Source of the DNA: a virus
Lineage: Duplodnaviria; Heunggongvirae; Uroviricota; Caudoviricetes
DNA: 64,000 nucleotides
Virus record (IMG/VR): IMGVR_UViG_3300045988_158256
Reading direction: 5' to 3' (one strand)
In this document: one piece after another, positions 1 to 64,000 of the stretch
How positions within the stretch are numbered: the stretch's first letter is position 1
How the letters are laid out: the number at the start of each line of letters is the position of its first letter
Notes under the pieces: generated by a model
The model's database searches: none
The model's input: the letters and a program-made list of their open reading frames with translations, nothing else
Told to the model about the DNA's origin: nothing
Position numbers and translations under genes: made by a program

Positions 1-17
1 GTGTGCTCTTCCGATCT
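1..17. other. Illumina TruSeq adapter remnant at contig edge
   Basis: First 17 nt are GTGTGCTCTTCCGATCT, the 3' end of the TruSeq adapter/read primer; not biological sequence. Confidence 0.8.
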
Positions 18-20
18 AAG

Positions 21-386
21 ATGTTTTTTTATGTCTTAAAAAACATAATAGAAAGTAACAACACATACAATATCTACCTAGATATAAAAGATACTTTAGG
101 TATTGAAAAAATTGAGAAATTAAGAGGAGTTCTTCACAATGATCGCTATGATTACAATCATGAGTCGATAAACAGAATTCAACATATACGATCTCATGAA
201 GTGCAACAATTGCAGCTAACGGATCTTTTCATTGGTGCGTTAGGCTACGTTCATCGAGGAATGAATAGCAACGCGGGAAAAATCCAAGTCATAAACAGGA
301 TAAAATCACATACAAACAGGGAGTTACTAAAAAGCACTCTTCCAACAGAAAGTAAATTTAATATTTTCGTGTGGGAGGCTCGCTGA
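21..386 (+). CDS. hypothetical protein, AT-rich cassette gene 1 (may be 5'-truncated by contig edge)
   Basis: ORF track 3..386 begins inside the adapter, first genuine ATG at 21; low GC unlike the flanking phage backbone; Q-L-T-D-L-F-I-G-A-L segment is reminiscent of the DUF3800 C-terminal motif (tentative, from memory). Confidence 0.35.
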   Translation: MFFYVLKNIIESNNTYNIYLDIKDTLGIEKIEKLRGVLHNDRYDYNHESINRIQHIRSHEVQQLQLTDLFIGALGYVHRGMNSNAGKIQVINRIKSHTNRELLKSTLPTESKFNIFVWEAR

Positions 387-850
387 TGCTTCAAATGCCA
401 GATTTATTGTACTTCAATGGAAGTTGGCAAGAGTATATAGACGATGTATATGATGTTGTTAGAGAAGATATTTTAATCTCTAATATAACGTTTAAGGGTC
501 TCCCTGTTCGATTACGTTATTCACCGGAATATGATGGGAAAGAGTTCGGATTTTGGCATTTAGTATCAGAGGGAAAAATAGAAGAAGAACGAATACCTGA
601 TCTTGAACGGTGTAAGCGGATCCGCTGGATCGCGCATATGATAAGGAATTATGACCATTGCGATATATCATGTTGGTCTGAAAGACGAGGACCAACTGAA
701 GAGTGGGTAATCTGGAACGAGTGTGAAAACTACGTTGTTGTGCTATCCGCACGTAGAGACTATTGGCTTCTCAAAACAGCCTATGTTGTAACCTATGACA
801 GTAAAATCAGAACACTCAAACAAAGCAGAAAAAGAGCACTTGGGACATAA
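386..850 (+). CDS. hypothetical protein, AT-rich cassette gene 2
   Basis: ATG at 386 overlaps the upstream stop (TGATG) with GGGAGG Shine-Dalgarno 8 nt upstream, so translationally coupled to gene 1; no recognised domain. Confidence 0.4.
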   Translation: MLQMPDLLYFNGSWQEYIDDVYDVVREDILISNITFKGLPVRLRYSPEYDGKEFGFWHLVSEGKIEEERIPDLERCKRIRWIAHMIRNYDHCDISCWSERRGPTEEWVIWNECENYVVVLSARRDYWLLKTAYVVTYDSKIRTLKQSRKRALGT

Positions 851-858
851 AAAAGCTG

Positions 859-889
859 AACCCGACACATATTGCTATGTATCGGGTTC
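859..889 (+). terminator. hairpin downstream of cassette gene 2, possible terminator
   Basis: Inverted repeat aacccga(c)acat / atgtatcgggtt immediately after the stop codon; no strong T-run. Confidence 0.3.
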
Positions 890-1016
890 GATCGCTCTTT
901 CTACGCATGGTAGATGAGTAAGGTAAATCTAACCGATCTACTTTAGCTTTTCAATAGCTAGCTATAACTTTCCGCACATATTCTTCTGATAATTCCAGTA
1001 TGGCGGTTGGGTTTTC

Positions 1017-1313
1017 TTATGCTTTCCTGCGCAGAGGCGCACACTTATTCAGCAATAATAAATGTAATTCTTTGTTATCCCTAAGTATTTCGACACACCA
1101 ATATCGTAACGTGTTCACTTCAAGTGTAGCCAGCACCTTATGTCGAAGTCCTCCCTCCCCTGCACATAACGATGGCCGACATTCTGCTAAGGCACATAAC
1201 CATGTATTGGCATCATAGAGAATCCAATAATGCTCCTCTGAAATAGTTTTGCATCCAATTATTTCGAATCTTCGTTCTATCGTTTCAGGAGAGTATGAAA
1301 AATCAATTTCCAT
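1017..1313 (-). CDS. hypothetical protein
   Basis: 98-aa ORF lying beyond the minus-strand terminator of the virion operon; weak RBS; no recognised domain. Confidence 0.2.
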   Translation of the reverse strand: MEIDFSYSPETIERRFEIIGCKTISEEHYWILYDANTWLCALAECRPSLCAGEGGLRHKVLATLEVNTLRYWCVEILRDNKELHLLLLNKCAPLRRKA

Positions 1314-1352
1314 AATATGCTCAAAATTTCGCTATACCGGCATAATTTAAGC

Positions 1353-1375
1353 ACAAAAAAGCTCCCGTAGGAGCT
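1353..1375 (-). terminator. rho-independent terminator ending the minus-strand virion operon
   Basis: agctcc-cgta-ggagct hairpin followed on the minus strand by a T-run. Confidence 0.6.
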
Positions 1376-1396
1376 TTAAAATACAAGGGGTGACTC

Positions 1397-1906
1397 TTAA
1401 TCCCACTCAATCCAGTTGTAAACGATACGAAGTGACGGGCGCACAGCGGCAGTCACATCTTCGGTACTAAAGTCGATTGCATCACTGTAGATTTTGCAGT
1501 CCAACATTTCAATTGTTGTAGCAGCTTTTGTCACAGCGTTAACCCCGGAAGATTTGGATTCAGGGGTAGCAGCCATCGTGATATCAACATAGTCCTTCGC
1601 CGCAATGCGATCCTTGATGAACTGAAGAATATCGCCTTCGATAGTCTCCACGCACTGGACCTGGATTTCCCCAGAGTTTCGAATTGGTCCGTGCTGGTTG
1701 AACTTCACACCATTCGGACCATAGTCCTCCACATCCTCGCGTGTCATTTCAGGGATTTGCGACGTGCGAACCAGTACGCTGATATCTTCATGGCCTGCAA
1801 AAGTGAGCTGGAATTCAGAAGATACCAGTCGTTCGCCTTTGGCCGCGTTGGCAGTATAGCGGCCCTTAATAAATTTACGGTTTCCCTTAGTGTTATTGTG
1901 CCCCAT
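1397..1906 (-). CDS. virion protein, tail tube-like
   Basis: 169-aa ORF in the operon with sheath-like and head-like genes; size and position fit a tube protein; assignment by synteny only. Confidence 0.4.
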   Translation of the reverse strand: MGHNNTKGNRKFIKGRYTANAAKGERLVSSEFQLTFAGHEDISVLVRTSQIPEMTREDVEDYGPNGVKFNQHGPIRNSGEIQVQCVETIEGDILQFIKDRIAAKDYVDITMAATPESKSSGVNAVTKAATTIEMLDCKIYSDAIDFSTEDVTAAVRPSLRIVYNWIEWD

Positions 1907-1917
1907 ATAAAATCCTT

Positions 1918-2499
1918 TTACTGGAACGCCCGAACAATATCGGAGCTGTTATATATCGAAGAACCGGTCAACTGGAGGTTGACGGTGTTTTTCAGGAAAT
2001 ATCCATTACTGTCCCTTGGCGCATCGAGATCAAAACTTAAGTCCTGGATGGCGACATCGGTGATGTTGATCCGGCGACCAATGTTTAGCGTCACGCGCTC
2101 CGGGATTCGACCACCAACATTGGCCGCTTTTAGTTCCGGGCTAATCATGGCTGTCAACGCGGCGATAGCGCCTGAAACTTCAATGAATGGATTGTTCAAA
2201 GCAATGAAAGTTACAGGCAGCGTGAACGTCGGCGGAGTCCCCCCTTCCCAAACCATTAAGCTATTCCAACGGGCAACCGACGTTGTTTCAGTACCTACTT
2301 GCACAAAACCACCCAGAGCACCAGAAACAGATCCCATGGACATACCGGTAAACGGCGCTTCCCAATTCTGGGCCATGTTCATTGCCGCTCCCTGGCTGAT
2401 ATATCCGGTAACCTGGTACTGAGAGTTCGTTAAAGTAACTTTCAGAAATGGCGATACACCGTCAGCCTGGCTGTAAACCCCATAAGGTATAGGTGCCAT
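1918..2499 (-). CDS. virion-associated hypothetical protein
   Basis: 193-aa ORF tightly packed in the structural operon. Confidence 0.4.
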   Translation of the reverse strand: MAPIPYGVYSQADGVSPFLKVTLTNSQYQVTGYISQGAAMNMAQNWEAPFTGMSMGSVSGALGGFVQVGTETTSVARWNSLMVWEGGTPPTFTLPVTFIALNNPFIEVSGAIAALTAMISPELKAANVGGRIPERVTLNIGRRINITDVAIQDLSFDLDAPRDSNGYFLKNTVNLQLTGSSIYNSSDIVRAFQ

Positions 2500-2534
2500 T
2501 CAAGTTAAAGGCCGGAGTTCTCCGGCCTCCTCCT

Positions 2535-3350
2535 TTAGCCAAGGCGCTTACGGCGCAGTTTCATTGACTTTTTGCGGGCAAGTTTTGCCGCGCCGGTCTG
2601 GGCTTTTCGACGCGCTTTTTTCAGCGCCGATTTTTGAGCCGCAGTCAGACGTTTTTTACGCAGGCGTTTACGGATGAGTTTGATCTCACCGTTACGAACA
2701 ACCTTCTTAAATGCTTCAGTCAGCATTTCATCAGAAGTGCCAGCAACAACAAACGCCGCTTCCAGTTCGTCGCGGTCGTCGCTATCTAAACCAGCGATAG
2801 AGGCACCAACATCAGCAGCAGCGTCGTCGTCTTCATCGTCAGCCAGTGCTTCGATCAGGTCATCATCTACACCGCATGCTGCGAGGAAGTCAGCAACATT
2901 TGCCCATGCTTCGTTATAGGCATCGTCCTGTTCTTCTGTAACTTCGGAGTCGTCGTCATCAGAGATACCAGCGATAGCCTGAACGAAACCATCAAGGGAG
3001 TCGAAAGTCAGATCACCGCTATCAGCCCAGGAGAAAACGGCGTCGGCCGCATCACTCAACGCATTCTGCATAGCACTTCGATTTGCAGCTTCCAGAATCA
3101 TCTGGTGCGCCTGTTCGACGGTCCATTCTTTACCGTCTTTCCCTTCCAGGATTTGCTCTGGAGCCGGGGCAGATGGAACGTTATCGTTAGTCTGTGCCGC
3201 CGGTTCCGGATTATTATTAATAACCGGATCTGTTGGCGGTTCGGCGCTTGCTCGGGCAGACTCCATCAGCTGCACAGGATCAGAGTTCAAAGCGAAACGG
3301 GACAGTCCATTCCCCAAAAATGCCCCGGATTGAAAAAAGTTTTTGCTCAT
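2535..3350 (-). CDS. acidic virion-associated protein with basic C-terminal tail
   Basis: 271 aa, long D/E-rich core and K/R-rich C-terminus; same operon as sheath-like gene. Confidence 0.4.
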   Translation of the reverse strand: MSKNFFQSGAFLGNGLSRFALNSDPVQLMESARASAEPPTDPVINNNPEPAAQTNDNVPSAPAPEQILEGKDGKEWTVEQAHQMILEAANRSAMQNALSDAADAVFSWADSGDLTFDSLDGFVQAIAGISDDDDSEVTEEQDDAYNEAWANVADFLAACGVDDDLIEALADDEDDDAAADVGASIAGLDSDDRDELEAAFVVAGTSDEMLTEAFKKVVRNGEIKLIRKRLRKKRLTAAQKSALKKARRKAQTGAAKLARKKSMKLRRKRLG

Positions 3351-3359
3351 TGTATTCCC

Positions 3360-4949
3360 TTACTTAATAAGCAGCGGTACGCCCTGGATACGACGGGCTA
3401 CGCCAGTCGGGCAGCAGGCCCAGACTACTTCCCATTTATCGAATTCCGCCTGCGTAACTTTCAGCACATACGGTTCTGTACCGTCAGCATCGGGATCACG
3501 AGGAGCCACCAGAGCGCCGGAGGCGACAAAGCGATCTAAAAGTTTGGTCATCCCTTTAGTCAGGCCAGCCGCAGTAATACCGTCCGGGCTATGCTTCATC
3601 TGTCGGGCTAACTGGACAAAGAAACGACTGATTGCATTCATCAGGGATGGGACGTGCTGGAAGTGCAGATAGTTATCCTGCGTGCAGCAAGTTAAAGCAT
3701 CGTCGATGATCATCTGGCCAGAGGTGCCAACAGATACTTTATTGAGACGGCCCTTGACCATTGCTTCTTCGTCCGGGGTATCTTCCGGATACAGCGGTTG
3801 AATTGACGCACGAGCAATGACGGCACGTTCTTCACCAGCCGGTGAGTAATGCCAACCGCCAACATCAGAGTTTTTCTTGACGCCACGAGCTTTCGCCGCA
3901 TACGCCACGCCAGACAGACCAAAGACCACACGGGATTGGGTCCATTTGTCTTTGCAGGAGAACGGGTAGTGATAGACAGAACAGCTTACATAATCGGTAC
4001 CAAGTAAACCGGTATCTTCAACAGCAGAGATCGCTTCCGTGTACGTCAATGTCGGTTTGACATCAAAGAAGCCATCAATCAGGCGATCTGCACAGATTTT
4101 ACCTAATGCGGTGATAGCCGCATTGTCATAGCAGCCCAAGCCAAGAACAGCGGTGTACATGTACGGCGCATTATTCAGCACTTTAACCGCACGCAGGTAC
4201 GCAGCGGTTGAGATTTTCGACTGATCGCCGTTGGTACCGCCAGTGAACGCCAACGATTTTTTGTTTGTTACTTTCGCTGTCGAAATCAGCTCTTCATTAA
4301 CAACCGCGCGCAGATATTTAGAACGGGCTTCCAGAGCCGTAGGCAGATAACACAAGCGGCCCATGTCATCTTTCGCTTCTTCCGCCAAAGACACAGTGTG
4401 TGTCTCCAGGGTCGTTACCACGCCGAGCGAAGTCGTCTGGGTCAGTTTTAAGAGGAAGCGTTCATTACCCGCGCTGTCCGCTGTTGCCGTTTCGATGGTT
4501 AACTCACGGGTAGGTGAAATACACGGATCACCATCATCAACGTAGATAGCAAAGGCTTCGCCACTATCAAGTTCAATTTCAGAACCGTATGGCAACGCAC
4601 TGTAAGCCGGTTCGCCTGATTCATCGAACATAATAATCGGGAACTTCGCATCATCCGGAACAGCGCGAACAACATAACCAGACGTTTGCTGAATAGCTTC
4701 GTATACATGGCGAATTGGTTCGAACTGTGAGCCGGAAGACGGCTTCAGCGGTTCGCCGAGAACATCTTCGTAATTGGACTCAGTAACCGCAAGAACAGTA
4801 AACGGCTTGCCACGCGCAAATACGCCAATACCAGCCCACAAGCTGCTATTTAATGCAACACCGGTAGATAACGTCGCATCAGCATTGATCGGGCTAACCG
4901 CGACGCCGGATGCATTACCTAATGACTGTTGAATTGAATATTGAGACAT
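3360..4949 (-). CDS. tail sheath-like protein (position of P1 gene 22)
   Basis: 529-aa ORF; synteny with head-like gene and parS as recalled for P1; no motif verified. Confidence 0.45.
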   Translation of the reverse strand: MSQYSIQQSLGNASGVAVSPINADATLSTGVALNSSLWAGIGVFARGKPFTVLAVTESNYEDVLGEPLKPSSGSQFEPIRHVYEAIQQTSGYVVRAVPDDAKFPIIMFDESGEPAYSALPYGSEIELDSGEAFAIYVDDGDPCISPTRELTIETATADSAGNERFLLKLTQTTSLGVVTTLETHTVSLAEEAKDDMGRLCYLPTALEARSKYLRAVVNEELISTAKVTNKKSLAFTGGTNGDQSKISTAAYLRAVKVLNNAPYMYTAVLGLGCYDNAAITALGKICADRLIDGFFDVKPTLTYTEAISAVEDTGLLGTDYVSCSVYHYPFSCKDKWTQSRVVFGLSGVAYAAKARGVKKNSDVGGWHYSPAGEERAVIARASIQPLYPEDTPDEEAMVKGRLNKVSVGTSGQMIIDDALTCCTQDNYLHFQHVPSLMNAISRFFVQLARQMKHSPDGITAAGLTKGMTKLLDRFVASGALVAPRDPDADGTEPYVLKVTQAEFDKWEVVWACCPTGVARRIQGVPLLIK

Positions 4950-5009
4950 AACTTTCCCTGTTATGCGCCCCGCACGGGGGCGCTATGTTAAACGGAGAAC
5001 TTCCCCTGA

Positions 5010-6737
5010 TTACTCAGAGTCACCGGCATCAATCGTGTCGCCGCTAATGAAGTTAAGCCCGCCTTTTTTGGCCATTGTCAGCGTTACACGAGTGAAGTAA
5101 TCAGCGCCGTTGCGTGGGTGCATATCGTTGATAGCCGAACCCCACAGCGTGGTACGGTTGACCAGCGCCGGAGTGGTCGGATGCTGGAACGGGATGGCCG
5201 GGACAGCATCACCAGTCACGAAGCCTGCTTTACCCGGATTTTCATCACGGACGTAGCACAGCACATCCATCGAGCTGAACTGAATGTTCTCTGTCGTTAA
5301 GTTCTTACAAATACCAGCAGGTACTTCGTACACTTTCACGTTACCGAACAGGGTACCGATGTAGTGAACATACGGAGTCTGGATATAGTCTTCGGCTGGC
5401 TGGAAGAAATCCTTCGGCAACTGTTTGAAGAAAGATGCTGCATCAGCACCAGCAAACATCCCCATCGCACCAGAAGATTTAACGCGCTCAATAATGTCGC
5501 GATATACAGTCTGGAATTTGCCACGAATGATGGTTGCCCATACATCAAAGGACTGGTTAACCGGCAGAGCGATGTCAAAGGTGTCGGTCGCAAGAGTGCG
5601 CCAGATCATGATGCGAAGACGCAGCATATCCTGTTCATGAGACAGGTATTCCTTCAGGGTGCGGAACTGTAGGGAACCCAGGTCCAGACCAAATTCACGC
5701 TGTGCTTCATACGCCGCCTGTACCGTGTGCTCAGCCGCGATAACGAACTGGCTTGGGAACAGGGTGTATTTCTTCATTTCGTGGTTGATCAGCGGGATCA
5801 GCTCAGGAGCGGCTTCAATATTGATTTCCGTCTCAATTGCGATCTCAGTGCCTTTATCCGGCGCTTTGGAGAACGACAGGGCAATCTGACCAATGTTGTA
5901 GTTCAGAGAGCAGGTAACAGTGATTTGCTCACCAGCAGCATTAGTAAACGAGTGAAGTAGGCTGCCGGAACCGTTATCAACAACAGACTTAATACGGTTA
6001 ACGTAGATATTAGTGCGACCTTTTCGGATTGGTACATTCTGGCCTTCGAAGTCTTCCATCTTGAAGGTTGCGGTTTTGCTGGTGCCATCGGAGCTTGCCA
6101 CCAGCACATAGCGGCGGCGTAACTGGCTGTACACACCGACGGATTGCATGTCCAGAACATCACCAGCAGCATAAGAACCAAAAGAGGAACCTGCCACGTT
6201 AAAGACTTCATAGATGTCGGACTGGTCACGCGTAACCGGAATGAAGGTACACGCATCAGCGGTAGCTGCCCCCAACTGAACAGGCAGGATCATCGCGAGG
6301 AATAAAGGCAGACGCATAACACCGTCAGAAACGCTCATCATCTCTGCTGCGACGGATTCCAGCATCGCTTTATTAGTGGCATCCATGCTATTGCGGGTGG
6401 ACTCAATCAGGCAGTTTTCCAGCGTCTGGTGGCAGGAGGCCAGAATTTCCGGACGCGGCATAGATTTATGTGCTGCGGCGTAGTCAGCCAGTGCACTTGC
6501 CCACGCTGTAGCGATTTGAGCGGTGGCATTATCAGAGATACCCGCAAAAACCGGGTCTTTACGTGCAGCTTCAAGGATAGATGCGGCACGCGCGGCATCA
6601 TCTTTAATGAATTGGTTATCAGTACCGAACTGCGCAGTGCTTGCCCAGCCAAGCACAGCTTTAGAGCGTTTTGCGATATCTGCAATACGATTCTGGTATT
6701 CGCGTAAGTTACTCAATTTACTCTTCCTTAAACACAA
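5010..6737 (-). CDS. major head protein-like (position of P1 gene 23)
   Basis: 575-aa ORF immediately upstream of parS, as recalled for P1 gene 23. Confidence 0.4.
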   Translation of the reverse strand: MCLRKSKLSNLREYQNRIADIAKRSKAVLGWASTAQFGTDNQFIKDDAARAASILEAARKDPVFAGISDNATAQIATAWASALADYAAAHKSMPRPEILASCHQTLENCLIESTRNSMDATNKAMLESVAAEMMSVSDGVMRLPLFLAMILPVQLGAATADACTFIPVTRDQSDIYEVFNVAGSSFGSYAAGDVLDMQSVGVYSQLRRRYVLVASSDGTSKTATFKMEDFEGQNVPIRKGRTNIYVNRIKSVVDNGSGSLLHSFTNAAGEQITVTCSLNYNIGQIALSFSKAPDKGTEIAIETEINIEAAPELIPLINHEMKKYTLFPSQFVIAAEHTVQAAYEAQREFGLDLGSLQFRTLKEYLSHEQDMLRLRIMIWRTLATDTFDIALPVNQSFDVWATIIRGKFQTVYRDIIERVKSSGAMGMFAGADAASFFKQLPKDFFQPAEDYIQTPYVHYIGTLFGNVKVYEVPAGICKNLTTENIQFSSMDVLCYVRDENPGKAGFVTGDAVPAIPFQHPTTPALVNRTTLWGSAINDMHPRNGADYFTRVTLTMAKKGGLNFISGDTIDAGDSE

Positions 6738-6852
6738 GGCACTTGTGTGAATCCCTTTTCGGAAGAGATTTTATTGAAAGTCACTTGTTGACTTTCTCGT
6801 GACAAGCAATTTTTTTATTTTTTTCGGGAGTAGGGGAGGAAGGTAAAATCCA

Positions 6853-6940
6853 AGGTGAAATCGTGGCGATTTCACCTTGAAATTTTAGATAGATTTACTT
6901 TAAAAACAGTTGGTTAATAGTGAAATTTGAATGGCGAAAG
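6853..6940. promoter_or_regulatory. parS: parS partition centromere
   Basis: Heptamer ATTTCAC / GTGAAAT boxes with TGGCGA (TCGCCA) box B at 6855-6876 and 6920-6938 around an AT-rich IHF-like spacer, directly downstream of parB. Confidence 0.65.
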
Positions 6941-6941
6941 T

Positions 6942-7943
6942 TTAAGGCTTCGGCTTTTTATCGAGGCTCTTTCTAAGGATATGCCCAATCATCCTGTCGA
7001 GTTCTTCCTGTAGCTCTTTTGAAAGTCGATTAAACTCATAAGAAAATGCACGGCCTTTCACGCGCTTCCTTGCAAAGCGATCCTTGTCCTCAAATTTCCA
7101 TAATTCAGTAACTACGGACTTATCTTTAGAACCTTTATCCGTGAGTAGTGAGGCTTCCTTTGTTATCAAGCGCAGGATTTTATTTTTAACTTCATCTTCG
7201 GCCATTTCTTCAATGGATAAGATGTCGTTTATTTCCGGGGATATGTTTTGAATAAGCTGATCAAACTCTAAATTCTTGTTCCCCATTTCGTCGCCAACAG
7301 CACAAAGCGTTTTGTAGTCCGAAAAGGTTAATTCCGACTGAACAGGGAAAAGGGCGACTAATTCTTCCGGAGCACTCGCTGCCTGGAGAGCACGCGTGAC
7401 CTTCGCCTGAGACAGCCCTTCTTTGGCTGCAATATCCTTCTGACTCATCCCATCATTTTTCATTCGCATCAAACGCAGACCTATTTCTCGAATGCTGTGC
7501 TGCAATGCTGTCTGAACGTCTTTCGCTAAATTTTGCGCTTCCTGAACGCTGATCTCCTGGTCCGTGACTAAAACCCGCAACCCTACGTTCTCTAAGATGG
7601 CAGAAGCTCGACGCCGGGAACCATCCAAAATTTCAATTTTCCCTGTAGCCCGTCTAACACCTATTGCAGGGTAAAATTGCTGATGCTTAATAGTGCTTCG
7701 GATACTTTTTAATGATTTTGGCGTAAGAGATGCCTGGTCACGCCCGTTGTTATGCTGATCAACAAAGGTATCGCTTTCTACCTGGTTCGGAGGTATTACC
7801 TCTTCAATAAATGTGGCCTGGCGACCAGTTGATAACTTGAATACCTGCTCGACTCGATCGCCAGAGGCTGAAGAACTATCAAATCCGCTTAATATTGAAG
7901 GATTAAGGGTTCGCCCAATTGTTGGTCTGTTTTTCTTTGACAT
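6942..7943 (-). CDS. parB: partition protein ParB
   Basis: 333 aa, same length as P1 ParB; follows parA and precedes parS. Confidence 0.8.
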   Translation of the reverse strand: MSKKNRPTIGRTLNPSILSGFDSSSASGDRVEQVFKLSTGRQATFIEEVIPPNQVESDTFVDQHNNGRDQASLTPKSLKSIRSTIKHQQFYPAIGVRRATGKIEILDGSRRRASAILENVGLRVLVTDQEISVQEAQNLAKDVQTALQHSIREIGLRLMRMKNDGMSQKDIAAKEGLSQAKVTRALQAASAPEELVALFPVQSELTFSDYKTLCAVGDEMGNKNLEFDQLIQNISPEINDILSIEEMAEDEVKNKILRLITKEASLLTDKGSKDKSVVTELWKFEDKDRFARKRVKGRAFSYEFNRLSKELQEELDRMIGHILRKSLDKKPKP

Positions 7944-7959
7944 GGGGGGTTCTTACTCC

Positions 7960-9156
7960 TCAGTTAGATCTGATAAATTCAATACGGTCAAAAACTGCTT
8001 TAGCAAAATCTTCCGCGGCAATTCGCGCGTTCTTCAATGCATCAGCACTACCAACATACGTTGCCGGGTTAGCTGAAATAACAGTGTCAAAAGACTCGCC
8101 GCAACGTTCAAAACCGTCAAGGCGAGGGAGGACGACATCGAGCATATCCCCACCGAACACTTCTTTAGCCAGGCTATGGCAATACTTATGATCTGCCTTG
8201 TTACTCAACTTGGACATAAAACCAATGTTAGTCGCAAGCTGGCACTCGCAGCCTTCATCCGAAATGAGTTTTACCAACTCAGGAAGGCGGGCAACGTATT
8301 TAAGCGATGAGTGGAAATCGACAGTTGCTGGCGGCAGAGGTGTAAACAGTATATTGGCCGAGGCCAAAGCATTTTTCAGGAAGGCGTCAAGGTGAGGACC
8401 ACTATCAACGAGGATAAAGTCATAATCGCTCTTCAGCTTATCAATCACATTTTCTTTCAGGACAGCATGGATGTTCTGACCCGGTAGATGCTCATTGCAC
8501 AGCTCTCTCCAATCGGATGCAATAAAGGCATCGTCAATCGACGCAGGCATAACGTCAACCCCAGGTACAACAGAAGGAACAATAAACTCCTCTAACAGCT
8601 CTTCACGGCTTACATTCTGCAACATAGCCTGTGCAGATGTTGCGTTTACGATACCAATAGAGTGTTTATGGCTTAAAAACATCGTTGCTGAAGATTGCGG
8701 ATCAAGGTCAATAACCAGAATCCTTAAATCTTCCATCAGAAGATGAGGGTGGGCACGCATTGCATGCGCCAGAGAAACCGTCGATACAGTTTTTGACACA
8801 CCGCCTTTAAGATTGGAGATGAAAATCACATACGCTTCGCTGTAGCGATCCCGGTATTTTGGCACTCCGCGATGTTCATATATGTCAATGATGTTCTGAA
8901 TTGACATCGCATATTTCATTGAAGAGCCAGCAGGGCGTTTATCGAAAACATAACCCTTTTCTTCCATTTCACTTACGGCATAGTCAACGTTCGCTCGAGT
9001 CAGTAGAGGCAATTTTGCCAGTGCCGCTTTCGCATAGACCTGGTAAAACTCGTTCGCGTGTAGCTCATCCTTTTGCAACTGTACTTGTTCAGTCAGAACA
9101 TTGAGCATTCTGTTTGCTCTTTGAGCAACCTTGTGAAGCTGGCTGGAATCACTCAT
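7960..9156 (-). CDS. parA: partition ATPase ParA
   Basis: 398 aa; deviant Walker A KGGVSKT; position upstream of parB. Confidence 0.9.
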   Translation of the reverse strand: MSDSSQLHKVAQRANRMLNVLTEQVQLQKDELHANEFYQVYAKAALAKLPLLTRANVDYAVSEMEEKGYVFDKRPAGSSMKYAMSIQNIIDIYEHRGVPKYRDRYSEAYVIFISNLKGGVSKTVSTVSLAHAMRAHPHLLMEDLRILVIDLDPQSSATMFLSHKHSIGIVNATSAQAMLQNVSREELLEEFIVPSVVPGVDVMPASIDDAFIASDWRELCNEHLPGQNIHAVLKENVIDKLKSDYDFILVDSGPHLDAFLKNALASANILFTPLPPATVDFHSSLKYVARLPELVKLISDEGCECQLATNIGFMSKLSNKADHKYCHSLAKEVFGGDMLDVVLPRLDGFERCGESFDTVISANPATYVGSADALKNARIAAEDFAKAVFDRIEFIRSN

Positions 9157-9293
9157 CGAAAGTCATCCTTTATGCTGTATTTTTGAATTTAATTAAAAAT
9201 GCTGCATAAAATAATAATGTATGCGTAGATGCTTGTACATAGCATTCTCTGCATGTTTGGTTCATTTTGCACGATTGAGAGTTACAAGAAAGG

Positions 9294-9317
9294 CACAAAA
9301 AAGCCCCGTTCAGGGGC
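9294..9317 (-). terminator. rho-independent terminator of the T5orf172-like gene
   Basis: gcccc-gttca-ggggc hairpin followed on the minus strand by a T-run, just past the stop at 9325. Confidence 0.6.
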
Positions 9318-9324
9318 ATCAGTG

Positions 9325-31615: not shown

Positions 31616-31849
31616 CTACAAGGTGCACTATGTGGCCATTCCGACGGAAATATCACTACTGGCTGATCGCCTTTGTTACGCCGACCGGCGGTATCAGGCA
31701 TGTCATCACCAGGTATCGCAACAAGAGACTCACCTTAGCCAGAATTTTACAGGCTGCCATAGGTGAGGGACTGGATACAAATTGCGTAGTCCTTCCTCCT
31801 TCATACTTAGGAAAAATGACCGAAGCACAAGCTAATACGGAACTTTGAA

Positions 31850-33112
31850 ATGAGCACTTCAGCACAAAACCAATCAATCGAAAATGTATCTATCCCTGAC
31901 GTCCTGAATGCCGGTATCCCGGCCATTATCCAGAACATCCGGGCCGCGCAACGCCGCGTTAGTTGTGATGACCTCACAGCGCGTTTTTTTGATAATGCGG
32001 TTCAGTCAGCGGAGATGCTTCACGCACAGCTTATTGATGTTTATAACGCAGAAGCTGATAGCCATAACTCCCTGGTAGATGCAGCTGAAAATATGCAGTT
32101 GGATCTCGGTCTGAAGGGTAAAGAAATTGAAGAGCTTCAGCTACAAATTGAACATTTGAAACGCCAGCAACAGGACGCGATCGACGATGCGACGCATGAC
32201 GCCAACCAGCGTGCTGATAATGCCGAACGTATAAGCATTGAGCTGGAAACAAAACTCAATGAAATGACCGCGATGGTTGAACTGCGGAACTCACAGATTT
32301 CAACGCTAAAATCTCAATATAAAGAGATCATGAAACTTGATCCTTTTAACCTTGAGAAACGCTATAACAAAGCTAAAAGCGAGCGACAGGAACTGCGTAA
32401 GCAGGTCGCCGACCTTAACCAACAGCTCAAAAAAACTATTAAAGATGCAAGCGAAGCGCGCGTGGCATTTGCTAATAAAAAAGCAGAGGTTACCGCGCTG
32501 GTTAATGAGAATGCCAAATTTGCGACGCTCAAGAAGGAAATGTATGGCATTACTGAGCGCCGTTTCCCTGCAAGCAAACTTCATCCGACGTTAGGGCAAA
32601 TCTCCTTCTTCCCGCGCCTCCTGGCTTATGGGATCTCATCGCCTAAAGAGTTCAATAACGAGCGTCCTTATATCGTTTCTAAGCTGGACTTTGCTTATCA
32701 GTTCTGCTGCGACATGGGCTATGCCATTGATATCCGAATCAACGAATGGTTGATGCCAAACTTCCAGCCGCTGGCCATTTTCCGCGAGTTCCAGCCGGAA
32801 GGTTGGGTAGAGTTCTTCCATGAATTGATCTGTAAAGAGATGGAAAGCCGCCGCCCGGAACTGGTCCGTCGAGTTGAGTGGGCGCAAGAGGTTATGTTGG
32901 CAGAGGCAGAGCTGCCGTTCGAACCGGAATTTATTGATGATCTGGCAGCTAAAGGGCTGCATACCCTGTTTGATGTGGTTACCCGCCGTCATGAGCAGTT
33001 GGTTGTCGAATTGGGTTTAGAGGAAACAGCGGCAAGAAGACTTCTCGATGTTTGCTATGCACGTAGCGATGCATGGGAAAAAGAGAACGGCGGCACTATT
33101 TACGTTCGCTGA
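31850..33112 (+). CDS. coiled-coil protein
   Basis: 420 aa with long heptad-like central region. Confidence 0.45.
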   Translation: MSTSAQNQSIENVSIPDVLNAGIPAIIQNIRAAQRRVSCDDLTARFFDNAVQSAEMLHAQLIDVYNAEADSHNSLVDAAENMQLDLGLKGKEIEELQLQIEHLKRQQQDAIDDATHDANQRADNAERISIELETKLNEMTAMVELRNSQISTLKSQYKEIMKLDPFNLEKRYNKAKSERQELRKQVADLNQQLKKTIKDASEARVAFANKKAEVTALVNENAKFATLKKEMYGITERRFPASKLHPTLGQISFFPRLLAYGISSPKEFNNERPYIVSKLDFAYQFCCDMGYAIDIRINEWLMPNFQPLAIFREFQPEGWVEFFHELICKEMESRRPELVRRVEWAQEVMLAEAELPFEPEFIDDLAAKGLHTLFDVVTRRHEQLVVELGLEETAARRLLDVCYARSDAWEKENGGTIYVR

Positions 33113-33184
33113 CAGTTACAGTGTCACTTTTAATGCTGGTGGAGTGCGCCCACCAGCATTTTTTTCGTCCAATGAGGAGGGCAT

Positions 33185-33691
33185 TTGAGTATTTTCAATA
33201 AACACGCACACCAGGAATGTCCGTATATCGTCATAGTTGATATTGATGGAACAATATCAGAGGCAACTGAAGACAGACTGCATTTGCTTCCGCCACCAGG
33301 TAAAGGTGCATTAACAAAGGACTGGAACGAGTTTAATCTCGCCTGTGACACTGATACTCCCATAACTCCAGTTATTGATATTGTGCGCCAGTTATTTAAC
33401 GTTTACACGGTCTGGTTTGTAACCGGGCGCTGTGAGATCGCAAGGGATAAAACACGAGCCTGGCTGCGGAAGTACGTAACAAACGGGGCTGAGCCTTTGC
33501 TATCTATGCGTCCTGCCACCGATGACAGAAATGACGGCCCAGCAAAGATTGATCTCCTTAAGAAAATTGGTCTAAGTAAAATCGCGTTCGCGCTGGAAGA
33601 TAAGATTGAAGTGGCGCGTGTTTTCAGGAGGCACGGCGTGCTTACGTTAATGGTCAGGGAGTATGAAAACGCGCTTTTCCATCAACAATAA
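33185..33691 (+). CDS. HAD-superfamily phosphatase
   Basis: N-terminal VIVDIDGTI (DxDGT) motif; TTG start after GAGGAGG. Confidence 0.55.
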   Translation: MSIFNKHAHQECPYIVIVDIDGTISEATEDRLHLLPPPGKGALTKDWNEFNLACDTDTPITPVIDIVRQLFNVYTVWFVTGRCEIARDKTRAWLRKYVTNGAEPLLSMRPATDDRNDGPAKIDLLKKIGLSKIAFALEDKIEVARVFRRHGVLTLMVREYENALFHQQ

Positions 33692-33707
33692 TTGCTATAA
33701 TAAATAT
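33691..33707 (+). promoter_or_regulatory. C1 operator-like site
   Basis: ATTGCTATAATAAATAT, 15/17. Confidence 0.55.
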
Positions 33708-33885
33708 TGATTTTTAAAACAGAGAAAGTGAAAATAAAAACATGCCGCAAGGCGCGGCATGTATCCAATCAATCACAGGAGCTGAAAATATGAACACGGC
33801 ATTCAAAATCATTATGGCCGCGATCTATTTCTGGCTGTTCTCTATCACTTTTGGCGGCATCGTCGCACATGGGTAAGGGGGATGC

Positions 33886-34467
33886 ATGAAAGGCGAAGTG
33901 AAAGAGCGCGGCATGATTTTTAACGATGAGATGGTCCGGGCAATTCTTGGCGGGAATAAAACACAGACTCGCAGGATTGTTGAAGAAAAATTCTATGGAC
34001 GGGCAGTGGCCGCAGAGTTGCTTGCCAAGCATTGTCCATATGGTCAACCGGGCGATCGTATTTGGGTTCGCGAAACCTACCGGGTACATGGCAAAGCGAC
34101 GGACGTCGCAACGCTGGTTTATCGCGCAAGCGTGCGTAACTCCTGGACAGAACAAACGCACCGGGTTCCGGTCGAGGTTTGTAATAAACCAGTATCAGAA
34201 AAGTGGACGCCATCAATTCACATGCCGCGCTGGGCATCGCGCATTCTTCTGGAAATTACCAACGTGCGCGTTGAGCGGTTGAACGATATCAGCGAATGCG
34301 ATGCAAGGGCTGAGGGCGCACCAACAGAATCGACCCTCATTGGCGATAAGCATTACCCAGGTTTCCGTAGCCTATGGAAATCAATTTATGGCGAAGATAG
34401 TTGGAACGCTAATCCTTGGGTGTGGGTAATAGAGTTTGAGCGTATTCAGGGGGCAACCAGTGAGTGA
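33886..34467 (+). CDS. ASCH domain protein
   Basis: MVRAILGGNKTQTRR matches the ASCH GxKxxxxR motif. Confidence 0.5.
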   Translation: MKGEVKERGMIFNDEMVRAILGGNKTQTRRIVEEKFYGRAVAAELLAKHCPYGQPGDRIWVRETYRVHGKATDVATLVYRASVRNSWTEQTHRVPVEVCNKPVSEKWTPSIHMPRWASRILLEITNVRVERLNDISECDARAEGAPTESTLIGDKHYPGFRSLWKSIYGEDSWNANPWVWVIEFERIQGATSE

Positions 34468-34720
34468 GTCAAAATGCCAAATTAATGGCAACAAGATAGA
34501 ACCGTGCGCGGCGTTGGCACAATCCCTGGAGCATGACGCTGAATACACGACGCGAAAAGGTCTGCTGAAATACAAAATCTATAACCATGAATTAATTCAT
34601 TCACAAGACCTGATCATGCTGCGGTCTGGTGAATTTTCTAAATCGCCTATTCGAGTTTCATTTTGCCCGTTCTGTGGTGAAAGTCTGAAAACGTGGGAAG
34701 CGGAGGCAACCAGTGAATAA
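34436..34720 (+). CDS. small zinc-ribbon protein
   Basis: C...C...CPFC pattern; start uncertain. Confidence 0.35.
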   Translation: MSVFRGQPVSESKCQINGNKIEPCAALAQSLEHDAEYTTRKGLLKYKIYNHELIHSQDLIMLRSGEFSKSPIRVSFCPFCGESLKTWEAEATSE

Positions 34721-35357
34721 CCGCTTTTACATGATGTGCTTGCGTGAAACTGTGGGTAATAACGCCTCATTCCATTGCCATAACGGCAATGGTTACAGTT
34801 CTGATATCGATCGCGCTCATGTTTACACGCTGGAAGAAGCCCAAAAAGCCTGGAATTGTGGACGAGATATCGATCAGCCTGTTTGCGCTGATAGCGTGGA
34901 TGCAATGGCTGTGTGGCACGTTGATTGCCAGTACATTCCCACAGAAAGCCTGATTGAGTCAGATTGCACTGCGTATGTGGCCTACAAAAAAGGTAGCTGG
35001 AACGGCAACGATGTTTACTGGCTTCAACACGGTGGATTGCCAACAGATGACTTCAGTAAAGCGACCATCTTTAGCGTCGCCAACAAAAACGAACCAGGAA
35101 TAGTTTGGTTGCCATTTTCCATTGCTGATGCAGCAAAGCGTCGGACGTTCAATATCAATAACTTTAACCGCAGAACAATGGTTCAGGGCGCAGGTTTGGT
35201 CATGCCTGACTGGTTGAAAGAGCAGAACAGAAGAAAGAAGTCGCGAAGCGGGAAGGTGCGTTGGAATTGTCCGCATTGCGGAAAAATAACCTGGCAGTAC
35301 AGCCCATATGATTTTGAAGGCTGTAGTGATTACAACTGTGAAGGATGGCGAGAATGA
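34713..35357 (+). CDS. hypothetical protein with C-terminal Cys-rich motif
   Basis: 214 aa; CPHCG...C...C. Confidence 0.4.
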   Translation: MNNRFYMMCLRETVGNNASFHCHNGNGYSSDIDRAHVYTLEEAQKAWNCGRDIDQPVCADSVDAMAVWHVDCQYIPTESLIESDCTAYVAYKKGSWNGNDVYWLQHGGLPTDDFSKATIFSVANKNEPGIVWLPFSIADAAKRRTFNINNFNRRTMVQGAGLVMPDWLKEQNRRKKSRSGKVRWNCPHCGKITWQYSPYDFEGCSDYNCEGWRE

Positions 35358-36103
35358 CAATTGACTATCAGGCACTGCGTGAGGCGGCAGAGCGTGCAAT
35401 TCCGGCAATGGAACGCCTGTTAATGTTGCCAGTTGATGATGATTTGTTAACTGAACAGGAACTTAAGGATTACGGTGTGGATATTGATGCGCTCAACGCC
35501 TTCAAATTTCTGACCGGACCAGAAACCGTGCTAGCACTACTGGATGAACGGGAAAGAAACCAGCAATACATAAAACGCCGCGACCAGGAGAACGAGGATA
35601 TTGCGCTAACGGTAGGGAAGCTGAGAGTTGAGCTTGAGGAAGTAAAACAACACGCTGAAGAATTATCCGAAACCAAGGCTGTTCGTAACCAATGGCGGCC
35701 AGATCTTTGCCCAATAACCGGACGTGCATTTTTCATGTGGATTGAGCATCCAACATTGGGAAATGTGCCGACATATGGTGGCCCATTAGATAGTTACACC
35801 ATTCCAACAAAGGACGGTGACGGTGAGTTTTCATGTGAGCGTTACGATCATGATTTTGGCGGTTGGGTAGAAAGCGAATGTCTTGGGTTATATCTGATTG
35901 ATGATAGAGAACAATGCAGGGTCTACGAACTGGAGGAACGCGTTAAGGAACTGGATGCTCGGGAAATATCGCTCCCGGAACGTAGCAGCATGCTTCATCG
36001 AACAGATTTTCACGATGATTACCAAACGGTAATGGCATACAAAGTTTCTGAAGTCATCGATGCAATCCGCGCCGCAGGCATTCGCATCAAAGGAGGTGAG
36101 TAA
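35345..36103 (+). CDS. Ead/Ea22-like protein
   Basis: N-terminal MTIDYQALREAAERA typical of lambdoid Ea22-like proteins. Confidence 0.5.
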   Translation: MARMTIDYQALREAAERAIPAMERLLMLPVDDDLLTEQELKDYGVDIDALNAFKFLTGPETVLALLDERERNQQYIKRRDQENEDIALTVGKLRVELEEVKQHAEELSETKAVRNQWRPDLCPITGRAFFMWIEHPTLGNVPTYGGPLDSYTIPTKDGDGEFSCERYDHDFGGWVESECLGLYLIDDREQCRVYELEERVKELDAREISLPERSSMLHRTDFHDDYQTVMAYKVSEVIDAIRAAGIRIKGGE

Positions 36104-36112
36104 TGCGTGTGG

Positions 36113-36289
36113 CATGTATCGGCTTGTTACCGTACCCGACTCGTTTTTGGGCTTCTGCGCTAATTGCAAAGCCGTATGTCCTGATGGCTGACAACATCAT
36201 CCCGGCACCAAAGCGCCGCCATACCGGTATTGCAGCGGCACGACGAGCAGCAAAGAGACGCAGGAGAGCAAAGCGATGAAAAACCGTAA
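36113..36289 (+). CDS. small basic protein
   Basis: 58 aa; strong AGGAGG RBS; not in ORF track (below 60 aa). Confidence 0.35.
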
Positions 36290-36466
36290 AGCAAAGATTC
36301 TGTTAGTTCGTAGAAACGCTCCTGGCGTCTGGCAGTGGGTGAGACTCAGCAACCGACGGATGGGGTTAATGAAACATTACGGGATGATGGATTGTGGTTT
36401 TTGCAAAAAGCCCAGCGCGGCGCAAAACCGCTGGAAAAACCACTTGCGCACTAAAGGAGAGTGATA

Positions 36467-36675
36467 TGGCTATCGCTGCAAGTTACACCATGCATCTCTA
36501 TTGTGATTGCCTCCAGTGTACAGATGGCAAATATAAGTCGCCAGACTTCGGTGAGTATATAGGTACGTCATGGGCTGGCTGTGCAAAAGAGGCGCGCAAG
36601 GATGGCTGGCGAATAAGCAAAGACAAAACGCGTGCTTTTGCGCCCGGGCATAAAGTTTTGAGGATTAACAAATGA
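36467..36675 (+). CDS. small Cys-rich protein
   Basis: 69 aa; GGAG RBS. Confidence 0.35.
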
Positions 36676-37868
36676 CCACTATAACCAAAGAGCGACTGCT
36701 GACAATCAAGCAGTGGCGCGAAACATACGGACCGGGTAGCAACGTTGTACTGCCAGCAGAAGAAGCGGAAGAACTGGCACGGATTGCTCTGGCATCGCTG
36801 GAAGCAAAACCAATAGGTGCATTCCACATTGCAGAACAGCAAGTTGACGGCACAAGTGACTACCTCAAGGATGGAGAATGGCCTATTGATAATGGAATTA
36901 TTGAGGTCTACGCCGCTCCCCCCGTTCCAGTAGTACCGGAAGAAAAACCAATGCCTAATCCTCTTAGCATGTACGCGGTTGATGCTGTTGCCGCTATTGC
37001 AGAGGTGAGAGGCTGGAACGCCTGCCGCGCCGCCATGCTTCAGTCCGGAAACTTTCGGGAAAATAAGAATTCGTCAACCAATAATTTTCGGGAAATCGCG
37101 GAAACGTCAACCAACTATCCGGTAATTCCTAGTGAAGTGTTGTCCGCAATCCTGAAGGTTGCCAAGATTCGTGCCGATTTCGATGATTTTGACGGTGACA
37201 GGCGAGGTATCGGTGATTGTCTGGATGAGGCTGAGCAAGAGCTTATCGTTACCATTAACAAATATGCCAGTCAGTTGGCAGCAGAACCGATAGCGACTAA
37301 TGACGTTCGAGAGCAAACAGCCGTTCCGCCAGTTCCTGTAATACAGGCTGATGTCGCGCAGGCAATTGAAAAACTCAAACGGAAATTAGTGGAATGCAAT
37401 CGCTATAACTACTGCGCAGATGCAGTTAAGGGCGTTGAGTATGCCTGCCACGCTGCCATGCTTCAGGGTAGCCAACCTGTAAGCCAAACTTACAAGTTTC
37501 CAGTTAATACACCTTGCCAGGATGCGCCAGCCCATATCTGGCTGCAAACAGCTGGAGTATGGCCAGAAGATGGCGAGTTAAGCGAATTAACGTGGTGCAG
37601 CCACAATCAGCACCATGATGACACGCTATATGTTCGAGCTGACTTGGTAAATGGCAATTCTCAGGTAACTCCGGATGGTTGGATAAGCTGTAGTGAGCGA
37701 ATGCCCGCTCAAGATGATTGGATTTTAATTTATTCAAAGCACGGTGAGTATATGGCAGGACAGGTGCAAGGGGAATACGTGGAGTTGAGCGACGGCACTT
37801 TATCCTGGTTAGGGAACGCCTTGTTCTGGATGCTGCTACCAGAACCTCCCCAGGAGGCAGGTCAATGA
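36672..37868 (+). CDS. DUF551-like protein
   Basis: C-terminal WISCSERMP...LFWMLLPEPP resembles the DUF551 signature of lambdoid prophage proteins. Confidence 0.5.
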   Translation: MTTITKERLLTIKQWRETYGPGSNVVLPAEEAEELARIALASLEAKPIGAFHIAEQQVDGTSDYLKDGEWPIDNGIIEVYAAPPVPVVPEEKPMPNPLSMYAVDAVAAIAEVRGWNACRAAMLQSGNFRENKNSSTNNFREIAETSTNYPVIPSEVLSAILKVAKIRADFDDFDGDRRGIGDCLDEAEQELIVTINKYASQLAAEPIATNDVREQTAVPPVPVIQADVAQAIEKLKRKLVECNRYNYCADAVKGVEYACHAAMLQGSQPVSQTYKFPVNTPCQDAPAHIWLQTAGVWPEDGELSELTWCSHNQHHDDTLYVRADLVNGNSQVTPDGWISCSERMPAQDDWILIYSKHGEYMAGQVQGEYVELSDGTLSWLGNALFWMLLPEPPQEAGQ

Positions 37869-37932
37869 GCTGGCCTGAAGCATTCGCAACGGTAGGAATT
37901 GTGATGGCGGCAGCACTGGGTTTGTATTCAAT

Positions 37933-38184
37933 TTGTCGCTGGTGGTAACGATGGGGAAATTAACTTTTGTAGTCGAATTTGAGGATGGTAAAGAGCCACC
38001 TGTTAGCGCCAATCTTGATGTTGCTGGTGGAAGGCTTGTTTCGGTTCTATTTGGTGACTACCGAGATGACTTCTTCCAACCAGAAGAAGTTGATGTAGTG
38101 CGAGAGGCATTAAACGAGTTAAGTGTTGACAACGATGATGCTCATGCGGAAATCATCCAAAAAATGGAACTGCTAACTCACTAA
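37933..38184 (+). CDS. small acidic protein
   Basis: 83-aa ORF (possible start at 37951). Confidence 0.35.
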   Translation: MSLVVTMGKLTFVVEFEDGKEPPVSANLDVAGGRLVSVLFGDYRDDFFQPEEVDVVREALNELSVDNDDAHAEIIQKMELLTH

Positions 38185-38232
38185 ATTATCAATTATGGTG
38201 CTATAACCTACGACACCGAGAGAAAATTTATA

Positions 38233-38355
38233 ATGTCAAAAGTAAATGTTTTGATTTTTTCAGCAATTGTTGGCTTTGGTTTTACTGCCGGAGTGCAGAT
38301 TTATATTACGTGGGAAAAAATCATCAACTACGCATGGAGTTGTTTTATTAAGTGA
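38233..38355 (+). CDS. small hydrophobic peptide (40 aa), AT-rich cassette
   Basis: MSKVNVLIFSAIVGFGFTAGVQIYITWEKIINYAWSCFIK; single transmembrane helix; below ORF-track threshold. Confidence 0.35.
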   Translation: MSKVNVLIFSAIVGFGFTAGVQIYITWEKIINYAWSCFIK

Positions 38356-38362
38356 GGTAAGT

Positions 38363-38656
38363 ATGTGGAGAGGTAATAGTCATGGCAAAAGCCAGATGAT
38401 ACTTACCGAATATCAGTTTGACCATAAAACCAATAAATCACGTTCAGTATATTTGCTTCGGCACAATAGCCGCGTAAGGAATACCGTGCTGGAGCAAAAT
38501 CTGACTGTTGAAATAGATAATTACGGGGGCTTCAAGCCAACAATTTCGCTTGATGATTTTCCTCGTGGTTTAAGCGAAAGAGAAGCAATGCTGAAATTAG
38601 CAGAATGGCTACAAAGATTAAGCATTGCTATTGAAGATAACTGGTCTGAACCTTAA
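38363..38656 (+). CDS. hypothetical protein (97 aa), AT-rich cassette
   Basis: ATG at 38363 with GAGG 8 nt upstream; no domain recognised. Confidence 0.45.
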   Translation: MWRGNSHGKSQMILTEYQFDHKTNKSRSVYLLRHNSRVRNTVLEQNLTVEIDNYGGFKPTISLDDFPRGLSEREAMLKLAEWLQRLSIAIEDNWSEP

Positions 38657-38662
38657 ATTTAT

Positions 38663-39037
38663 ATGATGACACTAAAACATTTTCTTGACCGCCCATTATG
38701 GGCGGCAGCCGCAGGCTATGACTTTAATTATATGGATTGCATGTCTTATACCGCCAATGCATACGACTATTCCTTCAGTCTGCTGCTTAATTCTTTAAGA
38801 ATATTGCCGCAAACAGAAGTTGGAGAGCTTCATTTATGGCTATTGGGCTTTATCGCGGCTGGAGTTGGTATTGCTGTATGGCCTTTTATTTTCTGGCTGG
38901 TGGCTGTTGTAGTGTGGTTTAAGTGCAAGACGTACCGGAGAAAGTATTTCTTAGGTGATGGAATGACTGATATTGCCAAAATGAACATTGAAAAATGGAC
39001 TAAGGAATGTGAAAAGAAATGGCGCAAAAAGAAATGA
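38663..39037 (+). CDS. membrane protein (124 aa), AT-rich cassette
   Basis: Hydrophobic segment LWLLGFIAAGVGIAVWPFIFWLVAVVVWF; K-rich C-terminus. Confidence 0.45.
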   Translation: MMTLKHFLDRPLWAAAAGYDFNYMDCMSYTANAYDYSFSLLLNSLRILPQTEVGELHLWLLGFIAAGVGIAVWPFIFWLVAVVVWFKCKTYRRKYFLGDGMTDIAKMNIEKWTKECEKKWRKKK

Positions 39038-39951
39038 CCAGAATCACTGAAGAGCGTATATCAGAGATTATTTCCCGTATCGAAATGTATGGTCACGGTG
39101 CTGGATATACGGCAGATGAAGTATTGGCACTTGCCCAAATGGCTTTGGCGGCTTGCAAAGATGATAAAAAAATGAAGCTTATCGACTTGTTAGTGAAGGA
39201 GCTGCCTAAGTGTGGCGGGTGGCCTGATGGAATGAGTTATTGTTACCTACCCAGTGTCAATTTAATGGCACCATGCGCGACTTTTGCTTTTGGCTCAGAC
39301 CACAAAAAAGACACTTTCTTTGGGCGCAATTTTTGTTGTGAGATTGAGCTTCCAATTGGTGACCTTGATAGCGATGAATACCAGTCAGTTGTCACTCGCG
39401 AACAATACGAATCAGCTCTCATAGCGTCGCAGAAAGTCGAGTTCAATGGTGATGAACTTGAAAGTAAGACTTACAGGTTGGATTTTGGGCAATGGCTGGA
39501 ACAGCAACGCGGGAAAATCGATGTGGACTGTGGTTGTGTGTCCACTGAAACATTCATGCACTGGCTGCGGGTAGCTTACGAGGCTGGCAACTATCCGGAT
39601 ATTCCGGATAGTTCGGTGCCAGCGCCAGGAAAGGGCGTCACCGGTGAACGTATCCGCATTAAGCCGCATGTTTATCGCGAACTGGTTAACCGTCTCCACG
39701 ATACAGCGATCAAGTGTGCTGGCACCCAGCAATTACGAGAAAGAATTAGCCGTGTTTTGGGCGACGTTATTACGCCATATCATCATAAACAAGCCGAGAA
39801 AAGCGGTCTGGAAAGGTGTCATCTTGAGGCAGCATTAAACATTAAGCCGGGGCATACGCTTGGCATTATTGATGCACTGTTGGTTCATAAGATGGCCAGG
39901 GCTTTATTGTCGTTGGTGGACGCTGGTGATACAAGCGAGGGTGAAGTATGA
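39019..39951 (+). CDS. hypothetical protein
   Basis: 310-aa ORF in operon. Confidence 0.4.
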   Translation: MAQKEMTRITEERISEIISRIEMYGHGAGYTADEVLALAQMALAACKDDKKMKLIDLLVKELPKCGGWPDGMSYCYLPSVNLMAPCATFAFGSDHKKDTFFGRNFCCEIELPIGDLDSDEYQSVVTREQYESALIASQKVEFNGDELESKTYRLDFGQWLEQQRGKIDVDCGCVSTETFMHWLRVAYEAGNYPDIPDSSVPAPGKGVTGERIRIKPHVYRELVNRLHDTAIKCAGTQQLRERISRVLGDVITPYHHKQAEKSGLERCHLEAALNIKPGHTLGIIDALLVHKMARALLSLVDAGDTSEGEV

Positions 39952-40310
39952 GAGTTGCAGATCACATCAAACACCTTGAAAGAATTATCGAAAACGGTGA
40001 ACTCTTAAGAGATCAGATGAGACGCACGGCAGAAGCCAGGGAGGCGATAATCCGCAGTCAGGCTGGTAAATTAAAGCAATTATCAGAGATTAACGCGCTA
40101 TACAAGAACAGACGTAACCGGGCGGCGCTGCGGCTTCAGAAAGCACGTAATGAAATTAAATTGGTGGAGGCAAAACTGAAAAAACAGATTCAGCGTTACG
40201 ATCAGCAAGATGCTTTTTATGCCGCCATCAAGGCGGCTGCTAATGAAATAGGCATCTGGAAGTTGCTGGTGGAGAAAGCAAAGACGAAGTTAAATGCCAA
40301 CGAAAGCTGA
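39948..40310 (+). CDS. coiled-coil protein
   Basis: 120 aa, overlapping start. Confidence 0.4.
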   Translation: MRVADHIKHLERIIENGELLRDQMRRTAEAREAIIRSQAGKLKQLSEINALYKNRRNRAALRLQKARNEIKLVEAKLKKQIQRYDQQDAFYAAIKAAANEIGIWKLLVEKAKTKLNANES

Positions 40311-40375
40311 ACTACAGGTACCCACCAGCACATACAGAAAATGATTGTTTCCACATCAAGGAGATTTTAATGTTT

Positions 40376-40513
40376 CACTGAACATTAAGTAAGCCAGTGC
40401 ATAATTCCATTTTTTACTGACCTTAAAAGCAAAATCAAAACGATGATGAGGATGATCGCCAGAATCTGGCTAATAACAGGCGCATCTAAAAATGCACTCA
40501 GGAACTGAAAAAA
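40376..40513 (-). CDS. small hydrophobic peptide (45 aa), type I toxin-like
   Basis: MTAFFQFLSAFLDAPVISQILAIILIIVLILLLRSVKNGIMHWLT; AGGA RBS about 11 nt upstream; sits in an otherwise non-coding 640-bp gap. Confidence 0.3.
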
Positions 40514-40971
40514 AGCAGTCATTAAGGTGGTTCCTTGTCAAATGTAAAGGAGCACTTGCTCACGTTGACGTAGAAACCCAACCCCTATATAGTTGGATTC
40601 GGTGAAAGAAAGTCGTTAACGTGAGCTTACGGCACATGTTTTCGGAACAACATCAGGGAACGGCTAATTCCTTGATGCGGATGGGGTCTGTAATGCAGAC
40701 CCTATCTATTAACGTCATGATTGCATCTCAAATTTTCTCCTTATCTTCATTAATCAAAATTCATTTCATTTGTGAAACATCACAATATTTAGAAAATGGC
40801 CCTCTTGCAAGTGCATAACTTTGTGGATAAATCAGGAAGAAAAAAGTTGATTCTGCGCACGGCAAGGCAGATAAGCTGTGCACAAAAATCAATGGGAAAA
40901 GAAAAAAAATTAAAAGTTACTTTGCTGGTTAAATAATAGTCGTTACGCAATTGTTCTGGATGGGATTTGAT

Positions 40972-41223
40972 ATGCACGATTGGAATATTGCAGCTAAAAG
41001 TCAGGAAGAACGGGATAAGGTTAACGTTGATCTGGCTGCCAGCGGTGTGGCGTACAAAGAGCGATTGAACATACCTGTCATAGCTGAACAGGTAGCCCGC
41101 GAGCAACCAGAGAATCTGCGCACCTATTTCATGGAACGGTTACGGCACTATCGGCAGTTAAGCCTCCAGTTGCCAAAAGGGAGCGATCCGGTGTATCAGA
41201 ACGAGGATGCACCAAAAAAATAA
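40972..41223 (+). CDS. hot: homolog of DNA polymerase III theta subunit (HolE)
   Basis: [36 protein letters not shown] parallels E. coli HolE. Confidence 0.75.
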
Positions 41224-41308
41224 CGGCAAGATGGGGGAGAAATGTGATTAGCCCCCAGCGTGGCGCGCCTACAAACCCCGCTTTCACAAACTATGCCTTT
41301 TCAATGTA

Positions 41309-41328
41309 TACTGTATGAATAAACAGTA
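41309..41328. promoter_or_regulatory. LexA box upstream of humD
   Basis: TACTGTATGAATAAACAGTA: CTGT-N8-ACAG palindrome. Confidence 0.8.
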
Positions 41329-41346
41329 TCATTGAGGTAAAACGCT

Positions 41347-41736
41347 ATGGGCTTCCCTTCTCCTGCGGCGGATTATGTTGAAAGCCGAATTTCTCTTGAT
41401 CAGCAGATAATTAGACATCCTTCAGCGACCTACTTCATGCGGGCAGCTGATAGCCATCACCGTGAGGGAATATTGCAGGGTGCTTTGCTGGTGGTTGATT
41501 CCTCGCTTACTCCGGTTGATGGTTCTCTGCTTGTGTGCGCTATGGAGGGTGAATATCGCATAAAGAGATACAGGAAGTATCCGCGCCAGCACCTGGAGGA
41601 TTTAAGCACCGGGAAGAAAGAGGCGTTACCAGTAGATGACGATGGATACACGGGCAGTAATGCTGTTTTTGGTGTGATCACTCATGTCATCAATGATGCC
41701 CGAAGTGGGGAATTTGATGATTGTCCGGTTATTTAA
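41347..41736 (+). CDS. humD: UmuD-like protein
   Basis: 129 aa; LexA box upstream; position before phd-doc. Confidence 0.8.
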   Translation: MGFPSPAADYVESRISLDQQIIRHPSATYFMRAADSHHREGILQGALLVVDSSLTPVDGSLLVCAMEGEYRIKRYRKYPRQHLEDLSTGKKEALPVDDDGYTGSNAVFGVITHVINDARSGEFDDCPVI

Positions 41737-41808
41737 GCTGCAAAGTGCTGGTGCTTTATGCCTGTGAAGTTTATAATTGTGTACACATAACGAGTACACG
41801 AGGTGTTT

Positions 41809-42030
41809 ATGCAATCCATTAACTTCCGTACCGCGCGTGGCAACCTTTCTGAAGTGCTCAACAATGTTGAAGCCGGGGAAGAGGTTGAAATCACCCGCAG
41901 AGGCCGTGAGCCAGCAGTAATTGTCAGCAAGGCTACTTTCGAAGCCTACAAAAAAGCGGCGCTGGATGCTGAATTTGCATCCCTGTTTGACACCCTGGAC
42001 TCCACCAACAAGGAACTGGTTAACCGATAA
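41809..42030 (+). CDS. phd: Phd antitoxin
   Basis: 73 aa [32 protein letters not shown]... matches P1 Phd as recalled. Confidence 0.9.
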
Positions 42031-42410
42031 TGAGGCATATATCACCGGAAGAACTTATTGCGCTTCATGATGCGAATATAAGCCGCTACGGCGGCCTGCC
42101 GGGAATGTCAGATCCGGGTAGGGCAGAGGCCATTATCGGGAGAGTTCAGGCCAGAGTTGCCTACGAAGAGATCACCGACCTTTTCGAAGTCTCCGCCACC
42201 TACCTGGTGGCTACGGCGAGAGGGCATATATTCAATGATGCCAATAAGCGTACCGCGCTAAACAGTGCGCTGCTATTTCTACGCCGTAACGGGGTGCAGG
42301 TATTTGATTCACCTGAACTGGCAGACCTTACTGTAGGCGCTGCGACTGGCGAGATATCTGTATCTTCTGTCGCCGACACGTTACGTAGATTGTATGGTTC
42401 TGCGGAGTAG
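42030..42410 (+). CDS. doc: Doc toxin (Fic-family)
   Basis: 126 aa; start overlaps phd stop; Fic-like [11 protein letters not shown] motif. Confidence 0.88.
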
Positions 42411-42414
42411 ATTA

Positions 42415-42594
42415 ATGGCACGCAAATACAACAAATTGTCCCGTGAAGCGTTAAAGATGCTTCTTGATGGCGTGAGTCGCCGCAAGGTAAAGCAATACCT
42501 GGTTGGTAAGCAAATTGGAGTCAGGACCGCTATTGCTGTGTTATGCCGTCAGGAAATGGTTGTGCTTAAACAGAGAATGCCGGGCAGCAGATAA
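42415..42594 (+). CDS. small basic protein downstream of doc
   Basis: 59 aa MARKYNKLSREALK...; GGAG RBS. Confidence 0.45.
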   Translation: MARKYNKLSREALKMLLDGVSRRKVKQYLVGKQIGVRTAIAVLCRQEMVVLKQRMPGSR

Positions 42595-42621
42595 AGCCCA
42601 ATCAGTGATTAAAGGTGTGAT

Positions 42622-43665
42622 GTGAAAGCCGTAATTACTCCCTTTGTACAGAAAGAGCTTGGCCTCGCCACGTTCAAAGTGGATCAGGAGGTCAGAAAGC
42701 TGGTGGAGGCTGGCCGTAAATTTATTATGGAGCCGGTGCCGCGTGAGTTAATCGAGCACATGGAAGACGGCCTCGTTGTTACCGAGCAAACCATGGCAAC
42801 AAATGAGGCGTTGCAGCCGTTTTTTAACAGCGATGAACTGTTTCGCCGTATTGGTGGAATTGACGCGCTGGTGGCGTGGTTGCGTAGGAAAGAGGGTCAA
42901 TGCCAGGCCGCAGATCGTAGTTGGTGTGACAACCATATTGTCCACGCTGAACGAGACAATAGCGCGGTGTTGTTGTGCTGGCATCACGATAACCATTACC
43001 GGATGCGTGGTTTTAATGAGCTGAAAGAAACGCTGCACAATAATCGCGTTAACTGGATACTGGATGTCGCCCGTCAGGAAATGGGCCTTTCAAATAGCCA
43101 TGATTTAAGTATTCAGGAGCTGTGCTGGTGGGCTTTCATGCGCAACATGATGCACCTGATGCCGGAAGAAGTCTGCCGCATATCAATAAATAAGATGAAG
43201 GCTACTCCGCAGGATAGCGGACCTCTGAAAGAGGCGGATATTCGCCCGTATGACGATCGCGCTACAGCATATGTTCAGATGATGGAAGAACGCGCCGCGC
43301 CGATGCGTGCAAAAGTATGCCCTGTGGATGTTGACTCCGACCCAGGTATGGCGCATTTCAAGATACCAAAACTTCAATCGCTAAAATTGCCCGAGTACAT
43401 GGACTTTGTGGCTTCCCGTCCATGCTGTGGCTGTGGAGCTGCGGGAGCTGGCGCTCACATTACGCCTTATATCGTTCGTCATAGTCGATTATGCGCGCAT
43501 GACATTTATGCTATTCCTCTGTGCCAGTCATGCCAGCGTGATATTGAGCGTGACCGCGATAATTGGGAGAAGACGCACGGTAGGCTGGCGATGCATCAAC
43601 GATTGTTCTTTGATTACGCGCTTGGAGTCGGCGCTATCACAAGTCATTCGTCGAGCGTTAGATAA
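42622..43665 (+). CDS. hypothetical Cys-rich protein
   Basis: 347 aa; GTG start after AAAGGTG. Confidence 0.5.
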
Positions 43666-43666
43666 A

Positions 43667-43683
43667 ATTGCTCTAATGTATTG
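43667..43683 (+). promoter_or_regulatory. C1 operator-like site
   Basis: ATTGCTCTAATGTATTG, 14/17. Confidence 0.45.
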
Positions 43684-43753
43684 CTATTTATTTAATCGAG
43701 GGTATTATATTCGACGTTGATTAGTTGACATGGGCTAATCAGTAGGTGACAGG

Positions 43754-44206
43754 ATGTTACTTAACTGGCAGGGACGCCACTTCATGGAAATAAATCACTC
43801 ACGAATAACATCGTACGAGATTGCGGATTACATGATCCGCACTAAATCTCTTCTATCAGCGAAAGAACTCGCAGCAATTCTTGAAAAGGAATACCCGCAT
43901 CTGGATGTCGATAAGCGCGATGTTTATCTGCGCTTAAAGGCTATCGCTGTGTCTAAGTATTCGTCTGTTTTGATTGATGACAGTACACGCCCACGTAGAT
44001 TTCAGATCCACTCTCTGAATCCTGAATTCTTTCGCCGCAGCCGCGCTCCGCGCCGGTTTGATGAAAAACTCCAGAACGAACTCTATATGACGCAGGACGA
44101 AAAGGAACGCCGGGAGCACCAGCCTTGGGTGGTGGCGCGTCAACTTTTCAATAAGGTGGTCCGTCAGCACCGTCATTACGGTAATGCCACATCCGCACGT
44201 ATCTGA
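43754..44206 (+). CDS. lpa: late promoter activator-like protein
   Basis: 150 aa, immediately upstream of pacA as recalled for P1 lpa (gene 10). Confidence 0.55.
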   Translation: MLLNWQGRHFMEINHSRITSYEIADYMIRTKSLLSAKELAAILEKEYPHLDVDKRDVYLRLKAIAVSKYSSVLIDDSTRPRRFQIHSLNPEFFRRSRAPRRFDEKLQNELYMTQDEKERREHQPWVVARQLFNKVVRQHRHYGNATSARI

Positions 44207-44292
44207 TTGATTGCTTGCCCGTTCCGGGCCTTTTGACATGTGACTTTCGTTACCCTCGCGTCAAAAAGAGTTTTATACGAAAGGAAGCATAA

Positions 44293-45486
44293 GTGACCTG
44301 GGACGATCACAAGAAGAATTTTGCTCGCCTGGCGCGAGATGGTGGTTACACCATCGCACAATATGCCGCCGAGTTTAATCTCAACCCAAACACCGCACGT
44401 CGTTATCTCCGTGCATTCAAAGAAGACACCGGAACAGCGGACAGCCGTAAGCCAAATAAGCCTGTCAGAAAACCACTAAAAAGCATGATCATTGATCACG
44501 CTAATGATCAACGTGCAGGTGATCACGTTGTGGCTGAAATGGCTGAAAAACAAAGAGTTAATGCTGTTGTCAGTGCCGCAGTCGAGAACGCGAAGCGCCA
44601 GAATAAGCGCATAAATGATCGTTCTGATGATCATGACGTGATCACCCGCGCCCACCGGACCTTACGTGATCGCCTGGAACGCGACACCCTGGATGATGAT
44701 GGTGAACGCTTTGAATTCGAAGCTGGCGATTACCTGATAGATAACGTTGAAGCGCGGAAGGCCGCGCGCGCTATGTTGCGTCGGTCCGGGGCTGATGTTC
44801 TGGAAACCACTCTTCTGGAAAAGTCTCTCTCTCATCTCCTTATGCTGGAGAACGCCAGGGATACGTGTATTCGCCTGGTGCAGGAAATGCGCGATCAGCA
44901 AAAAGACGATGATGAAGGTACTCCGCCTGAATACCGTATCGCGAGCATGCTAAACAGCTGTTCCGCGCAGATAAGCAGCCTGATCAACACCATTTACAGC
45001 ATCCGGAATAACTATCGAAAAGAAAGCCGGGAGGCGGAAAAGCACGCTTTGTCTATGGGGCAAGCTGGCATTGTTAAGCTGGCATACGAACGAAAGCGTG
45101 AAAATAACTGGTCAGTGCTGGAAGCAGCTGAATTCATTGAGGCGCATGGCGGGAAAGTGCCGCCCCTGATGCTGGAGCAAATCAAAGCCGATCTGCGTGC
45201 TCCTAAGACCAATACCGATGATGAGGAAAGGCAAACAGCCGTCGGTGGCCCTTCTCTTGAAGATCTGGACAAAGTTGCGCGAGAACGGGCCGCCAACCGC
45301 CGCGCCGATGCCGCATTGTGGATTGAGCAGCGTAGGGAAGAAATCGCCGATATCGTTGATACAGGCGGTTATGGAGATGTTGATACTGAAGGTGTATCAA
45401 ACGACCCATGGCTGGAACAAGACCTGGACGAAGACGAGGAGGAAGACGAAGAAGTTACCCGCAAGCTATACGGGGATGATGATTAA
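44293..45486 (+). CDS. pacA: terminase small (pac-recognition) subunit PacA
   Basis: 397 aa; contains the hexamer pac site internally. Confidence 0.8.
44486..44644. promoter_or_regulatory. pac packaging site (TGATCA hexamer clusters with Dam sites)
   Basis: Four TGATCA hexamers at 44486-44525 and three TGATCR at 44616-44644 inside pacA. Confidence 0.85.
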
Positions 45487-46970
45487 TGGCCAGAAGTTGC
45501 GTAACGGATCCACGTTGGCGCGAGCTGGTGGCGCTATATCGTTATGACTGGATTGCTGCCGCTGATGTTTTGTTCGGCAAAACACCTACCTGGCAGCAGG
45601 ATCTGATTATTGAGTCTGTGCAGGAACAGGGTAGCAAGACATCTGTTTCGTCTGGTCACGGTACCGGGAAATCAGACATGACTTCTATCATGATCATGTT
45701 GTTCATAATCATGTATCCCGGTGCCCGCGCCATTATCGTTGCGAACAAAATTCAGCAGGTAATGACCGGTATATTCAAGTACATCAAGATAAACTGGGCT
45801 ACTGCCACCAGCCGTTTTCCATGGCTTGCTGATTATTTTGTTCTGACAGAAACCGCTTTCTATGAGGTTACTGGTAAAGGTGTATGGACTGTAGTACCGA
45901 AGGGCTTTCGTCTGGGAAGTGAAGAAGCTCTCGCCGGTGAACACGCAGATCATCTTCTGTATATTATCGATGAAGCCTCCGGTGTCAGTGATAGAGCTTT
46001 CGGTATCATCACCGGTGCTCTTACCGGACAGGATAACCGCATCTTATTGCTGTCACAGCCTACACGCCCAAGCGGCTATTTCTACGATACACACCATAAA
46101 CTGGCCAAGCGTCCTGGTAACCCTGATGGCGTTTATACGGCGATCACGCTTAACAGTGAGGAATCACCGTTGGTAACGCCAGCATTTATCAAAATGAAGC
46201 TGGCGGAGTACGGCGGGCGTGATAACCCTATGTACATGATTAAGGTACGCGGCCTATTCCCTAAATCACAGGATGGCTTCCTTCTTGGACGTGATGAGGT
46301 TGAACGTGCAACGCGGCGGAAAGTCAAGATTGCCAAAGGATGGGGCTGGCTTGCATGTGTGGACGTTGCTGGTGGTACGGGACGGGATAAGTCCGTTATC
46401 AATATCATGATGGTGTCCGGCCAGCGAAATAAACGCCGTGTAATCAACTATCGAATGCTGGAATACACAGACGTTACAGAAACGCAGCTTGCCGCCAAAA
46501 TTTTCGCAGAATGTAATCCTGAGCGATTCCCAAATATCACCATAGCGATAGACGGCGATGGCCTGGGTAAAGCAACGGCGGATCTGATGTACGAGTATTA
46601 TGGTATTACCGTACAGCGTATACGCTGGGGTAAAAAGATGCATAGCCGTGAAGATAAGAGCCTGTACTTTGATAAACGTGCTTATGCCAACGTTCAAGCC
46701 GCAGAGGCCGTAAAATCTGGTCGTATGAGACTGGATAAGGGTAATGAAACTATTGAGGAAGCGTCGAAAATCCCTGTAGGGATTAACTCCGCAGGTCAAT
46801 GGAAGGTGATGAGTAAGGAGGATATGAAGAAAAAACTCAACCTGCACTCACCAGACCATTGGGATACATATTGTTTCGCTATGCTGGCGGATTATGTTCC
46901 CCAGGATGAAGTGCTTAGCGTCGAAGACGAAGCGCAGGTTGATGAAGCTCTGGCATGGCTTAATGAATGA
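45486..46970 (+). CDS. pacB: terminase large subunit PacB
   Basis: 494 aa; ATG overlaps pacA stop. Confidence 0.7.
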
Positions 46971-46973
46971 ATA

Positions 46974-46990
46974 TTTGCTCTAATAAATTG
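46974..46990 (+). promoter_or_regulatory. C1 operator-like site upstream of the c4-icd-ant module
   Basis: TTTGCTCTAATAAATTG, 15/17. Confidence 0.6.
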
Positions 46991-47122
46991 TGTTTTTTAA
47001 CTACCGATGTTACATTGAGCCTGACCTCTTGCGCCTTGAGGCATTTTCGGTTTATGCTTATCAGGCACCTCATTAAAACGGGTGCCGGGATTGGCCTCCC
47101 GCTTAAGTCTAAGGCGATACAG

Positions 47123-47150
47123 ACGCCGCTCGCGTCTTTTTTTTGTATCG
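47123..47150 (+). terminator. hairpin terminator
   Basis: gacgc-cgct-cgcgtc stem-loop followed by T8. Confidence 0.55.
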
Positions 47151-47173
47151 GCGTACACGCACACCTCTACAAT

Positions 47174-47249
47174 GGTGGGCTGTATGGGGCTACCTTCGGG
47201 TAGGCTGGTTACCTTGGACGCCAGTAAGGCCAACTCCGTACAGTCCACC
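47174..47249 (+). ncRNA. c4-like antisense immunity RNA (candidate)
   Basis: 76-nt structure: 14-bp closing stem ggtgggctgtatgg / ccgtacagtccacc (two G-U), internal UUCG hairpin ctacc-ttcg-ggtag; TACAAT -10-like hexamer just upstream; directly precedes icd. Confidence 0.5.
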
Positions 47250-47309
47250 GCCAGCAAGATTGGTCTCTTCTGCGGTGGTTACATACCAACGTCTAAGGAG
47301 GCTGCCAAT

Positions 47310-47531
47310 ATGGCTACTATCCCTACCCCAACTCATCCTGAATTTATCTGGCGCTTTTACTCCTGCCAAAAACGTCACTATCACTTCGTTATTGCACCGA
47401 CAGAAGATGAGGCCCGCTCTCAGCTTCCTGACGCCCCATGTATTTTCTCTGCCCGTTTTTCCACTGATTCACGCAATTCTCTCAGTTACTGGTGCCTCCC
47501 TGTTAACGCTTCTGCTCAGGAGGGACTATGA
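47310..47531 (+). CDS. icd: Icd-like cell division inhibitor
   Basis: 73 aa; TAAGGAGG RBS; HPEFIWRFYSC...VIAPTEDEARSQL...ARFS pattern typical of Icd-like proteins; stop overlaps ant start (ATGA). Confidence 0.65.
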   Translation: MATIPTPTHPEFIWRFYSCQKRHYHFVIAPTEDEARSQLPDAPCIFSARFSTDSRNSLSYWCLPVNASAQEGL

Positions 47532-48646
47532 GAACGTCATTAGTCACCCGTGAAGAGATGATCGAGGCAATTGAACAGCACACTGCCTGTATCAGTACCA
47601 GGGATATACCAGGCGTTATTGCCAACTACTTCATGATCACCAAACAACTTTACCGGAGAAAGGACAAGAACGCGGTTCACCGTATCCTGTTGTCTGATAT
47701 CCGCGAATACCTGCTCGAACAGGGTCATCTGAATTACGCAACCGCCGCAGCCGAAGCACGCAAGGAGGCACACAGAATGAAAGCAACTAACGTTAAATCA
47801 GAAAAAATTCATGCACCTTCAGTTCAAGAATCGGAGCTGGTGGTTGTTCAGAATCAGTCTGATGAAATTCCCGTTCTGGAATGGCAGGGAGTGCGTGTAG
47901 TGACAACCGAGACTCTTGCTAGAGGGTATGGGACAGAAACAATCCGTATTCGCCAAAATCATCATGAGAACAAAGTACGCTTTGTTGAAGGGAAGCACTT
48001 TTTCAAAGTTGAAGGAGAATCATTGCGCGAGTTGAAGCACAGAGTAGCTTTAAACTACTCTGTAAAAATTGCTCGCAATGTTCGCTCACTCACCCTCTGG
48101 ACAGAACGCGGCGCAGCCCGCCACGCTAAAATGCTCGAAACCGATCAGGCATGGGCATTCTTTGAAAAACTGGAAGACAGCTACTTCCGACAAAAAGAAC
48201 AGCAACCGATCGCAATCCCCCAGACGCTTCCTGAAGCCCTACGCCTGGCTGCCGAACTGGCTGAACAAAAGCAACTTCTGGAACAGAAAGCCCACCAGCT
48301 AAATCAGCAGCTGGTGGCCGCCGCTCCTAAAGTCGATTTTGCCGACCGGGTATCAGTAGCTAAAGGGATCCTGATTGGGAATTTTGCAAAGGTTGTTGGA
48401 CTTAAACAAAACGCGCTGTTTGTCTGGTTACGGGAGAACGGCATCCTGATAGCGTCCGGTGGACGTAAAAATGTGCCGTTCCAGCAGTACATCAACGCGG
48501 GGTATTTCACGGTGAAAGAAGTGGTGCTGGATGATGAAGATGGCTACCAGATACGGTTGACGCCTCAATTAACGGGTAAAGGCCAGCAGTGGTTGACGCG
48601 TAAACTGCTCGATGCTGGCTTGTTAAAACCGGTGGCGGCTGAATAA
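47528..48646 (+). CDS. ant: antirepressor (ORF6N plus KilAC/ANT domains)
   Basis: Central ORF6N-like segment and C-terminal KilAC-like segment; in-frame internal ATG at 47777 with AAGGAGG RBS suggests a shorter Ant2-like form. Confidence 0.7.
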   Translation: MRTSLVTREEMIEAIEQHTACISTRDIPGVIANYFMITKQLYRRKDKNAVHRILLSDIREYLLEQGHLNYATAAAEARKEAHRMKATNVKSEKIHAPSVQESELVVVQNQSDEIPVLEWQGVRVVTTETLARGYGTETIRIRQNHHENKVRFVEGKHFFKVEGESLRELKHRVALNYSVKIARNVRSLTLWTERGAARHAKMLETDQAWAFFEKLEDSYFRQKEQQPIAIPQTLPEALRLAAELAEQKQLLEQKAHQLNQQLVAAAPKVDFADRVSVAKGILIGNFAKVVGLKQNALFVWLRENGILIASGGRKNVPFQQYINAGYFTVKEVVLDDEDGYQIRLTPQLTGKGQQWLTRKLLDAGLLKPVAAE

Positions 48647-48655
48647 TAGAAGAAT

Positions 48656-48673
48656 GCCCGGTTGATGCCGGGC
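48656..48673. terminator. bidirectional terminator between convergent ant and c1
   Basis: gcccgg-ttgatg-ccgggc hairpin flanked by A/T-rich runs. Confidence 0.6.
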
Positions 48674-48678
48674 ATAAT

Positions 48679-49530
48679 TTATTGCGCGCTTTCGGGGTTG
48701 TCGTTTACTGGCTGCCCCTTCTTGGTTTTACGGCTGCGCGTAACTGATGCGGCTGACTTAACCTTTTTCTCTTCGCGAGTGATGGCAATTTGTTTTTTTA
48801 CATTTTCAATATCTGCCAGGCGATATATTTTTGCTTGCGGCCAGCGGTCGCAGATGATCGGTTCTATGGAGTCATAAAGGCTAAATTTTGCTTTTTCGAA
48901 TTCACCGTTGATGATAATTCCATCACGGAGAGTTTCATCGCAGATAAACACGCCACACAGTGGCACATGGTAACTAACTGATTTACCATCATTGTAGTTA
49001 GGGCTACTGGAAATGTAGTGGACGCGCAGCATTGTTTCGCTAAAGCCGTGTACGCGCATACGGAATTTTTCATCCTCCGGGTACTGCTTCATTAGCTCTT
49101 TTGTTGCTTCCAGGTTCTCTATGTATTTCGCACTGTGCTCATTGATCCCCGCGCTTTTTTGGATGCGAATGTCCTTATCAATCAGATGAATAATGCGGCC
49201 AGCGGTCATGTTGACGCTGTTCACAGCTTCTGTCTGATAAGTTGTAACCTTACGCACACCGCGAAGGATGTTAGGCACTGGATATAAAATAGTCTTTGGG
49301 ATATTGAGGTCTGGATACTGTTCCAGTTCCCGCGCCATTAAAGTCCATTTATCAATTTCAGCCTGAATGCTGTCCGTTTCTTTGAACGGCAGAACGACAA
49401 CCGGGCGAACAGGACGACCGTCGCTGGCGGCATCAACGTGTTGGGCGCGTGCAACAGCTTTTTTTAGAAAGAGATCCCTGAAGCTGACGAACTCCTGGTA
49501 CAGTTGTTCGCCGTAGACATAATTTATCAT
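48679..49530 (-). CDS. c1: C1 repressor of lysis
   Basis: 283 aa as for P1 C1; adjacent to coi and loxP-cre; many C1 operator copies in the window. Confidence 0.75.
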   Translation of the reverse strand: MINYVYGEQLYQEFVSFRDLFLKKAVARAQHVDAASDGRPVRPVVVLPFKETDSIQAEIDKWTLMARELEQYPDLNIPKTILYPVPNILRGVRKVTTYQTEAVNSVNMTAGRIIHLIDKDIRIQKSAGINEHSAKYIENLEATKELMKQYPEDEKFRMRVHGFSETMLRVHYISSSPNYNDGKSVSYHVPLCGVFICDETLRDGIIINGEFEKAKFSLYDSIEPIICDRWPQAKIYRLADIENVKKQIAITREEKKVKSAASVTRSRKTKKGQPVNDNPESAQ

Positions 49531-49640
49531 TGATCCTCCTCCAGAATTGACATGGCCAACAACTCACAGCGGATTACACTGGGAGTTGTTGGCCACCATT
49601 ATAGAAGGATCCAACGAAAATAATAGATTTATTAGTGCAT

Positions 49641-49850
49641 TTATTGTGAGTCTGGCTGGTTAGTGGCCATGAGATATTCGATTGTGTCAGTGAGATCATC
49701 CAGGTCGTCTTGGGTGATGCGGTACTCCTGATTGGATATCTTTGAGTAGTGTTCAGCAATGGCGCGGGCAGCGTCGGTTTCGGCGGGGTCTACAGATAAA
49801 GCGTTAGAGCAATGTCTAACGTCGTCGATGGTTGGTGGAATGAAAGCCAT
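49641..49850 (-). CDS. coi: C1 inactivator Coi
   Basis: 69 aa, directly upstream of c1 on the same strand. Confidence 0.65.
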   Translation of the reverse strand: MAFIPPTIDDVRHCSNALSVDPAETDAARAIAEHYSKISNQEYRITQDDLDDLTDTIEYLMATNQPDSQ

Positions 49851-50088
49851 AATTATGCCTCACTGTATTGACAACACAGAGCCTGAAGCTCTGACCTACT
49901 GTTTCACCCATGATCCATGCTGGGGTAATCTAACAACATTGCGCTGTGTGTAAGATGAGCAATGCATAGCTGTAATGCCGTTGTATAAGGTTTCCCTGTT
50001 TGCTCATTTCCTTCTGAGCCGCTCTACAACGCTGAAGACACATTAAATAGTGAATCCAAAGTCGTATTACGAAACGGCGGCAAAACTA

Positions 50089-50105
50089 TAATTTATTAGA
50101 GCAAT
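50089..50105 (-). promoter_or_regulatory. C1 operator (reverse orientation)
   Basis: Reverse complement ATTGCTCTAATAAATTA, 16/17. Confidence 0.7.
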
Positions 50106-50170
50106 TGTCAAACAACTATGAAAAACAATCCAGTTTTTGGCTGGTGGAGTGGGATTTTTCTCTCAAAATT

Positions 50171-50187
50171 TATTGCTCTAATAATTC
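50171..50187 (+). promoter_or_regulatory. C1 operator-like site
   Basis: ATTGCTCTAATAATTCT, 15/17. Confidence 0.6.
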
Positions 50188-50231
50188 TTGATTTTTATGC
50201 GCAGCTGGACGTAAACTCCTCTTCGGACCTA

Positions 50232-50265
50232 ATAACTTCGTATAGCATACATTATACGAAGTTAT
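50232..50265. other. loxP: loxP recombination site
   Basis: Exact 34-bp ATAACTTCGTATA-GCATACAT-TATACGAAGTTAT. Confidence 0.98.
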
Positions 50266-50454
50266 CTTAAGGGTTATTGAACATGATCAATTTACCTGTA
50301 AATCCATACAGTTCAATACCTTATCAGGTTAAATAGTGATCACTTGATCATTTGATCAAGGTTGCGCTACGTAAAATCTGCGAAATGTTGGCAGTGTTAG
50401 TGCTCCAGATTTCGCGTAGCGCACTTAGCACCACCAATCAATCAGAGGTGAAAA

Positions 50455-50676
50455 ATGGGATATTCAGCTGCTAAAGTGTCCACTCATCTTGAGCTTGAGA
50501 AAAACCGTGGTTACTGGCGGGCAAAAGGGTTTGATCGTGATAGTTGCCAACTGTCATTATCGCGCGGTGAAGAGAAAATAGAACGCACGCGCGGTCGCTG
50601 GCGTTTCTATGACGAGAACCATAAACAGGTAAAGGCAGAGCCGATCCTGTACACTTTACTTAAAACCATTATCTGA
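50455..50676 (+). CDS. small ORF between loxP and cre
   Basis: 73 aa; GAGGTG RBS; may be non-coding leader. Confidence 0.3.
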   Translation: MGYSAAKVSTHLELEKNRGYWRAKGFDRDSCQLSLSRGEEKIERTRGRWRFYDENHKQVKAEPILYTLLKTII

Positions 50677-50683
50677 GTGTTAA

Positions 50684-51715
50684 ATGTCCAATTTACTGAC
50701 CGTACACCAAAATTTGCCTGCATTACCGGTCGATGCAATGAGTGATGAGGTTCGCAAGAACCTGATGGACATGTTCAGGGATCGCCAGGCGTTTTCTGAG
50801 CATACCTGGAAAATGCTTCTGTCCGTTTGCCGGTCGTGGGCGGCATGGTGCAAGTTGAATAACCGGAAATGGTTTCCCGCAGAACCTGAAGATGTTCGCG
50901 ATTATCTTCTATATCTTCAGGCGCGCGGTCTGGCAGTAAAAACTATCCAGCAACATTTGGGCCAGCTAAACATGCTTCATCGTCGGTCCGGGCTGCCACG
51001 ACCAAGTGACAGTAATGCTGTTTCACTGGTCATGCGGCGGATTCGAAAAGAAAACGTTGATGCCGGTGAACGTGCAAAACAGGCATTGGCGTTCGAACGC
51101 ACTGATTTCGACCAGGTTCGTTCACTCATGGAAAATAGCGATCGCTGCCAGGATATACGGAATCTGGCGTTTCTGGGGATTGCTTATAACACCCTGTTAC
51201 GTATAGCCGAAATTGCCAGGATCAGGGTTAAAGATATCTCACGTACTGACGGTGGGAGAATGTTAATCCATATTGGCAGAACGAAAACACTGGTTAGCAC
51301 CGCAGGTGTAGAGAAGGCACTTAGCCTGGGGGTAACTAAACTGGTCGAGCGATGGATTTCTGTCTCTGGTGTGGCTGATGATCCGAATAACTACCTGTTT
51401 TGCCGTGTCAGAAAAAATGGTGTTGCCGCGCCATCTGCCACCAGCCAGCTATCAACTCGCGCTCTGGAAGGGATTTTTGAAGCAACTCATCGATTGATTT
51501 ACGGCGCTAAGGATGACTCTGGGCAGAGATACCTGGCCTGGTCTGGACACAGTGCCCGTGTCGGAGCCGCGCGAGATATGGCCCGCGCCGGAGTTTCAAT
51601 ACCGGAGATCATGCAAGCTGGTGGCTGGACCAACGTAAATATTGTCATGAACTACATTCGTAACCTGGATAGTGAAACGGGGGCAATGGTGCGCCTGCTG
51701 GAAGATGGCGATTAG
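50684..51715 (+). CDS. cre: Cre tyrosine recombinase
   Basis: 343 aa MSNLLTVHQNLPALPVDA...; essentially the P1 Cre sequence as recalled; loxP 420 bp upstream. Confidence 0.97.
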   Translation: MSNLLTVHQNLPALPVDAMSDEVRKNLMDMFRDRQAFSEHTWKMLLSVCRSWAAWCKLNNRKWFPAEPEDVRDYLLYLQARGLAVKTIQQHLGQLNMLHRRSGLPRPSDSNAVSLVMRRIRKENVDAGERAKQALAFERTDFDQVRSLMENSDRCQDIRNLAFLGIAYNTLLRIAEIARIRVKDISRTDGGRMLIHIGRTKTLVSTAGVEKALSLGVTKLVERWISVSGVADDPNNYLFCRVRKNGVAAPSATSQLSTRALEGIFEATHRLIYGAKDDSGQRYLAWSGHSARVGAARDMARAGVSIPEIMQAGGWTNVNIVMNYIRNLDSETGAMVRLLEDGD

Positions 51716-51732
51716 CCGTTTATTTGCAACTG

Positions 51733-51749
51733 ATTGCTCTAATTATTTG
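51733..51749 (+). promoter_or_regulatory. C1 operator-like site
   Basis: ATTGCTCTAATTATTTG, 15/17. Confidence 0.6.
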
Positions 51750-51765
51750 ATATTTATGGTGACAC

Positions 51766-52077
51766 ATGCGGAAGGATTTCAAAATAGACGGAAAATATGT
51801 GGTGCTGTCTGTAAGCTCTCAAATTCAGTCACCATCTGTCATTGTCACCGTAAAGTTGAGCGATAGGATGCCTGATATCGACTCGATATCTGTTGCGTTC
51901 CCCGTTAAAAGCATGCGGAGTGCTGAACATTTTGTGATGAATGCAACGGAGGAGGAAGCGCGGCGCGGGCTTACTAGAGTGATGGTGGAATTTGGCGAAC
52001 TCCTGGGTAAGGTAAACAATGCCCTTTCAATCAGTTCAGCAAGATCCAAAGCGTTAACAGCTTCCATGATGAAATAA
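51766..52077 (+). CDS. small protein downstream of cre (cra position)
   Basis: 103-aa ORF followed by hairpin terminator gcctggc-aagga-gccaggc. Confidence 0.45.
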   Translation: MRKDFKIDGKYVVLSVSSQIQSPSVIVTVKLSDRMPDIDSISVAFPVKSMRSAEHFVMNATEEEARRGLTRVMVEFGELLGKVNNALSISSARSKALTASMMK

Positions 52078-52208
52078 AAAAAGCCTGGCAAGGAGCCAGG
52101 CTGCACAAAAGAGCGGGTTTGTATTCCGCATCCAATCAATCAAGAAGGAGTATAGCACACAGGTACTGAAGTGAAAAAATGTGATTCGCGATTAACAAAA
52201 TATCCACC

Positions 52209-52225
52209 ATTGCTCTAATTGATCG
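52209..52225 (+). promoter_or_regulatory. C1 operator-like site upstream of ref
   Basis: ATTGCTCTAATTGATCG, 13/17. Confidence 0.45.
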
Positions 52226-52323
52226 CTATAATTAAGCCGCAGTTTTTGTCAACTACGAAGACGTTGCCATTACTTAACTCCTTGACATCATTGGCGGCCA
52301 TTAGGCCGCCTTTTTTTTGCCAT

Positions 52324-52884
52324 ATGAAAACAATCGAACAAAAACTTGAACAGCGCCGCGAGTGGCAGAAGGCAGCCAGAGAACGAGCGATCGCTCGGCA
52401 ACGGGAAAAGTTGGCTGACCCCGCTTGGCGAGAATCGCAATATCAGAAAATGCGGGATTCTATCGACCGCCGTATCGCTAAACAGAAAGAGCGCCCACCA
52501 GCCAGCAAAACGCGGAAAAGCGCGGTAAAAATAAAATCTCGTGGCTTGAAGGGGAGAACACTAATGGCGGAGGAACGGCGCATCGCCAATGCTCTTGGCG
52601 CTCTCCCCTGCATTGCCTGCTACATGCATGGAGTAATATCTGGAGAGGTATCTCTGCACCATATCTCCGGTCGTACCGCGCCGGGTTGTCACAAAAAGCA
52701 ATTGCCCCTTTGTAGATGGCACCACCAGCATGCAGCACCGGCTGAAGTAAGAGAAAAATACCCCTGGCTGGTCCCTGTTCATGCCGATGGTGTGGTTGGA
52801 GGCAAGAAAGAATTCACCTTGCTGAACAAGTCAGAGATGGAGTTGCTGGCTGACGCCTATGAGATGGCAAACATCATGCACTAA
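52324..52884 (+). CDS. ref: Ref recombination enhancement endonuclease (HNH)
   Basis: 186 aa starting MKTIEQKLEQRREWQK; HNH-like CHKKQLPLCRWHHQH. Confidence 0.8.
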   Translation: MKTIEQKLEQRREWQKAARERAIARQREKLADPAWRESQYQKMRDSIDRRIAKQKERPPASKTRKSAVKIKSRGLKGRTLMAEERRIANALGALPCIACYMHGVISGEVSLHHISGRTAPGCHKKQLPLCRWHHQHAAPAEVREKYPWLVPVHADGVVGGKKEFTLLNKSEMELLADAYEMANIMH

Positions 52885-53072
52885 TAAATATATTATTTTT
52901 AATCTGAAATAATTGACAACTGACAAGTGACTTCAGTCAGAATCATCACATGCCCGGTACGGATGGATCCCTTTTCAAATATTCCATGGACGGCACAGTC
53001 TGAGTACCGGGCGCTACCTTCAGTTGTATTGCTAAGCCGCCGCTGGTGGCTTTTCTTTTTTGTAGGGGCGCT

Positions 53073-53714
53073 ATGGATAAGAAAATATGCGTTGTTTCGA
53101 TGAGCGTCGGCAAACCGGCGTCAATGACTGCCGCATGGATCAACAATGAGCTAATAATGGCTGAGCGGACCAGCTACCCTGAACGCCGCCGCGATATGGA
53201 ACTCCAGCTGCTGCGCGAATTGCGAGAAAAAGAGGAAAAGGGTTTTATCGTGCTGGTGGAAGAGGAAAACAGCTTTATTACTGGTCGAGTTGGCCAGCGT
53301 GTAAGGTTGCGCGATCCCTTCATGAACGGCAGGCCGGTACTGATTGAAGCAATGCAGATTTACAAGGAGCTGGAACGCCAGAAAGCGATCAAGTTACCGC
53401 GCAAGGAATCCGGCAAATACATCCTCCACCAAAGCATCTTCGATTCCGAACACGATAAAAAAGGCGATGAATTTTTCAACATCAACTGGAGCGAAATAAC
53501 GACAGAGCACGTTCTGACGTTGTTATGCTGCTTCGCAACGGAATACAACAACGTTGCAAGCTCCGACTACATCAGGGCAATGGCTGGAGAAGTTGAGGCA
53601 CGCCAGGAACCATCGTTACTAAGCCCTCTGATTAACATAATTCGCGGAACCCAAACACTGGCGCAAAAACAAGTACCACAAGGGGAATTGACAGGTAAAG
53701 GTAATTATCTCTGA
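53073..53714 (+). CDS. hypothetical protein (mat position)
   Basis: 213 aa from ATG with AGGGG RBS; downstream of ref. Confidence 0.45.
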   Translation: MDKKICVVSMSVGKPASMTAAWINNELIMAERTSYPERRRDMELQLLRELREKEEKGFIVLVEEENSFITGRVGQRVRLRDPFMNGRPVLIEAMQIYKELERQKAIKLPRKESGKYILHQSIFDSEHDKKGDEFFNINWSEITTEHVLTLLCCFATEYNNVASSDYIRAMAGEVEARQEPSLLSPLINIIRGTQTLAQKQVPQGELTGKGNYL

Positions 53715-53753
53715 AAGATGCCCGGCGATAGACCGGGCAAAAGGGCGGAAAGT

Positions 53754-54002
53754 TTAATCAGCATTCAGGAGCAATGCGTTATCTATGATGATCTGCTCCC
53801 ATTCTTCGAATGCCCGATCGCGGACGCCCTGGGGAACACTGTTAGTTTTGAAATCGACGACCGTACGCCATTTCCCGTCCGGACGGTACATGCGCAGAGC
53901 TTTACTTCCCCCTTTCCTGCGCACCTCAACGTTATGCTTGTCAGCAAACTCTTGTAATGCTCGTAGCGTCCCATGCTTTACTGTGTAGTATCGCTTTTTC
54001 AA
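53754..54002 (-). CDS. small basic protein (lxc/bof position)
   Basis: 82 aa, the size recalled for P1 Lxc; adjacent to darB operon. Confidence 0.45.
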   Translation of the reverse strand: MKKRYYTVKHGTLRALQEFADKHNVEVRRKGGSKALRMYRPDGKWRTVVDFKTNSVPQGVRDRAFEEWEQIIIDNALLLNAD

Positions 54003-54439
54003 GTTTTCTCTCCAGCCTGTGCCAAGGCTTCAACTTCCAAATCGTAAGACTCAAACTCATAGTCCTGGTCGTCAACTTCTTCAGGCACTGGCAGTAAATG
54101 CCAGGCTGAGTATATCTGACCATTATCAAAACGCTCCTGGCTGTAGAGCGTCGCGGCTATGAGTGTTAGCGCCGGGCGGTCATAACGGTAAATTTTGCGA
54201 ACGTCACGGTCAACGAGACGACCGAAATTACCATAACCGCGCTCCAGTAATAATTTTTTAATTTCCGGCCAGTATGGACCATAGCTGCGGTACAGGCGGG
54301 GATTTTTCAGTAATCGCCCGCGTAGCCCTGACAGGAAGAAATCAACGTATTCGTCTTCTGTCTTTCCTAACAACGCTGTACGGAGTACCGCCTCAAGATA
54401 TGTTTTATTCGGTTTTATTGTATCAGATAGTGTGGCCAT
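53999..54439 (-). CDS. hypothetical protein (ulx position)
   Basis: 146-aa ORF between darB and the 82-aa gene. Confidence 0.4.
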   Translation of the reverse strand: MATLSDTIKPNKTYLEAVLRTALLGKTEDEYVDFFLSGLRGRLLKNPRLYRSYGPYWPEIKKLLLERGYGNFGRLVDRDVRKIYRYDRPALTLIAATLYSQERFDNGQIYSAWHLLPVPEEVDDQDYEFESYDLEVEALAQAGEKT

Positions 54440-54472
54440 ATTATGCGACGCCCGGCGAACCGGGCGCTCCTG

Positions 54473-57400
54473 TTATGCGTATTGTTGGATGACGGCCAGA
54501 ACGTCCGCCACGTTGTGTTTTGTCTCGATAATCCACCAGTTACCCGGGAAATCGCTGTTCTTCGCCTTCGCTGGCAGCCAGCGAGCGCCGAATTTCGCCT
54601 TGATTGCGTCTTTCGCACGGAAAAGAACGCCTTTCATGCCTGAGGCTTCCTGAAGCCCAAATACCTCGCCAGCGGCGAATTTTGGTGCGTACATCATCTT
54701 CAGGTCGGCGGTGGATACGCGATAATTCAGACCAAGAGACTGAGCTATGCTGGTGGCATCACCCTGTATTGATGATAACTCTTCTTGTTTCTCGTTTCTG
54801 GCGGCAATCTCTTCCTCCGTGATGTTGCCAAGGGCCAGGTTTATCCGATCAGCGTCGGCCTGTTTCTCTTCATCGGTGCGCCCGGCAAGAACCGTGTTAA
54901 TTCTCTGCAATATCTCCACATGATTCTTGCGCATGCTGAGCAATTCCGGCGTAACCTCGTTAAGATCCACCAGCCCAAGGATGGCAAGGTCGGAAAACAT
55001 TGATACCAGGTTGTAGGTCATGCGATAGCTGAGTTGACCATAGGCTGATGGCAACTTCACCGCATCCATTTGATAGGCATCCATAAATTTAGAGCCGTCG
55101 TTTACGACATCCGCTATTGCAGGTGTGATTTTCCCTGTGGTGGCGGCCTCCCTGATTGCTGTTACCCACGATTGAGTCAGCGCGGCGACTGCATGATTCA
55201 GATTGGCTTCCCGTTCTGCTGCGATGCGCGCGCTTGCTGCGTCCATTGCCTGCTTGATCTCGGCTTTATTGCTGTAAATGCCAATGGTGCCAAACTGTGC
55301 TGTGGTGATCTCATAATCTGACGCCCGGAACTCATTGGTACCGAAAATGGCATTGGTGACTTCAAGTTCAGAATCCCCGTTACGAGTAGCCCCCTGGCTT
55401 GTTTTTTCCGGCATTCTGGCGATCGCATCCGCTATTTTCTCCTGAATTGCTTCAGGGGATAGCGCATCTCCGTATGACGCGATTACATCGCCATAATTGG
55501 AGCCAAACAATTCAACCAGGAATGTTTCTGCCGAACGGATCTGGCGGTTATTCCCTTCCGACATCATACCAAGCACCCATTTTGCAATTGACGACTTCAG
55601 CGCGCCGTCACGGCGATCCGGGTAAACCGCATGCTTCAGTGGGTCCGTATAGGTACCAACAAAATCAATGCTATAGCCTGACTCTGTAGTCTGAACGCCG
55701 TACGAGTCAGTTATTTTGATCATGCCGCGCTGCTGGAAACGGTAGAAATCGTCACAGGAAATGATGTCGTTAATCCCGGCGATGGAGACGCCACCACTGA
55801 TTTTCTGCATAACAGCATCTTCATCGGGAGTTACATCCACCTGTTTATCCAGCGTCTTCACATCCCAGTTACCCGATTTGGTGCCTTTGAAGGTAAAGAT
55901 GATCTCCACGTCTGCGCGCTGGCTGTCGAAGTCCAGCGACTTAATGCGAACGATATCACCGGCACAATCGTAGTATTGGCCTACACGCCATGAGCGATCG
56001 CCGATAACAAGGAACTCACTCGCATGGTTAACCAGGTCAGGATCAACATCCAGAATGCCTTTATTTATTGCATCCTCCACCAGCGGGCGCAGGCGTTTGA
56101 TATCCGTCGCGGCCTTCTGAGTACGGTTCAATAATTTCTCATAGCGGGAGATGGCTTGAGAGATATTAGCCTTGCGCTGAATGGCGTTTTTCAACGACGC
56201 GCGATACTGTGCTAACAACATACGGTCTGTGTGATGGACGCTCCCCCAGCGGGCCTTCCAGTCTGCGTTATCAGCTGCTTTGGCCATTACCGCCTGTTTG
56301 AATTTAGCTACCTCGGCGGTGGTCTTTTCAAGTTCCGCTTTGCTTCGCTCTAATTCAGCGGTAAGTACCTCCACATCCTCGCCAGCTGCGTGCTGCGCCT
56401 TGATGTAGTTCTGAAGGTCGATAGTAGCCTGTTCTTTCTGGCGAGCGCGTTGCGCGGCTTTCGCCTTATCCATTTGAACCTGCATCATTGCCAGACGTTC
56501 GCCATCATCCTTAGCGGTATACATCTGCATTTCGATCATATCGTTGGCGTCGGCGTTCTCCATTTCAGACTTATCTGAGCGGAGGATATCGGAGATCCAG
56601 CCTGCTTTACGCTTCAGCGTCTTCAGTCGGTATTCATCGAAAGAACCCTTGCCGCAGTAGTAGTGAACGCGAACGCTTGCACGGTTGGAACCAACTCGGG
56701 CACCGCGACCGTTACGCTGTGCGATACTGGCTGGTGTCCATGGCAACGTCAGATGATGGATGTCAGTCGTTCCTCGATGCAGGTTGATACCCACCTCTGC
56801 CTTTTTGTTGCAGATGATGATCGGAGTCCGGCCCTCCTGGAAGTCGGCAGCAATCTTTTCCAGCCCGCCCAGCGACATTTCATTTTGCTGCGCGATATAG
56901 GCGTCATACAGAGCCATTTGCTCGTTGTATTTCGCTATCTGTGCATCTGTTGGTTCATCCGGTAGCTCTTTCGGCGGTTTAACCGCTTTCAGTTTCTTAC
57001 CGGTTTTACCTGCCTCGGCAACCGTCTGAGCATTCAGGATCCCCACCTTTGAAGGTTCAAGGTTAAGAGCATTGCAGATAATGCGCTTGAGCTTCTGGTG
57101 TTGCGTTTTTTCATCGGTGAAGATGATTTGCTTACCTTCCGGGAAAAACTCCTTCAGCGTGGCAATCAGCTTCGCGTATTTGGGCGTAACGGGGTGAGTT
57201 ACGGTCTGTTCGTCAATGCCAAACTTGGCCAGGCGCTTATTCACTTCCTGCTCAAATGCTTCCGGTACCTGCAACTGAATAAACTCGCCCTTATCTATCA
57301 GGGAGTATTGCGATTGCTGCGTGATCGAATCATCACTGTCGTCGTCTTCGCTGGTGGCTTGTTTAGGCAAACTGTCCGCCAGCTGCTGCACCGCATCGGC

Positions 57401-60400
57401 GTACTCCGGCAGGAAACGATAGGTGATCCTGCGATAGTACAGGTCCATGTCAGTACATACGCGGTCCATATCCCTGATTATTGAGAAGATCGGACGGGCT
57501 TTCTCGTGCTCAATCACGCCGTCTTCATTGACCGAGGTCGTTACGCCATTGTTGGCTTTGGCCGCCGCTTCCGCCTGCTGACGCAATTCTTCATACGCCG
57601 CCAGTTGTTCTTCAGTAAGTGGTGCATCCTGCTGGTGTTCGTCCAGCTCCGGGATCTCCACGGTATCCTTAACGTCTTCCGCCGTTTTAAGCGTTACCCA
57701 GCGATGGAATATACCGCGCAGCGCATCAAGGTTTTCAAAGCCCACCAGCGCCATTTTTTCTTCAACTTCACCGCTAATTTTCTGTACCGTTTCCAGCCTG
57801 GTCTTGCCGAAGAATTTAACGAAGTCATCAGGACCGTAGATCCCCATGTTCTGCCAGTATTCCTTCGGCAGAACATGAGAAAGCATGTTGTATGCATCGA
57901 TCGGGGTGTTAACGACTGGCGTTGCAGTCAGGAGAACCGGCCCGCGCCCGCCATTCTTTTTCATCAGGTACGCGTTTTTAATTGCCATATCTCGCGCCGA
58001 TTGCGCCACCGCGCTGGTGGGCAGATAGGCCAGTTGTGACGCTTCGCGACCATTTTTATAGCTATTGCGGTAGTTGTGACCTTCGTCAGCGATCACACTA
58101 TCGAAGCCCATATCCTCAAAGTACGGATACTTCTCTGCTTTTTCGGTGCCGGTATCTGAATACTCCGACAATACCCGGCGACGCGCAGCCTCTTTGCGGT
58201 GGGAGTCGGAGTCCATTGCGCTGGCTACGCGCCCGGCGGCAACGAAGTCATAAAGCATATCCTGTGCATGCTCATCTACGGTGTCATCACGTAGCGGAAT
58301 GCGGGCGTATTGTTCTTTGGTAAACACGACTGCACGGTAATTTGAGTGCGGGATCGCGTTCATCCGCGCCGTGATAGTGGCTTCATCTGCCAGCTTAAGA
58401 GCATCGCGCATAACTGGAGTGCCATCAGTACCAAGAACAGGTTTACCGTTCTCATCGAGCACCGGCACCTGGCGAATCTGATCGCCATCCATCAGCACAT
58501 CAAGACCGACGAACAGGTAGTTACTGAATGCCTCTTCACTCAGGAATTCTTTTGCTTCGTAATACCAGTTTTCCAGCACTGATTTAGGCACTACATACGC
58601 AGTACGGGTGGAGCGACCGTTCTCATAGTTGAACGCCTCAAGCGCCAGCGCGGTCGTGGTTTTACCCAGCCCAGTGCCGAAGCCCAGGATACCGCGCCCA
58701 TCTTCGGACAGTCGGCGCACCTCGCTATTCTGGTAATCAAATGGCTGGCGCTTACCGCTTAATCCCTTCAACCCAAGCGGATCGCCAGAGTGTTCATACG
58801 GGATATTGCTATTGAACACATCGTTGTATTTGGCAACCAGCTCATCGTAGCGATCGTGCGTCTTGATCCACGTATTGAACTGGTCCTCAAGCAGTGCCAT
58901 CTGCTCGCGGTAGCCGTTCGCCGTCGCGCTATCTTTGCCACCGATACGCGCACCATTGAGATACTTTTCCAGCTGTGCCGGGAACCCGGTCGCGTTTTCA
59001 CCTGATTTACGGTCCCACTCGTAGCGGATCTCGCCTGTTTCTTTATCCTTGCGCTGGACGACACCGTATCGGTGCCCGACGAACAGACCATCACCACCGT
59101 GATAGGTGTCAGAAACCATTTCGTCGCCTTCCAGCTGCACTGACTGCACATAGCGAAGATCCGGATAGCCGTTTTCCTGCAAAAATTCCAGAATGACGGA
59201 ACGGTCGAACCAACGGCTATTGAGCTTAAAGCGGATATTCTCTGCTGGCGTCTTGATGCGCTTCTCTTCGATCGCTGCCAGCTGATTAAGGACGTTGTTC
59301 TTTACTGGACCGTCGGGGAGTGTGGCAAGGAATTCCTGTTTTGGTACCACTATCTCGTTAATGTCGCCGCTGGTGGCGCGGGCGAACGGAACAATCCCGC
59401 CATACGGTGAAACCGCAATGCCAGGGGTGCTGGCCAATAAATTAAGCAACTCGTCATCACTGGCTGGCAGTTCGCCGGTAAACGCAAGGCGGAAATCATC
59501 GAGCTGGATTGGATCGCGAGTGAGATCACTGTAGAGATAACGCAGGGTGTCCTGATAGCTGGTGGAGTCATAACTGGCGCTGGAATCATGCGTAACCAGT
59601 TTTCCTGTCAGCTCGTCAGAAATAGTGCCATCCAGCTTAATTGCACCACGGAAAGCAAACCAGGCGCGCGCACCGCTCCCCGATAATTTCGCTATCGGAC
59701 CGCGACCGGGGTTACCAAAACGGTCAATCTCTGCCTGCAAACGGGATACCAGAGAAAGGCGCTGCTGTTCGATTTGTTCAGCACTATGCCCGGCGGCCTT
59801 CATGTCCTGATATTCAATTAACATCCGGCCAATCATCGCCCCGCGATACAAGCGTTCACGGTATTTTTCAGGCTGGCTGTTAATCCAGTCCACCAGCTGC
59901 ACCATATCGTCGCTGATTGATGTGGTGTACTTATCGCGGACATTTGCCATCTGGGTAAATGTCATACCGAGACGGCCTTCTGTTGTAGTCAGGTTACGCT
60001 GAAGAGCCTCCCAGCTGTCCGCGCCATAACTGGCAACATCAATCTTCAGCTCCTTCCCTGCATCAGCTTCAATCCAGCGACCACCAGCATATTTTTGCCA
60101 TACGCCATTAATCAGGCGCATTTCCCCTTCATCAACAACGTCTGCGGTCGGTGACGGTTCAGCCATATTGAGCAAAGACCAGTCGATACGACTTTCGAAA
60201 CGATGAATCAGCTTCGCTTTAAGAGCCTGGTTATCAATCTGCCCGTCGGCACGAACCTCAATACGCCCCTGGAATCCCTTCTCCTGAGTGCCATGAACAA
60301 ACCGGCGGCCGTCCTTTTCAAACCACTTGCCAGAAATAAACGTTGGCCAAAGCACATTTGCCGATTCAAGAGTGCTTTCATCCACCAGGGGGATTTTCTC

Positions 60401-61240
60401 AGCCATCTCTGCCGGATGTTTGCGCATCAGCACCACATCAACGACTGTACTGGTCCCGTTTGCGTCAAAAGTACCGGTAGGCAAGCGGTGAGCACCAAGA
60501 AATTCAGCTTTCCGTGATAGGCGCAGGCGTAACCGCTTCATGTTTGAACCTGAAACAATGGACGGCGGCACAATCACGCACATGAATCCGCCTGGCTTTA
60601 TCTTGTCCAGCATGCGGAGCATGAAGTAAGAACCCATGTCCGTTTCTTCTGCGTAAGGCTTATCGATGTTGCGTGTGTTATCACGACCACCGAACGGAAC
60701 GTTACCCACAACATGGTCGAATGAATCGTTAGGCGTGCTTACAGCCAGCTGTTCGAACGGGGAAATCTGTACGCTGTCTTCCGGGTGTAACAGCTGGTTT
60801 ATACGACCGGAAACACTGCTGATCTCAGTCGCAGTCATCACCGTACCAACCGGTTTTGTCTCATTAAAAACGCCGGTGCCCGCCGATGGTTCCAGAGTGT
60901 TACCTACGTCCGCGCCGTAGAGCTTCATGATCTCCCAGACACCTTCAGCGATCGGCTTTGGTGTGTAATATTCGGAGACGGACCCGCCAATGCCGCCTTC
61001 ACCGGTGTACCCAGCCAGGATCTGGCGCTGTTCATCTGTCAGTGTCGCGCCGTCCACCAGCGAATTAAGCAAATCTATCGCCTTCTGATTCGCCTCCCGG
61101 CGCAGTCGGTCATAGCTTTTGCCTTCCACCTTTTCCACGCCGTATTTAATCGGCGCTCGGTGAGATGTTATTGCCCTAATGTATTTCAATATTTCGCTGA
61201 CACTTGAACAGCGAAACACCCCCATAGATAGCTTGTTCAT
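54473..61240 (-). CDS. darB: DarB-like anti-restriction protein (N6-adenine methyltransferase fused to DExH helicase)
   Basis: 2255 aa; N-terminal MTase motif VGNVPFGG; helicase Walker A GFGTGLGKTTTAL and DEGHNYRN. Confidence 0.85.
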   Translation of the reverse strand: MNKLSMGVFRCSSVSEILKYIRAITSHRAPIKYGVEKVEGKSYDRLRREANQKAIDLLNSLVDGATLTDEQRQILAGYTGEGGIGGSVSEYYTPKPIAEGVWEIMKLYGADVGNTLEPSAGTGVFNETKPVGTVMTATEISSVSGRINQLLHPEDSVQISPFEQLAVSTPNDSFDHVVGNVPFGGRDNTRNIDKPYAEETDMGSYFMLRMLDKIKPGGFMCVIVPPSIVSGSNMKRLRLRLSRKAEFLGAHRLPTGTFDANGTSTVVDVVLMRKHPAEMAEKIPLVDESTLESANVLWPTFISGKWFEKDGRRFVHGTQEKGFQGRIEVRADGQIDNQALKAKLIHRFESRIDWSLLNMAEPSPTADVVDEGEMRLINGVWQKYAGGRWIEADAGKELKIDVASYGADSWEALQRNLTTTEGRLGMTFTQMANVRDKYTTSISDDMVQLVDWINSQPEKYRERLYRGAMIGRMLIEYQDMKAAGHSAEQIEQQRLSLVSRLQAEIDRFGNPGRGPIAKLSGSGARAWFAFRGAIKLDGTISDELTGKLVTHDSSASYDSTSYQDTLRYLYSDLTRDPIQLDDFRLAFTGELPASDDELLNLLASTPGIAVSPYGGIVPFARATSGDINEIVVPKQEFLATLPDGPVKNNVLNQLAAIEEKRIKTPAENIRFKLNSRWFDRSVILEFLQENGYPDLRYVQSVQLEGDEMVSDTYHGGDGLFVGHRYGVVQRKDKETGEIRYEWDRKSGENATGFPAQLEKYLNGARIGGKDSATANGYREQMALLEDQFNTWIKTHDRYDELVAKYNDVFNSNIPYEHSGDPLGLKGLSGKRQPFDYQNSEVRRLSEDGRGILGFGTGLGKTTTALALEAFNYENGRSTRTAYVVPKSVLENWYYEAKEFLSEEAFSNYLFVGLDVLMDGDQIRQVPVLDENGKPVLGTDGTPVMRDALKLADEATITARMNAIPHSNYRAVVFTKEQYARIPLRDDTVDEHAQDMLYDFVAAGRVASAMDSDSHRKEAARRRVLSEYSDTGTEKAEKYPYFEDMGFDSVIADEGHNYRNSYKNGREASQLAYLPTSAVAQSARDMAIKNAYLMKKNGGRGPVLLTATPVVNTPIDAYNMLSHVLPKEYWQNMGIYGPDDFVKFFGKTRLETVQKISGEVEEKMALVGFENLDALRGIFHRWVTLKTAEDVKDTVEIPELDEHQQDAPLTEEQLAAYEELRQQAEAAAKANNGVTTSVNEDGVIEHEKARPIFSIIRDMDRVCTDMDLYYRRITYRFLPEYADAVQQLADSLPKQATSEDDDSDDSITQQSQYSLIDKGEFIQLQVPEAFEQEVNKRLAKFGIDEQTVTHPVTPKYAKLIATLKEFFPEGKQIIFTDEKTQHQKLKRIICNALNLEPSKVGILNAQTVAEAGKTGKKLKAVKPPKELPDEPTDAQIAKYNEQMALYDAYIAQQNEMSLGGLEKIAADFQEGRTPIIICNKKAEVGINLHRGTTDIHHLTLPWTPASIAQRNGRGARVGSNRASVRVHYYCGKGSFDEYRLKTLKRKAGWISDILRSDKSEMENADANDMIEMQMYTAKDDGERLAMMQVQMDKAKAAQRARQKEQATIDLQNYIKAQHAAGEDVEVLTAELERSKAELEKTTAEVAKFKQAVMAKAADNADWKARWGSVHHTDRMLLAQYRASLKNAIQRKANISQAISRYEKLLNRTQKAATDIKRLRPLVEDAINKGILDVDPDLVNHASEFLVIGDRSWRVGQYYDCAGDIVRIKSLDFDSQRADVEIIFTFKGTKSGNWDVKTLDKQVDVTPDEDAVMQKISGGVSIAGINDIISCDDFYRFQQRGMIKITDSYGVQTTESGYSIDFVGTYTDPLKHAVYPDRRDGALKSSIAKWVLGMMSEGNNRQIRSAETFLVELFGSNYGDVIASYGDALSPEAIQEKIADAIARMPEKTSQGATRNGDSELEVTNAIFGTNEFRASDYEITTAQFGTIGIYSNKAEIKQAMDAASARIAAEREANLNHAVAALTQSWVTAIREAATTGKITPAIADVVNDGSKFMDAYQMDAVKLPSAYGQLSYRMTYNLVSMFSDLAILGLVDLNEVTPELLSMRKNHVEILQRINTVLAGRTDEEKQADADRINLALGNITEEEIAARNEKQEELSSIQGDATSIAQSLGLNYRVSTADLKMMYAPKFAAGEVFGLQEASGMKGVLFRAKDAIKAKFGARWLPAKAKNSDFPGNWWIIETKHNVADVLAVIQQYA

Positions 61241-61306
61241 TGGTAATCCTTAACAAGTGACTAGTGTTAAATTCCGTTCAAACACGATGTGAATTATTCT
61301 AATTAA

Positions 61307-64000
<2,694 letters not shown>

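What the first reader, a model, noticed from the sequence alone, without database searches (positions are those of the whole stretch)
18..1345. AT-rich, translationally coupled two-gene cassette at the contig start, opposite in orientation to the tail operon
Positions 21-850 hold two plus-strand ORFs with visibly lower GC than the backbone, joined by a TGATG overlap with a GGGAGG RBS, and followed by a hairpin. The minus-strand virion operon ends at a clean terminator (1353-1375), so the cassette is a separate unit. Gene 1 has a QLTDLFIGAL segment that resembles the DUF3800 C-terminal motif (tentative); gene 2 has no recognisable domain. Composition, coupling and placement fit a horizontally acquired moron such as an abortive-infection or exclusion pair. 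The contig edge and adapter prevent seeing the upstream boundary, so a chimeric join is also possible.
Basis: partly seen in the sequence, partly recalled or inferred. Interest (0 to 1): 0.6.

Follow-up and report, generated by a model that had tools for sequence, protein, structure and literature searches.

The report
P1 rlfA-rlfB accessory cassette, truncated
The AT-rich two-gene unit at the contig start is the already-annotated rlfA-rlfB cassette of a P1-like phage-plasmid, cut by the contig end; comparison with other genomes suggests it is a mobile candidate anti-phage nuclease pair, not a replication function, but nobody has tested this.

Summary
Window 1-17 is an Illumina adapter tail. 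Window 18-1400 is 100% identical and colinear with phage JL22 and about 34 plasmids, and 96.7% identical to P1 and P7. This rules out a chimeric join.

- **Gene 1 (18-386):** only codons 113-234 of rlfA (DUF3800, RNase H2-like fold). The ATG at 21 is an internal Met.
- **Gene 2 (386-850):** complete rlfB.
- **Missed gene:** pmgF lies on the minus strand at 1017-1313.

The region has the lowest GC in the 64 kb (0.379 against 0.484). It is the right part of a swappable cassette. One boundary lies inside C1 operator Op55 just after repL; the other is at window 1354/1355, beside the bplB terminator. Only about 21% of repL-bearing plasmids carry rlfAB; others hold hokD, Ail/Lom or unknown genes there.

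RlfA and RlfB match PADLOC candidate defence system PDC-M04. Outside P1 the pair was adjacent in 78 of 78 evaluable loci across many phyla, almost always with overlapping stop and start codons. In 33 of 76 loci it lies within 6 kb of type I restriction-modification genes. It never sits next to repL.

The best reading is a mobile two-nuclease defence or exclusion module. The genes are known; the function is untested.

The parts
1..17 (.). Illumina adapter tail (GTGTGCTCTTCCGATCT) at the contig end; not biological sequence
   Evidence: Sequence read. All database matches start at window position 17. Adapter identity comes from my own knowledge of TruSeq adapters.
18..386 (+). 3' fragment of rlfA (codons 113-234 plus stop). 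It encodes the C-terminal half of a DUF3800, RNase H2-like nuclease. It keeps D134, D137, Q178 and D181. It lacks the N-terminal D12-E13 dyad, the promoter and C1 operator Op55.
112..140 (+). Weak sigma-70-like site inside rlfA, coincident with the 'predicted P1rlfB' promoter of the P1 record. Unverified.
   Evidence: The number of such sites equals the shuffle expectation.
373..378 (+). Shine-Dalgarno GGGAGG for rlfB, inside the end of rlfA
   Evidence: 7 nt upstream of the ATG at 386.
384..388 (+). TGATG stop/start overlap of rlfA and rlfB (translational coupling)
   Evidence: An overlap or a gap of at most 8 nt is present in 74 of 76 related loci.
386..850 (+). rlfB, complete, 154 aa. Partner protein of the pair (PDC-M04B). 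It has an invariant His58 and the signature F56-W57-H58...R69..D72..R75..R78..W81. It possibly has a RelE/colicin-D-like fold.
858..889 (.). 14-bp-stem hairpin between the convergent rlfB and pmgF. The T-run is on the minus-strand side. Probable terminator, possibly acting in both directions.
1017..1313 (-). pmgF, 98 aa, an orphan gene of P1-like elements and part of the same swappable cassette. Its N-terminal 65 aa are 43% identical to the 198-aa protein at the same position in other cassette types.
   Evidence: Non-essential by CRISPRi.
1355..1377 (-). Right boundary of the variable cassette (homology to all cassette types resumes at 1355), followed by the intrinsic terminator of bplB (hairpin 1358-1377)
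1397..1906 (-). bplB, the last conserved gene of the minus-strand tail/baseplate operon (context, not part of the cassette)

Best explanation
Window 18-1354 is the right-hand 1.34 kb of the roughly 1.83-kb rlfA-rlfB/pmgF accessory cassette of a P1-like phage-plasmid. Its left end is cut off by the contig end.

RlfA is a metal-dependent nuclease with an RNase H2-type fold and an intact D-E...D...D carboxylate set. RlfB is a small partner that always accompanies it. RlfB has an invariant His and several invariant Arg residues, and probably a RelE/colicin-D-like fold.

The pair is a mobile two-gene module, equal to PADLOC candidate PDC-M04. P1-like elements captured it into a cargo slot between repL and the tail operon. 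Its most likely role is nuclease-based defence or exclusion against competing phages or mobile DNA, of the abortive-infection or toxin-like kind. It is probably not involved in P1 lytic replication.

**Shown:**
- the identity and boundaries of the cassette;
- the fold of RlfA;
- the constant pairing and translational coupling of the two genes;
- the association with restriction-modification genes and genomic islands.

**Inferred:**
- the two proteins form a complex;
- one of them senses infection, probably the faster-evolving RlfB;
- nuclease activity on RNA or RNA/DNA hybrids stops phage growth.
For: **Identity**
- The region is 100% identical to JL22 and about 34 plasmids, and 96.7% to P1 and P7, with conserved gene order.

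**Cargo slot**
- repL is found in 516 plasmids, the rlfAB region in 109.
- The left break lies inside operator Op55, 14 nt after repL. The right break is at window 1355 in six of six alternative types.
- Alternative cargos are hokD, Ail/Lom and unknown genes.
- The region is listed as a variable region in PMC9603915 and PMC6906374.
- It has the lowest GC in the window.

**Not needed for lytic growth**
- CRISPRi knock-down of rlfA, rlfB and pmgF is scored non-essential (PMC10695390).

**Defence candidate**
- PDC-M04A matches at E 2.2e-95 and PDC-M04B at E 3.5e-51.

**Pairing**
- An RlfA-like gene lies directly upstream on the same strand in 78 of 78 evaluable loci from many phyla.
- Stop and start overlap or lie within 8 nt in 74 of 76 loci.

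**Genomic context**
- 33 of 76 loci have type I restriction-modification genes within 6 kb, 32 of them on the same strand. About 14 have the order hsdM-hsdS-[A-B]-hsdR.
- Of 124 immediate neighbours, 17-18 are HsdS and about 10 are HsdR.
- Other settings are a P4-like satellite beside RhuM and SymE, an HsdR-MazE-PIN-A-B-HsdM-HsdS operon, a fusion to a DrmMI-like methylase next to Cas13a, a prophage end, and integrase islands.
- None of these loci has repL.

**Enzymology**
- D12, E13, D134 and D181 are kept in 75-78 of 78 partner genes.
- H58 is invariant in 150 of 150 and 80 of 80 sequences.
Against: - I found no experimental test of PDC-M04, RlfA or RlfB in the searchable literature. The defence role rests on genomic association alone.
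- The P1 record places C1 operator Op55 upstream, and a preprint reports induction during lytic infection. The genes may therefore be silent in lysogens, which fits poorly with classical prophage-encoded exclusion.
- The copy in this window is truncated, so nothing can be said about its own integrity on the left side.
Confidence: 0.6

Rival explanations
1. Replication-linked function, as in the historical annotation. RlfA would act as an RNase H that processes the transcript or R-loop at oriL inside repL to prime P1 lytic replication, with RlfB as its cofactor.
For: - The pair lies directly downstream of repL/oriL, behind a C1 operator.
- RlfA has an RNase H2-like fold.
- The genes are induced together with repL early in infection.
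- PHROG and RefSeq label RlfB 'replication protein'.
Against: - Only about 21% of repL-bearing plasmids have rlfAB.
- CRISPRi scores the genes non-essential.
- None of the roughly 90 non-P1 loci examined pairs them with repL. They sit in restriction-modification operons and islands instead.
- The 'replication protein' label has no supporting domain hit.
Confidence: 0.1
2. Toxin-antitoxin or addiction module that stabilises the phage-plasmid by killing cells that lose it. One protein would be a nuclease toxin and the other its neutraliser. Any anti-phage effect would be secondary.
For: - The same slot carries the hokD toxin in other P1-like plasmids.
- The two genes are small and tightly coupled.
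- RlfB has fold hits to RelE/HigB/YoeB-type toxins.
- An accessory DUF3800 gene scored as essential, like antitoxins, in Legionella Tn-seq.
- Neighbours often include MazE-PIN and SymE.
Against: - RlfA (234 aa, catalytic tetrad conserved across phyla) does not look like a labile antitoxin, and no DNA-binding domain was detected.
- P1 already has phd-doc.
- The strong link to type I restriction-modification operons points to defence rather than plasmid maintenance.
- The Legionella gene's subfamily and neighbours are unknown.
Confidence: 0.2
3. Phage offence or counter-defence. The pair would be made early in the lytic cycle to degrade host nucleic acids or to disarm host immunity.
For: C1-controlled position and early induction in P1vir infection.
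Against: - Most homologues are in bacterial chromosomes inside defence loci, not in phages. Only 19 IMG/VR contigs carry the pair, and about 16 of them are P1-like.
- The genes are non-essential for plaque formation on K-12.
Confidence: 0.07
4. Assembly artefact: a chimeric join of foreign AT-rich DNA to the P1 tail operon.
For: Adapter sequence at the contig end and an abrupt GC change.
Against: Window 17-2500 is colinear at 99-100% identity with complete replicons, and 109 plasmids plus 8 phage records show the same junction.
Confidence: 0.01

Closest known systems
Bacteriophage P1 rlfA-rlfB (P7 rapA-rapB), with pmgF
   Same: Same genes. The DNA is 96.7% identical to P1 and P7 and 100% to P1-like phage JL22. 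The gene order rlfA-rlfB, pmgF, bplB is the same.
   Different: The window copy lacks rlfA codons 1-112 and everything to the left, because the contig ends there.
PADLOC phage-defence candidate PDC-M04 (A = DUF3800, B = RlfB-like)
   Same: Both proteins match the A and B models strongly and are adjacent.
   Different: PDC-M04 is a bioinformatic candidate. I found no experimental validation or mechanism.
PrrC anticodon nuclease in the EcoprrI type I restriction-modification locus (restriction-linked abortive infection). Comparison from my own knowledge.
   Same: Many RlfAB relatives occupy the same kind of position, inserted after hsdS and often before hsdR on the same strand. RlfB has weak fold similarity to the tRNA-cleaving toxin colicin D.
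   Different: There is no sequence relationship to PrrC and no ATPase domain. RlfAB has two proteins. The P1 copy is not next to restriction-modification genes. No activity has been shown.
RelE/ParE-superfamily toxins and colicin D / CdiA-CT RNases (BECR fold)
RNase HII / RNase H2A
   Different: Sequence identity is about 10%. RlfA has extra conserved motifs (FEIKWTKVS, FYYKM, QLxDLxIGA, KFNxFxW). The substrate is unknown.
Other DUF3800 contexts: retron type VII, TPR-DUF3800 next to Cas12a2/Cas12a3, and the DUF3800-I to -XI RNA motifs
   Same: Same domain family, again in immunity-linked loci.
   Different: No reverse transcriptase, no CRISPR genes and no Rfam DUF3800 RNA motif lie near rlfAB or its relatives. 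Here the partner is a protein, RlfB.

Membership tests
P1 rlfA-rlfB cassette | Near-identical DNA colinear with P1-like genomes, in the order rlfA, rlfB, pmgF (opposite strand), bplB | tested here: met
   100% identity to JL22, 96.7% to P1 and P7.
P1 rlfA-rlfB cassette | Left context: repL, operator Op55 and the rlfA 5' half | not testable with these tools
   The contig ends at window 17, and the 5' half is absent from the window.
Pfam DUF3800 (PF12686) | Score above the gathering cut-off | tested here: met
   27.1 bits against 21 on the 122-aa fragment. Full-length relatives carry PF12686.
Pfam DUF3800 (PF12686) | C-terminal QxxD motif | tested here: met
   Q178-L-T-D181 is encoded in the window. 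It is conserved in 78 of 78 relatives.
Pfam DUF3800 (PF12686) | N-terminal DE motif | tested here: inconclusive
   Not encoded in the window because of the truncation. It is present (D12-E13) in the 100%-identical JL22 gene and in 75 of 78 relatives.
RNase H2-like fold | Structural similarity to RNase HII/H2A with a D-E...D...D carboxylate set | tested here: met
PADLOC PDC-M04 | Adjacent genes matching the PDC-M04A and PDC-M04B models | tested here: met
   E 2.2e-95 and E 3.5e-51.
Anti-phage defence system (functional class) | Reduces phage plating or causes abortive infection when expressed | not testable with these tools
   Only association evidence is available. No published test was found.
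RelE/colicin D (BECR) RNases | Significant fold or profile match and an equivalent active site | tested here: inconclusive
Type II toxin-antitoxin module | One product is toxic, the other neutralises it, and the operon regulates itself | not testable with these tools
   The only lead is an essential accessory DUF3800 gene in Legionella Tn-seq.
Restriction-linked abortive-infection genes (PrrC-like placement) | Embedded in a type I hsd operon | tested here: not met
   The window and P1 copy lies between repL and bplB. The feature is met in 33 of 76 relatives.
Retron type VII | DUF3800 beside or fused to a retron reverse transcriptase and its non-coding RNA | tested here: not met
   No reverse transcriptase is annotated in the P1 or JL22 locus. 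There are no significant Rfam retron or RT-motif hits; the only one is RT-6 at E 0.35, about 2.5 kb upstream.
DUF3800-associated RNA motifs (Rfam) | A DUF3800-I to -XI RNA motif next to the gene | tested here: not met
   No hit in JL22 locus L002, in window 1-2000, or in 20 related loci.

The most novel reading that the evidence does not exclude
RlfA-RlfB is a working immune module of a kind not yet described: an RNase H2-type nuclease that always partners with a small RelE/colicin-D-like protein. It commonly rides inside type I restriction-modification operons as a second line of defence, conceptually like PrrC, and P1-like phage-plasmids have borrowed it for competition between phages. P1 would then be a ready-made genetic model for the whole DUF3800 family, which also appears beside retrons, beside Cas12a2/a3, and beside eleven unexplained RNA motifs.
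Probability: 0.35. Interest if true: 0.6.

Novelty: already known. Interest (0 to 1): 0.3.

Why it matters
- P1 is a laboratory workhorse, and P1-like phage-plasmids spread resistance genes in Enterobacteria. About 2% of complete E. coli genomes carry this exact cassette: 121 of 5,426, almost always on plasmids.
- The labels in circulation ('replication protein', 'oxidoreductase', 'possibly associated with lytic replication') have no supporting evidence.
- The comparative picture points instead to a candidate defence module. P1 offers an easy system in which to test it.
- A positive result would give a first function to DUF3800, a widespread RNase H-like family repeatedly seen in immunity loci.
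- For this contig, the practical message is that gene 1 is truncated by the assembly and there is no chimera.

Tried and rejected
- **RNA partner:** Rfam searches for a DUF3800-type RNA found nothing in JL22 locus L002, window 1-2000 or 20 related loci. They returned only C4 RNA upstream and tRNA/tmRNA genes next to islands.
- **RlfB family assignment:** Pfam and NCBIfam give no family for RlfB. A scan of 150 diverse relatives against Pfam gave no recurring hit. PDB sequence-profile searches with 33- and 150-sequence profiles gave nothing meaningful. Foldseek against the PDB gave nothing significant. The afdb50 library was unavailable.
- **Longer RlfB relatives:** those with N-terminal extensions (P0195, P0235, P0283 and others) have no recognisable extra domain.
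- **pmgF:** homologues are found only in P1-like elements and there is no Pfam hit.
- **Literature access:** the P1 genome paper (J Bacteriol 2004) could not be opened. Statements on Op55 and PrlfA therefore come from the GenBank record. One bioRxiv paper mentioning DUF3800 was also not retrievable.
- **Search limits:** the 150-sequence alignment was too diverse for a locus scan, so the 33-sequence alignment was used instead.
- **Chimera hypothesis:** rejected.
- **Circular wrap-around:** I checked whether the missing rlfA half sits elsewhere in the window. It does not.
Full report
**1. Checking the observation**

The first 17 bases (GTGTGCTCTTCCGATCT) are the tail of an Illumina adapter; I recognise this from my own knowledge. 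Every database match starts at position 17.

Two plus-strand ORFs follow.
- One is open from the contig end to a TGA at 384-386.
- The other runs from the ATG at 386 to the TAA at 848-850.

- The stop and start codons overlap as TGATG (384-388).
- GGGAGG lies at 373-378.
- A 14-bp-stem hairpin lies at 858-889.
- An 8-bp G+C hairpin with a T-run on the minus strand lies at 1358-1377, right after the bplB stop codon.
- GC is 0.336 for gene 1, 0.391 for gene 2 and 0.379 for 18-1345. That last value is lower than any other 1328-nt window in the 64 kb (mean 0.484, sd 0.028).

The observation therefore stands, with three corrections.
- Gene 1 is a fragment.
- There is a third gene on the minus strand at 1017-1313.
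- The T-run of the 858-889 hairpin lies on the minus-strand side.

**2. What the region is**

Window 17-1400 is 100% identical to phage JL22 and to about 34 plasmids of E. coli and E. albertii. It is 96.7% identical to P1 and P7. The annotated genes under the match are rlfA, rlfB, pmgF and bplB (rapA and rapB in P7).

- rlfA is 234 codons long. Window position 18 corresponds to codon 113, so the ATG at 21 is internal Met114.
- The promoter region and C1 operator Op55 lie beyond the contig end.
- The missing half is not elsewhere in the window.
- Colinearity continues to at least window 2500. A chimeric join is therefore excluded.

**3. A swappable cargo slot**

repL occurs in 516 PLSDB plasmids, but the rlfAB region occurs in only 109.

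- In the other plasmids, homology stops 14 nt after the repL stop codon, inside operator Op55 (ATTGCTCTAAT|...).
- Homology resumes exactly at window 1355 in six of six alternative types. That point is 3 nt before the bplB terminator hairpin.

The slot holds several alternative contents:
- an 81-aa ORF plus hokD;
- the 81-aa ORF plus a 198-aa minus-strand ORF;
- Ail/Lom plus that 198-aa ORF.

pmgF is 43% identical to the N-terminus of the 198-aa protein.

Published surveys already describe this region as variable. One calls rlfA-rlfB-pmgF one of eight variable regions of P1-like phage-plasmids (PMC9603915). Another reports its replacement in pSvP1 and pTZ20_1P (PMC6906374).

CRISPRi scored rlfA, rlfB and pmgF as non-essential for P1 plaque formation (PMC10695390).

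In complete E. coli genomes the cassette occurs in 121 of 5,426 genomes. There are 122 places on plasmids and 5 on chromosomes.

**4. The proteins**

*RlfA*
- The family is very well conserved across phyla. Mean column identity is 66% in 40 sequences, and the search returned 5,364 hits.
- The adjacent D12-E13 dyad, D134/D137 and D181 are present in 75-78 of 78 RlfB-linked relatives.
- This agrees with earlier modelling of DUF3800 (PMC7736814, PMC10910872).

*RlfB*
- It has no Pfam or NCBIfam family.
- It does match PADLOC PDC-M04B, and PHROG 16230, which is labelled 'replication protein' without supporting evidence.
- The family has 1,754 clusters at E <= 1e-3 among 1.8 billion representative proteins.
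- His58 is invariant. F56, W57, R69, D72, R75, R78, W81 and W97 are nearly invariant.
- Its model (pLDDT 91.8) has a helical N-terminal part, a four-stranded antiparallel sheet and a C-terminal helix.
- Foldseek finds nothing significant. I therefore treat the RelE/colicin-D-like fold as probable, not established.

*pmgF*
- It has homologues only in P1-like elements.

**5. The pair outside P1**

A scan of one genome per species found 411 genomes that encode an RlfB relative. The best 80 loci span Proteobacteria, Planctomycetota, Nitrospirota, Saccharibacteria, Chloroflexota, Cyanobacteria, Verrucomicrobiota, Acidobacteriota, Bacteroidota and others.

*Pairing and coupling*
- In 78 of 78 loci with upstream sequence available, an RlfA-like gene lies directly upstream on the same strand.
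- In 74 of 76 loci the stop and start codons overlap or lie within 8 nt. The commonest forms are ATGA (26 loci) and TGATG or TAATG (17 loci).
- RlfA is more conserved than RlfB in 73 of 77 loci. Median identity to P1 is 50% against 42%.

*Link to restriction-modification*
- 33 of 76 loci have type I restriction-modification genes within 6 kb, and 32 of those are on the same strand.
- The usual orders are hsdM-hsdS-[A-B]-hsdR (about 14 loci) and hsdR-hsdM-hsdS-[A-B] (9 loci).
- Among 124 immediate neighbours, 17-18 are HsdS and about 10 are HsdR. A few carry AbiEii-like ATPase, SIR2 or SymE domains.

*Individual contexts*
- A P4-like satellite, where the pair follows RhuM and precedes SymE. RhuM equals PDC-S05, which was shown to protect in PMC12881386.
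- An HsdR-MazE-PIN-A-B-HsdM-HsdS operon.
- A DrmMI-like methylase fused to an RlfA-like domain and followed by RlfB, with a DpdE/DrmD-like helicase just upstream and Cas13a genes nearby.
- Integrase islands, a prophage end next to smpB, and a resolvase/HNH element.

*Other points*
- None of these loci has repL.
- In IMG/VR only 19 viral contigs carry the pair, and about 16 of them are P1-like. The module is therefore mainly bacterial and looks captured by P1.
- No DUF3800-type RNA motif accompanies it.

**6. How it most likely works**

I commit to the following reading, with confidence about 0.6 for the class of function and about 0.25 for the mechanistic details. RlfA and RlfB are made in fixed proportion through translational coupling and act together as a nuclease-based conflict module.

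- RlfA is the conserved catalytic engine, with RNase H2-type two-metal chemistry on RNA/DNA hybrids or structured nucleic acid.
- RlfB evolves faster. It carries an invariant His/Arg cluster. It is either the sensor or regulator, or a second nuclease that acts on RNA.
- Activation during infection would halt phage development, possibly at the cost of the cell.
- The frequent position after hsdS recalls prrC in the EcoprrI locus (my own knowledge). It suggests a back-up that fires when restriction is disabled.

*Shown:* identity, boundaries, fold of RlfA, constant pairing, coupling and neighbourhood statistics.

*Inferred:* complex formation, substrates, trigger and the defence phenotype.

*Against this reading:* I found no experiment. 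In addition, the P1 record places a C1 operator upstream and the genes are induced in lytic growth. Expression in lysogens is therefore uncertain.

*Rivals:*
- a toxin-antitoxin or addiction module (0.2). hokD sits in the same slot, RlfB has RelE-like fold hits, and an accessory DUF3800 gene scored as essential in Legionella Tn-seq;
- the historical replication-linked role (0.1);
- phage counter-defence (0.07);
- assembly artefact (0.01).

**7. Comparison with what is known, and novelty**

The feature is the known P1 rlfA-rlfB cassette. It is a member of the un-validated PADLOC candidate PDC-M04.

- It shares a domain, but not an architecture, with retron type VII and with Cas12a2/a3-associated TPR-DUF3800 proteins.
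- It is not homologous to PrrC, although its relatives occupy a PrrC-like position.
- For this window nothing is new, so I rate it 'already known' with modest interest.
- What remains open is the function of a widespread family, and P1 makes that testable.

Noticed in passing
window 1-17: The contig starts with an untrimmed Illumina adapter tail. This creates a false GTG/ATG-initiated ORF start for the truncated rlfA.
   Followed up: yes
window 1017-1313 (minus strand): pmgF is an orphan 98-aa gene of P1-like elements. Its N-terminal 65 aa are 43% identical to a 198-aa protein that takes its place beside bplB in other cassette types. Function unknown; non-essential by CRISPRi.
   Followed up: partly
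L002 3501-3517 (JL22), outside the window: The left recombination junction of the cargo slot lies inside C1 operator Op55. All cassette types keep ATTGCTCTAAT and diverge immediately after it.
   Followed up: partly
L018 3321-8471: A 1556-aa DrmMI/type IIG-like methyltransferase carries a C-terminal RlfA-like DUF3800 domain in which the first catalytic Asp is replaced by Asn. A separate RlfB homologue follows it. A DpdE/DrmD-like helicase lies just upstream and Cas13a genes are nearby.
   Followed up: partly
L003-L005 7988-11328: In Citrobacter and in a P4-like satellite the pair sits between a RhuM gene and a SymE toxin gene. RhuM equals PDC-S05, reported as protective in PMC12881386.
   Followed up: no
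window 6600-7200: A second low-GC stretch (0.36-0.39) lies at the junction between the major capsid gene and parB (plasmid partition region).
   Followed up: partly
window 37600-39600: Another low-GC island (about 0.40) of small hypothetical genes. It is shared only partly with other P1-like phages, and parts of it match Stx-converting lambdoid phages (EaA-like region). Probably another variable cargo region.
   Followed up: no
RlfB annotations in public records: RlfB is variously named 'oxidoreductase', 'replication protein' or 'hypothetical protein' in RefSeq and PHROGs. No domain evidence supports the first two names.
   Followed up: yes
L026, L063, L073, L099: Several RlfAB loci lie next to tRNA or tmRNA genes, which are typical integration sites of genomic islands.
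   Followed up: no

What the first reader, a model, noticed from the sequence alone, without database searches (positions are those of the whole stretch)
38233..39037. AT-rich three-gene membrane cassette embedded in the accessory operon
Composition drops sharply between about 38.2 and 39.0 kb. The interval encodes a 40-aa single-helix peptide, a 97-aa soluble protein (ATG 38363, GAGG RBS) and a 124-aa protein with a long hydrophobic segment and lysine-rich tail. Small membrane proteins in compositionally foreign morons are typical of superinfection-exclusion or abortive-infection functions. None of the three matches anything I recognise.
Basis: partly seen in the sequence, partly recalled or inferred. 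Interest (0 to 1): 0.55.

Follow-up and report, generated by a model that had tools for sequence, protein, structure and literature searches.

The report
Swappable early accessory genes in P1-like plasmid
The AT-rich stretch is real and encodes small proteins of unknown function, two of them membrane proteins, but it is an ordinary, already catalogued block of exchangeable phage accessory genes in a known variable region of P1-like phage-plasmids, with nothing yet pointing to a self-contained defence cassette.

Summary
Window 38233-39037 has GC 0.389 against 0.483 for the window, and it encodes a 40-aa one-helix peptide, a 97-aa soluble protein and a 124-aa membrane protein.

The window is a P1-like phage-plasmid. 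The three genes lie in a roughly 5-kb array of early accessory genes of the kind found in lambdoid, epsilon15-like and N15-like phages. That array sits between a diverged pmgT and a pmgU-like gene, downstream of the conserved C1 operator Op88. This is published 'variable region 8' of P1-like elements.

Reference P1 lacks the block, but a third to a half of P1-like elements in complete E. coli genomes carry it. The three genes are separable modules, each with homologues elsewhere that lack the other two. All three belong to PHROG families of unknown function, and the exact proteins are on at least 1000 public contigs each, almost always called 'hypothetical protein'.

No promoter or terminator of their own was found. 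There is no match to any defence family, solved structure or known exclusion protein. Homologues sit in repressor-controlled early operons and in lytic Proteus phages.

I conclude they are dispensable early genes acting during lytic growth. The prophage-expressed exclusion reading is unsupported but not excluded. Interest is low.

The parts
33691..33707 (+). C1 repressor operator equivalent to P1 Op88/OpmgT, with the overlapping PpmgT promoters. This is the presumed control point of the whole operon.
   Evidence: It matches the C1 operator consensus at 15 of 17 positions. The surrounding 250 bp is 97% identical to the P1 region annotated as OpmgT/P1pmgT/P2pmgT.
33886..34467 (+). Diverged pmgT-like gene (193 aa), first gene of the operon and left edge of the inserted array.
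   Evidence: 47% identical to the N-terminal part of P1 PmgT; phrog_874.
34713..37868 (+). Upstream part of the inserted array: a 214-aa gene, an Ead/Ea22-like gene (35345-36103), 58-, 62- and 69-aa genes, and a 398-aa DUF551 protein (36672-37868).
   Evidence: Pfam Ead_Ea22 at 3e-28 and DUF551 at 5e-9. The ORFs are tightly packed or overlapping on the + strand. The same Ea22, DUF551, p40-like order is seen in epsilon15-like coliphages.
37865..37948 (+). Unannotated 27-codon hydrophobic ORF (MSWPEAFATVGIVMAAALGLYSICRWW).
   Evidence: Its ATG overlaps the DUF551 stop codon (ATGA). 26 of 27 residues are conserved in phage 813R1. There is no family match. Its coding status is uncertain.
37951..38184 (+). 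p77, a very acidic 77-aa protein (18 D/E, 6 K/R). It is the true first gene of the AT-rich block.
   Evidence: GC3 0.33; phrog_3876 at E 8e-53; dN/dS 0.02-0.07. It travels with p40: the two are found together in 202 E. coli genomes.
38233..38355 (+). p40, a 40-aa single-helix membrane peptide.
   Evidence: phrog_5525 at E 1e-24. Homologues of exactly 40 aa, 45-48% identical over the full length, occur in a Klebsiella prophage and two coliphages, one of them classified as a Uetakevirus. They share an invariant G14-F-G-x-x-A-G20 motif. Maximum KD19 is 1.83.
38363..38656 (+). p97, a soluble 97-aa protein with four beta-strands and a long C-terminal helix.
38663..39037 (+). p124, a single-pass inner-membrane protein with a predicted N-terminus-out, C-terminus-in topology.
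   Evidence: phrog_2638 at E 1e-62. AlphaFold2 pLDDT is 84.7, all-helical, with one continuous helix at residues 53-96. Across 35 family members the N-terminal region averages net charge -3.1, the C-terminal region +6.3, and the 30-residue core is uncharged. Residues 1-31 are 83% conserved against about 50% elsewhere; P74 and C88 are invariant. The family is narrow: 35 representative clusters among 1.84 billion.
39019..39951 (+). 310-aa chimeric gene that overlaps the p124 3' end by 19 nt. It holds the right edge of the inserted array.
   Evidence: Residues 172-310 are 84% identical to the P1 PmgU reading frame. Nucleotide homology with reference P1 resumes at about window 39576.
39948..40310 (+). 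pmgV, the P1 backbone gene that closes the operon.
   Evidence: 99% identical to P1 PmgV; phrog_4403.

Best explanation
The interval is part of an AT-rich block of small genes: p77, p40, p97 and p124, possibly preceded by a 27-codon ORF. The block belongs to a roughly 5-kb array of early accessory genes of the lambdoid 'ea/nin' type, with homologues in lambdoid, epsilon15-like and N15-like phages. Recombination placed this array between pmgT and pmgU of a P1-like phage-plasmid, in the published variable region 8.

Shown here:
- The genes are individually exchangeable modules with junctions at gene boundaries.
- They are under purifying selection.
- They have no detectable transcription signals of their own.
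- They sit behind a conserved C1 operator and promoter region.

Inferred:
- They are read through from PpmgT when C1 repression is lifted, so they act early in lytic development and not from the resting prophage.
- They are dispensable.

Proposed mechanism, which is inference only. p124 inserts into the inner membrane as a single-pass protein. Its acidic, very strongly conserved 55-residue N-terminal part would face the periplasm and its basic helix the cytoplasm. It would act by binding a host envelope component through that N-terminal part and the conserved W-P-(F/L)-I-F-W motif in the membrane helix. p40 would be a small helix-packing membrane peptide of the regulator type. p97 would be a cytoplasmic binding protein working independently.

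The most likely purpose is to adjust the infected cell's envelope or physiology, or to compete with other phages or host defences, during lytic growth.
For: Identity and location:
- The window is 96-98% identical over the matched parts of this region to Punavirus genomes.
- The Op88 region is conserved.
- P1 has pmgT-pmgU-pmgV at this place.
- pmgT to humD is variable region 8 of P1-like phage-plasmids (PMC9603915).
- pmgT, pmgU and pmgV are non-essential in a P1 CRISPRi screen (PMC10695390).

No own signals:
- No sigma-70-like site on the + strand between 37187 and 40565, and no terminator-like site in the block.
- The only P1 late promoter near the block is LPhot at 40914.
- No flanking repeats.

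Modularity, as counts among 5426 complete E. coli genomes:
- backbone 568
- any part of the cassette 309
- p124 264
- p77 plus p40 202
- RCS47-type elements start exactly at 38357 and end at 39038; pB2C_96 has p97 only.

Source pool:
- p124 homologues lie between Ead_Ea22 and DUF551 in Klebsiella prophages and in the nin region of Yersinia prophages.
- p40 homologues follow the DUF551/Eaa gene in epsilon15-like phages.
- p97 homologues are N15 gp44 and nin-region genes.
- A chromosomal hybrid joins lambdoid replication genes directly to this array.

Lytic role: both p97 and p124 homologues occur in Proteus Gorganvirus phages. One of these is reported to lack integrase and repressor genes (PMC8539402).

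Foreign origin: homologues elsewhere have the GC content of their own surroundings (0.47-0.50), so AT-richness is not a trait of these families.

Selection: dN/dS 0.17-0.41 for p97 and p124.

Topology: charge bias across 35 family members and the AlphaFold2 model.
Against: - No transcription data exist for this block. Control by C1 is inferred from a 15/17 operator match plus the P1 annotation, and the C-to-A change in the operator creates a TATAAT.
- Consensus scans can miss weak or non-canonical promoters. A TGcTATAAc element at 38199-38207, 26 nt before p40, was not excluded as a weak promoter.
- Within P1-like elements p124 is essentially never found without p97 (264 against 266 genomes). 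p97 and p124 homologues also co-occur in an unrelated Proteus phage lineage. A functional link between those two is therefore not ruled out.
- No function is shown for any of the proteins. The mechanism for p124 rests on sequence features and a predicted model only.
Confidence: 0.7

Rival explanations
1. One reading: a self-contained moron expressed from the resident prophage. Its membrane proteins would protect the lysogen by superinfection exclusion or abortive infection.
For: - The block is compositionally foreign and variably present.
- Two products are predicted membrane proteins.
- AT-rich DNA can hide weak promoters; a TGcTATAAc element lies 26 nt upstream of p40.
Against: - No promoter or terminator consensus flanks the block, and genes are translationally coupled or overlapping.
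- The block lies in a C1-operator-controlled operon.
- There is no PADLOC, Pfam or NCBIfam hit.
- There is no structural match to any viral protein other than one probable family member.
- Homologues sit in repressed early operons and in lytic Proteus phages (PMC8539402).
Confidence: 0.1
2. One functional system of two or three parts. For example, p124 and/or p40 would be a membrane toxin or effector controlled by soluble p97, in the manner of a toxin-antitoxin or abortive-infection pair.
For: - In P1-like elements p124 is almost always preceded by p97 (264 against 266 genomes).
- The p97 stop and the p124 start are 6 nt apart, and p124 has no Shine-Dalgarno sequence of its own.
- Both families co-occur in Proteus Gorganvirus genomes.
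Against: - p97 occurs without p124 in about 40 E. coli genomes and in N15, phiKO2, P22-like and lambdoid phages.
- p124 homologues in Klebsiella and Yersinia prophages have no p97 homologue within 6 kb.
- In the Proteus phage the two genes are 6 kb apart on opposite strands.
- An IS91 insertion separates p97 and p124 in pLKSZ04 while leaving p124 intact; p97 there is annotated as frameshifted and incomplete.
Confidence: 0.08
3. Counter-defence genes. One or more of p77, p97 and p124 would inhibit a host or prophage immunity system early in infection. The very acidic p77 would be a candidate DNA or protein mimic.
For: - The block lies in a fast-changing early accessory region.
- Such regions in enterobacterial phages are rich in counter-defence genes and triggers of defence (bioRxiv 10.1101/2023.04.06.535777).
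- p77 has net charge -12 and very strong purifying selection.
- p97 is a small soluble protein with a strongly conserved C-terminal helix.
Against: There is no similarity to any characterised anti-defence protein in the libraries searched. No experimental data exist. This is a specific version of the best explanation and not a true alternative to it.
Confidence: 0.2
4. p124 is a holin-like or lysis-timing protein.
For: It is small, has one membrane helix and has a highly basic C-terminal tail, as holins do (own knowledge).
Against: In the prophage loci read here, p124 homologues lie in ea, nin or replication modules, kilobases from the holin and endolysin genes, not in the lysis cassette. The very strongly conserved N-terminal part is not a holin feature.
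Confidence: 0.04

Closest known systems
Early accessory genes of the 'ea' and 'nin' regions of lambdoid, epsilon15-like and N15-like temperate phages
   Same: Homologues of p40, p97 and p124 are found in exactly these regions, next to Ead/Ea22 and DUF551 genes as in this window. The shared traits are small tightly packed genes, exchange points at gene boundaries, dispensability and control by the phage repressor.
   Different: Here the genes sit in a P1-type phage-plasmid under the C1 repressor and not under a lambda-type CI/N/Q circuit. This version is about 9 GC points below its surroundings, whereas homologues elsewhere match theirs.
P1 pmgT-pmgU-pmgV operon, part of 'variable region 8' of P1-like phage-plasmids (PMC9603915)
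   Same: Same position, same upstream operator and promoter region (97% identical), and same downstream pmgV (99%). Replacement of pmgT by clusters of unknown genes has been described for phage JL22.
   Different: P1 itself has only pmgT and pmgU here, about 0.7 kb where this window has about 5.7 kb.
Morons (extra genes in phage genomes with their own promoter and terminator, expressed from the prophage)
   Same: Present in some relatives and absent in others, with deviant base composition.
   Different: No own promoter or terminator was detected, and the genes are embedded in and coupled to a longer operon.
Superinfection-exclusion membrane proteins made early in lytic infection (T4 Imm and Sp; own knowledge, and the review PMC11436027 listed)
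   Same: Small inner-membrane proteins encoded among early genes. p124 could work like them, through a periplasm-facing part that blocks entry of other phage DNA.
   Different: No sequence or fold similarity was found, and no phenotype is known.
Small hydrophobic regulator peptides such as MgrB and MgtR (abstracts seen: 10.1101/2022.12.22.521624, PMC6813294)
   Same: p40 is a peptide of fewer than 50 aa with one helix and a conserved small-residue packing motif (GFGxxAG). That is the kind of peptide that binds and modulates a larger membrane protein.
   Different: This is an analogy only. There is no homology (one search gave only a sub-threshold hit to CydH at E 0.15), and no partner is known.

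Membership tests
Moron | Present in some members of a phage group and absent from close relatives | tested here: met
   Absent from P1, P7 and D6. Present in 813R1, SJ46 and RCS47, and in 202-309 of about 568 E. coli genomes carrying a P1-like element.
Moron | Base composition different from the surrounding genome | tested here: met
   GC 0.389 against 0.483, in the lowest 0.63% of windows.
Moron | Own promoter upstream and own terminator downstream (an autonomous transcription unit) | tested here: not met
   No consensus promoter on the + strand between 37187 and 40565 and no terminator-like site in the block. The only extended -10-like element has C at the last position and a poor -35. These are consensus scans, not transcript mapping.
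Moron | Expressed from the repressed prophage | not testable with these tools
   Needs RNA-seq or reporter fusions in a lysogen.
Known anti-phage defence or abortive-infection systems (PADLOC-DB) | Match to a defence-system protein model | tested here: not met
   No hits at E up to 1 for p77, p40, p97, p124 or the 310-aa neighbour.
Superinfection-exclusion proteins | Membrane or envelope location | tested here: inconclusive
   Predicted for p40 and p124 from hydropathy, charge bias and the AlphaFold2 model. Not shown experimentally.
Superinfection-exclusion proteins | Sequence or fold similarity to a characterised exclusion protein | tested here: not met
   [not shown]
Superinfection-exclusion proteins | Blocks infection by other phages when expressed | not testable with these tools
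   Needs plating assays.
Lambdoid-type ea/nin early accessory gene pool | Homologues located in ea, nin or early-right regions of lambdoid, epsilon15-like or N15-like phages | tested here: met
Lambdoid-type ea/nin early accessory gene pool | Mosaic exchange with junctions at gene boundaries | tested here: met
   Alternative forms begin at 38357, between the p40 stop and the p97 start. They end at 38644 or at 39038, the p124 stop.
Lambdoid-type ea/nin early accessory gene pool | Transcribed early under repressor control | tested here: inconclusive
   The operator and promoter region is conserved with P1 Op88/PpmgT and no internal signals were found. No transcript data are available.
Toxin-antitoxin or multi-part system | Components conserved as neighbours across lineages | tested here: not met
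   Each gene occurs without the others outside P1-like elements. Within P1-like elements p124 does depend on the presence of p97.
Holin | Small membrane protein with a charged C-terminus, encoded next to an endolysin | tested here: not met
   The architecture is compatible. However, the gene and its homologues are not in lysis cassettes.

The most novel reading that the evidence does not exclude
The p124 family (phrog_2638) could be a new kind of envelope-acting phage factor. It has a very strongly conserved 31-residue N-terminus, a W-P-x-I-F-W membrane helix and a basic tail. It would be made early in lytic growth by temperate and lytic Enterobacterales phages alike. It would either exclude competing phages or disable a membrane-bound host defence by binding a host inner-membrane or periplasmic protein, and it might work together with p97.
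Probability: 0.2. Interest if true: 0.5.

Novelty: new member of a known kind. Interest (0 to 1): 0.22.

Why it matters
P1-like phage-plasmids are common in E. coli: the backbone is in about 10% of complete genomes here. They spread resistance genes through their variable regions (PMC9603915). Knowing that this block is an early, lytic-phase set of swappable genes keeps it from being mislabelled as a defence island. It also points any experiment at induction or infection conditions and not at the resting lysogen.

The proteins themselves remain uncharacterised. p124, with its unusually conserved N-terminus, and the strongly constrained acidic p77 are reasonable low-cost candidates for accessory-gene screens. 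Nothing here changes current understanding.

Tried and rejected
Family and structure searches that found nothing useful:
- Pfam, NCBIfam and PADLOC gave nothing for the three proteins. The only hit was a sub-threshold match of p40 to CydH (E 0.15).
- Profile searches of both families against all PDB sequences found no match at E up to 10.
- Foldseek of p124 against viral structures gave one unnamed hit at E 4e-3, probably a family member.
- The afdb50 library was not available.

Signal and sequence searches in the window that found nothing:
- A search for the P1 late-promoter motif found only LPhot at 40914, plus one 2-mismatch chance match at window 88-111.
- A repeat search found no flanking direct or inverted repeats, so this is not a transposable unit.
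- A paralogue search in the window found none.
- Rfam found nothing in the region.

Ideas rejected:
- p40 as a type I toxin with an antisense RNA. Minus-strand promoter-like sites at 38388-38360 and 38424-38396 exist, but promoter-like sites in the region are fewer than in shuffled sequence (13 against 17.2). In other phages the p40 homologues are ordinary operon genes.

Literature dead ends:
- The P1 genome paper (PMC523184) is not held.
- A search for 'pmgT' alone returned mostly unrelated papers.
- One search failed on a two-letter term.

Names in public databases: a look-up showed 'hypothetical protein' nearly throughout. One source gives p40 the evidently automatic label 'membrane protein insertase Oxa1/YidC/SpoIIIJ'.
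Full report
**1. The observation**

The composition dip is real. Window 38233-39037 has GC 0.389 against a window mean of 0.483. That is the lowest 0.63% of all 805-bp windows, about 2.9 SD below the mean. Third-position GC is 0.34, 0.35 and 0.42 for the three genes, against 0.43-0.57 for most other genes of the operon.

The dip begins earlier than reported, at about 37.95 kb. It includes a fourth gene, the 77-aa acidic protein p77 at 37951-38184 (GC3 0.33).

- p40 is 38233-38355.
- p97 is 38363-38656. Its GAGG lies 5 nt upstream of the ATG and overlaps the p40 stop codon.
- p124 is 38663-39037. Its ATG lies 6 nt after the p97 stop and has no Shine-Dalgarno sequence.

Hydropathy agrees with the description. 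p40 has one hydrophobic helix and p97 has none. p124 has a 30-residue uncharged core followed by a basic tail.

The genes are real. Each matches a PHROG family end to end. dN/dS among variants is 0.12 for p40 (from only 3 substitutions) and 0.17-0.41 for p97 and p124.

**2. Where it sits**

The window is a P1-like phage-plasmid (Punavirus), 96-98% identical over the matched parts of this region to 813R1, SJ46, RCS47, P7 and P1.

Upstream, the pap gene ends at 33691. It is followed by a 17-bp C1 operator (15/17 to consensus). The surrounding region is 97% identical to the P1 region annotated as operator OpmgT (old Op88) with promoters P1pmgT and P2pmgT.

From there, thirteen or more + strand ORFs follow with overlapping or nearly abutting ends, down to pmgV at 39948-40310, which is 99% identical to P1 PmgV.

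- The first gene (33886-34467) is 47% identical to the N-terminal part of PmgT.
- The C-terminal 139 residues of the 310-aa gene after p124 are 84% identical to the PmgU reading frame.
- Nucleotide homology with reference P1 is lost after about 33.9 kb and resumes at about 39.58 kb.

So about 5.7 kb here replaces about 0.7 kb in P1.

This is the published 'variable region 8' (pmgT to humD) of P1-like phage-plasmids, and replacement of pmgT by clusters of unknown genes has been described for JL22 (PMC9603915). In P1 itself, pmgT, pmgU and pmgV scored as non-essential in a genome-wide CRISPRi screen (PMC10695390).

**3. No signals of its own**

- The consensus scan found no sigma-70-like site on the + strand between 37187 and 40565, and no terminator-like site in the block. 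Promoter-like sites in the region are no more frequent than in shuffled sequence (13 against 17.2).
- The P1 late-promoter motif occurs only at LPhot (40914-40937), apart from one 2-mismatch chance match at window 88-111.
- The only extended -10-like element on the + strand in 37.8-39.05 kb is TGCTATAAC at 38199. It has C at the normally invariant last position and a poor -35. I treat it as something to test, not as a promoter.
- No flanking repeats mark a mobile unit.

**4. Distribution and modularity**

Counts among 5426 complete E. coli genomes:

| Sequence | Genomes |
|---|---|
| pap-Op88 backbone, at least 80% covered | 568 |
| Any part of the 841-bp query | 309 (314 of 318 places on plasmids) |
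| p124, at least 80% covered | 264 |
| p77 plus p40, at least 80% covered | 202 |

PLSDB holds 310 plasmids with a match. The block is therefore common, in roughly a third to a half of P1-like elements, but not universal.

The forms are nested:
- p97 alone, for example pB2C_96, with an ASCH-domain gene upstream and different genes downstream.
- p97 plus p124, the RCS47 type.
- The full p77-p40-p97-p124 block.

Exchange points fall at 38357, 38644 and 39038, that is, at gene boundaries. An apparent 'p40 plus p97 only' case is an IS91 insertion between p97 and p124.

**5. Relatives elsewhere**

p124:
- The family is narrow. It has 35 representative clusters among 1.84 billion proteins, nearly all full-length members being 102-131 aa.
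- Members come from Citrobacter, Klebsiella, Enterobacter, Yersinia, Xenorhabdus and Rahnella.
- In Klebsiella prophages the gene lies between Ead/Ea22 and DUF551 genes. In one case this is beside the integrase, in others downstream of DnaT-like and P-type replication genes and upstream of terminase.
- In Yersinia prophages it lies in the nin region, between a NinB-family gene and YbcO/RusA.

p40:
- Homologues are exactly 40 aa and 45-48% identical over the full length, with an invariant GFGxxAG motif.
- They directly follow the DUF551/Eaa gene in the epsilon15-like coliphages EC.W1-9 and phiv142-3.
- In the Klebsiella prophage one lies two genes after the p124 homologue.

p97:
- The family is broad, with 128 clusters.
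- It includes N15 gp44 and phiKO2 Gp43, as well as nin-region genes between ninF and the HNH/RusA genes of mEp235 and SPN9CC.

Other points:
- An E. coli chromosome (APEC17) carries lambdoid replication genes joined directly to this array and then to the P1 genes hot, humD, phd and doc. This is a recombinant of the kind that could move such genes.
- Homologues of both p97 and p124 occur in Proteus Gorganvirus phages. In RS10pmA, p124 lies in the replication module and p97 lies 6 kb away on the other strand. For another member of that genus, PM-CJR, no integrase or repressor gene was found (PMC8539402).
- Homologues outside the P1 group have the GC content of their surroundings (0.47-0.50). The low GC here therefore reflects the history of this copy and is not a trait of the families.

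**6. The proteins**

p124:
- AlphaFold2 with 35 sequences gives pLDDT 84.7. The model is all-helical, with short helices at 4-9 and 11-16, then 23-46, one continuous helix at 53-96, and 103-123.
- Across the family the region before the hydrophobic core has mean net charge -3.1 and the region after it +6.3. By the positive-inside rule (established knowledge) this predicts N-terminus out and C-terminus in.
- Residues 1-31 are 83% conserved against about 50% elsewhere. T3, H6, F7, D9, P11, A15, G18, Y19, F21, D25, A31, P74, C88 and W112 are invariant.
- Such conservation in a short exposed segment and in mid-membrane suggests specific binding. This is inference.

p97:
- AlphaFold2 gives pLDDT 82.8, with four antiparallel strands and then a helix at residues 72-94.
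- The conserved residues cluster in that helix.

**7. Interpretation**

Shown:
- This is a compositionally foreign, variably present block of real genes in a known variable region.
- It is made of separable modules drawn from the early accessory gene pool of lambdoid-type phages.
- It has no detectable transcription signals of its own, and it sits behind a conserved C1 operator.

Inferred:
- The genes are co-transcribed with the pmgT operon on derepression and act in lytic growth.
- p124 is a single-pass membrane protein that binds a host envelope component.
- p40 is a small membrane modulator.
- p97 is an independent cytoplasmic protein.

It also finds no support in any family search. An exclusion or counter-defence role exerted during lytic growth remains possible and cannot be tested here. 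A two-gene link between p97 and p124 is weakly suggested by their nesting in P1-like elements and by their co-occurrence in Proteus phages. It is contradicted by many genomes that carry only one of the two.

**8. Verdict**

This is an ordinary member of a known kind: uncharacterised early accessory genes in a phage mosaic hotspot. It is already sequenced hundreds of times and catalogued in PHROGs. Interest is low. The only mildly unusual items are the strongly conserved N-terminus of p124 and the strongly constrained acidic p77.

Noticed in passing
window 37951-38184: p77 is a 77-aa protein with 18 acidic and 6 basic residues. It opens the same AT-rich block and is under much stronger purifying selection (dN/dS 0.02-0.07) than its neighbours. 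It belongs to phrog_3876, of unknown function. A small, very acidic early phage protein is the profile of a DNA mimic or protein inhibitor.
   Followed up: partly
window 37865-37948: Unannotated 27-codon hydrophobic ORF (MSWPEAFATVGIVMAAALGLYSICRWW). Its ATG overlaps the stop codon of the DUF551 gene. 26 of 27 residues are conserved in phage 813R1. It matches no PHROG family.
   Followed up: partly
window 33790-33876: 28-codon hydrophobic ORF (MNTAFKIIMAAIYFWLFSITFGGIVAHG) with an AGGAG ribosome-binding site, lying between the Op88 operator and pmgT. It is 100% identical in P1 and RCS47 and is annotated in neither. It could be a leader peptide or a small membrane protein of the operon.
   Followed up: partly
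L014 (E. coli APEC17 chromosome NZ_CP178203.1, 3573208-3586048): A chromosomal hybrid. Lambdoid DnaT-like and P-type replication genes run straight into the Ea22/DUF551/p77/p40/p97/p124 array and then into the P1 genes hot, humD, phd, doc, pdcB and lpa. This is either an integrated recombinant between a lambdoid phage and a P1-like element or an assembly join.
   Followed up: no
window 39019-39951 and L003 5118-5555 (P1): The 310-aa gene after p124 is a chimera. Its last 139 residues match the P1 pmgU reading frame starting about 105 nt upstream of the annotated pmgU start. The P1 pmgU annotation may therefore be too short, or pmgU may be a remnant of a longer gene.
   Followed up: no
window 33691-33707: The Op88-type operator here reads ATTGCTATAATAAATAT. 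The C-to-A change relative to P1 creates a perfect TATAAT inside the operator. Whether this alters C1 control of the operon is unknown.
   Followed up: no
window 40300-41000: A second AT-rich dip (GC down to 0.34) covers the upfM/N/O-hot region and contains the only clear P1 late promoter nearby (40914-40937, identical to LPhot). This matches the published note that the hot-lxr region is low in GC.
   Followed up: partly
NZ_JBSWAS010000004.1 (E. coli strain 205 plasmid) 38469-38658: A natural deletion joins the first 80 nt of p77 to the last 107 nt of p124, removing p40, p97 and most of p124. This shows the block can be lost from an otherwise P1-like plasmid.
   Followed up: no
L017 (Proteus phage RS10pmA) 2336-2689 and 8477-8755: Homologues of p124 (ORF66) and p97 (ORF78) are both present in all Proteus Gorganvirus genomes found, but 6 kb apart and on opposite strands. 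Co-occurrence in a second, unrelated phage lineage hints at a functional link that was not resolved.
   Followed up: partly
window 47065-47255 and 18373-20403: Rfam finds the P1 C4 antisense RNA (47168-47255) with an isrK-type RNA just upstream (47065-47142). It also finds three tRNA genes at 18373-18445, 18451-18523 and 20331-20403.
   Followed up: no
[not shown]
   Followed up: no

Follow-up and report, generated by a model that had tools for sequence, protein, structure and literature searches.

The insert between pacB and c1 in the 64,000-nucleotide stretch of DNA analysed here (the window), which derives from a P1-like phage-plasmid, is probably a second, self-contained immI-type antirepressor cassette that accompanies a canonical immI located outside the window and that functions as a working switch. 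The components of the insert follow one another in the order C1-operator-like site, IsrK-family RNA, C4 RNA, icd-like gene, ant gene, and a terminator facing c1 (Table 1). An earlier, sequence-only reading of the window had proposed a module of this type, comprising an operator, a C4-like RNA, icd, and ant1/ant2, and all of these features are present at the locations it gave. That reading had also described the P1 genome as organized differently, and the P1 map bears this out. Specifically, the immI region of P1 occupies positions 48140-49731 and is followed by kilA-repL, and the order pacB-c4-icd-ant-c1 is absent from this phage, in which the spacer between the stop codons of pacB (93206) and c1 (93231) is only 24 nt long. 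Nucleotide similarity between the window and P1 breaks off within the pacB stop codon and returns at the c1 stop codon. As had also been noted, kilA and repL do not follow ant, and neither gene was found anywhere within the 64-kb window.

Table 1. Coordinates of features in and around the pacB-c1 insert, numbered from the first nucleotide of the window
Feature	Position	Strand	Basis or remark
pacB	45486-46970	+	ORF call; left edge of insert
immI-type insert	46971-48678		Occupies the spacer between pacB and c1
C1-operator-like site TTTGCTCTAATAAATTG	46974-46990	+	15/17 match to P1 consensus ATTGCTCTAATAAATTT, both mismatches terminal
Putative C1-controlled promoter	46988-47016	+	-35 TTGTGT (46988-46993), 17-nt spacer, TG-extended -10 TACATT (47011-47016)
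Putative IsrK-like RNA promoter	47029-47058	+	-35 TTGCGC (47029-47034), 18-nt spacer, -10 TATGCT (47053-47058)
IsrK-family small RNA (a1b1 element)	47065-47142	+	Rfam RF01394, 60.8 bits (gathering score 50)
a1 TTGGCCT	47091-47097	+	Hairpin loop of IsrK-like RNA
b1 GTCTAAGG	47107-47114	+	Within IsrK-like RNA
Intrinsic terminator	Stem 47121-47137, then T8	+	3′ end of IsrK-like RNA
C4-type antisense RNA, ~76-77 nt	47174-47250	+	Rfam RF01695 match at 47168-47255
b′ CCTTGGAC	47212-47219	+	Loop of C4 hairpin 2
a′ AGGCCAA	47227-47233	+	Single-stranded in C4
C4 target region, icd leader	47260-47301	+	a2 and b2
a2 TTGGTCT	47260-47266	+	Predicted 7-bp pairing with a′
b2 GTCTAAGG	47291-47298	+	Predicted 8-bp pairing with b′; overlaps icd Shine-Dalgarno
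icd-like gene, 73 aa	47310-47531	+	NCBIfam NF033153, 49.8 bits
ant1-type antirepressor gene, 372 aa	47528-48646	+	Pfam ORF6N and KilAC
Bidirectional intrinsic terminator, ant/c1	48654-48675	both	8-9 bp GC-rich hairpin, terminator-like on both strands
c1 repressor gene	48679-49530	-	NCBIfam NF041318 equivalog, 610.9 bits

Transcription signals and coding regions

When up to three mismatches are allowed, the window contains 14 operator-like sites compared to 0.36 expected. The site that follows pacB, already recognized in the sequence-only reading, is retained in nearly all homologous loci regardless of their RNA allele, and is presumably bound by C1. It overlaps the -35 element of the putative C1-controlled promoter, which is the same placement relative to the -35 as that of Oc4 and P51a in P1 immI. 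This promoter was assigned by visual inspection and from the corresponding position of P2c4/P51a in P1. A second putative promoter has a -10 element that ends 7 nt ahead of the first position of the Rfam isrK match and that aligns with the sequence TATATT in homologues from Stx phages. Both promoters scored under the threshold in a consensus promoter scan. The TACAAT sequence at positions 47168-47173, which had been described as promoter-like, was also considered as a c4 promoter. It abuts the 5′ end of the mature C4 RNA, aligns with the unpaired leader in the Rfam model of C4, and has no properly spaced -35 element that could be scored. Because the scan found no promoter there, and because initiation 6-8 nt 3′ of this sequence would truncate C4, it probably does not serve as the c4 promoter.

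The icd-like gene encodes a protein with 80% identity to P1 Icd. Its description in the sequence-only reading as a 73-aa gene with a strong ribosome-binding site holds, with a Shine-Dalgarno sequence (AAGGAGG) at 47295-47301 and a stop codon that overlaps the ant start codon in the sequence ATGA (47528-47531). We collected homologous loci by scanning viral contigs with an Icd alignment, which yielded the 79 loci used here; a scan of genome contigs with the single Icd protein yielded three. Icd is 95-100% conserved over more than 60 loci, and all ORFs are intact in this cassette and in most of these loci.

The predicted antirepressor carries an ORF6N domain (PF10543, residues 116-202, E = 2e-19) and a KilAC domain (PF03374, residues 260-361, E = 4.1e-31), in agreement with its initial assignment. 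The proposed internal start is likewise well placed. The Shine-Dalgarno sequence AAGGAGG (47762-47768) lies ahead of an in-frame ATG at 47777, and the offset of this ATG from the ant1-type start, 249 nt, equals that of P1 ant2. Overall identity to P1 Ant1 is 56%, with ~65% identity to P1 Ant over the N-terminal 85 aa and ~90% over the C-terminal 145 aa. The central third, which bears the ORF6N domain, shows only weak similarity to P1 Ant1, a protein in which a Pfam search did not detect ORF6N. Ant presumably acts on C1, although the difference in the central domain means that C1 binding is not assured. Downstream, ant converges with c1, whose gene is ~98% identical to P1 c1 at the nucleotide level, and the bidirectional terminator that the sequence-only reading assigned to both genes corresponds to a hairpin that scores on both strands.

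Leader RNAs and their predicted pairing

The region between the operator and icd contains matches to two known RNA families. The first of these, IsrK, spans positions 1-77 of the RF01394 model, with the two 5′ hairpins and the intrinsic terminator all present. The same hairpins match the c4-a1b1 model (RF03163) only weakly, reaching 20.5 bits where the gathering score is 46.7. Compared to shuffled sequences, the predicted fold of the IsrK-like RNA exhibits no extra stability (z = -0.7). The terminator reported earlier in this region is indeed present, but it forms the 3′ end of the IsrK-family RNA, which that reading had missed, rather than a stand-alone element. The second RNA had been recognized as a structured segment of 76 nt, and an Rfam scan assigned it to the C4 family with a full-length match to the model (75.9 bits, gathering score 45). 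Its minimum-energy fold reproduces the architecture of P1 C4 (z = -3.7).

Comparative analysis of 28 distinct homologous sequences from IMG/VR and genome contigs (set A2) supports base pairing both within and between these RNAs. For the C4 stems together with a′-a2 and b′-b2, 99.9% of alignment cells are paired, compared to 31-47% when the partners are slid, and double changes occur in 17 pairs; these changes reflect a handful of independent allele switches, some of which probably arose via recombination rather than stepwise mutation. Compensatory changes are present at 9 of the 27 internal pairs of C4 across homologues. The a′-a2 and b′-b2 helices are paired in 100% of the 28 sequences, with compensatory changes at four of seven and three of eight positions, respectively. 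Thus, covariation shows the predicted pairing of C4 with both target segments of the icd leader. The a1 and b1 segments of the IsrK-like RNA can also pair with a′ and b′ in all 28 homologues (100%), with double changes in 7 of 15 pairs.

The compensatory changes define five specificity alleles, all of which differ from those of P1 and P7. These five combine three versions of a with three versions of b, indicating independent assortment, and two more alleles found in Stx phages obey the same pairing rule. The a′/b′ segments are AGGCCAA/CCTTGGAC in the window, compared to CTGTCAA/TCACTAAC in P1 and CTGCTAA/TCATTCGT in the P7-type module. Predicted energies of C4-leader duplexes range from -22 to -26 kcal/mol for cognate partners and from -12 to -18 kcal/mol for non-cognate partners, although these are crude values that include stem residues. 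At least five predicted specificities occur at the pacB-c1 site. In the window, a′ and b′ differ from their counterparts in P1, in P7, and in the canonical immI that accompanies the module, and the cassette would therefore represent an independent channel of immunity specificity. The same RNA alleles were also found at other sites.

These features suggest a mechanism that resembles the one used by P1. Transcription would begin at the promoter whose -35 element lies under the C1 operator. Initiation is also probable at another promoter, immediately 5′ of position 47065. Most transcripts would end at the terminator (47121-47145) to give an IsrK-family RNA of ~78 nt that displays a1 and b1, and read-through transcripts would contain a C4 precursor that might be trimmed to the 76-77-nt C4 RNA. 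In P1, the C4 precursor is trimmed by RNase P. Binding of the loop b′ and the single-stranded a′ of C4 to b2 and a2 would then block translation of icd, and presumably keep ant1/ant2 off by the means used in P1, namely translational coupling and Rho-dependent polarity. The IsrK-like RNA, which carries the same a1/b1 segments, might reduce the available C4 by titration or competition. If C4 is lacking or is outnumbered, expression of Icd and Ant1/Ant2 would follow and, judging from the homology to P1 Ant, the antirepressor would inactivate C1. The triggers might include infection of a cell whose prophage has no cognate C4, or loss of repression. Titration of C4 by the IsrK-like RNA is consistent with the behaviour of the short IsrK RNA from Gifsy-1, which works in trans to activate translation of the antirepressor encoded downstream (Hershko-Shalev et al. 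2016, PMC4825925), an activity known from Gifsy-1 only. The gene order isrK-like, C4, icd, and ant is compatible with read-through into the antirepressor gene.

Related systems and alternative readings

Among the closest parallels are the immI regions of P1 and P7, which share with the window module the same order of parts, including a C1 operator on the -35 element, a1/b1 segments, C4, a2/b2, icd, and an ant gene with a nested start. They also share the location of b2 on the icd ribosome-binding site and the ATGA overlap of icd and ant. However, immI of P1 and P7 resides between sim and kilA-repL, whereas the window module resides between pacB and c1. In addition, the a1/b1 segments of the window module are carried in a terminated IsrK-type RNA, the centre of Ant bears ORF6N, and the module probably accompanies a canonical immI.

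The RNA architecture, in turn, is shared with prophages of other types. The isrK-orf45-anrP-isrJ region of Gifsy-1 also comprises a terminated IsrK-family sRNA, with read-through to a C4 homologue and an antirepressor gene. This C4 homologue directly follows isrK and coincides with the published 'orf45'. Gifsy-1 differs in that it lacks an icd homologue and a C1 operator, the N-terminal part of its antirepressor is unrelated, and the output of the system is AntQ, an antiterminator of the Q type. The isrK-C4 leaders found in Stx-converting lambdoid phages (Oslovirus and others; annotated in LC710660.1) are 79-80% identical to that of the window over 260 nt. The similarity includes the C4 backbone, the logic of the a1/b1/a′/b′/a2/b2 segments, and the first codons of the downstream ORF. 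However, these elements are integrated lambdoid prophages with different a and b alleles. They lack a C1 operator, and a Rha-type or hypothetical gene stands downstream in place of icd-ant.

These relationships raise the possibility of a device that acts mainly between phages and not on the element's own lysis-lysogeny decision, such that an extra C4 silences the antirepressors of rival P1-like or lambdoid phages or, on infection, Ant is expressed beyond the control of resident prophages. Such a role would fit the occurrence of several specificity alleles at one site and of the same alleles elsewhere, the use of a common RNA architecture by prophages (Stx and Gifsy-1) that inhabit the same hosts, and the finding that heteroimmunity between P1 and P7 resides in c4 (PMC12197685). 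Direct C4 cross-talk with Stx phages, however, is unsupported for the two Stx-phage alleles examined, because both differ from that of the window. On balance we regard a mainly inter-phage role as unlikely, and it overlaps with the second-switch reading rather than excluding it.

Another alternative is that the module is the sole immI of this element, which would have moved from the sim/kilA-repL area to a position beside immC, with kilA-repL left behind or lost. The 64-kb window, which lacks both of these genes, yields a single C4 match when searched for a second immI, and the canonical immI region has been lost in some P1-like elements such as pJIE250-3 (PMC6906374). However, positions 17-1943 of the window align with P1 positions 52075-54000 (rlfA to pmgG). 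The window therefore opens in rlfA, just downstream of the location of repL in P1, which places the canonical sim-immI-kilA-repL site beyond its left edge. Moreover, plasmid NZ_CP033882.1, which matches the 2-kb junction at 100% identity and the aligned parts of the window at ~98%, carries both the pacB-c1 module and a canonical set of c4-a1b1, C4, icd, ant, kilA, and repL. Almost all of the insert-bearing records listed have two or three matching places. The module is also not a copy of P1 immI, given its isrK-type leader, its different C4 specificity, and its different Ant centre. Relocation is therefore very unlikely. The sequence-only reading had called this immunity organization rearranged or mosaic, and only the latter term is appropriate, as the module is an addition. 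A variable stretch of the window (33.5-42 kb) has no fully covering record in PLSDB, the best reaching 89%.

A further alternative, also very unlikely, is an inert passenger, a recombinational leftover of a lambdoid or other prophage with no role in P1-like immunity, which might explain the resemblance to Stx-phage leaders, the foreign-type Ant centre, and the tandem or truncated copies described below, but which is at odds with the intact ORFs, with the acquisition and conservation of a P1-type C1 operator across alleles, and with six RNA segments that remain perfectly complementary through allele changes, a pattern that is hard to account for without selection on pairing. The most likely interpretation is that the cassette operates as a second antirepressor switch whose RNA specificity is its own.

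Distribution and implications for immunity

The same insert is present in phages RCS47, JL22, and vB_EcoM-673R5, in pTZ20_1P, in 268 PLSDB plasmids, and in 249 of 5,426 complete E. coli genomes, compared to 308 with the P1-type junction, so that the two layouts are roughly equally common in these genomes. These copies have the same boundaries and exhibit 93.5-100% nucleotide identity. Tandem and truncated copies occur at the insert site in some contigs (L017, L064, and L088). The insert between pacB and c1 was mentioned by Venturini et al. 2019 (PMC6906374), and published descriptions of it list an antirepressor gene and two short ORFs without mention of the RNAs. The genes of the insert are not mentioned in the JL22 paper. 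Nothing essential distinguishes the module in the window from the RCS47-type insert, of which it is one more instance, although RCS47 carries another RNA allele and its leader is 73% identical to that of the window. Because this layout is common among relatives of P1 and has been noted before, it is a mosaic insertion of an ordinary kind rather than evidence of rearranged immunity. In other words, the apparent rearrangement of P1 immunity corresponds to a common accessory cassette and is not a structural oddity.

A broader reading, which we put forward tentatively, is that P1-like phage-plasmids might each possess one, or several, interchangeable C4/antirepressor cassettes, housed at no fewer than three sites (sim/kilA-repL, pacB/c1, and adjacent to cre), drawn from a pool shared with Stx- and Gifsy-type lambdoid prophages and forming a combinatorial heteroimmunity code among temperate phages that co-infect. 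This pool might include c4-a1b1 or IsrK leaders, at least five to seven orthogonal a/b alleles, and two Ant centres. In the same proposal, IsrK would be the a1b1 anti-antisense partner of C4. This link between IsrK and C4 is absent from the IsrK paper (PMC4825925) and from a 2025 review. If correct, it recasts a published Salmonella sRNA mechanism in the classical terms of P1 c4.

P1-like phage-plasmids often carry resistance genes in E. coli, and coexistence, exclusion, and induction among these elements depend on immI specificity. A polymorphic second, and sometimes third, C4/Ant cassette of orthogonal RNA specificity would influence the range of lysogens open to superinfection by each P1-like element. 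The cassette alleles would also constitute a natural set of orthogonal antisense RNA/target pairs.

The replicon and its pacB-c1 junction

By alignment, the window is part of a P1-like (Punavirus) phage-plasmid. Positions 17-1943 match P1 52075-54000 (rlfA, rlfB, pmgF, bplB and the start of pmgG) at 97%, 44508-46968 match P1 pacA/pacB at 86%, and 48680-50248 match P1 c1-coi-imcBA-lox at 98%. The pacA, pacB, c1, coi and cre ORFs called in the window lie at their expected places, and its C1 is an NCBIfam equivalog-level match. Three tRNA genes (18373-18445, 18451-18523 and 20331-20403), annotated as Asn, Thr and Ile in a related plasmid, lie where P1 has its tRNA cluster. Region 33880-41733 does not align to the closest plasmid, NZ_CP033882.1, which carries a type I restriction-modification system there; it matches a block for which the annotations in other plasmids include ead/Ea22-like proteins, an S24 peptidase, DNA polymerase III theta and DUF551.

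The pacB and c1 stops of P1 (93206 and 93231 in NC_005856) are separated by 24 nt. As the sequence-only reading had it, immI of P1 lies elsewhere (48140-49731), ahead of kilA and repL. Similarity between P1 and the window breaks within the pacB stop codon and restarts at the c1 stop codon, and thus approximately 1.7 kb replaces the 24-nt spacer. The window starts in rlfA, the next gene after repL, which puts the immI site of P1 just outside it. NZ_CP033882.1, which is 100% identical across the 2-kb junction and ~98% across the portions of the window that align, carries both a canonical module (c4-a1b1, C4, icd, ant, kilA and repL) and, from pacB to c1, a second one (isrK, C4, icd-like and ORF6N-ant). 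No database record spans the entire window; because both modules occur in this plasmid, we infer that in the window's own genome the pacB-c1 module is an addition rather than a transposed immI. The proposal of a rearranged or mosaic immunity organization therefore stands for mosaicism and fails for rearrangement. The sequence ATGCCGG is common to the P1 spacer (2464-2487 of the fetched P1 locus, L003) and the right arm of the window's bidirectional terminator (48654-48678). P1 could have arisen by deletion from an ancestor that bore the insert, in which case its arrangement would not be the ancestral state.

Components of the cassette

All elements listed in the sequence-only reading are present: the operator-like site, a terminator, a C4-type RNA, icd, ant with its nested start, and a bidirectional terminator. 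The Rfam search suggested there returned C4 at full length.

Features of the pacB-c1 cassette
Feature	Position	Characteristics
C1-operator-like 17-mer	46974-46990	two terminal mismatches relative to P1 consensus
Putative promoter 1		weak -35 TTGTGT overlapped by operator, 17 nt, TG-extended TACATT
Putative promoter 2		TTGCGC-18-TATGCT, weak; ends 7 nt 5' of IsrK-like RNA
IsrK-family small RNA	47065-47142	RF01394, 60.8 bits versus 50
C4 antisense RNA	47168-47255	Rfam, full-length, 75.9 bits versus gathering score of 45
icd-like ORF	47310-47531	73 aa; matches Icd-like NCBIfam model
ant ORF		372 aa; start overlapped by icd-like stop; Pfam ORF6N and KilAC domains
Terminator between convergent ant and c1	48654-48675	GC-rich hairpin, terminator score on both strands

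The window contains 14 C1-operator-like sites with at most three mismatches, compared to 0.36 expected from shuffles, and this scatter fits the dispersed network of operators known from P1. The sites are spread over 13841-61186, and a perfect consensus at 17687-17703 is overlapped by an inverted partner (17698-17714). The overlap of operator and -35 element in putative promoter 1 mirrors Oc4/P51a of P1. Neither putative promoter passes a consensus promoter scan of the window. The TACAAT at 47168-47173, previously read as promoter-like, is unlikely to be the c4 promoter because it lies immediately next to the 5' end of mature C4 and falls on the leader positions in the alignment to the Rfam model.

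The 77-nt C4 core folds like P1 C4 (z = -3.7), with two hairpins in addition to a long outer stem. The IsrK-family RNA has the terminator at 47121-47137 as its 3' end, and the c4-a1b1 model weakly matches (20.5 bits) the two hairpins of this RNA. The element 5' of C4 is c4-a1b1 by Rfam in P1's own immI and isrK in the pacB-c1 module. In NZ_CP033882.1, PGAP places an 'ash family protein' pseudogene (27799-27912, approximately window 47172-47285) over the C4 RNA gene, which is probably a protein-level artefact of the conserved RNA sequence.

The 73-aa ORF product is 80% identical to P1 Icd. Within ant, AAGGAGG precedes an in-frame ATG at 47777 that is offset by 249 nt from the first start, and ant2 of P1 has the identical offset. 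The cassette follows the logic of the annotated P1 immI.

Base pairing and putative specificity alleles

In the IsrK-like RNA, a hairpin loop contains TTGGCCT, with GTCTAAGG farther along. In C4, AGGCCAA lies in a single-stranded stretch and CCTTGGAC occupies the hairpin-2 loop. In the icd leader, TTGGTCT is accompanied by GTCTAAGG, which overlaps the Shine-Dalgarno sequence. Judged from sequence, these segments are the a1/b1 (upstream RNA), a'/b' (C4) and a2/b2 (icd leader) elements of the P1 system in another sequence.

Loci encoding Icd relatives (79 from IMG/VR and three from genomes) provided 28 distinct isrK-C4-leader sequences for alignment. Across the C4 and IsrK stems, a'-a2 and b'-b2, 99.9% of cells hold standard pairs versus 31-47% with partners slid, and both partners are changed in 17 of 56 pairs; for a1-a' and b1-b', all cells (100%) are paired, with double changes in 7 of 15 pairs. 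Independent covariation events are few, and recombination is surely a contributor. The alignment contains three a alleles (cores GGCC, GGAA and GAGA) and three b alleles (GTCTAAGG, GTCAAAGG and GCAAAAGG) in five combinations, which match in all three places every time. Two further alleles in Stx-converting phages follow the same rule. The six segments stay complementary to one another while a and b reassort independently, which strongly argues for selection on the pairings. The window allele is unlike that of P1, unlike the P7-type one in the co-resident canonical immI, and unlike the other alleles at the pacB-c1 site. Crude duplex energies are -22 to -26 kcal/mol for cognate and -12 to -18 kcal/mol for non-cognate combinations.

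Mosaicism, distribution and a probable IsrK-C4 relationship

The ends of Ant are P1-like (about 65% and 90% identity), and its central segment, which carries the ORF6N domain, is weakly similar to P1 Ant1, in which Pfam finds no ORF6N. Across the fetched loci, the pacB-c1 site hosts both ORF6N-type and P1-type Ant, and leaders of the IsrK type are likewise present at the canonical site, ahead of kilA-repL (L047, L037). A third site adjoins cre, with the cassette convergent to it (IMG/VR loci L078-L080, L082, L085 and L087). Copies are tandem or truncated in some contigs (L017, in tandem after pacB; L064; L088), and some contigs have three or more cassettes. The window leader and C4 backbone (47066-47328) are 79-80% identical to those of Stx-converting lambdoid phages (Stx2 phage F039, L090 2500-2760; Ss-VASD, L091 1501-1756), versus 67-71% to other alleles at its own site. 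The two phage leaders carry other a/b alleles, with a1, a', a2 and b1, b', b2 again matching, and are followed by a Rha-type or hypothetical gene rather than icd-ant.

The insert is present in phages vB_EcoM-673R5 (98.9%), RCS47 (95.5%) and JL22 (93.5%). Counting matches that cover at least 80% of a junction-spanning query, 268 PLSDB plasmids and 249 of 5,426 complete E. coli genomes have it, and the organization is not unusual. Of 700 genomes having these genes, 308 show the P1-type junction without interruption. Venturini et al. (PMC6906374) already remarked on the pacB-c1 insertion, naming RCS47, and reported that pSvP1 has icd-ant homologues at yet another site; D6-like plasmids have likewise been described as having a second c4-icd region (PMC6799933). 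We found no published description of the RNA components of the pacB-c1 insert.

In Gifsy-1 (NC_010392, 34131-34329, minus strand), isrK (79.3 bits) is directly followed by a C4 homologue (69 bits), located before the antirepressor gene anrP at the published place of 'orf45'. The c4-a1b1 model also matches the isrK locus (48.1 bits), and both it and the isrK model score above threshold. Given this C4 homologue and c4-a1b1 match, IsrK appears to be the a1b1 counterpart of a C4 RNA, a link absent from the IsrK paper and a 2025 review. Hershko-Shalev et al. (PMC4825925) reported that 'orf45' is conserved in nucleotide but not amino-acid sequence and yields a processed RNA of ~80 nt, and that short IsrK in trans turns on translation of the downstream antirepressor. 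By analogy with this activation, the window IsrK-like RNA would serve C4 as an anti-antisense partner.

The cassette belongs to the known C4/icd/ant type of immI and sits at a secondary site that had been noted before; its leader is of the IsrK type, its RNA specificity is its own, and its Ant is chimeric. Its best-supported role would be that of a second antirepressor switch, orthogonal and directed at C1, for which we infer the expression, processing and protein-binding steps. The broader interest may lie not in its position but in a possible multi-cassette, multi-allele immunity code, and in the unremarked equivalence that may exist between IsrK and the a1b1 partner of C4.

Follow-up and report, generated by a model that had tools for sequence, protein, structure and literature searches.

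A C4 family antisense RNA in a probable second immI-like antirepressor switch of a P1-like phage-plasmid

The stretch of 64,000 nucleotides analysed here, referred to below as the window, very probably encodes, between pacB and c1 of a P1-like phage-plasmid, the C4-type immunity antisense RNA of a second immI-like antirepressor switch, operating by the mechanism proposed below. The evidence consists of the observed membership of the RNA in the C4 family, its structure, four complementary sites that covary with it, the gene content and the architecture of the locus. The C4 family and this kind of module are already known, and this copy is un-annotated.

Genomic setting of the module

Over positions 46900-47600 the window shares 99.6% identity with the Punavirus Escherichia phage vB_EcoM-673R5 and about 86% with phages RCS47 and JL22, and its genes follow the order pacA (44293-45486), pacB (45486-46970), the module, c1 (48679-49530, minus strand), coi (49641-49850, minus strand) and cre (50684-51715); because of these identities and this gene order, sequence comparison assigns the window to a P1-like phage-plasmid. 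The c1 product is a full-length C1 (NCBIfam equivalog phage_rep_C1, 610.9 bits). Homology to P1 ends at 46968 and restarts at about 48680, the 24-bp pacB-c1 spacer of P1 being replaced by a 1708-bp module (46971-48678) that contains, in order, a C1 operator, promoters, an IsrK-type leader with its terminator, C4, icd, ant and a terminator (Table 1). Protein identities were taken from family models and from direct comparison with P1.

At the left end of the module, the C1 operator-like site aligns with the annotated P1 operator Oc4/Op51, and C1 operator-like sites number 14 in the window against 0.36 expected. A simple sigma-70 consensus scan called no plus-strand promoter upstream of the leader, and the proximal hexamers are weak; the two promoters are therefore proposed only by alignment to those annotated in P1. 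The proximal -10 aligns with the annotated P1 -10 TATAGT and with TATATT of an Stx phage, and transcription is predicted to begin at about 47065, where the match to the Rfam isrK model has its first position. The C4 RNA lies upstream of an icd/antirepressor operon, as is characteristic of its family. The start of ant overlaps the stop of icd (ATGA), implying translational coupling, and Ant conserves the N- and C-terminal parts of P1 Ant1 around a different central domain. The bidirectional terminator forms the right end of the inserted module.

Table 1. Features of the pacB-c1 module in the window.
Feature	Coordinates	Strand	Basis
C1-repressor operator-like site TTTGCTCTAATAAATTG	46974..46990	+	2 mismatches to the P1 C1 operator consensus; overlaps the distal -35
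Distal promoter, P1 P2c4/P51a homologue (predicted)	46988..47016	+	-35 TTGTGT 46988-46993, 17-nt spacer, -10 TACATT 47011-47016
Proximal promoter, P1 P1c4/P51b homologue (predicted)	47029..47058	+	-35 TTGCGC 47029-47034, 18-nt spacer, -10 TATGCT 47053-47058
IsrK-type a1/b1 leader sRNA	47065..47142	+	Rfam isrK RF01394, 60.8 bits vs gathering score 50, full length
a1 target/decoy site TTGGCCT	47091..47097	+	Loop of leader hairpin 2; 7 Watson-Crick pairs with a'; co-varies with a'
b1 target/decoy site GTCTAAGG	47107..47114	+	8 bp with b', one G-U; co-varies with b'
Intrinsic terminator of leader	47121..47144	+	Stem 47121-47137 then T-run; terminator scan; corresponds to the isrK terminator hairpin
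C4 antisense RNA, predicted mature form	47174..47252	+	Rfam RF01695, fold, compensatory pairs; ends from the annotated 77-nt C4 of P1
b' recognition element CCUUGGACG	47212..47220	+	Hairpin 2 loop, single-stranded in MFE fold, complementary to b1/b2
a' recognition element AGGCCAA	47227..47233	+	Junction, single-stranded in MFE fold, complementary to a1/a2
a2 target site TTGGTCT	47260..47266	+	icd leader; 7 bp with a', one G-U; co-varies with a'
b2 target site CGTCTAAGG	47290..47298	+	9 bp with b'; co-varies with b' at +116
icd, 73-aa cell-division inhibitor homologue	47310..47531	+	80% identity to P1 Icd; NCBIfam phage_ICD_like 49.8 bits
ant, 372-aa antirepressor	47528..48646	+	Pfam ORF6N and KilAC/ANT domains; 56% identity to P1 Ant1
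Bidirectional terminator hairpin	48654..48675	.	Both-strand terminator scan; between ant and convergent c1

Identity, fold and ends of the C4 RNA

The Rfam C4 covariance model (RF01695) matches positions 47168-47255 over its full length (model positions 1-87) with 75.9 bits, above the gathering score of 45 that marks membership of the family (E = 4.7e-13 in the whole 64-kb window), bearing out the original prediction of a c4-like antisense RNA. The segment 47174-47249 folds with an MFE of -40.1 kcal/mol, against -27.1 +/- 3.05 kcal/mol for dinucleotide-preserving shuffles of it (z = -4.26; 0 of 200 shuffles as stable). In the MFE fold, a closing stem of 16 bp joins 47174-47189 to 47234-47249 with three G-U pairs, the stem thus being real but longer than the 14 bp with two G-U pairs first described, and it encloses both of the internal hairpins that had been proposed, namely CUACC-UUCG-GGUAG (47190-47203) and a second stem-loop, hairpin 2 (47204-47225), with a loop of 10 nt, followed by a single-stranded junction of 8 nt, AAGGCCAA (47226-47233). 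The Rfam alignment adds a 17th closing-stem pair, U47173-G47250, after which a CCA tail (47251-47253) remains.

The long closing stem around two hairpins, typical of the C4 family, is supported by covariation. Across 12 homologues, 13 of the 22 consensus pairs are still paired despite changes on both sides; in hairpin 2, for example, CUGG/CCAG of the window becomes CCGG/CCGG in RCS47. Support for hairpin 2 was taken from the Rfam alignments and from the window-type rows, since RNAalifold on a MAFFT alignment put this hairpin in the wrong register, the P1-type rows being shifted by a gap. The structure at 47174-47249 is confirmed as real, conserved and far beyond chance, and comparison with the family confirms the segment as a genuine C4 member, that is, a phage immunity antisense RNA.

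By analogy with P1, the mature RNA most likely extends from 47174 to about 47252, with a predicted RNase P cut between U47173 and G47174 and G47250-C-C(-A) left as the 3' tail. The arrangement of a tRNA-acceptor-like stem followed by G-CCA (47250-47253) fits RNase P processing, and the purine-CC tail after the stem is kept in the P1, Gifsy-1 and window-type copies. A role for RNase P in the processing of P1 C4 was reportedly described by Hartmann et al. in 1995.

Recognition elements and target sites

The recognition elements a' and b' were placed by homology to the annotated C4 of P1, for which the curated GenBank record served as the reference, and target sites were sought in a scan that allowed G-U pairs. 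Complementary copies were found both upstream of C4, as a1 and b1, and downstream, as a2 and b2, the latter at the ribosome-binding site, in the arrangement that defines the C4 family; the order and spacing of a1, b1, C4, a2 and b2 are as in P1, and a2 occupies a constant relative position of +86 in all window-type loci. Where paired with b' CCUUGGACG, b2 is written CGUCUAAGG; the corresponding shorter segments of b' and b2 are CCUUGGAC and GUCUAAGG. The b2 site runs into the Shine-Dalgarno sequence of icd, AAGGAGG (47295-47301), which precedes the icd ATG at 47310. The original prediction had rightly placed the RNA upstream of the icd ribosome-binding site, but the two do not directly adjoin: a spacer of ~45 nt lies between the 3' end of C4 and the Shine-Dalgarno sequence, and it contains a2 and b2, the downstream complementarity that had been missed by eye. 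Both points on which the prediction had made itself depend, a match to the Rfam C4 model and complementarity to the downstream leader, thus favoured the C4 reading.

The duplexes are short (7-9 bp), because every b pairing and the a2 pairing include a G-U wobble. In dinucleotide-preserving shuffles of the flanks (n = 5000), each site alone reached its observed length in 1.9-6.1% of cases, and all four jointly in 0 of 5000. The curated P1 record gives a1 and a2 as TTGACAG, b1 as GTTAGTGC and b2 as GTTAGTGA, and names a2/b2 as the sites at which bound C4 represses translation of icd-ant; to a1/b1 it assigns only a 'putative' role.

Covariation of the pairing across loci

Searching IMG/VR with a pattern built on the conserved core of C4 yielded about 120 loci, or 86 unique sequences, among which the b' loop takes 10 forms and the a' segment 8, in 18 a'/b' combinations. 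For each locus, the longest duplex formed by its own a' or b' with its own flanks was compared with those formed by non-cognate elements. Cognate duplexes were longer at all four sites among the 86 loci, averaging 8.1 bp against 5.8 bp for b upstream, 10.4 bp against 6.2 bp for b downstream, 7.1 bp against 5.9 bp for a upstream, and 7.0 bp against 5.7 bp for a downstream. The sites lie at fixed offsets that divide the loci into two architectural subfamilies, a P1-immI type (-88, -75, +80 and +108) and a window type (-80, -65, +86 and +116), and b2 overlaps the Shine-Dalgarno sequence in every class examined. In four window-type classes the longest-duplex search placed a1 spuriously, ties being resolved to the first match; for the a' class of the Stx phages, a three-way alignment finds the true a1 at the expected position. 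In this alignment of the window with Stx2 phage F039 and the second module of RCS47, a1, b1, b', a', a2 and b2 change in concert on a constant scaffold. Because all six elements change together while the scaffold is conserved, the comparative evidence argues strongly that the pairing is functional.

The IsrK-type leader

Upstream of C4, the module contains an IsrK-type a1/b1 leader sRNA, which was absent from the original prediction. It consists of two hairpins, the second of which has a1 in its loop, a linker bearing b1, and an intrinsic terminator. As expected of an isrK RNA, it scores above the gathering threshold of the model and ends in a Rho-independent terminator that is followed on the same strand by an antirepressor operon, with read-through predicted; it could also pair with its own read-through transcript downstream, a1 being complementary to a' and b1 to b', and both of these pairings form in cis when the whole read-through RNA is folded to its MFE. 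The Rfam c4-a1b1 model (RF03163), which belongs to the same Rfam clan as C4, aligns to the same two hairpins of the window leader as isrK, with a score of 20.5 bits that lies below its threshold of 46.7 (E = 0.0074). By contrast, c4-a1b1 scores 48-56 bits, above threshold, on the leaders of P1, the canonical 673R5 module and Gifsy-1, whereas the isrK model reaches only 35-41 bits, below threshold, on P1-type leaders. By these cross-scores, the isrK and c4-a1b1 models describe diverged versions of one leader, the window leader being a diverged IsrK-type variant.

The same arrangement is found in the Salmonella prophage element in which IsrK was studied, Gifsy-1, where an isrK match (79.3 bits) is followed by a C4 match (69 bits) to the Rfam models. 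Hershko-Shalev et al. showed by compensatory mutations that IsrK G28/G31 pair with C162/C159, that over-expression of short IsrK in trans raises antirepressor translation more than 100-fold (Table 1 of that paper), and that a stable processed RNA, STnc1160, arises downstream of IsrK (PMC4825925). When the published coordinates are mapped, G28/G31 fall in a1 (UUGGCGU) and C159/C162 of 'orf45' in a' (ACGCCAA); the window a1 is homologous to Gifsy-1 IsrK nt 26-32, and the first orf45 AUG (A107) is found within AUGGUGGGG, at the 5' end of C4. A P1-type a2 is present in Gifsy-1 as well, together with a b2 that covers the Shine-Dalgarno sequence of the antirepressor gene. By this correspondence of sites, IsrK action in Gifsy-1 and C4 action in P1 prove to be the same module seen from two sides. 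The Gifsy-1 authors compared their system with P4 CI and mentioned neither P1 nor C4 (PMC4825925), and a 2025 review still gives IsrK and c4 as separate entries (PMC12197685). No paper linking IsrK with C4 was found in the literature searched, which is not proof of absence.

A second switch beside the canonical immI

The window module does not lie between the sim genes and kilA-repL, the place of a canonical immI. The P1 GenBank record has c4 at 48343-48419, between sim and kilA, and since bplB occupies window positions 1397-1906, the canonical c4 position would fall about 4 kb before the window start. The likeness to P1 c4 that had originally been drawn thus extends to the family and to the icd/ant setting, but not to the position, the module sitting between pacB and c1. 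In vB_EcoM-673R5, RCS47 and JL22, the pacB-c1 insertion and a canonical immI are both present.

In 673R5, the canonical C4 reads CAUUCGU at b' and CUGCUAA at a', and in the set of 86 loci no a' or b' sequence is common to both subfamilies. Duplexes of b' across modules are predicted at -4 to -7 kcal/mol, compared with -11 to -14 kcal/mol for cognate ones. Because the canonical immI C4 of the same lineage has another a' and another b', the two switches look orthogonal by sequence; this orthogonality may be incomplete, because the palindromic GGCC of a' can form a 4-bp match near the Shine-Dalgarno sequence of the canonical module (-8.8 kcal/mol).

Proposed mechanism and alternative readings

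The following model draws on experiments with the P1 and Gifsy-1 homologues wherever it concerns the processing of C4, its repression in trans, polarity or a decoy function of the leader. Transcription would start from the C1-controlled distal promoter and from the weak proximal promoter just past pacB. Most transcripts would end at the leader terminator (47121-47144), giving an IsrK-type RNA of roughly 77 nt that contains a1 and b1, and read-through transcripts would carry C4-icd-ant. From this precursor C4 would be excised, RNase P making its 5' end with the aid of the tRNA-like stem and the 3' G-CCA tail, and the mature RNA would act in trans, its a' and b' pairing with a2 and b2 of the icd leader. 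Because b2 covers the Shine-Dalgarno sequence, icd would remain untranslated, and because ant is coupled to icd (ATGA) and polarity would act on the untranslated icd RNA, no antirepressor would be made; C1 would then stay active and lysogeny would be kept. Since a1/b1 carry the same two sequences as the mRNA target, the leader most likely competes for C4 or serves as its decoy, both in cis, as part of the precursor, and in trans, in the form of the short RNA, and could in this way shift the balance to production of Ant.

The Gifsy-1 authors explain their own data by a cis structural switch together with an upstream ORF, and not by a trans-acting C4 (PMC4825925). Applied to the window, this would mean that leader a1/b1 pairs with a'/b' in a translationally inactive mRNA, that the short IsrK-like RNA is a trans activator, and that an upstream ORF starting from the AUG at the 5' end of C4 (47172) must be translated to activate the downstream genes. 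Such a scheme, which has experimental support in Gifsy-1 (PMC4825925), is in keeping with the isrK score of the leader (60.8 bits), with the cis pairing of a1:a' and b1:b' in the MFE fold of the read-through RNA, and with the presence of ATG 47172 and ATG 47184 as exact counterparts of the Gifsy-1 orf45 AUGs (nt 107 and 119). The frame of ATG 47172 is moreover stop-free into icd, and contains no stop in 21 of the 24 window-type loci, but an open frame counts for little here because it is common to closely related sequences. ATG 47172 is not preceded by a Shine-Dalgarno sequence, whereas icd has a strong one of its own, covered by b2; orf45 is conserved in nucleotides and not in amino acids according to a review (PMC12197685), as expected of an RNA gene; and Gifsy-1 itself yields the stable processed STnc1160 at this place (PMC4825925) and possesses the P1-type a2 as well as b2 over its antirepressor Shine-Dalgarno sequence. 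The cis switch is thus considered rather unlikely as set against the trans-acting C4, with which it is largely compatible, the two models differing mostly in emphasis.

Transcriptional control of the kind exerted by P4 CI is quite improbable as the main mode of action. In this case C4 would pair with nascent a1/b1 and enforce termination in the leader, autoregulating read-through into C4-icd-ant. The location of a1 and b1 directly upstream of an intrinsic terminator gives a geometry resembling that of P4 seqA/CI, an analogy raised in the Discussion of the Gifsy-1 paper, and over-expression of IsrK raised transcription of a downstream fusion 8-fold in Gifsy-1 (PMC4825925). The translational effect there, however, was 139-fold, far exceeding the transcriptional one, and constitutive STnc1160 left the effect of IsrK unreduced (PMC4825925). 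Since b2 overlaps the Shine-Dalgarno sequence in every class examined, translational control is probably the conserved core of the module, and termination would be an additional layer at most; the cis switch with its upstream ORF is likewise a possible further layer. It is barely conceivable that the hairpin arose by chance or that the segment codes for part of a small protein. A 78-aa ORF (46967-47203, plus strand) and an 86-aa ORF (minus strand) do overlap the region, JL22 annotates a hypothetical protein, gp120, here, and 'two short hypothetical orfs' were listed by Venturini et al. (PMC6906374). Both ORFs were rejected as coding because indels in homologues, of a single base and of 15 bases, break any frame across the leader; in addition, compensatory covariation is seen in the stems, substitutions are concentrated in the a/b elements that complement each other, and two Rfam models match above threshold. 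A C4-type immunity RNA acting in trans on the icd leader is retained as the preferred reading.

Comparison with known systems

One of the nearest known counterparts is the C4 of P1 and P7 (immI c4-icd-ant1/2), which shares with the window RNA the Rfam family RF01695, the fold, the location of b' in the second loop and of a' in the junction, and the purine-CC tail after the stem. The order a1, b1 / C4 / a2, b2, the overlap of b2 with the icd Shine-Dalgarno sequence, and an upstream C1 operator with two promoters are also shared, and the proteins are related (Icd 80% and Ant 56% identical). The specificity differs, P1 having a' CUGUCAA and b' UCACUAAC where the window has a' AGGCCAA and b' CCUUGGAC. 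In contrast to the P1/P7 system, the window module lies between pacB and c1 and not between sim and kilA, its leader is of the IsrK type, its Ant has an ORF6N central domain, and modules of its type co-exist with a canonical immI in close relatives.

The Gifsy-1 IsrK/orf45 (STnc1160)/AnrP module resembles that of the window in having a leader above the isrK threshold, a C4 directly 3' of it and an antirepressor gene downstream. It differs in lacking icd, C4 being directly followed by the antirepressor gene, in its specificity (a' ACGCCAA, b' CGGUGA), and in belonging to a lambdoid prophage, in which the repressor antagonised is not C1. An isrK-C4 cassette is also found in Stx-converting phages (for instance Stx2 phage F039, LC710660, with both RNAs annotated), with about 79% nucleotide identity over the leader, C4, the a2/b2 spacer, the Shine-Dalgarno sequence and the first codons, and with the same scaffold and offsets. 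Its specificity is different (a' GUCCUAA, b' CCUUGAUUG in F039), its downstream gene is unrelated to the window Icd past the first ~11 residues, and its upstream promoter region differs and is without a C1 operator.

Among P1-like elements, RCS47 and JL22 have the same pacB-c1 insertion with isrK, C4, icd and ant, about 86% identical to that of the window, with a' GUCUCAA in both and b' CCUUUGAC in RCS47 and CCUUUUGC in JL22. P4 CI, with seqA and seqC, is a processed immunity RNA that arises from the leader of its own operon and pairs with sites upstream and downstream of itself, causing transcription termination and covering no Shine-Dalgarno sequence. Its likeness to the window C4, which is without any sequence or Rfam relationship, is taken from the discussion in the Gifsy-1 paper (PMC4825925) and from general knowledge. 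Parts of the pacB-c1 insertion have been noticed before: in pTZ20_1P and RCS47, Venturini et al. saw 'two short hypothetical orfs and ant' at this place, with no RNA mentioned (PMC6906374). D6-like plasmids (pYU39_89) have separately been described as having a second region with an antisense RNA and icd (PMC6799933).

Distribution and significance

The 349-bp segment 46972-47320 occurs with at least 99% identity in 79 PLSDB plasmids, out of 276 matches in all, mostly E. coli plasmids of ~95 kb. A switch of this extra, differently keyed kind is present in many P1-like phage-plasmids. The exact specificity class of the window is found 18 times in the locus set, the window and locus L001 included, and 17 of these 18 loci have P1-like flanking genes, most of them with the full pacB-module-c1-cre context. 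In addition, the leader-C4 cassette is present at ~79% identity in more than 100 Stx-converting phages, in two records of which both RNAs are annotated. The P1-like records that were examined leave the two RNA genes of the pacB-c1 insertion unannotated or cover them with a "hypothetical protein" call.

C4 is a textbook RNA family and this member was found by a routine Rfam scan; the main added value lies in the specificity analysis and in the unification of IsrK with C4. The annotation of the pacB-c1 insertion in P1-like records can now be corrected. A second, differently keyed C4-antirepressor module should alter which relatives a phage-plasmid superinfects or excludes, an effect that matters because P1-like elements carry resistance and virulence genes. 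Mapping of IsrK onto the C4 system gives the 'putative' a1/b1 sites of P1 a concrete and testable role, as a decoy for C4. More tentatively, P1-like elements could carry two orthogonal RNA-keyed switches, with the combination of a', b' and their four targets serving as a barcode that diversifies under competition among related phages, and with IsrK acting as a general anti-C4 decoy, all within one portable device. If so, the barcode would draw on no fewer than 10 variants of b' and 8 of a', set in a scaffold that hardly varies, the portable unit of leader, C4, target sites, Shine-Dalgarno sequence and first codons could be fused to unrelated effector genes, and the IsrK and C4 literatures would be describing one and the same regulatory device.

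Leader RNA and reading frames around C4

Adjoining the C4 antisense RNA on its upstream side is an Rfam match to isrK, a family of Hfq-binding sRNAs; this isrK-type leader contains the a1 and b1 target sites and its own terminator. In the canonical immI leader of phage 673R5 (L003, about 1670-1680), b1 reads TACGGGAATG where TACGAATG is expected; its pairing with b' is apparently weakened by an inserted GG (2 nt). In JL22, gp120 (L126 1568-1774) is annotated as a 'hypothetical protein' covering the promoter, the leader and the 5' part of C4. This ORF and its counterpart in the window were rejected as an annotation artefact, because the homologues differ by frame-breaking insertions and deletions.

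A second frame, starting from the ATG at the 5' end of C4, runs stop-free for 46 codons directly into the icd ATG, and the equivalent frame is open in 21 of the 24 loci sharing the site spacing of the window. This ATG (47172) and another at 47184 are the counterparts of the two 'orf45' start codons in Gifsy-1. No SD was found ahead of the orf45-type frame at ATG 47172.

Features of the window bearing on C4, c1 and the P1-like background
Feature	Position	Remark
tRNA genes	18373-18448, 18451-18526, 20331-20406	Asn-GTT, Thr-TGT, one with anticodon CAT
C1-operator-like sites	13841, 17687, 17698, 27926, 31550, 31599, 33691, 43667, 46974, 49625, 50089, 50172, 51733, 61170	17-mer matches
gp120-type ORF	46967-47203	rejected
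isrK match	47065-47142	Rfam, 60.8 bits
orf45-type frame, into icd	47172-47531	
Bidirectional terminator hairpin	48654-48675	9 bp, GC-rich; scores as terminator on both strands
c1	48679-49530	283 codons

The ant-c1 boundary and the P1-like background

The convergent genes ant and c1 are separated by a 32-bp gap occupied by a predicted terminator hairpin, which would reduce antisense read-through into c1. The c1 gene itself is single and intact in the window, whereas in the GenBank annotation of 673R5 this region consists of three short fragments (L001 5802-6625). C1-operator-like sites, defined as 17-mers with at most three mismatches to ATTGCTCTAATAAATTT, number 14 in the window against 0.36 expected, and as predicted sites they fit the dispersed C1 regulon of P1. 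The trio of tRNA genes is likewise as expected of a P1-like genome.

Specificity and portability of the cassette

In Stx phages, the gene following C4 is unrelated to Icd or Ant apart from its first ~11 residues (MATIP..PE; L125 2742-3389 in Stx2 phage F039, compared with 47310-47342 in the window). The portable conserved cassette therefore reaches from the leader past the SD to the opening codons of whichever gene comes next. Across IMG/VR loci L005-L124 and loci L001-L004, the C4 scaffold is near-invariant inside each subfamily, while a', b' and their four targets are variable, and a' and b' occur in mixed combinations, for example one b' with two different a'. This combination of a near-invariant scaffold with variable, mixed specificity elements suggests that recombination or diversifying selection acts on immunity specificity.
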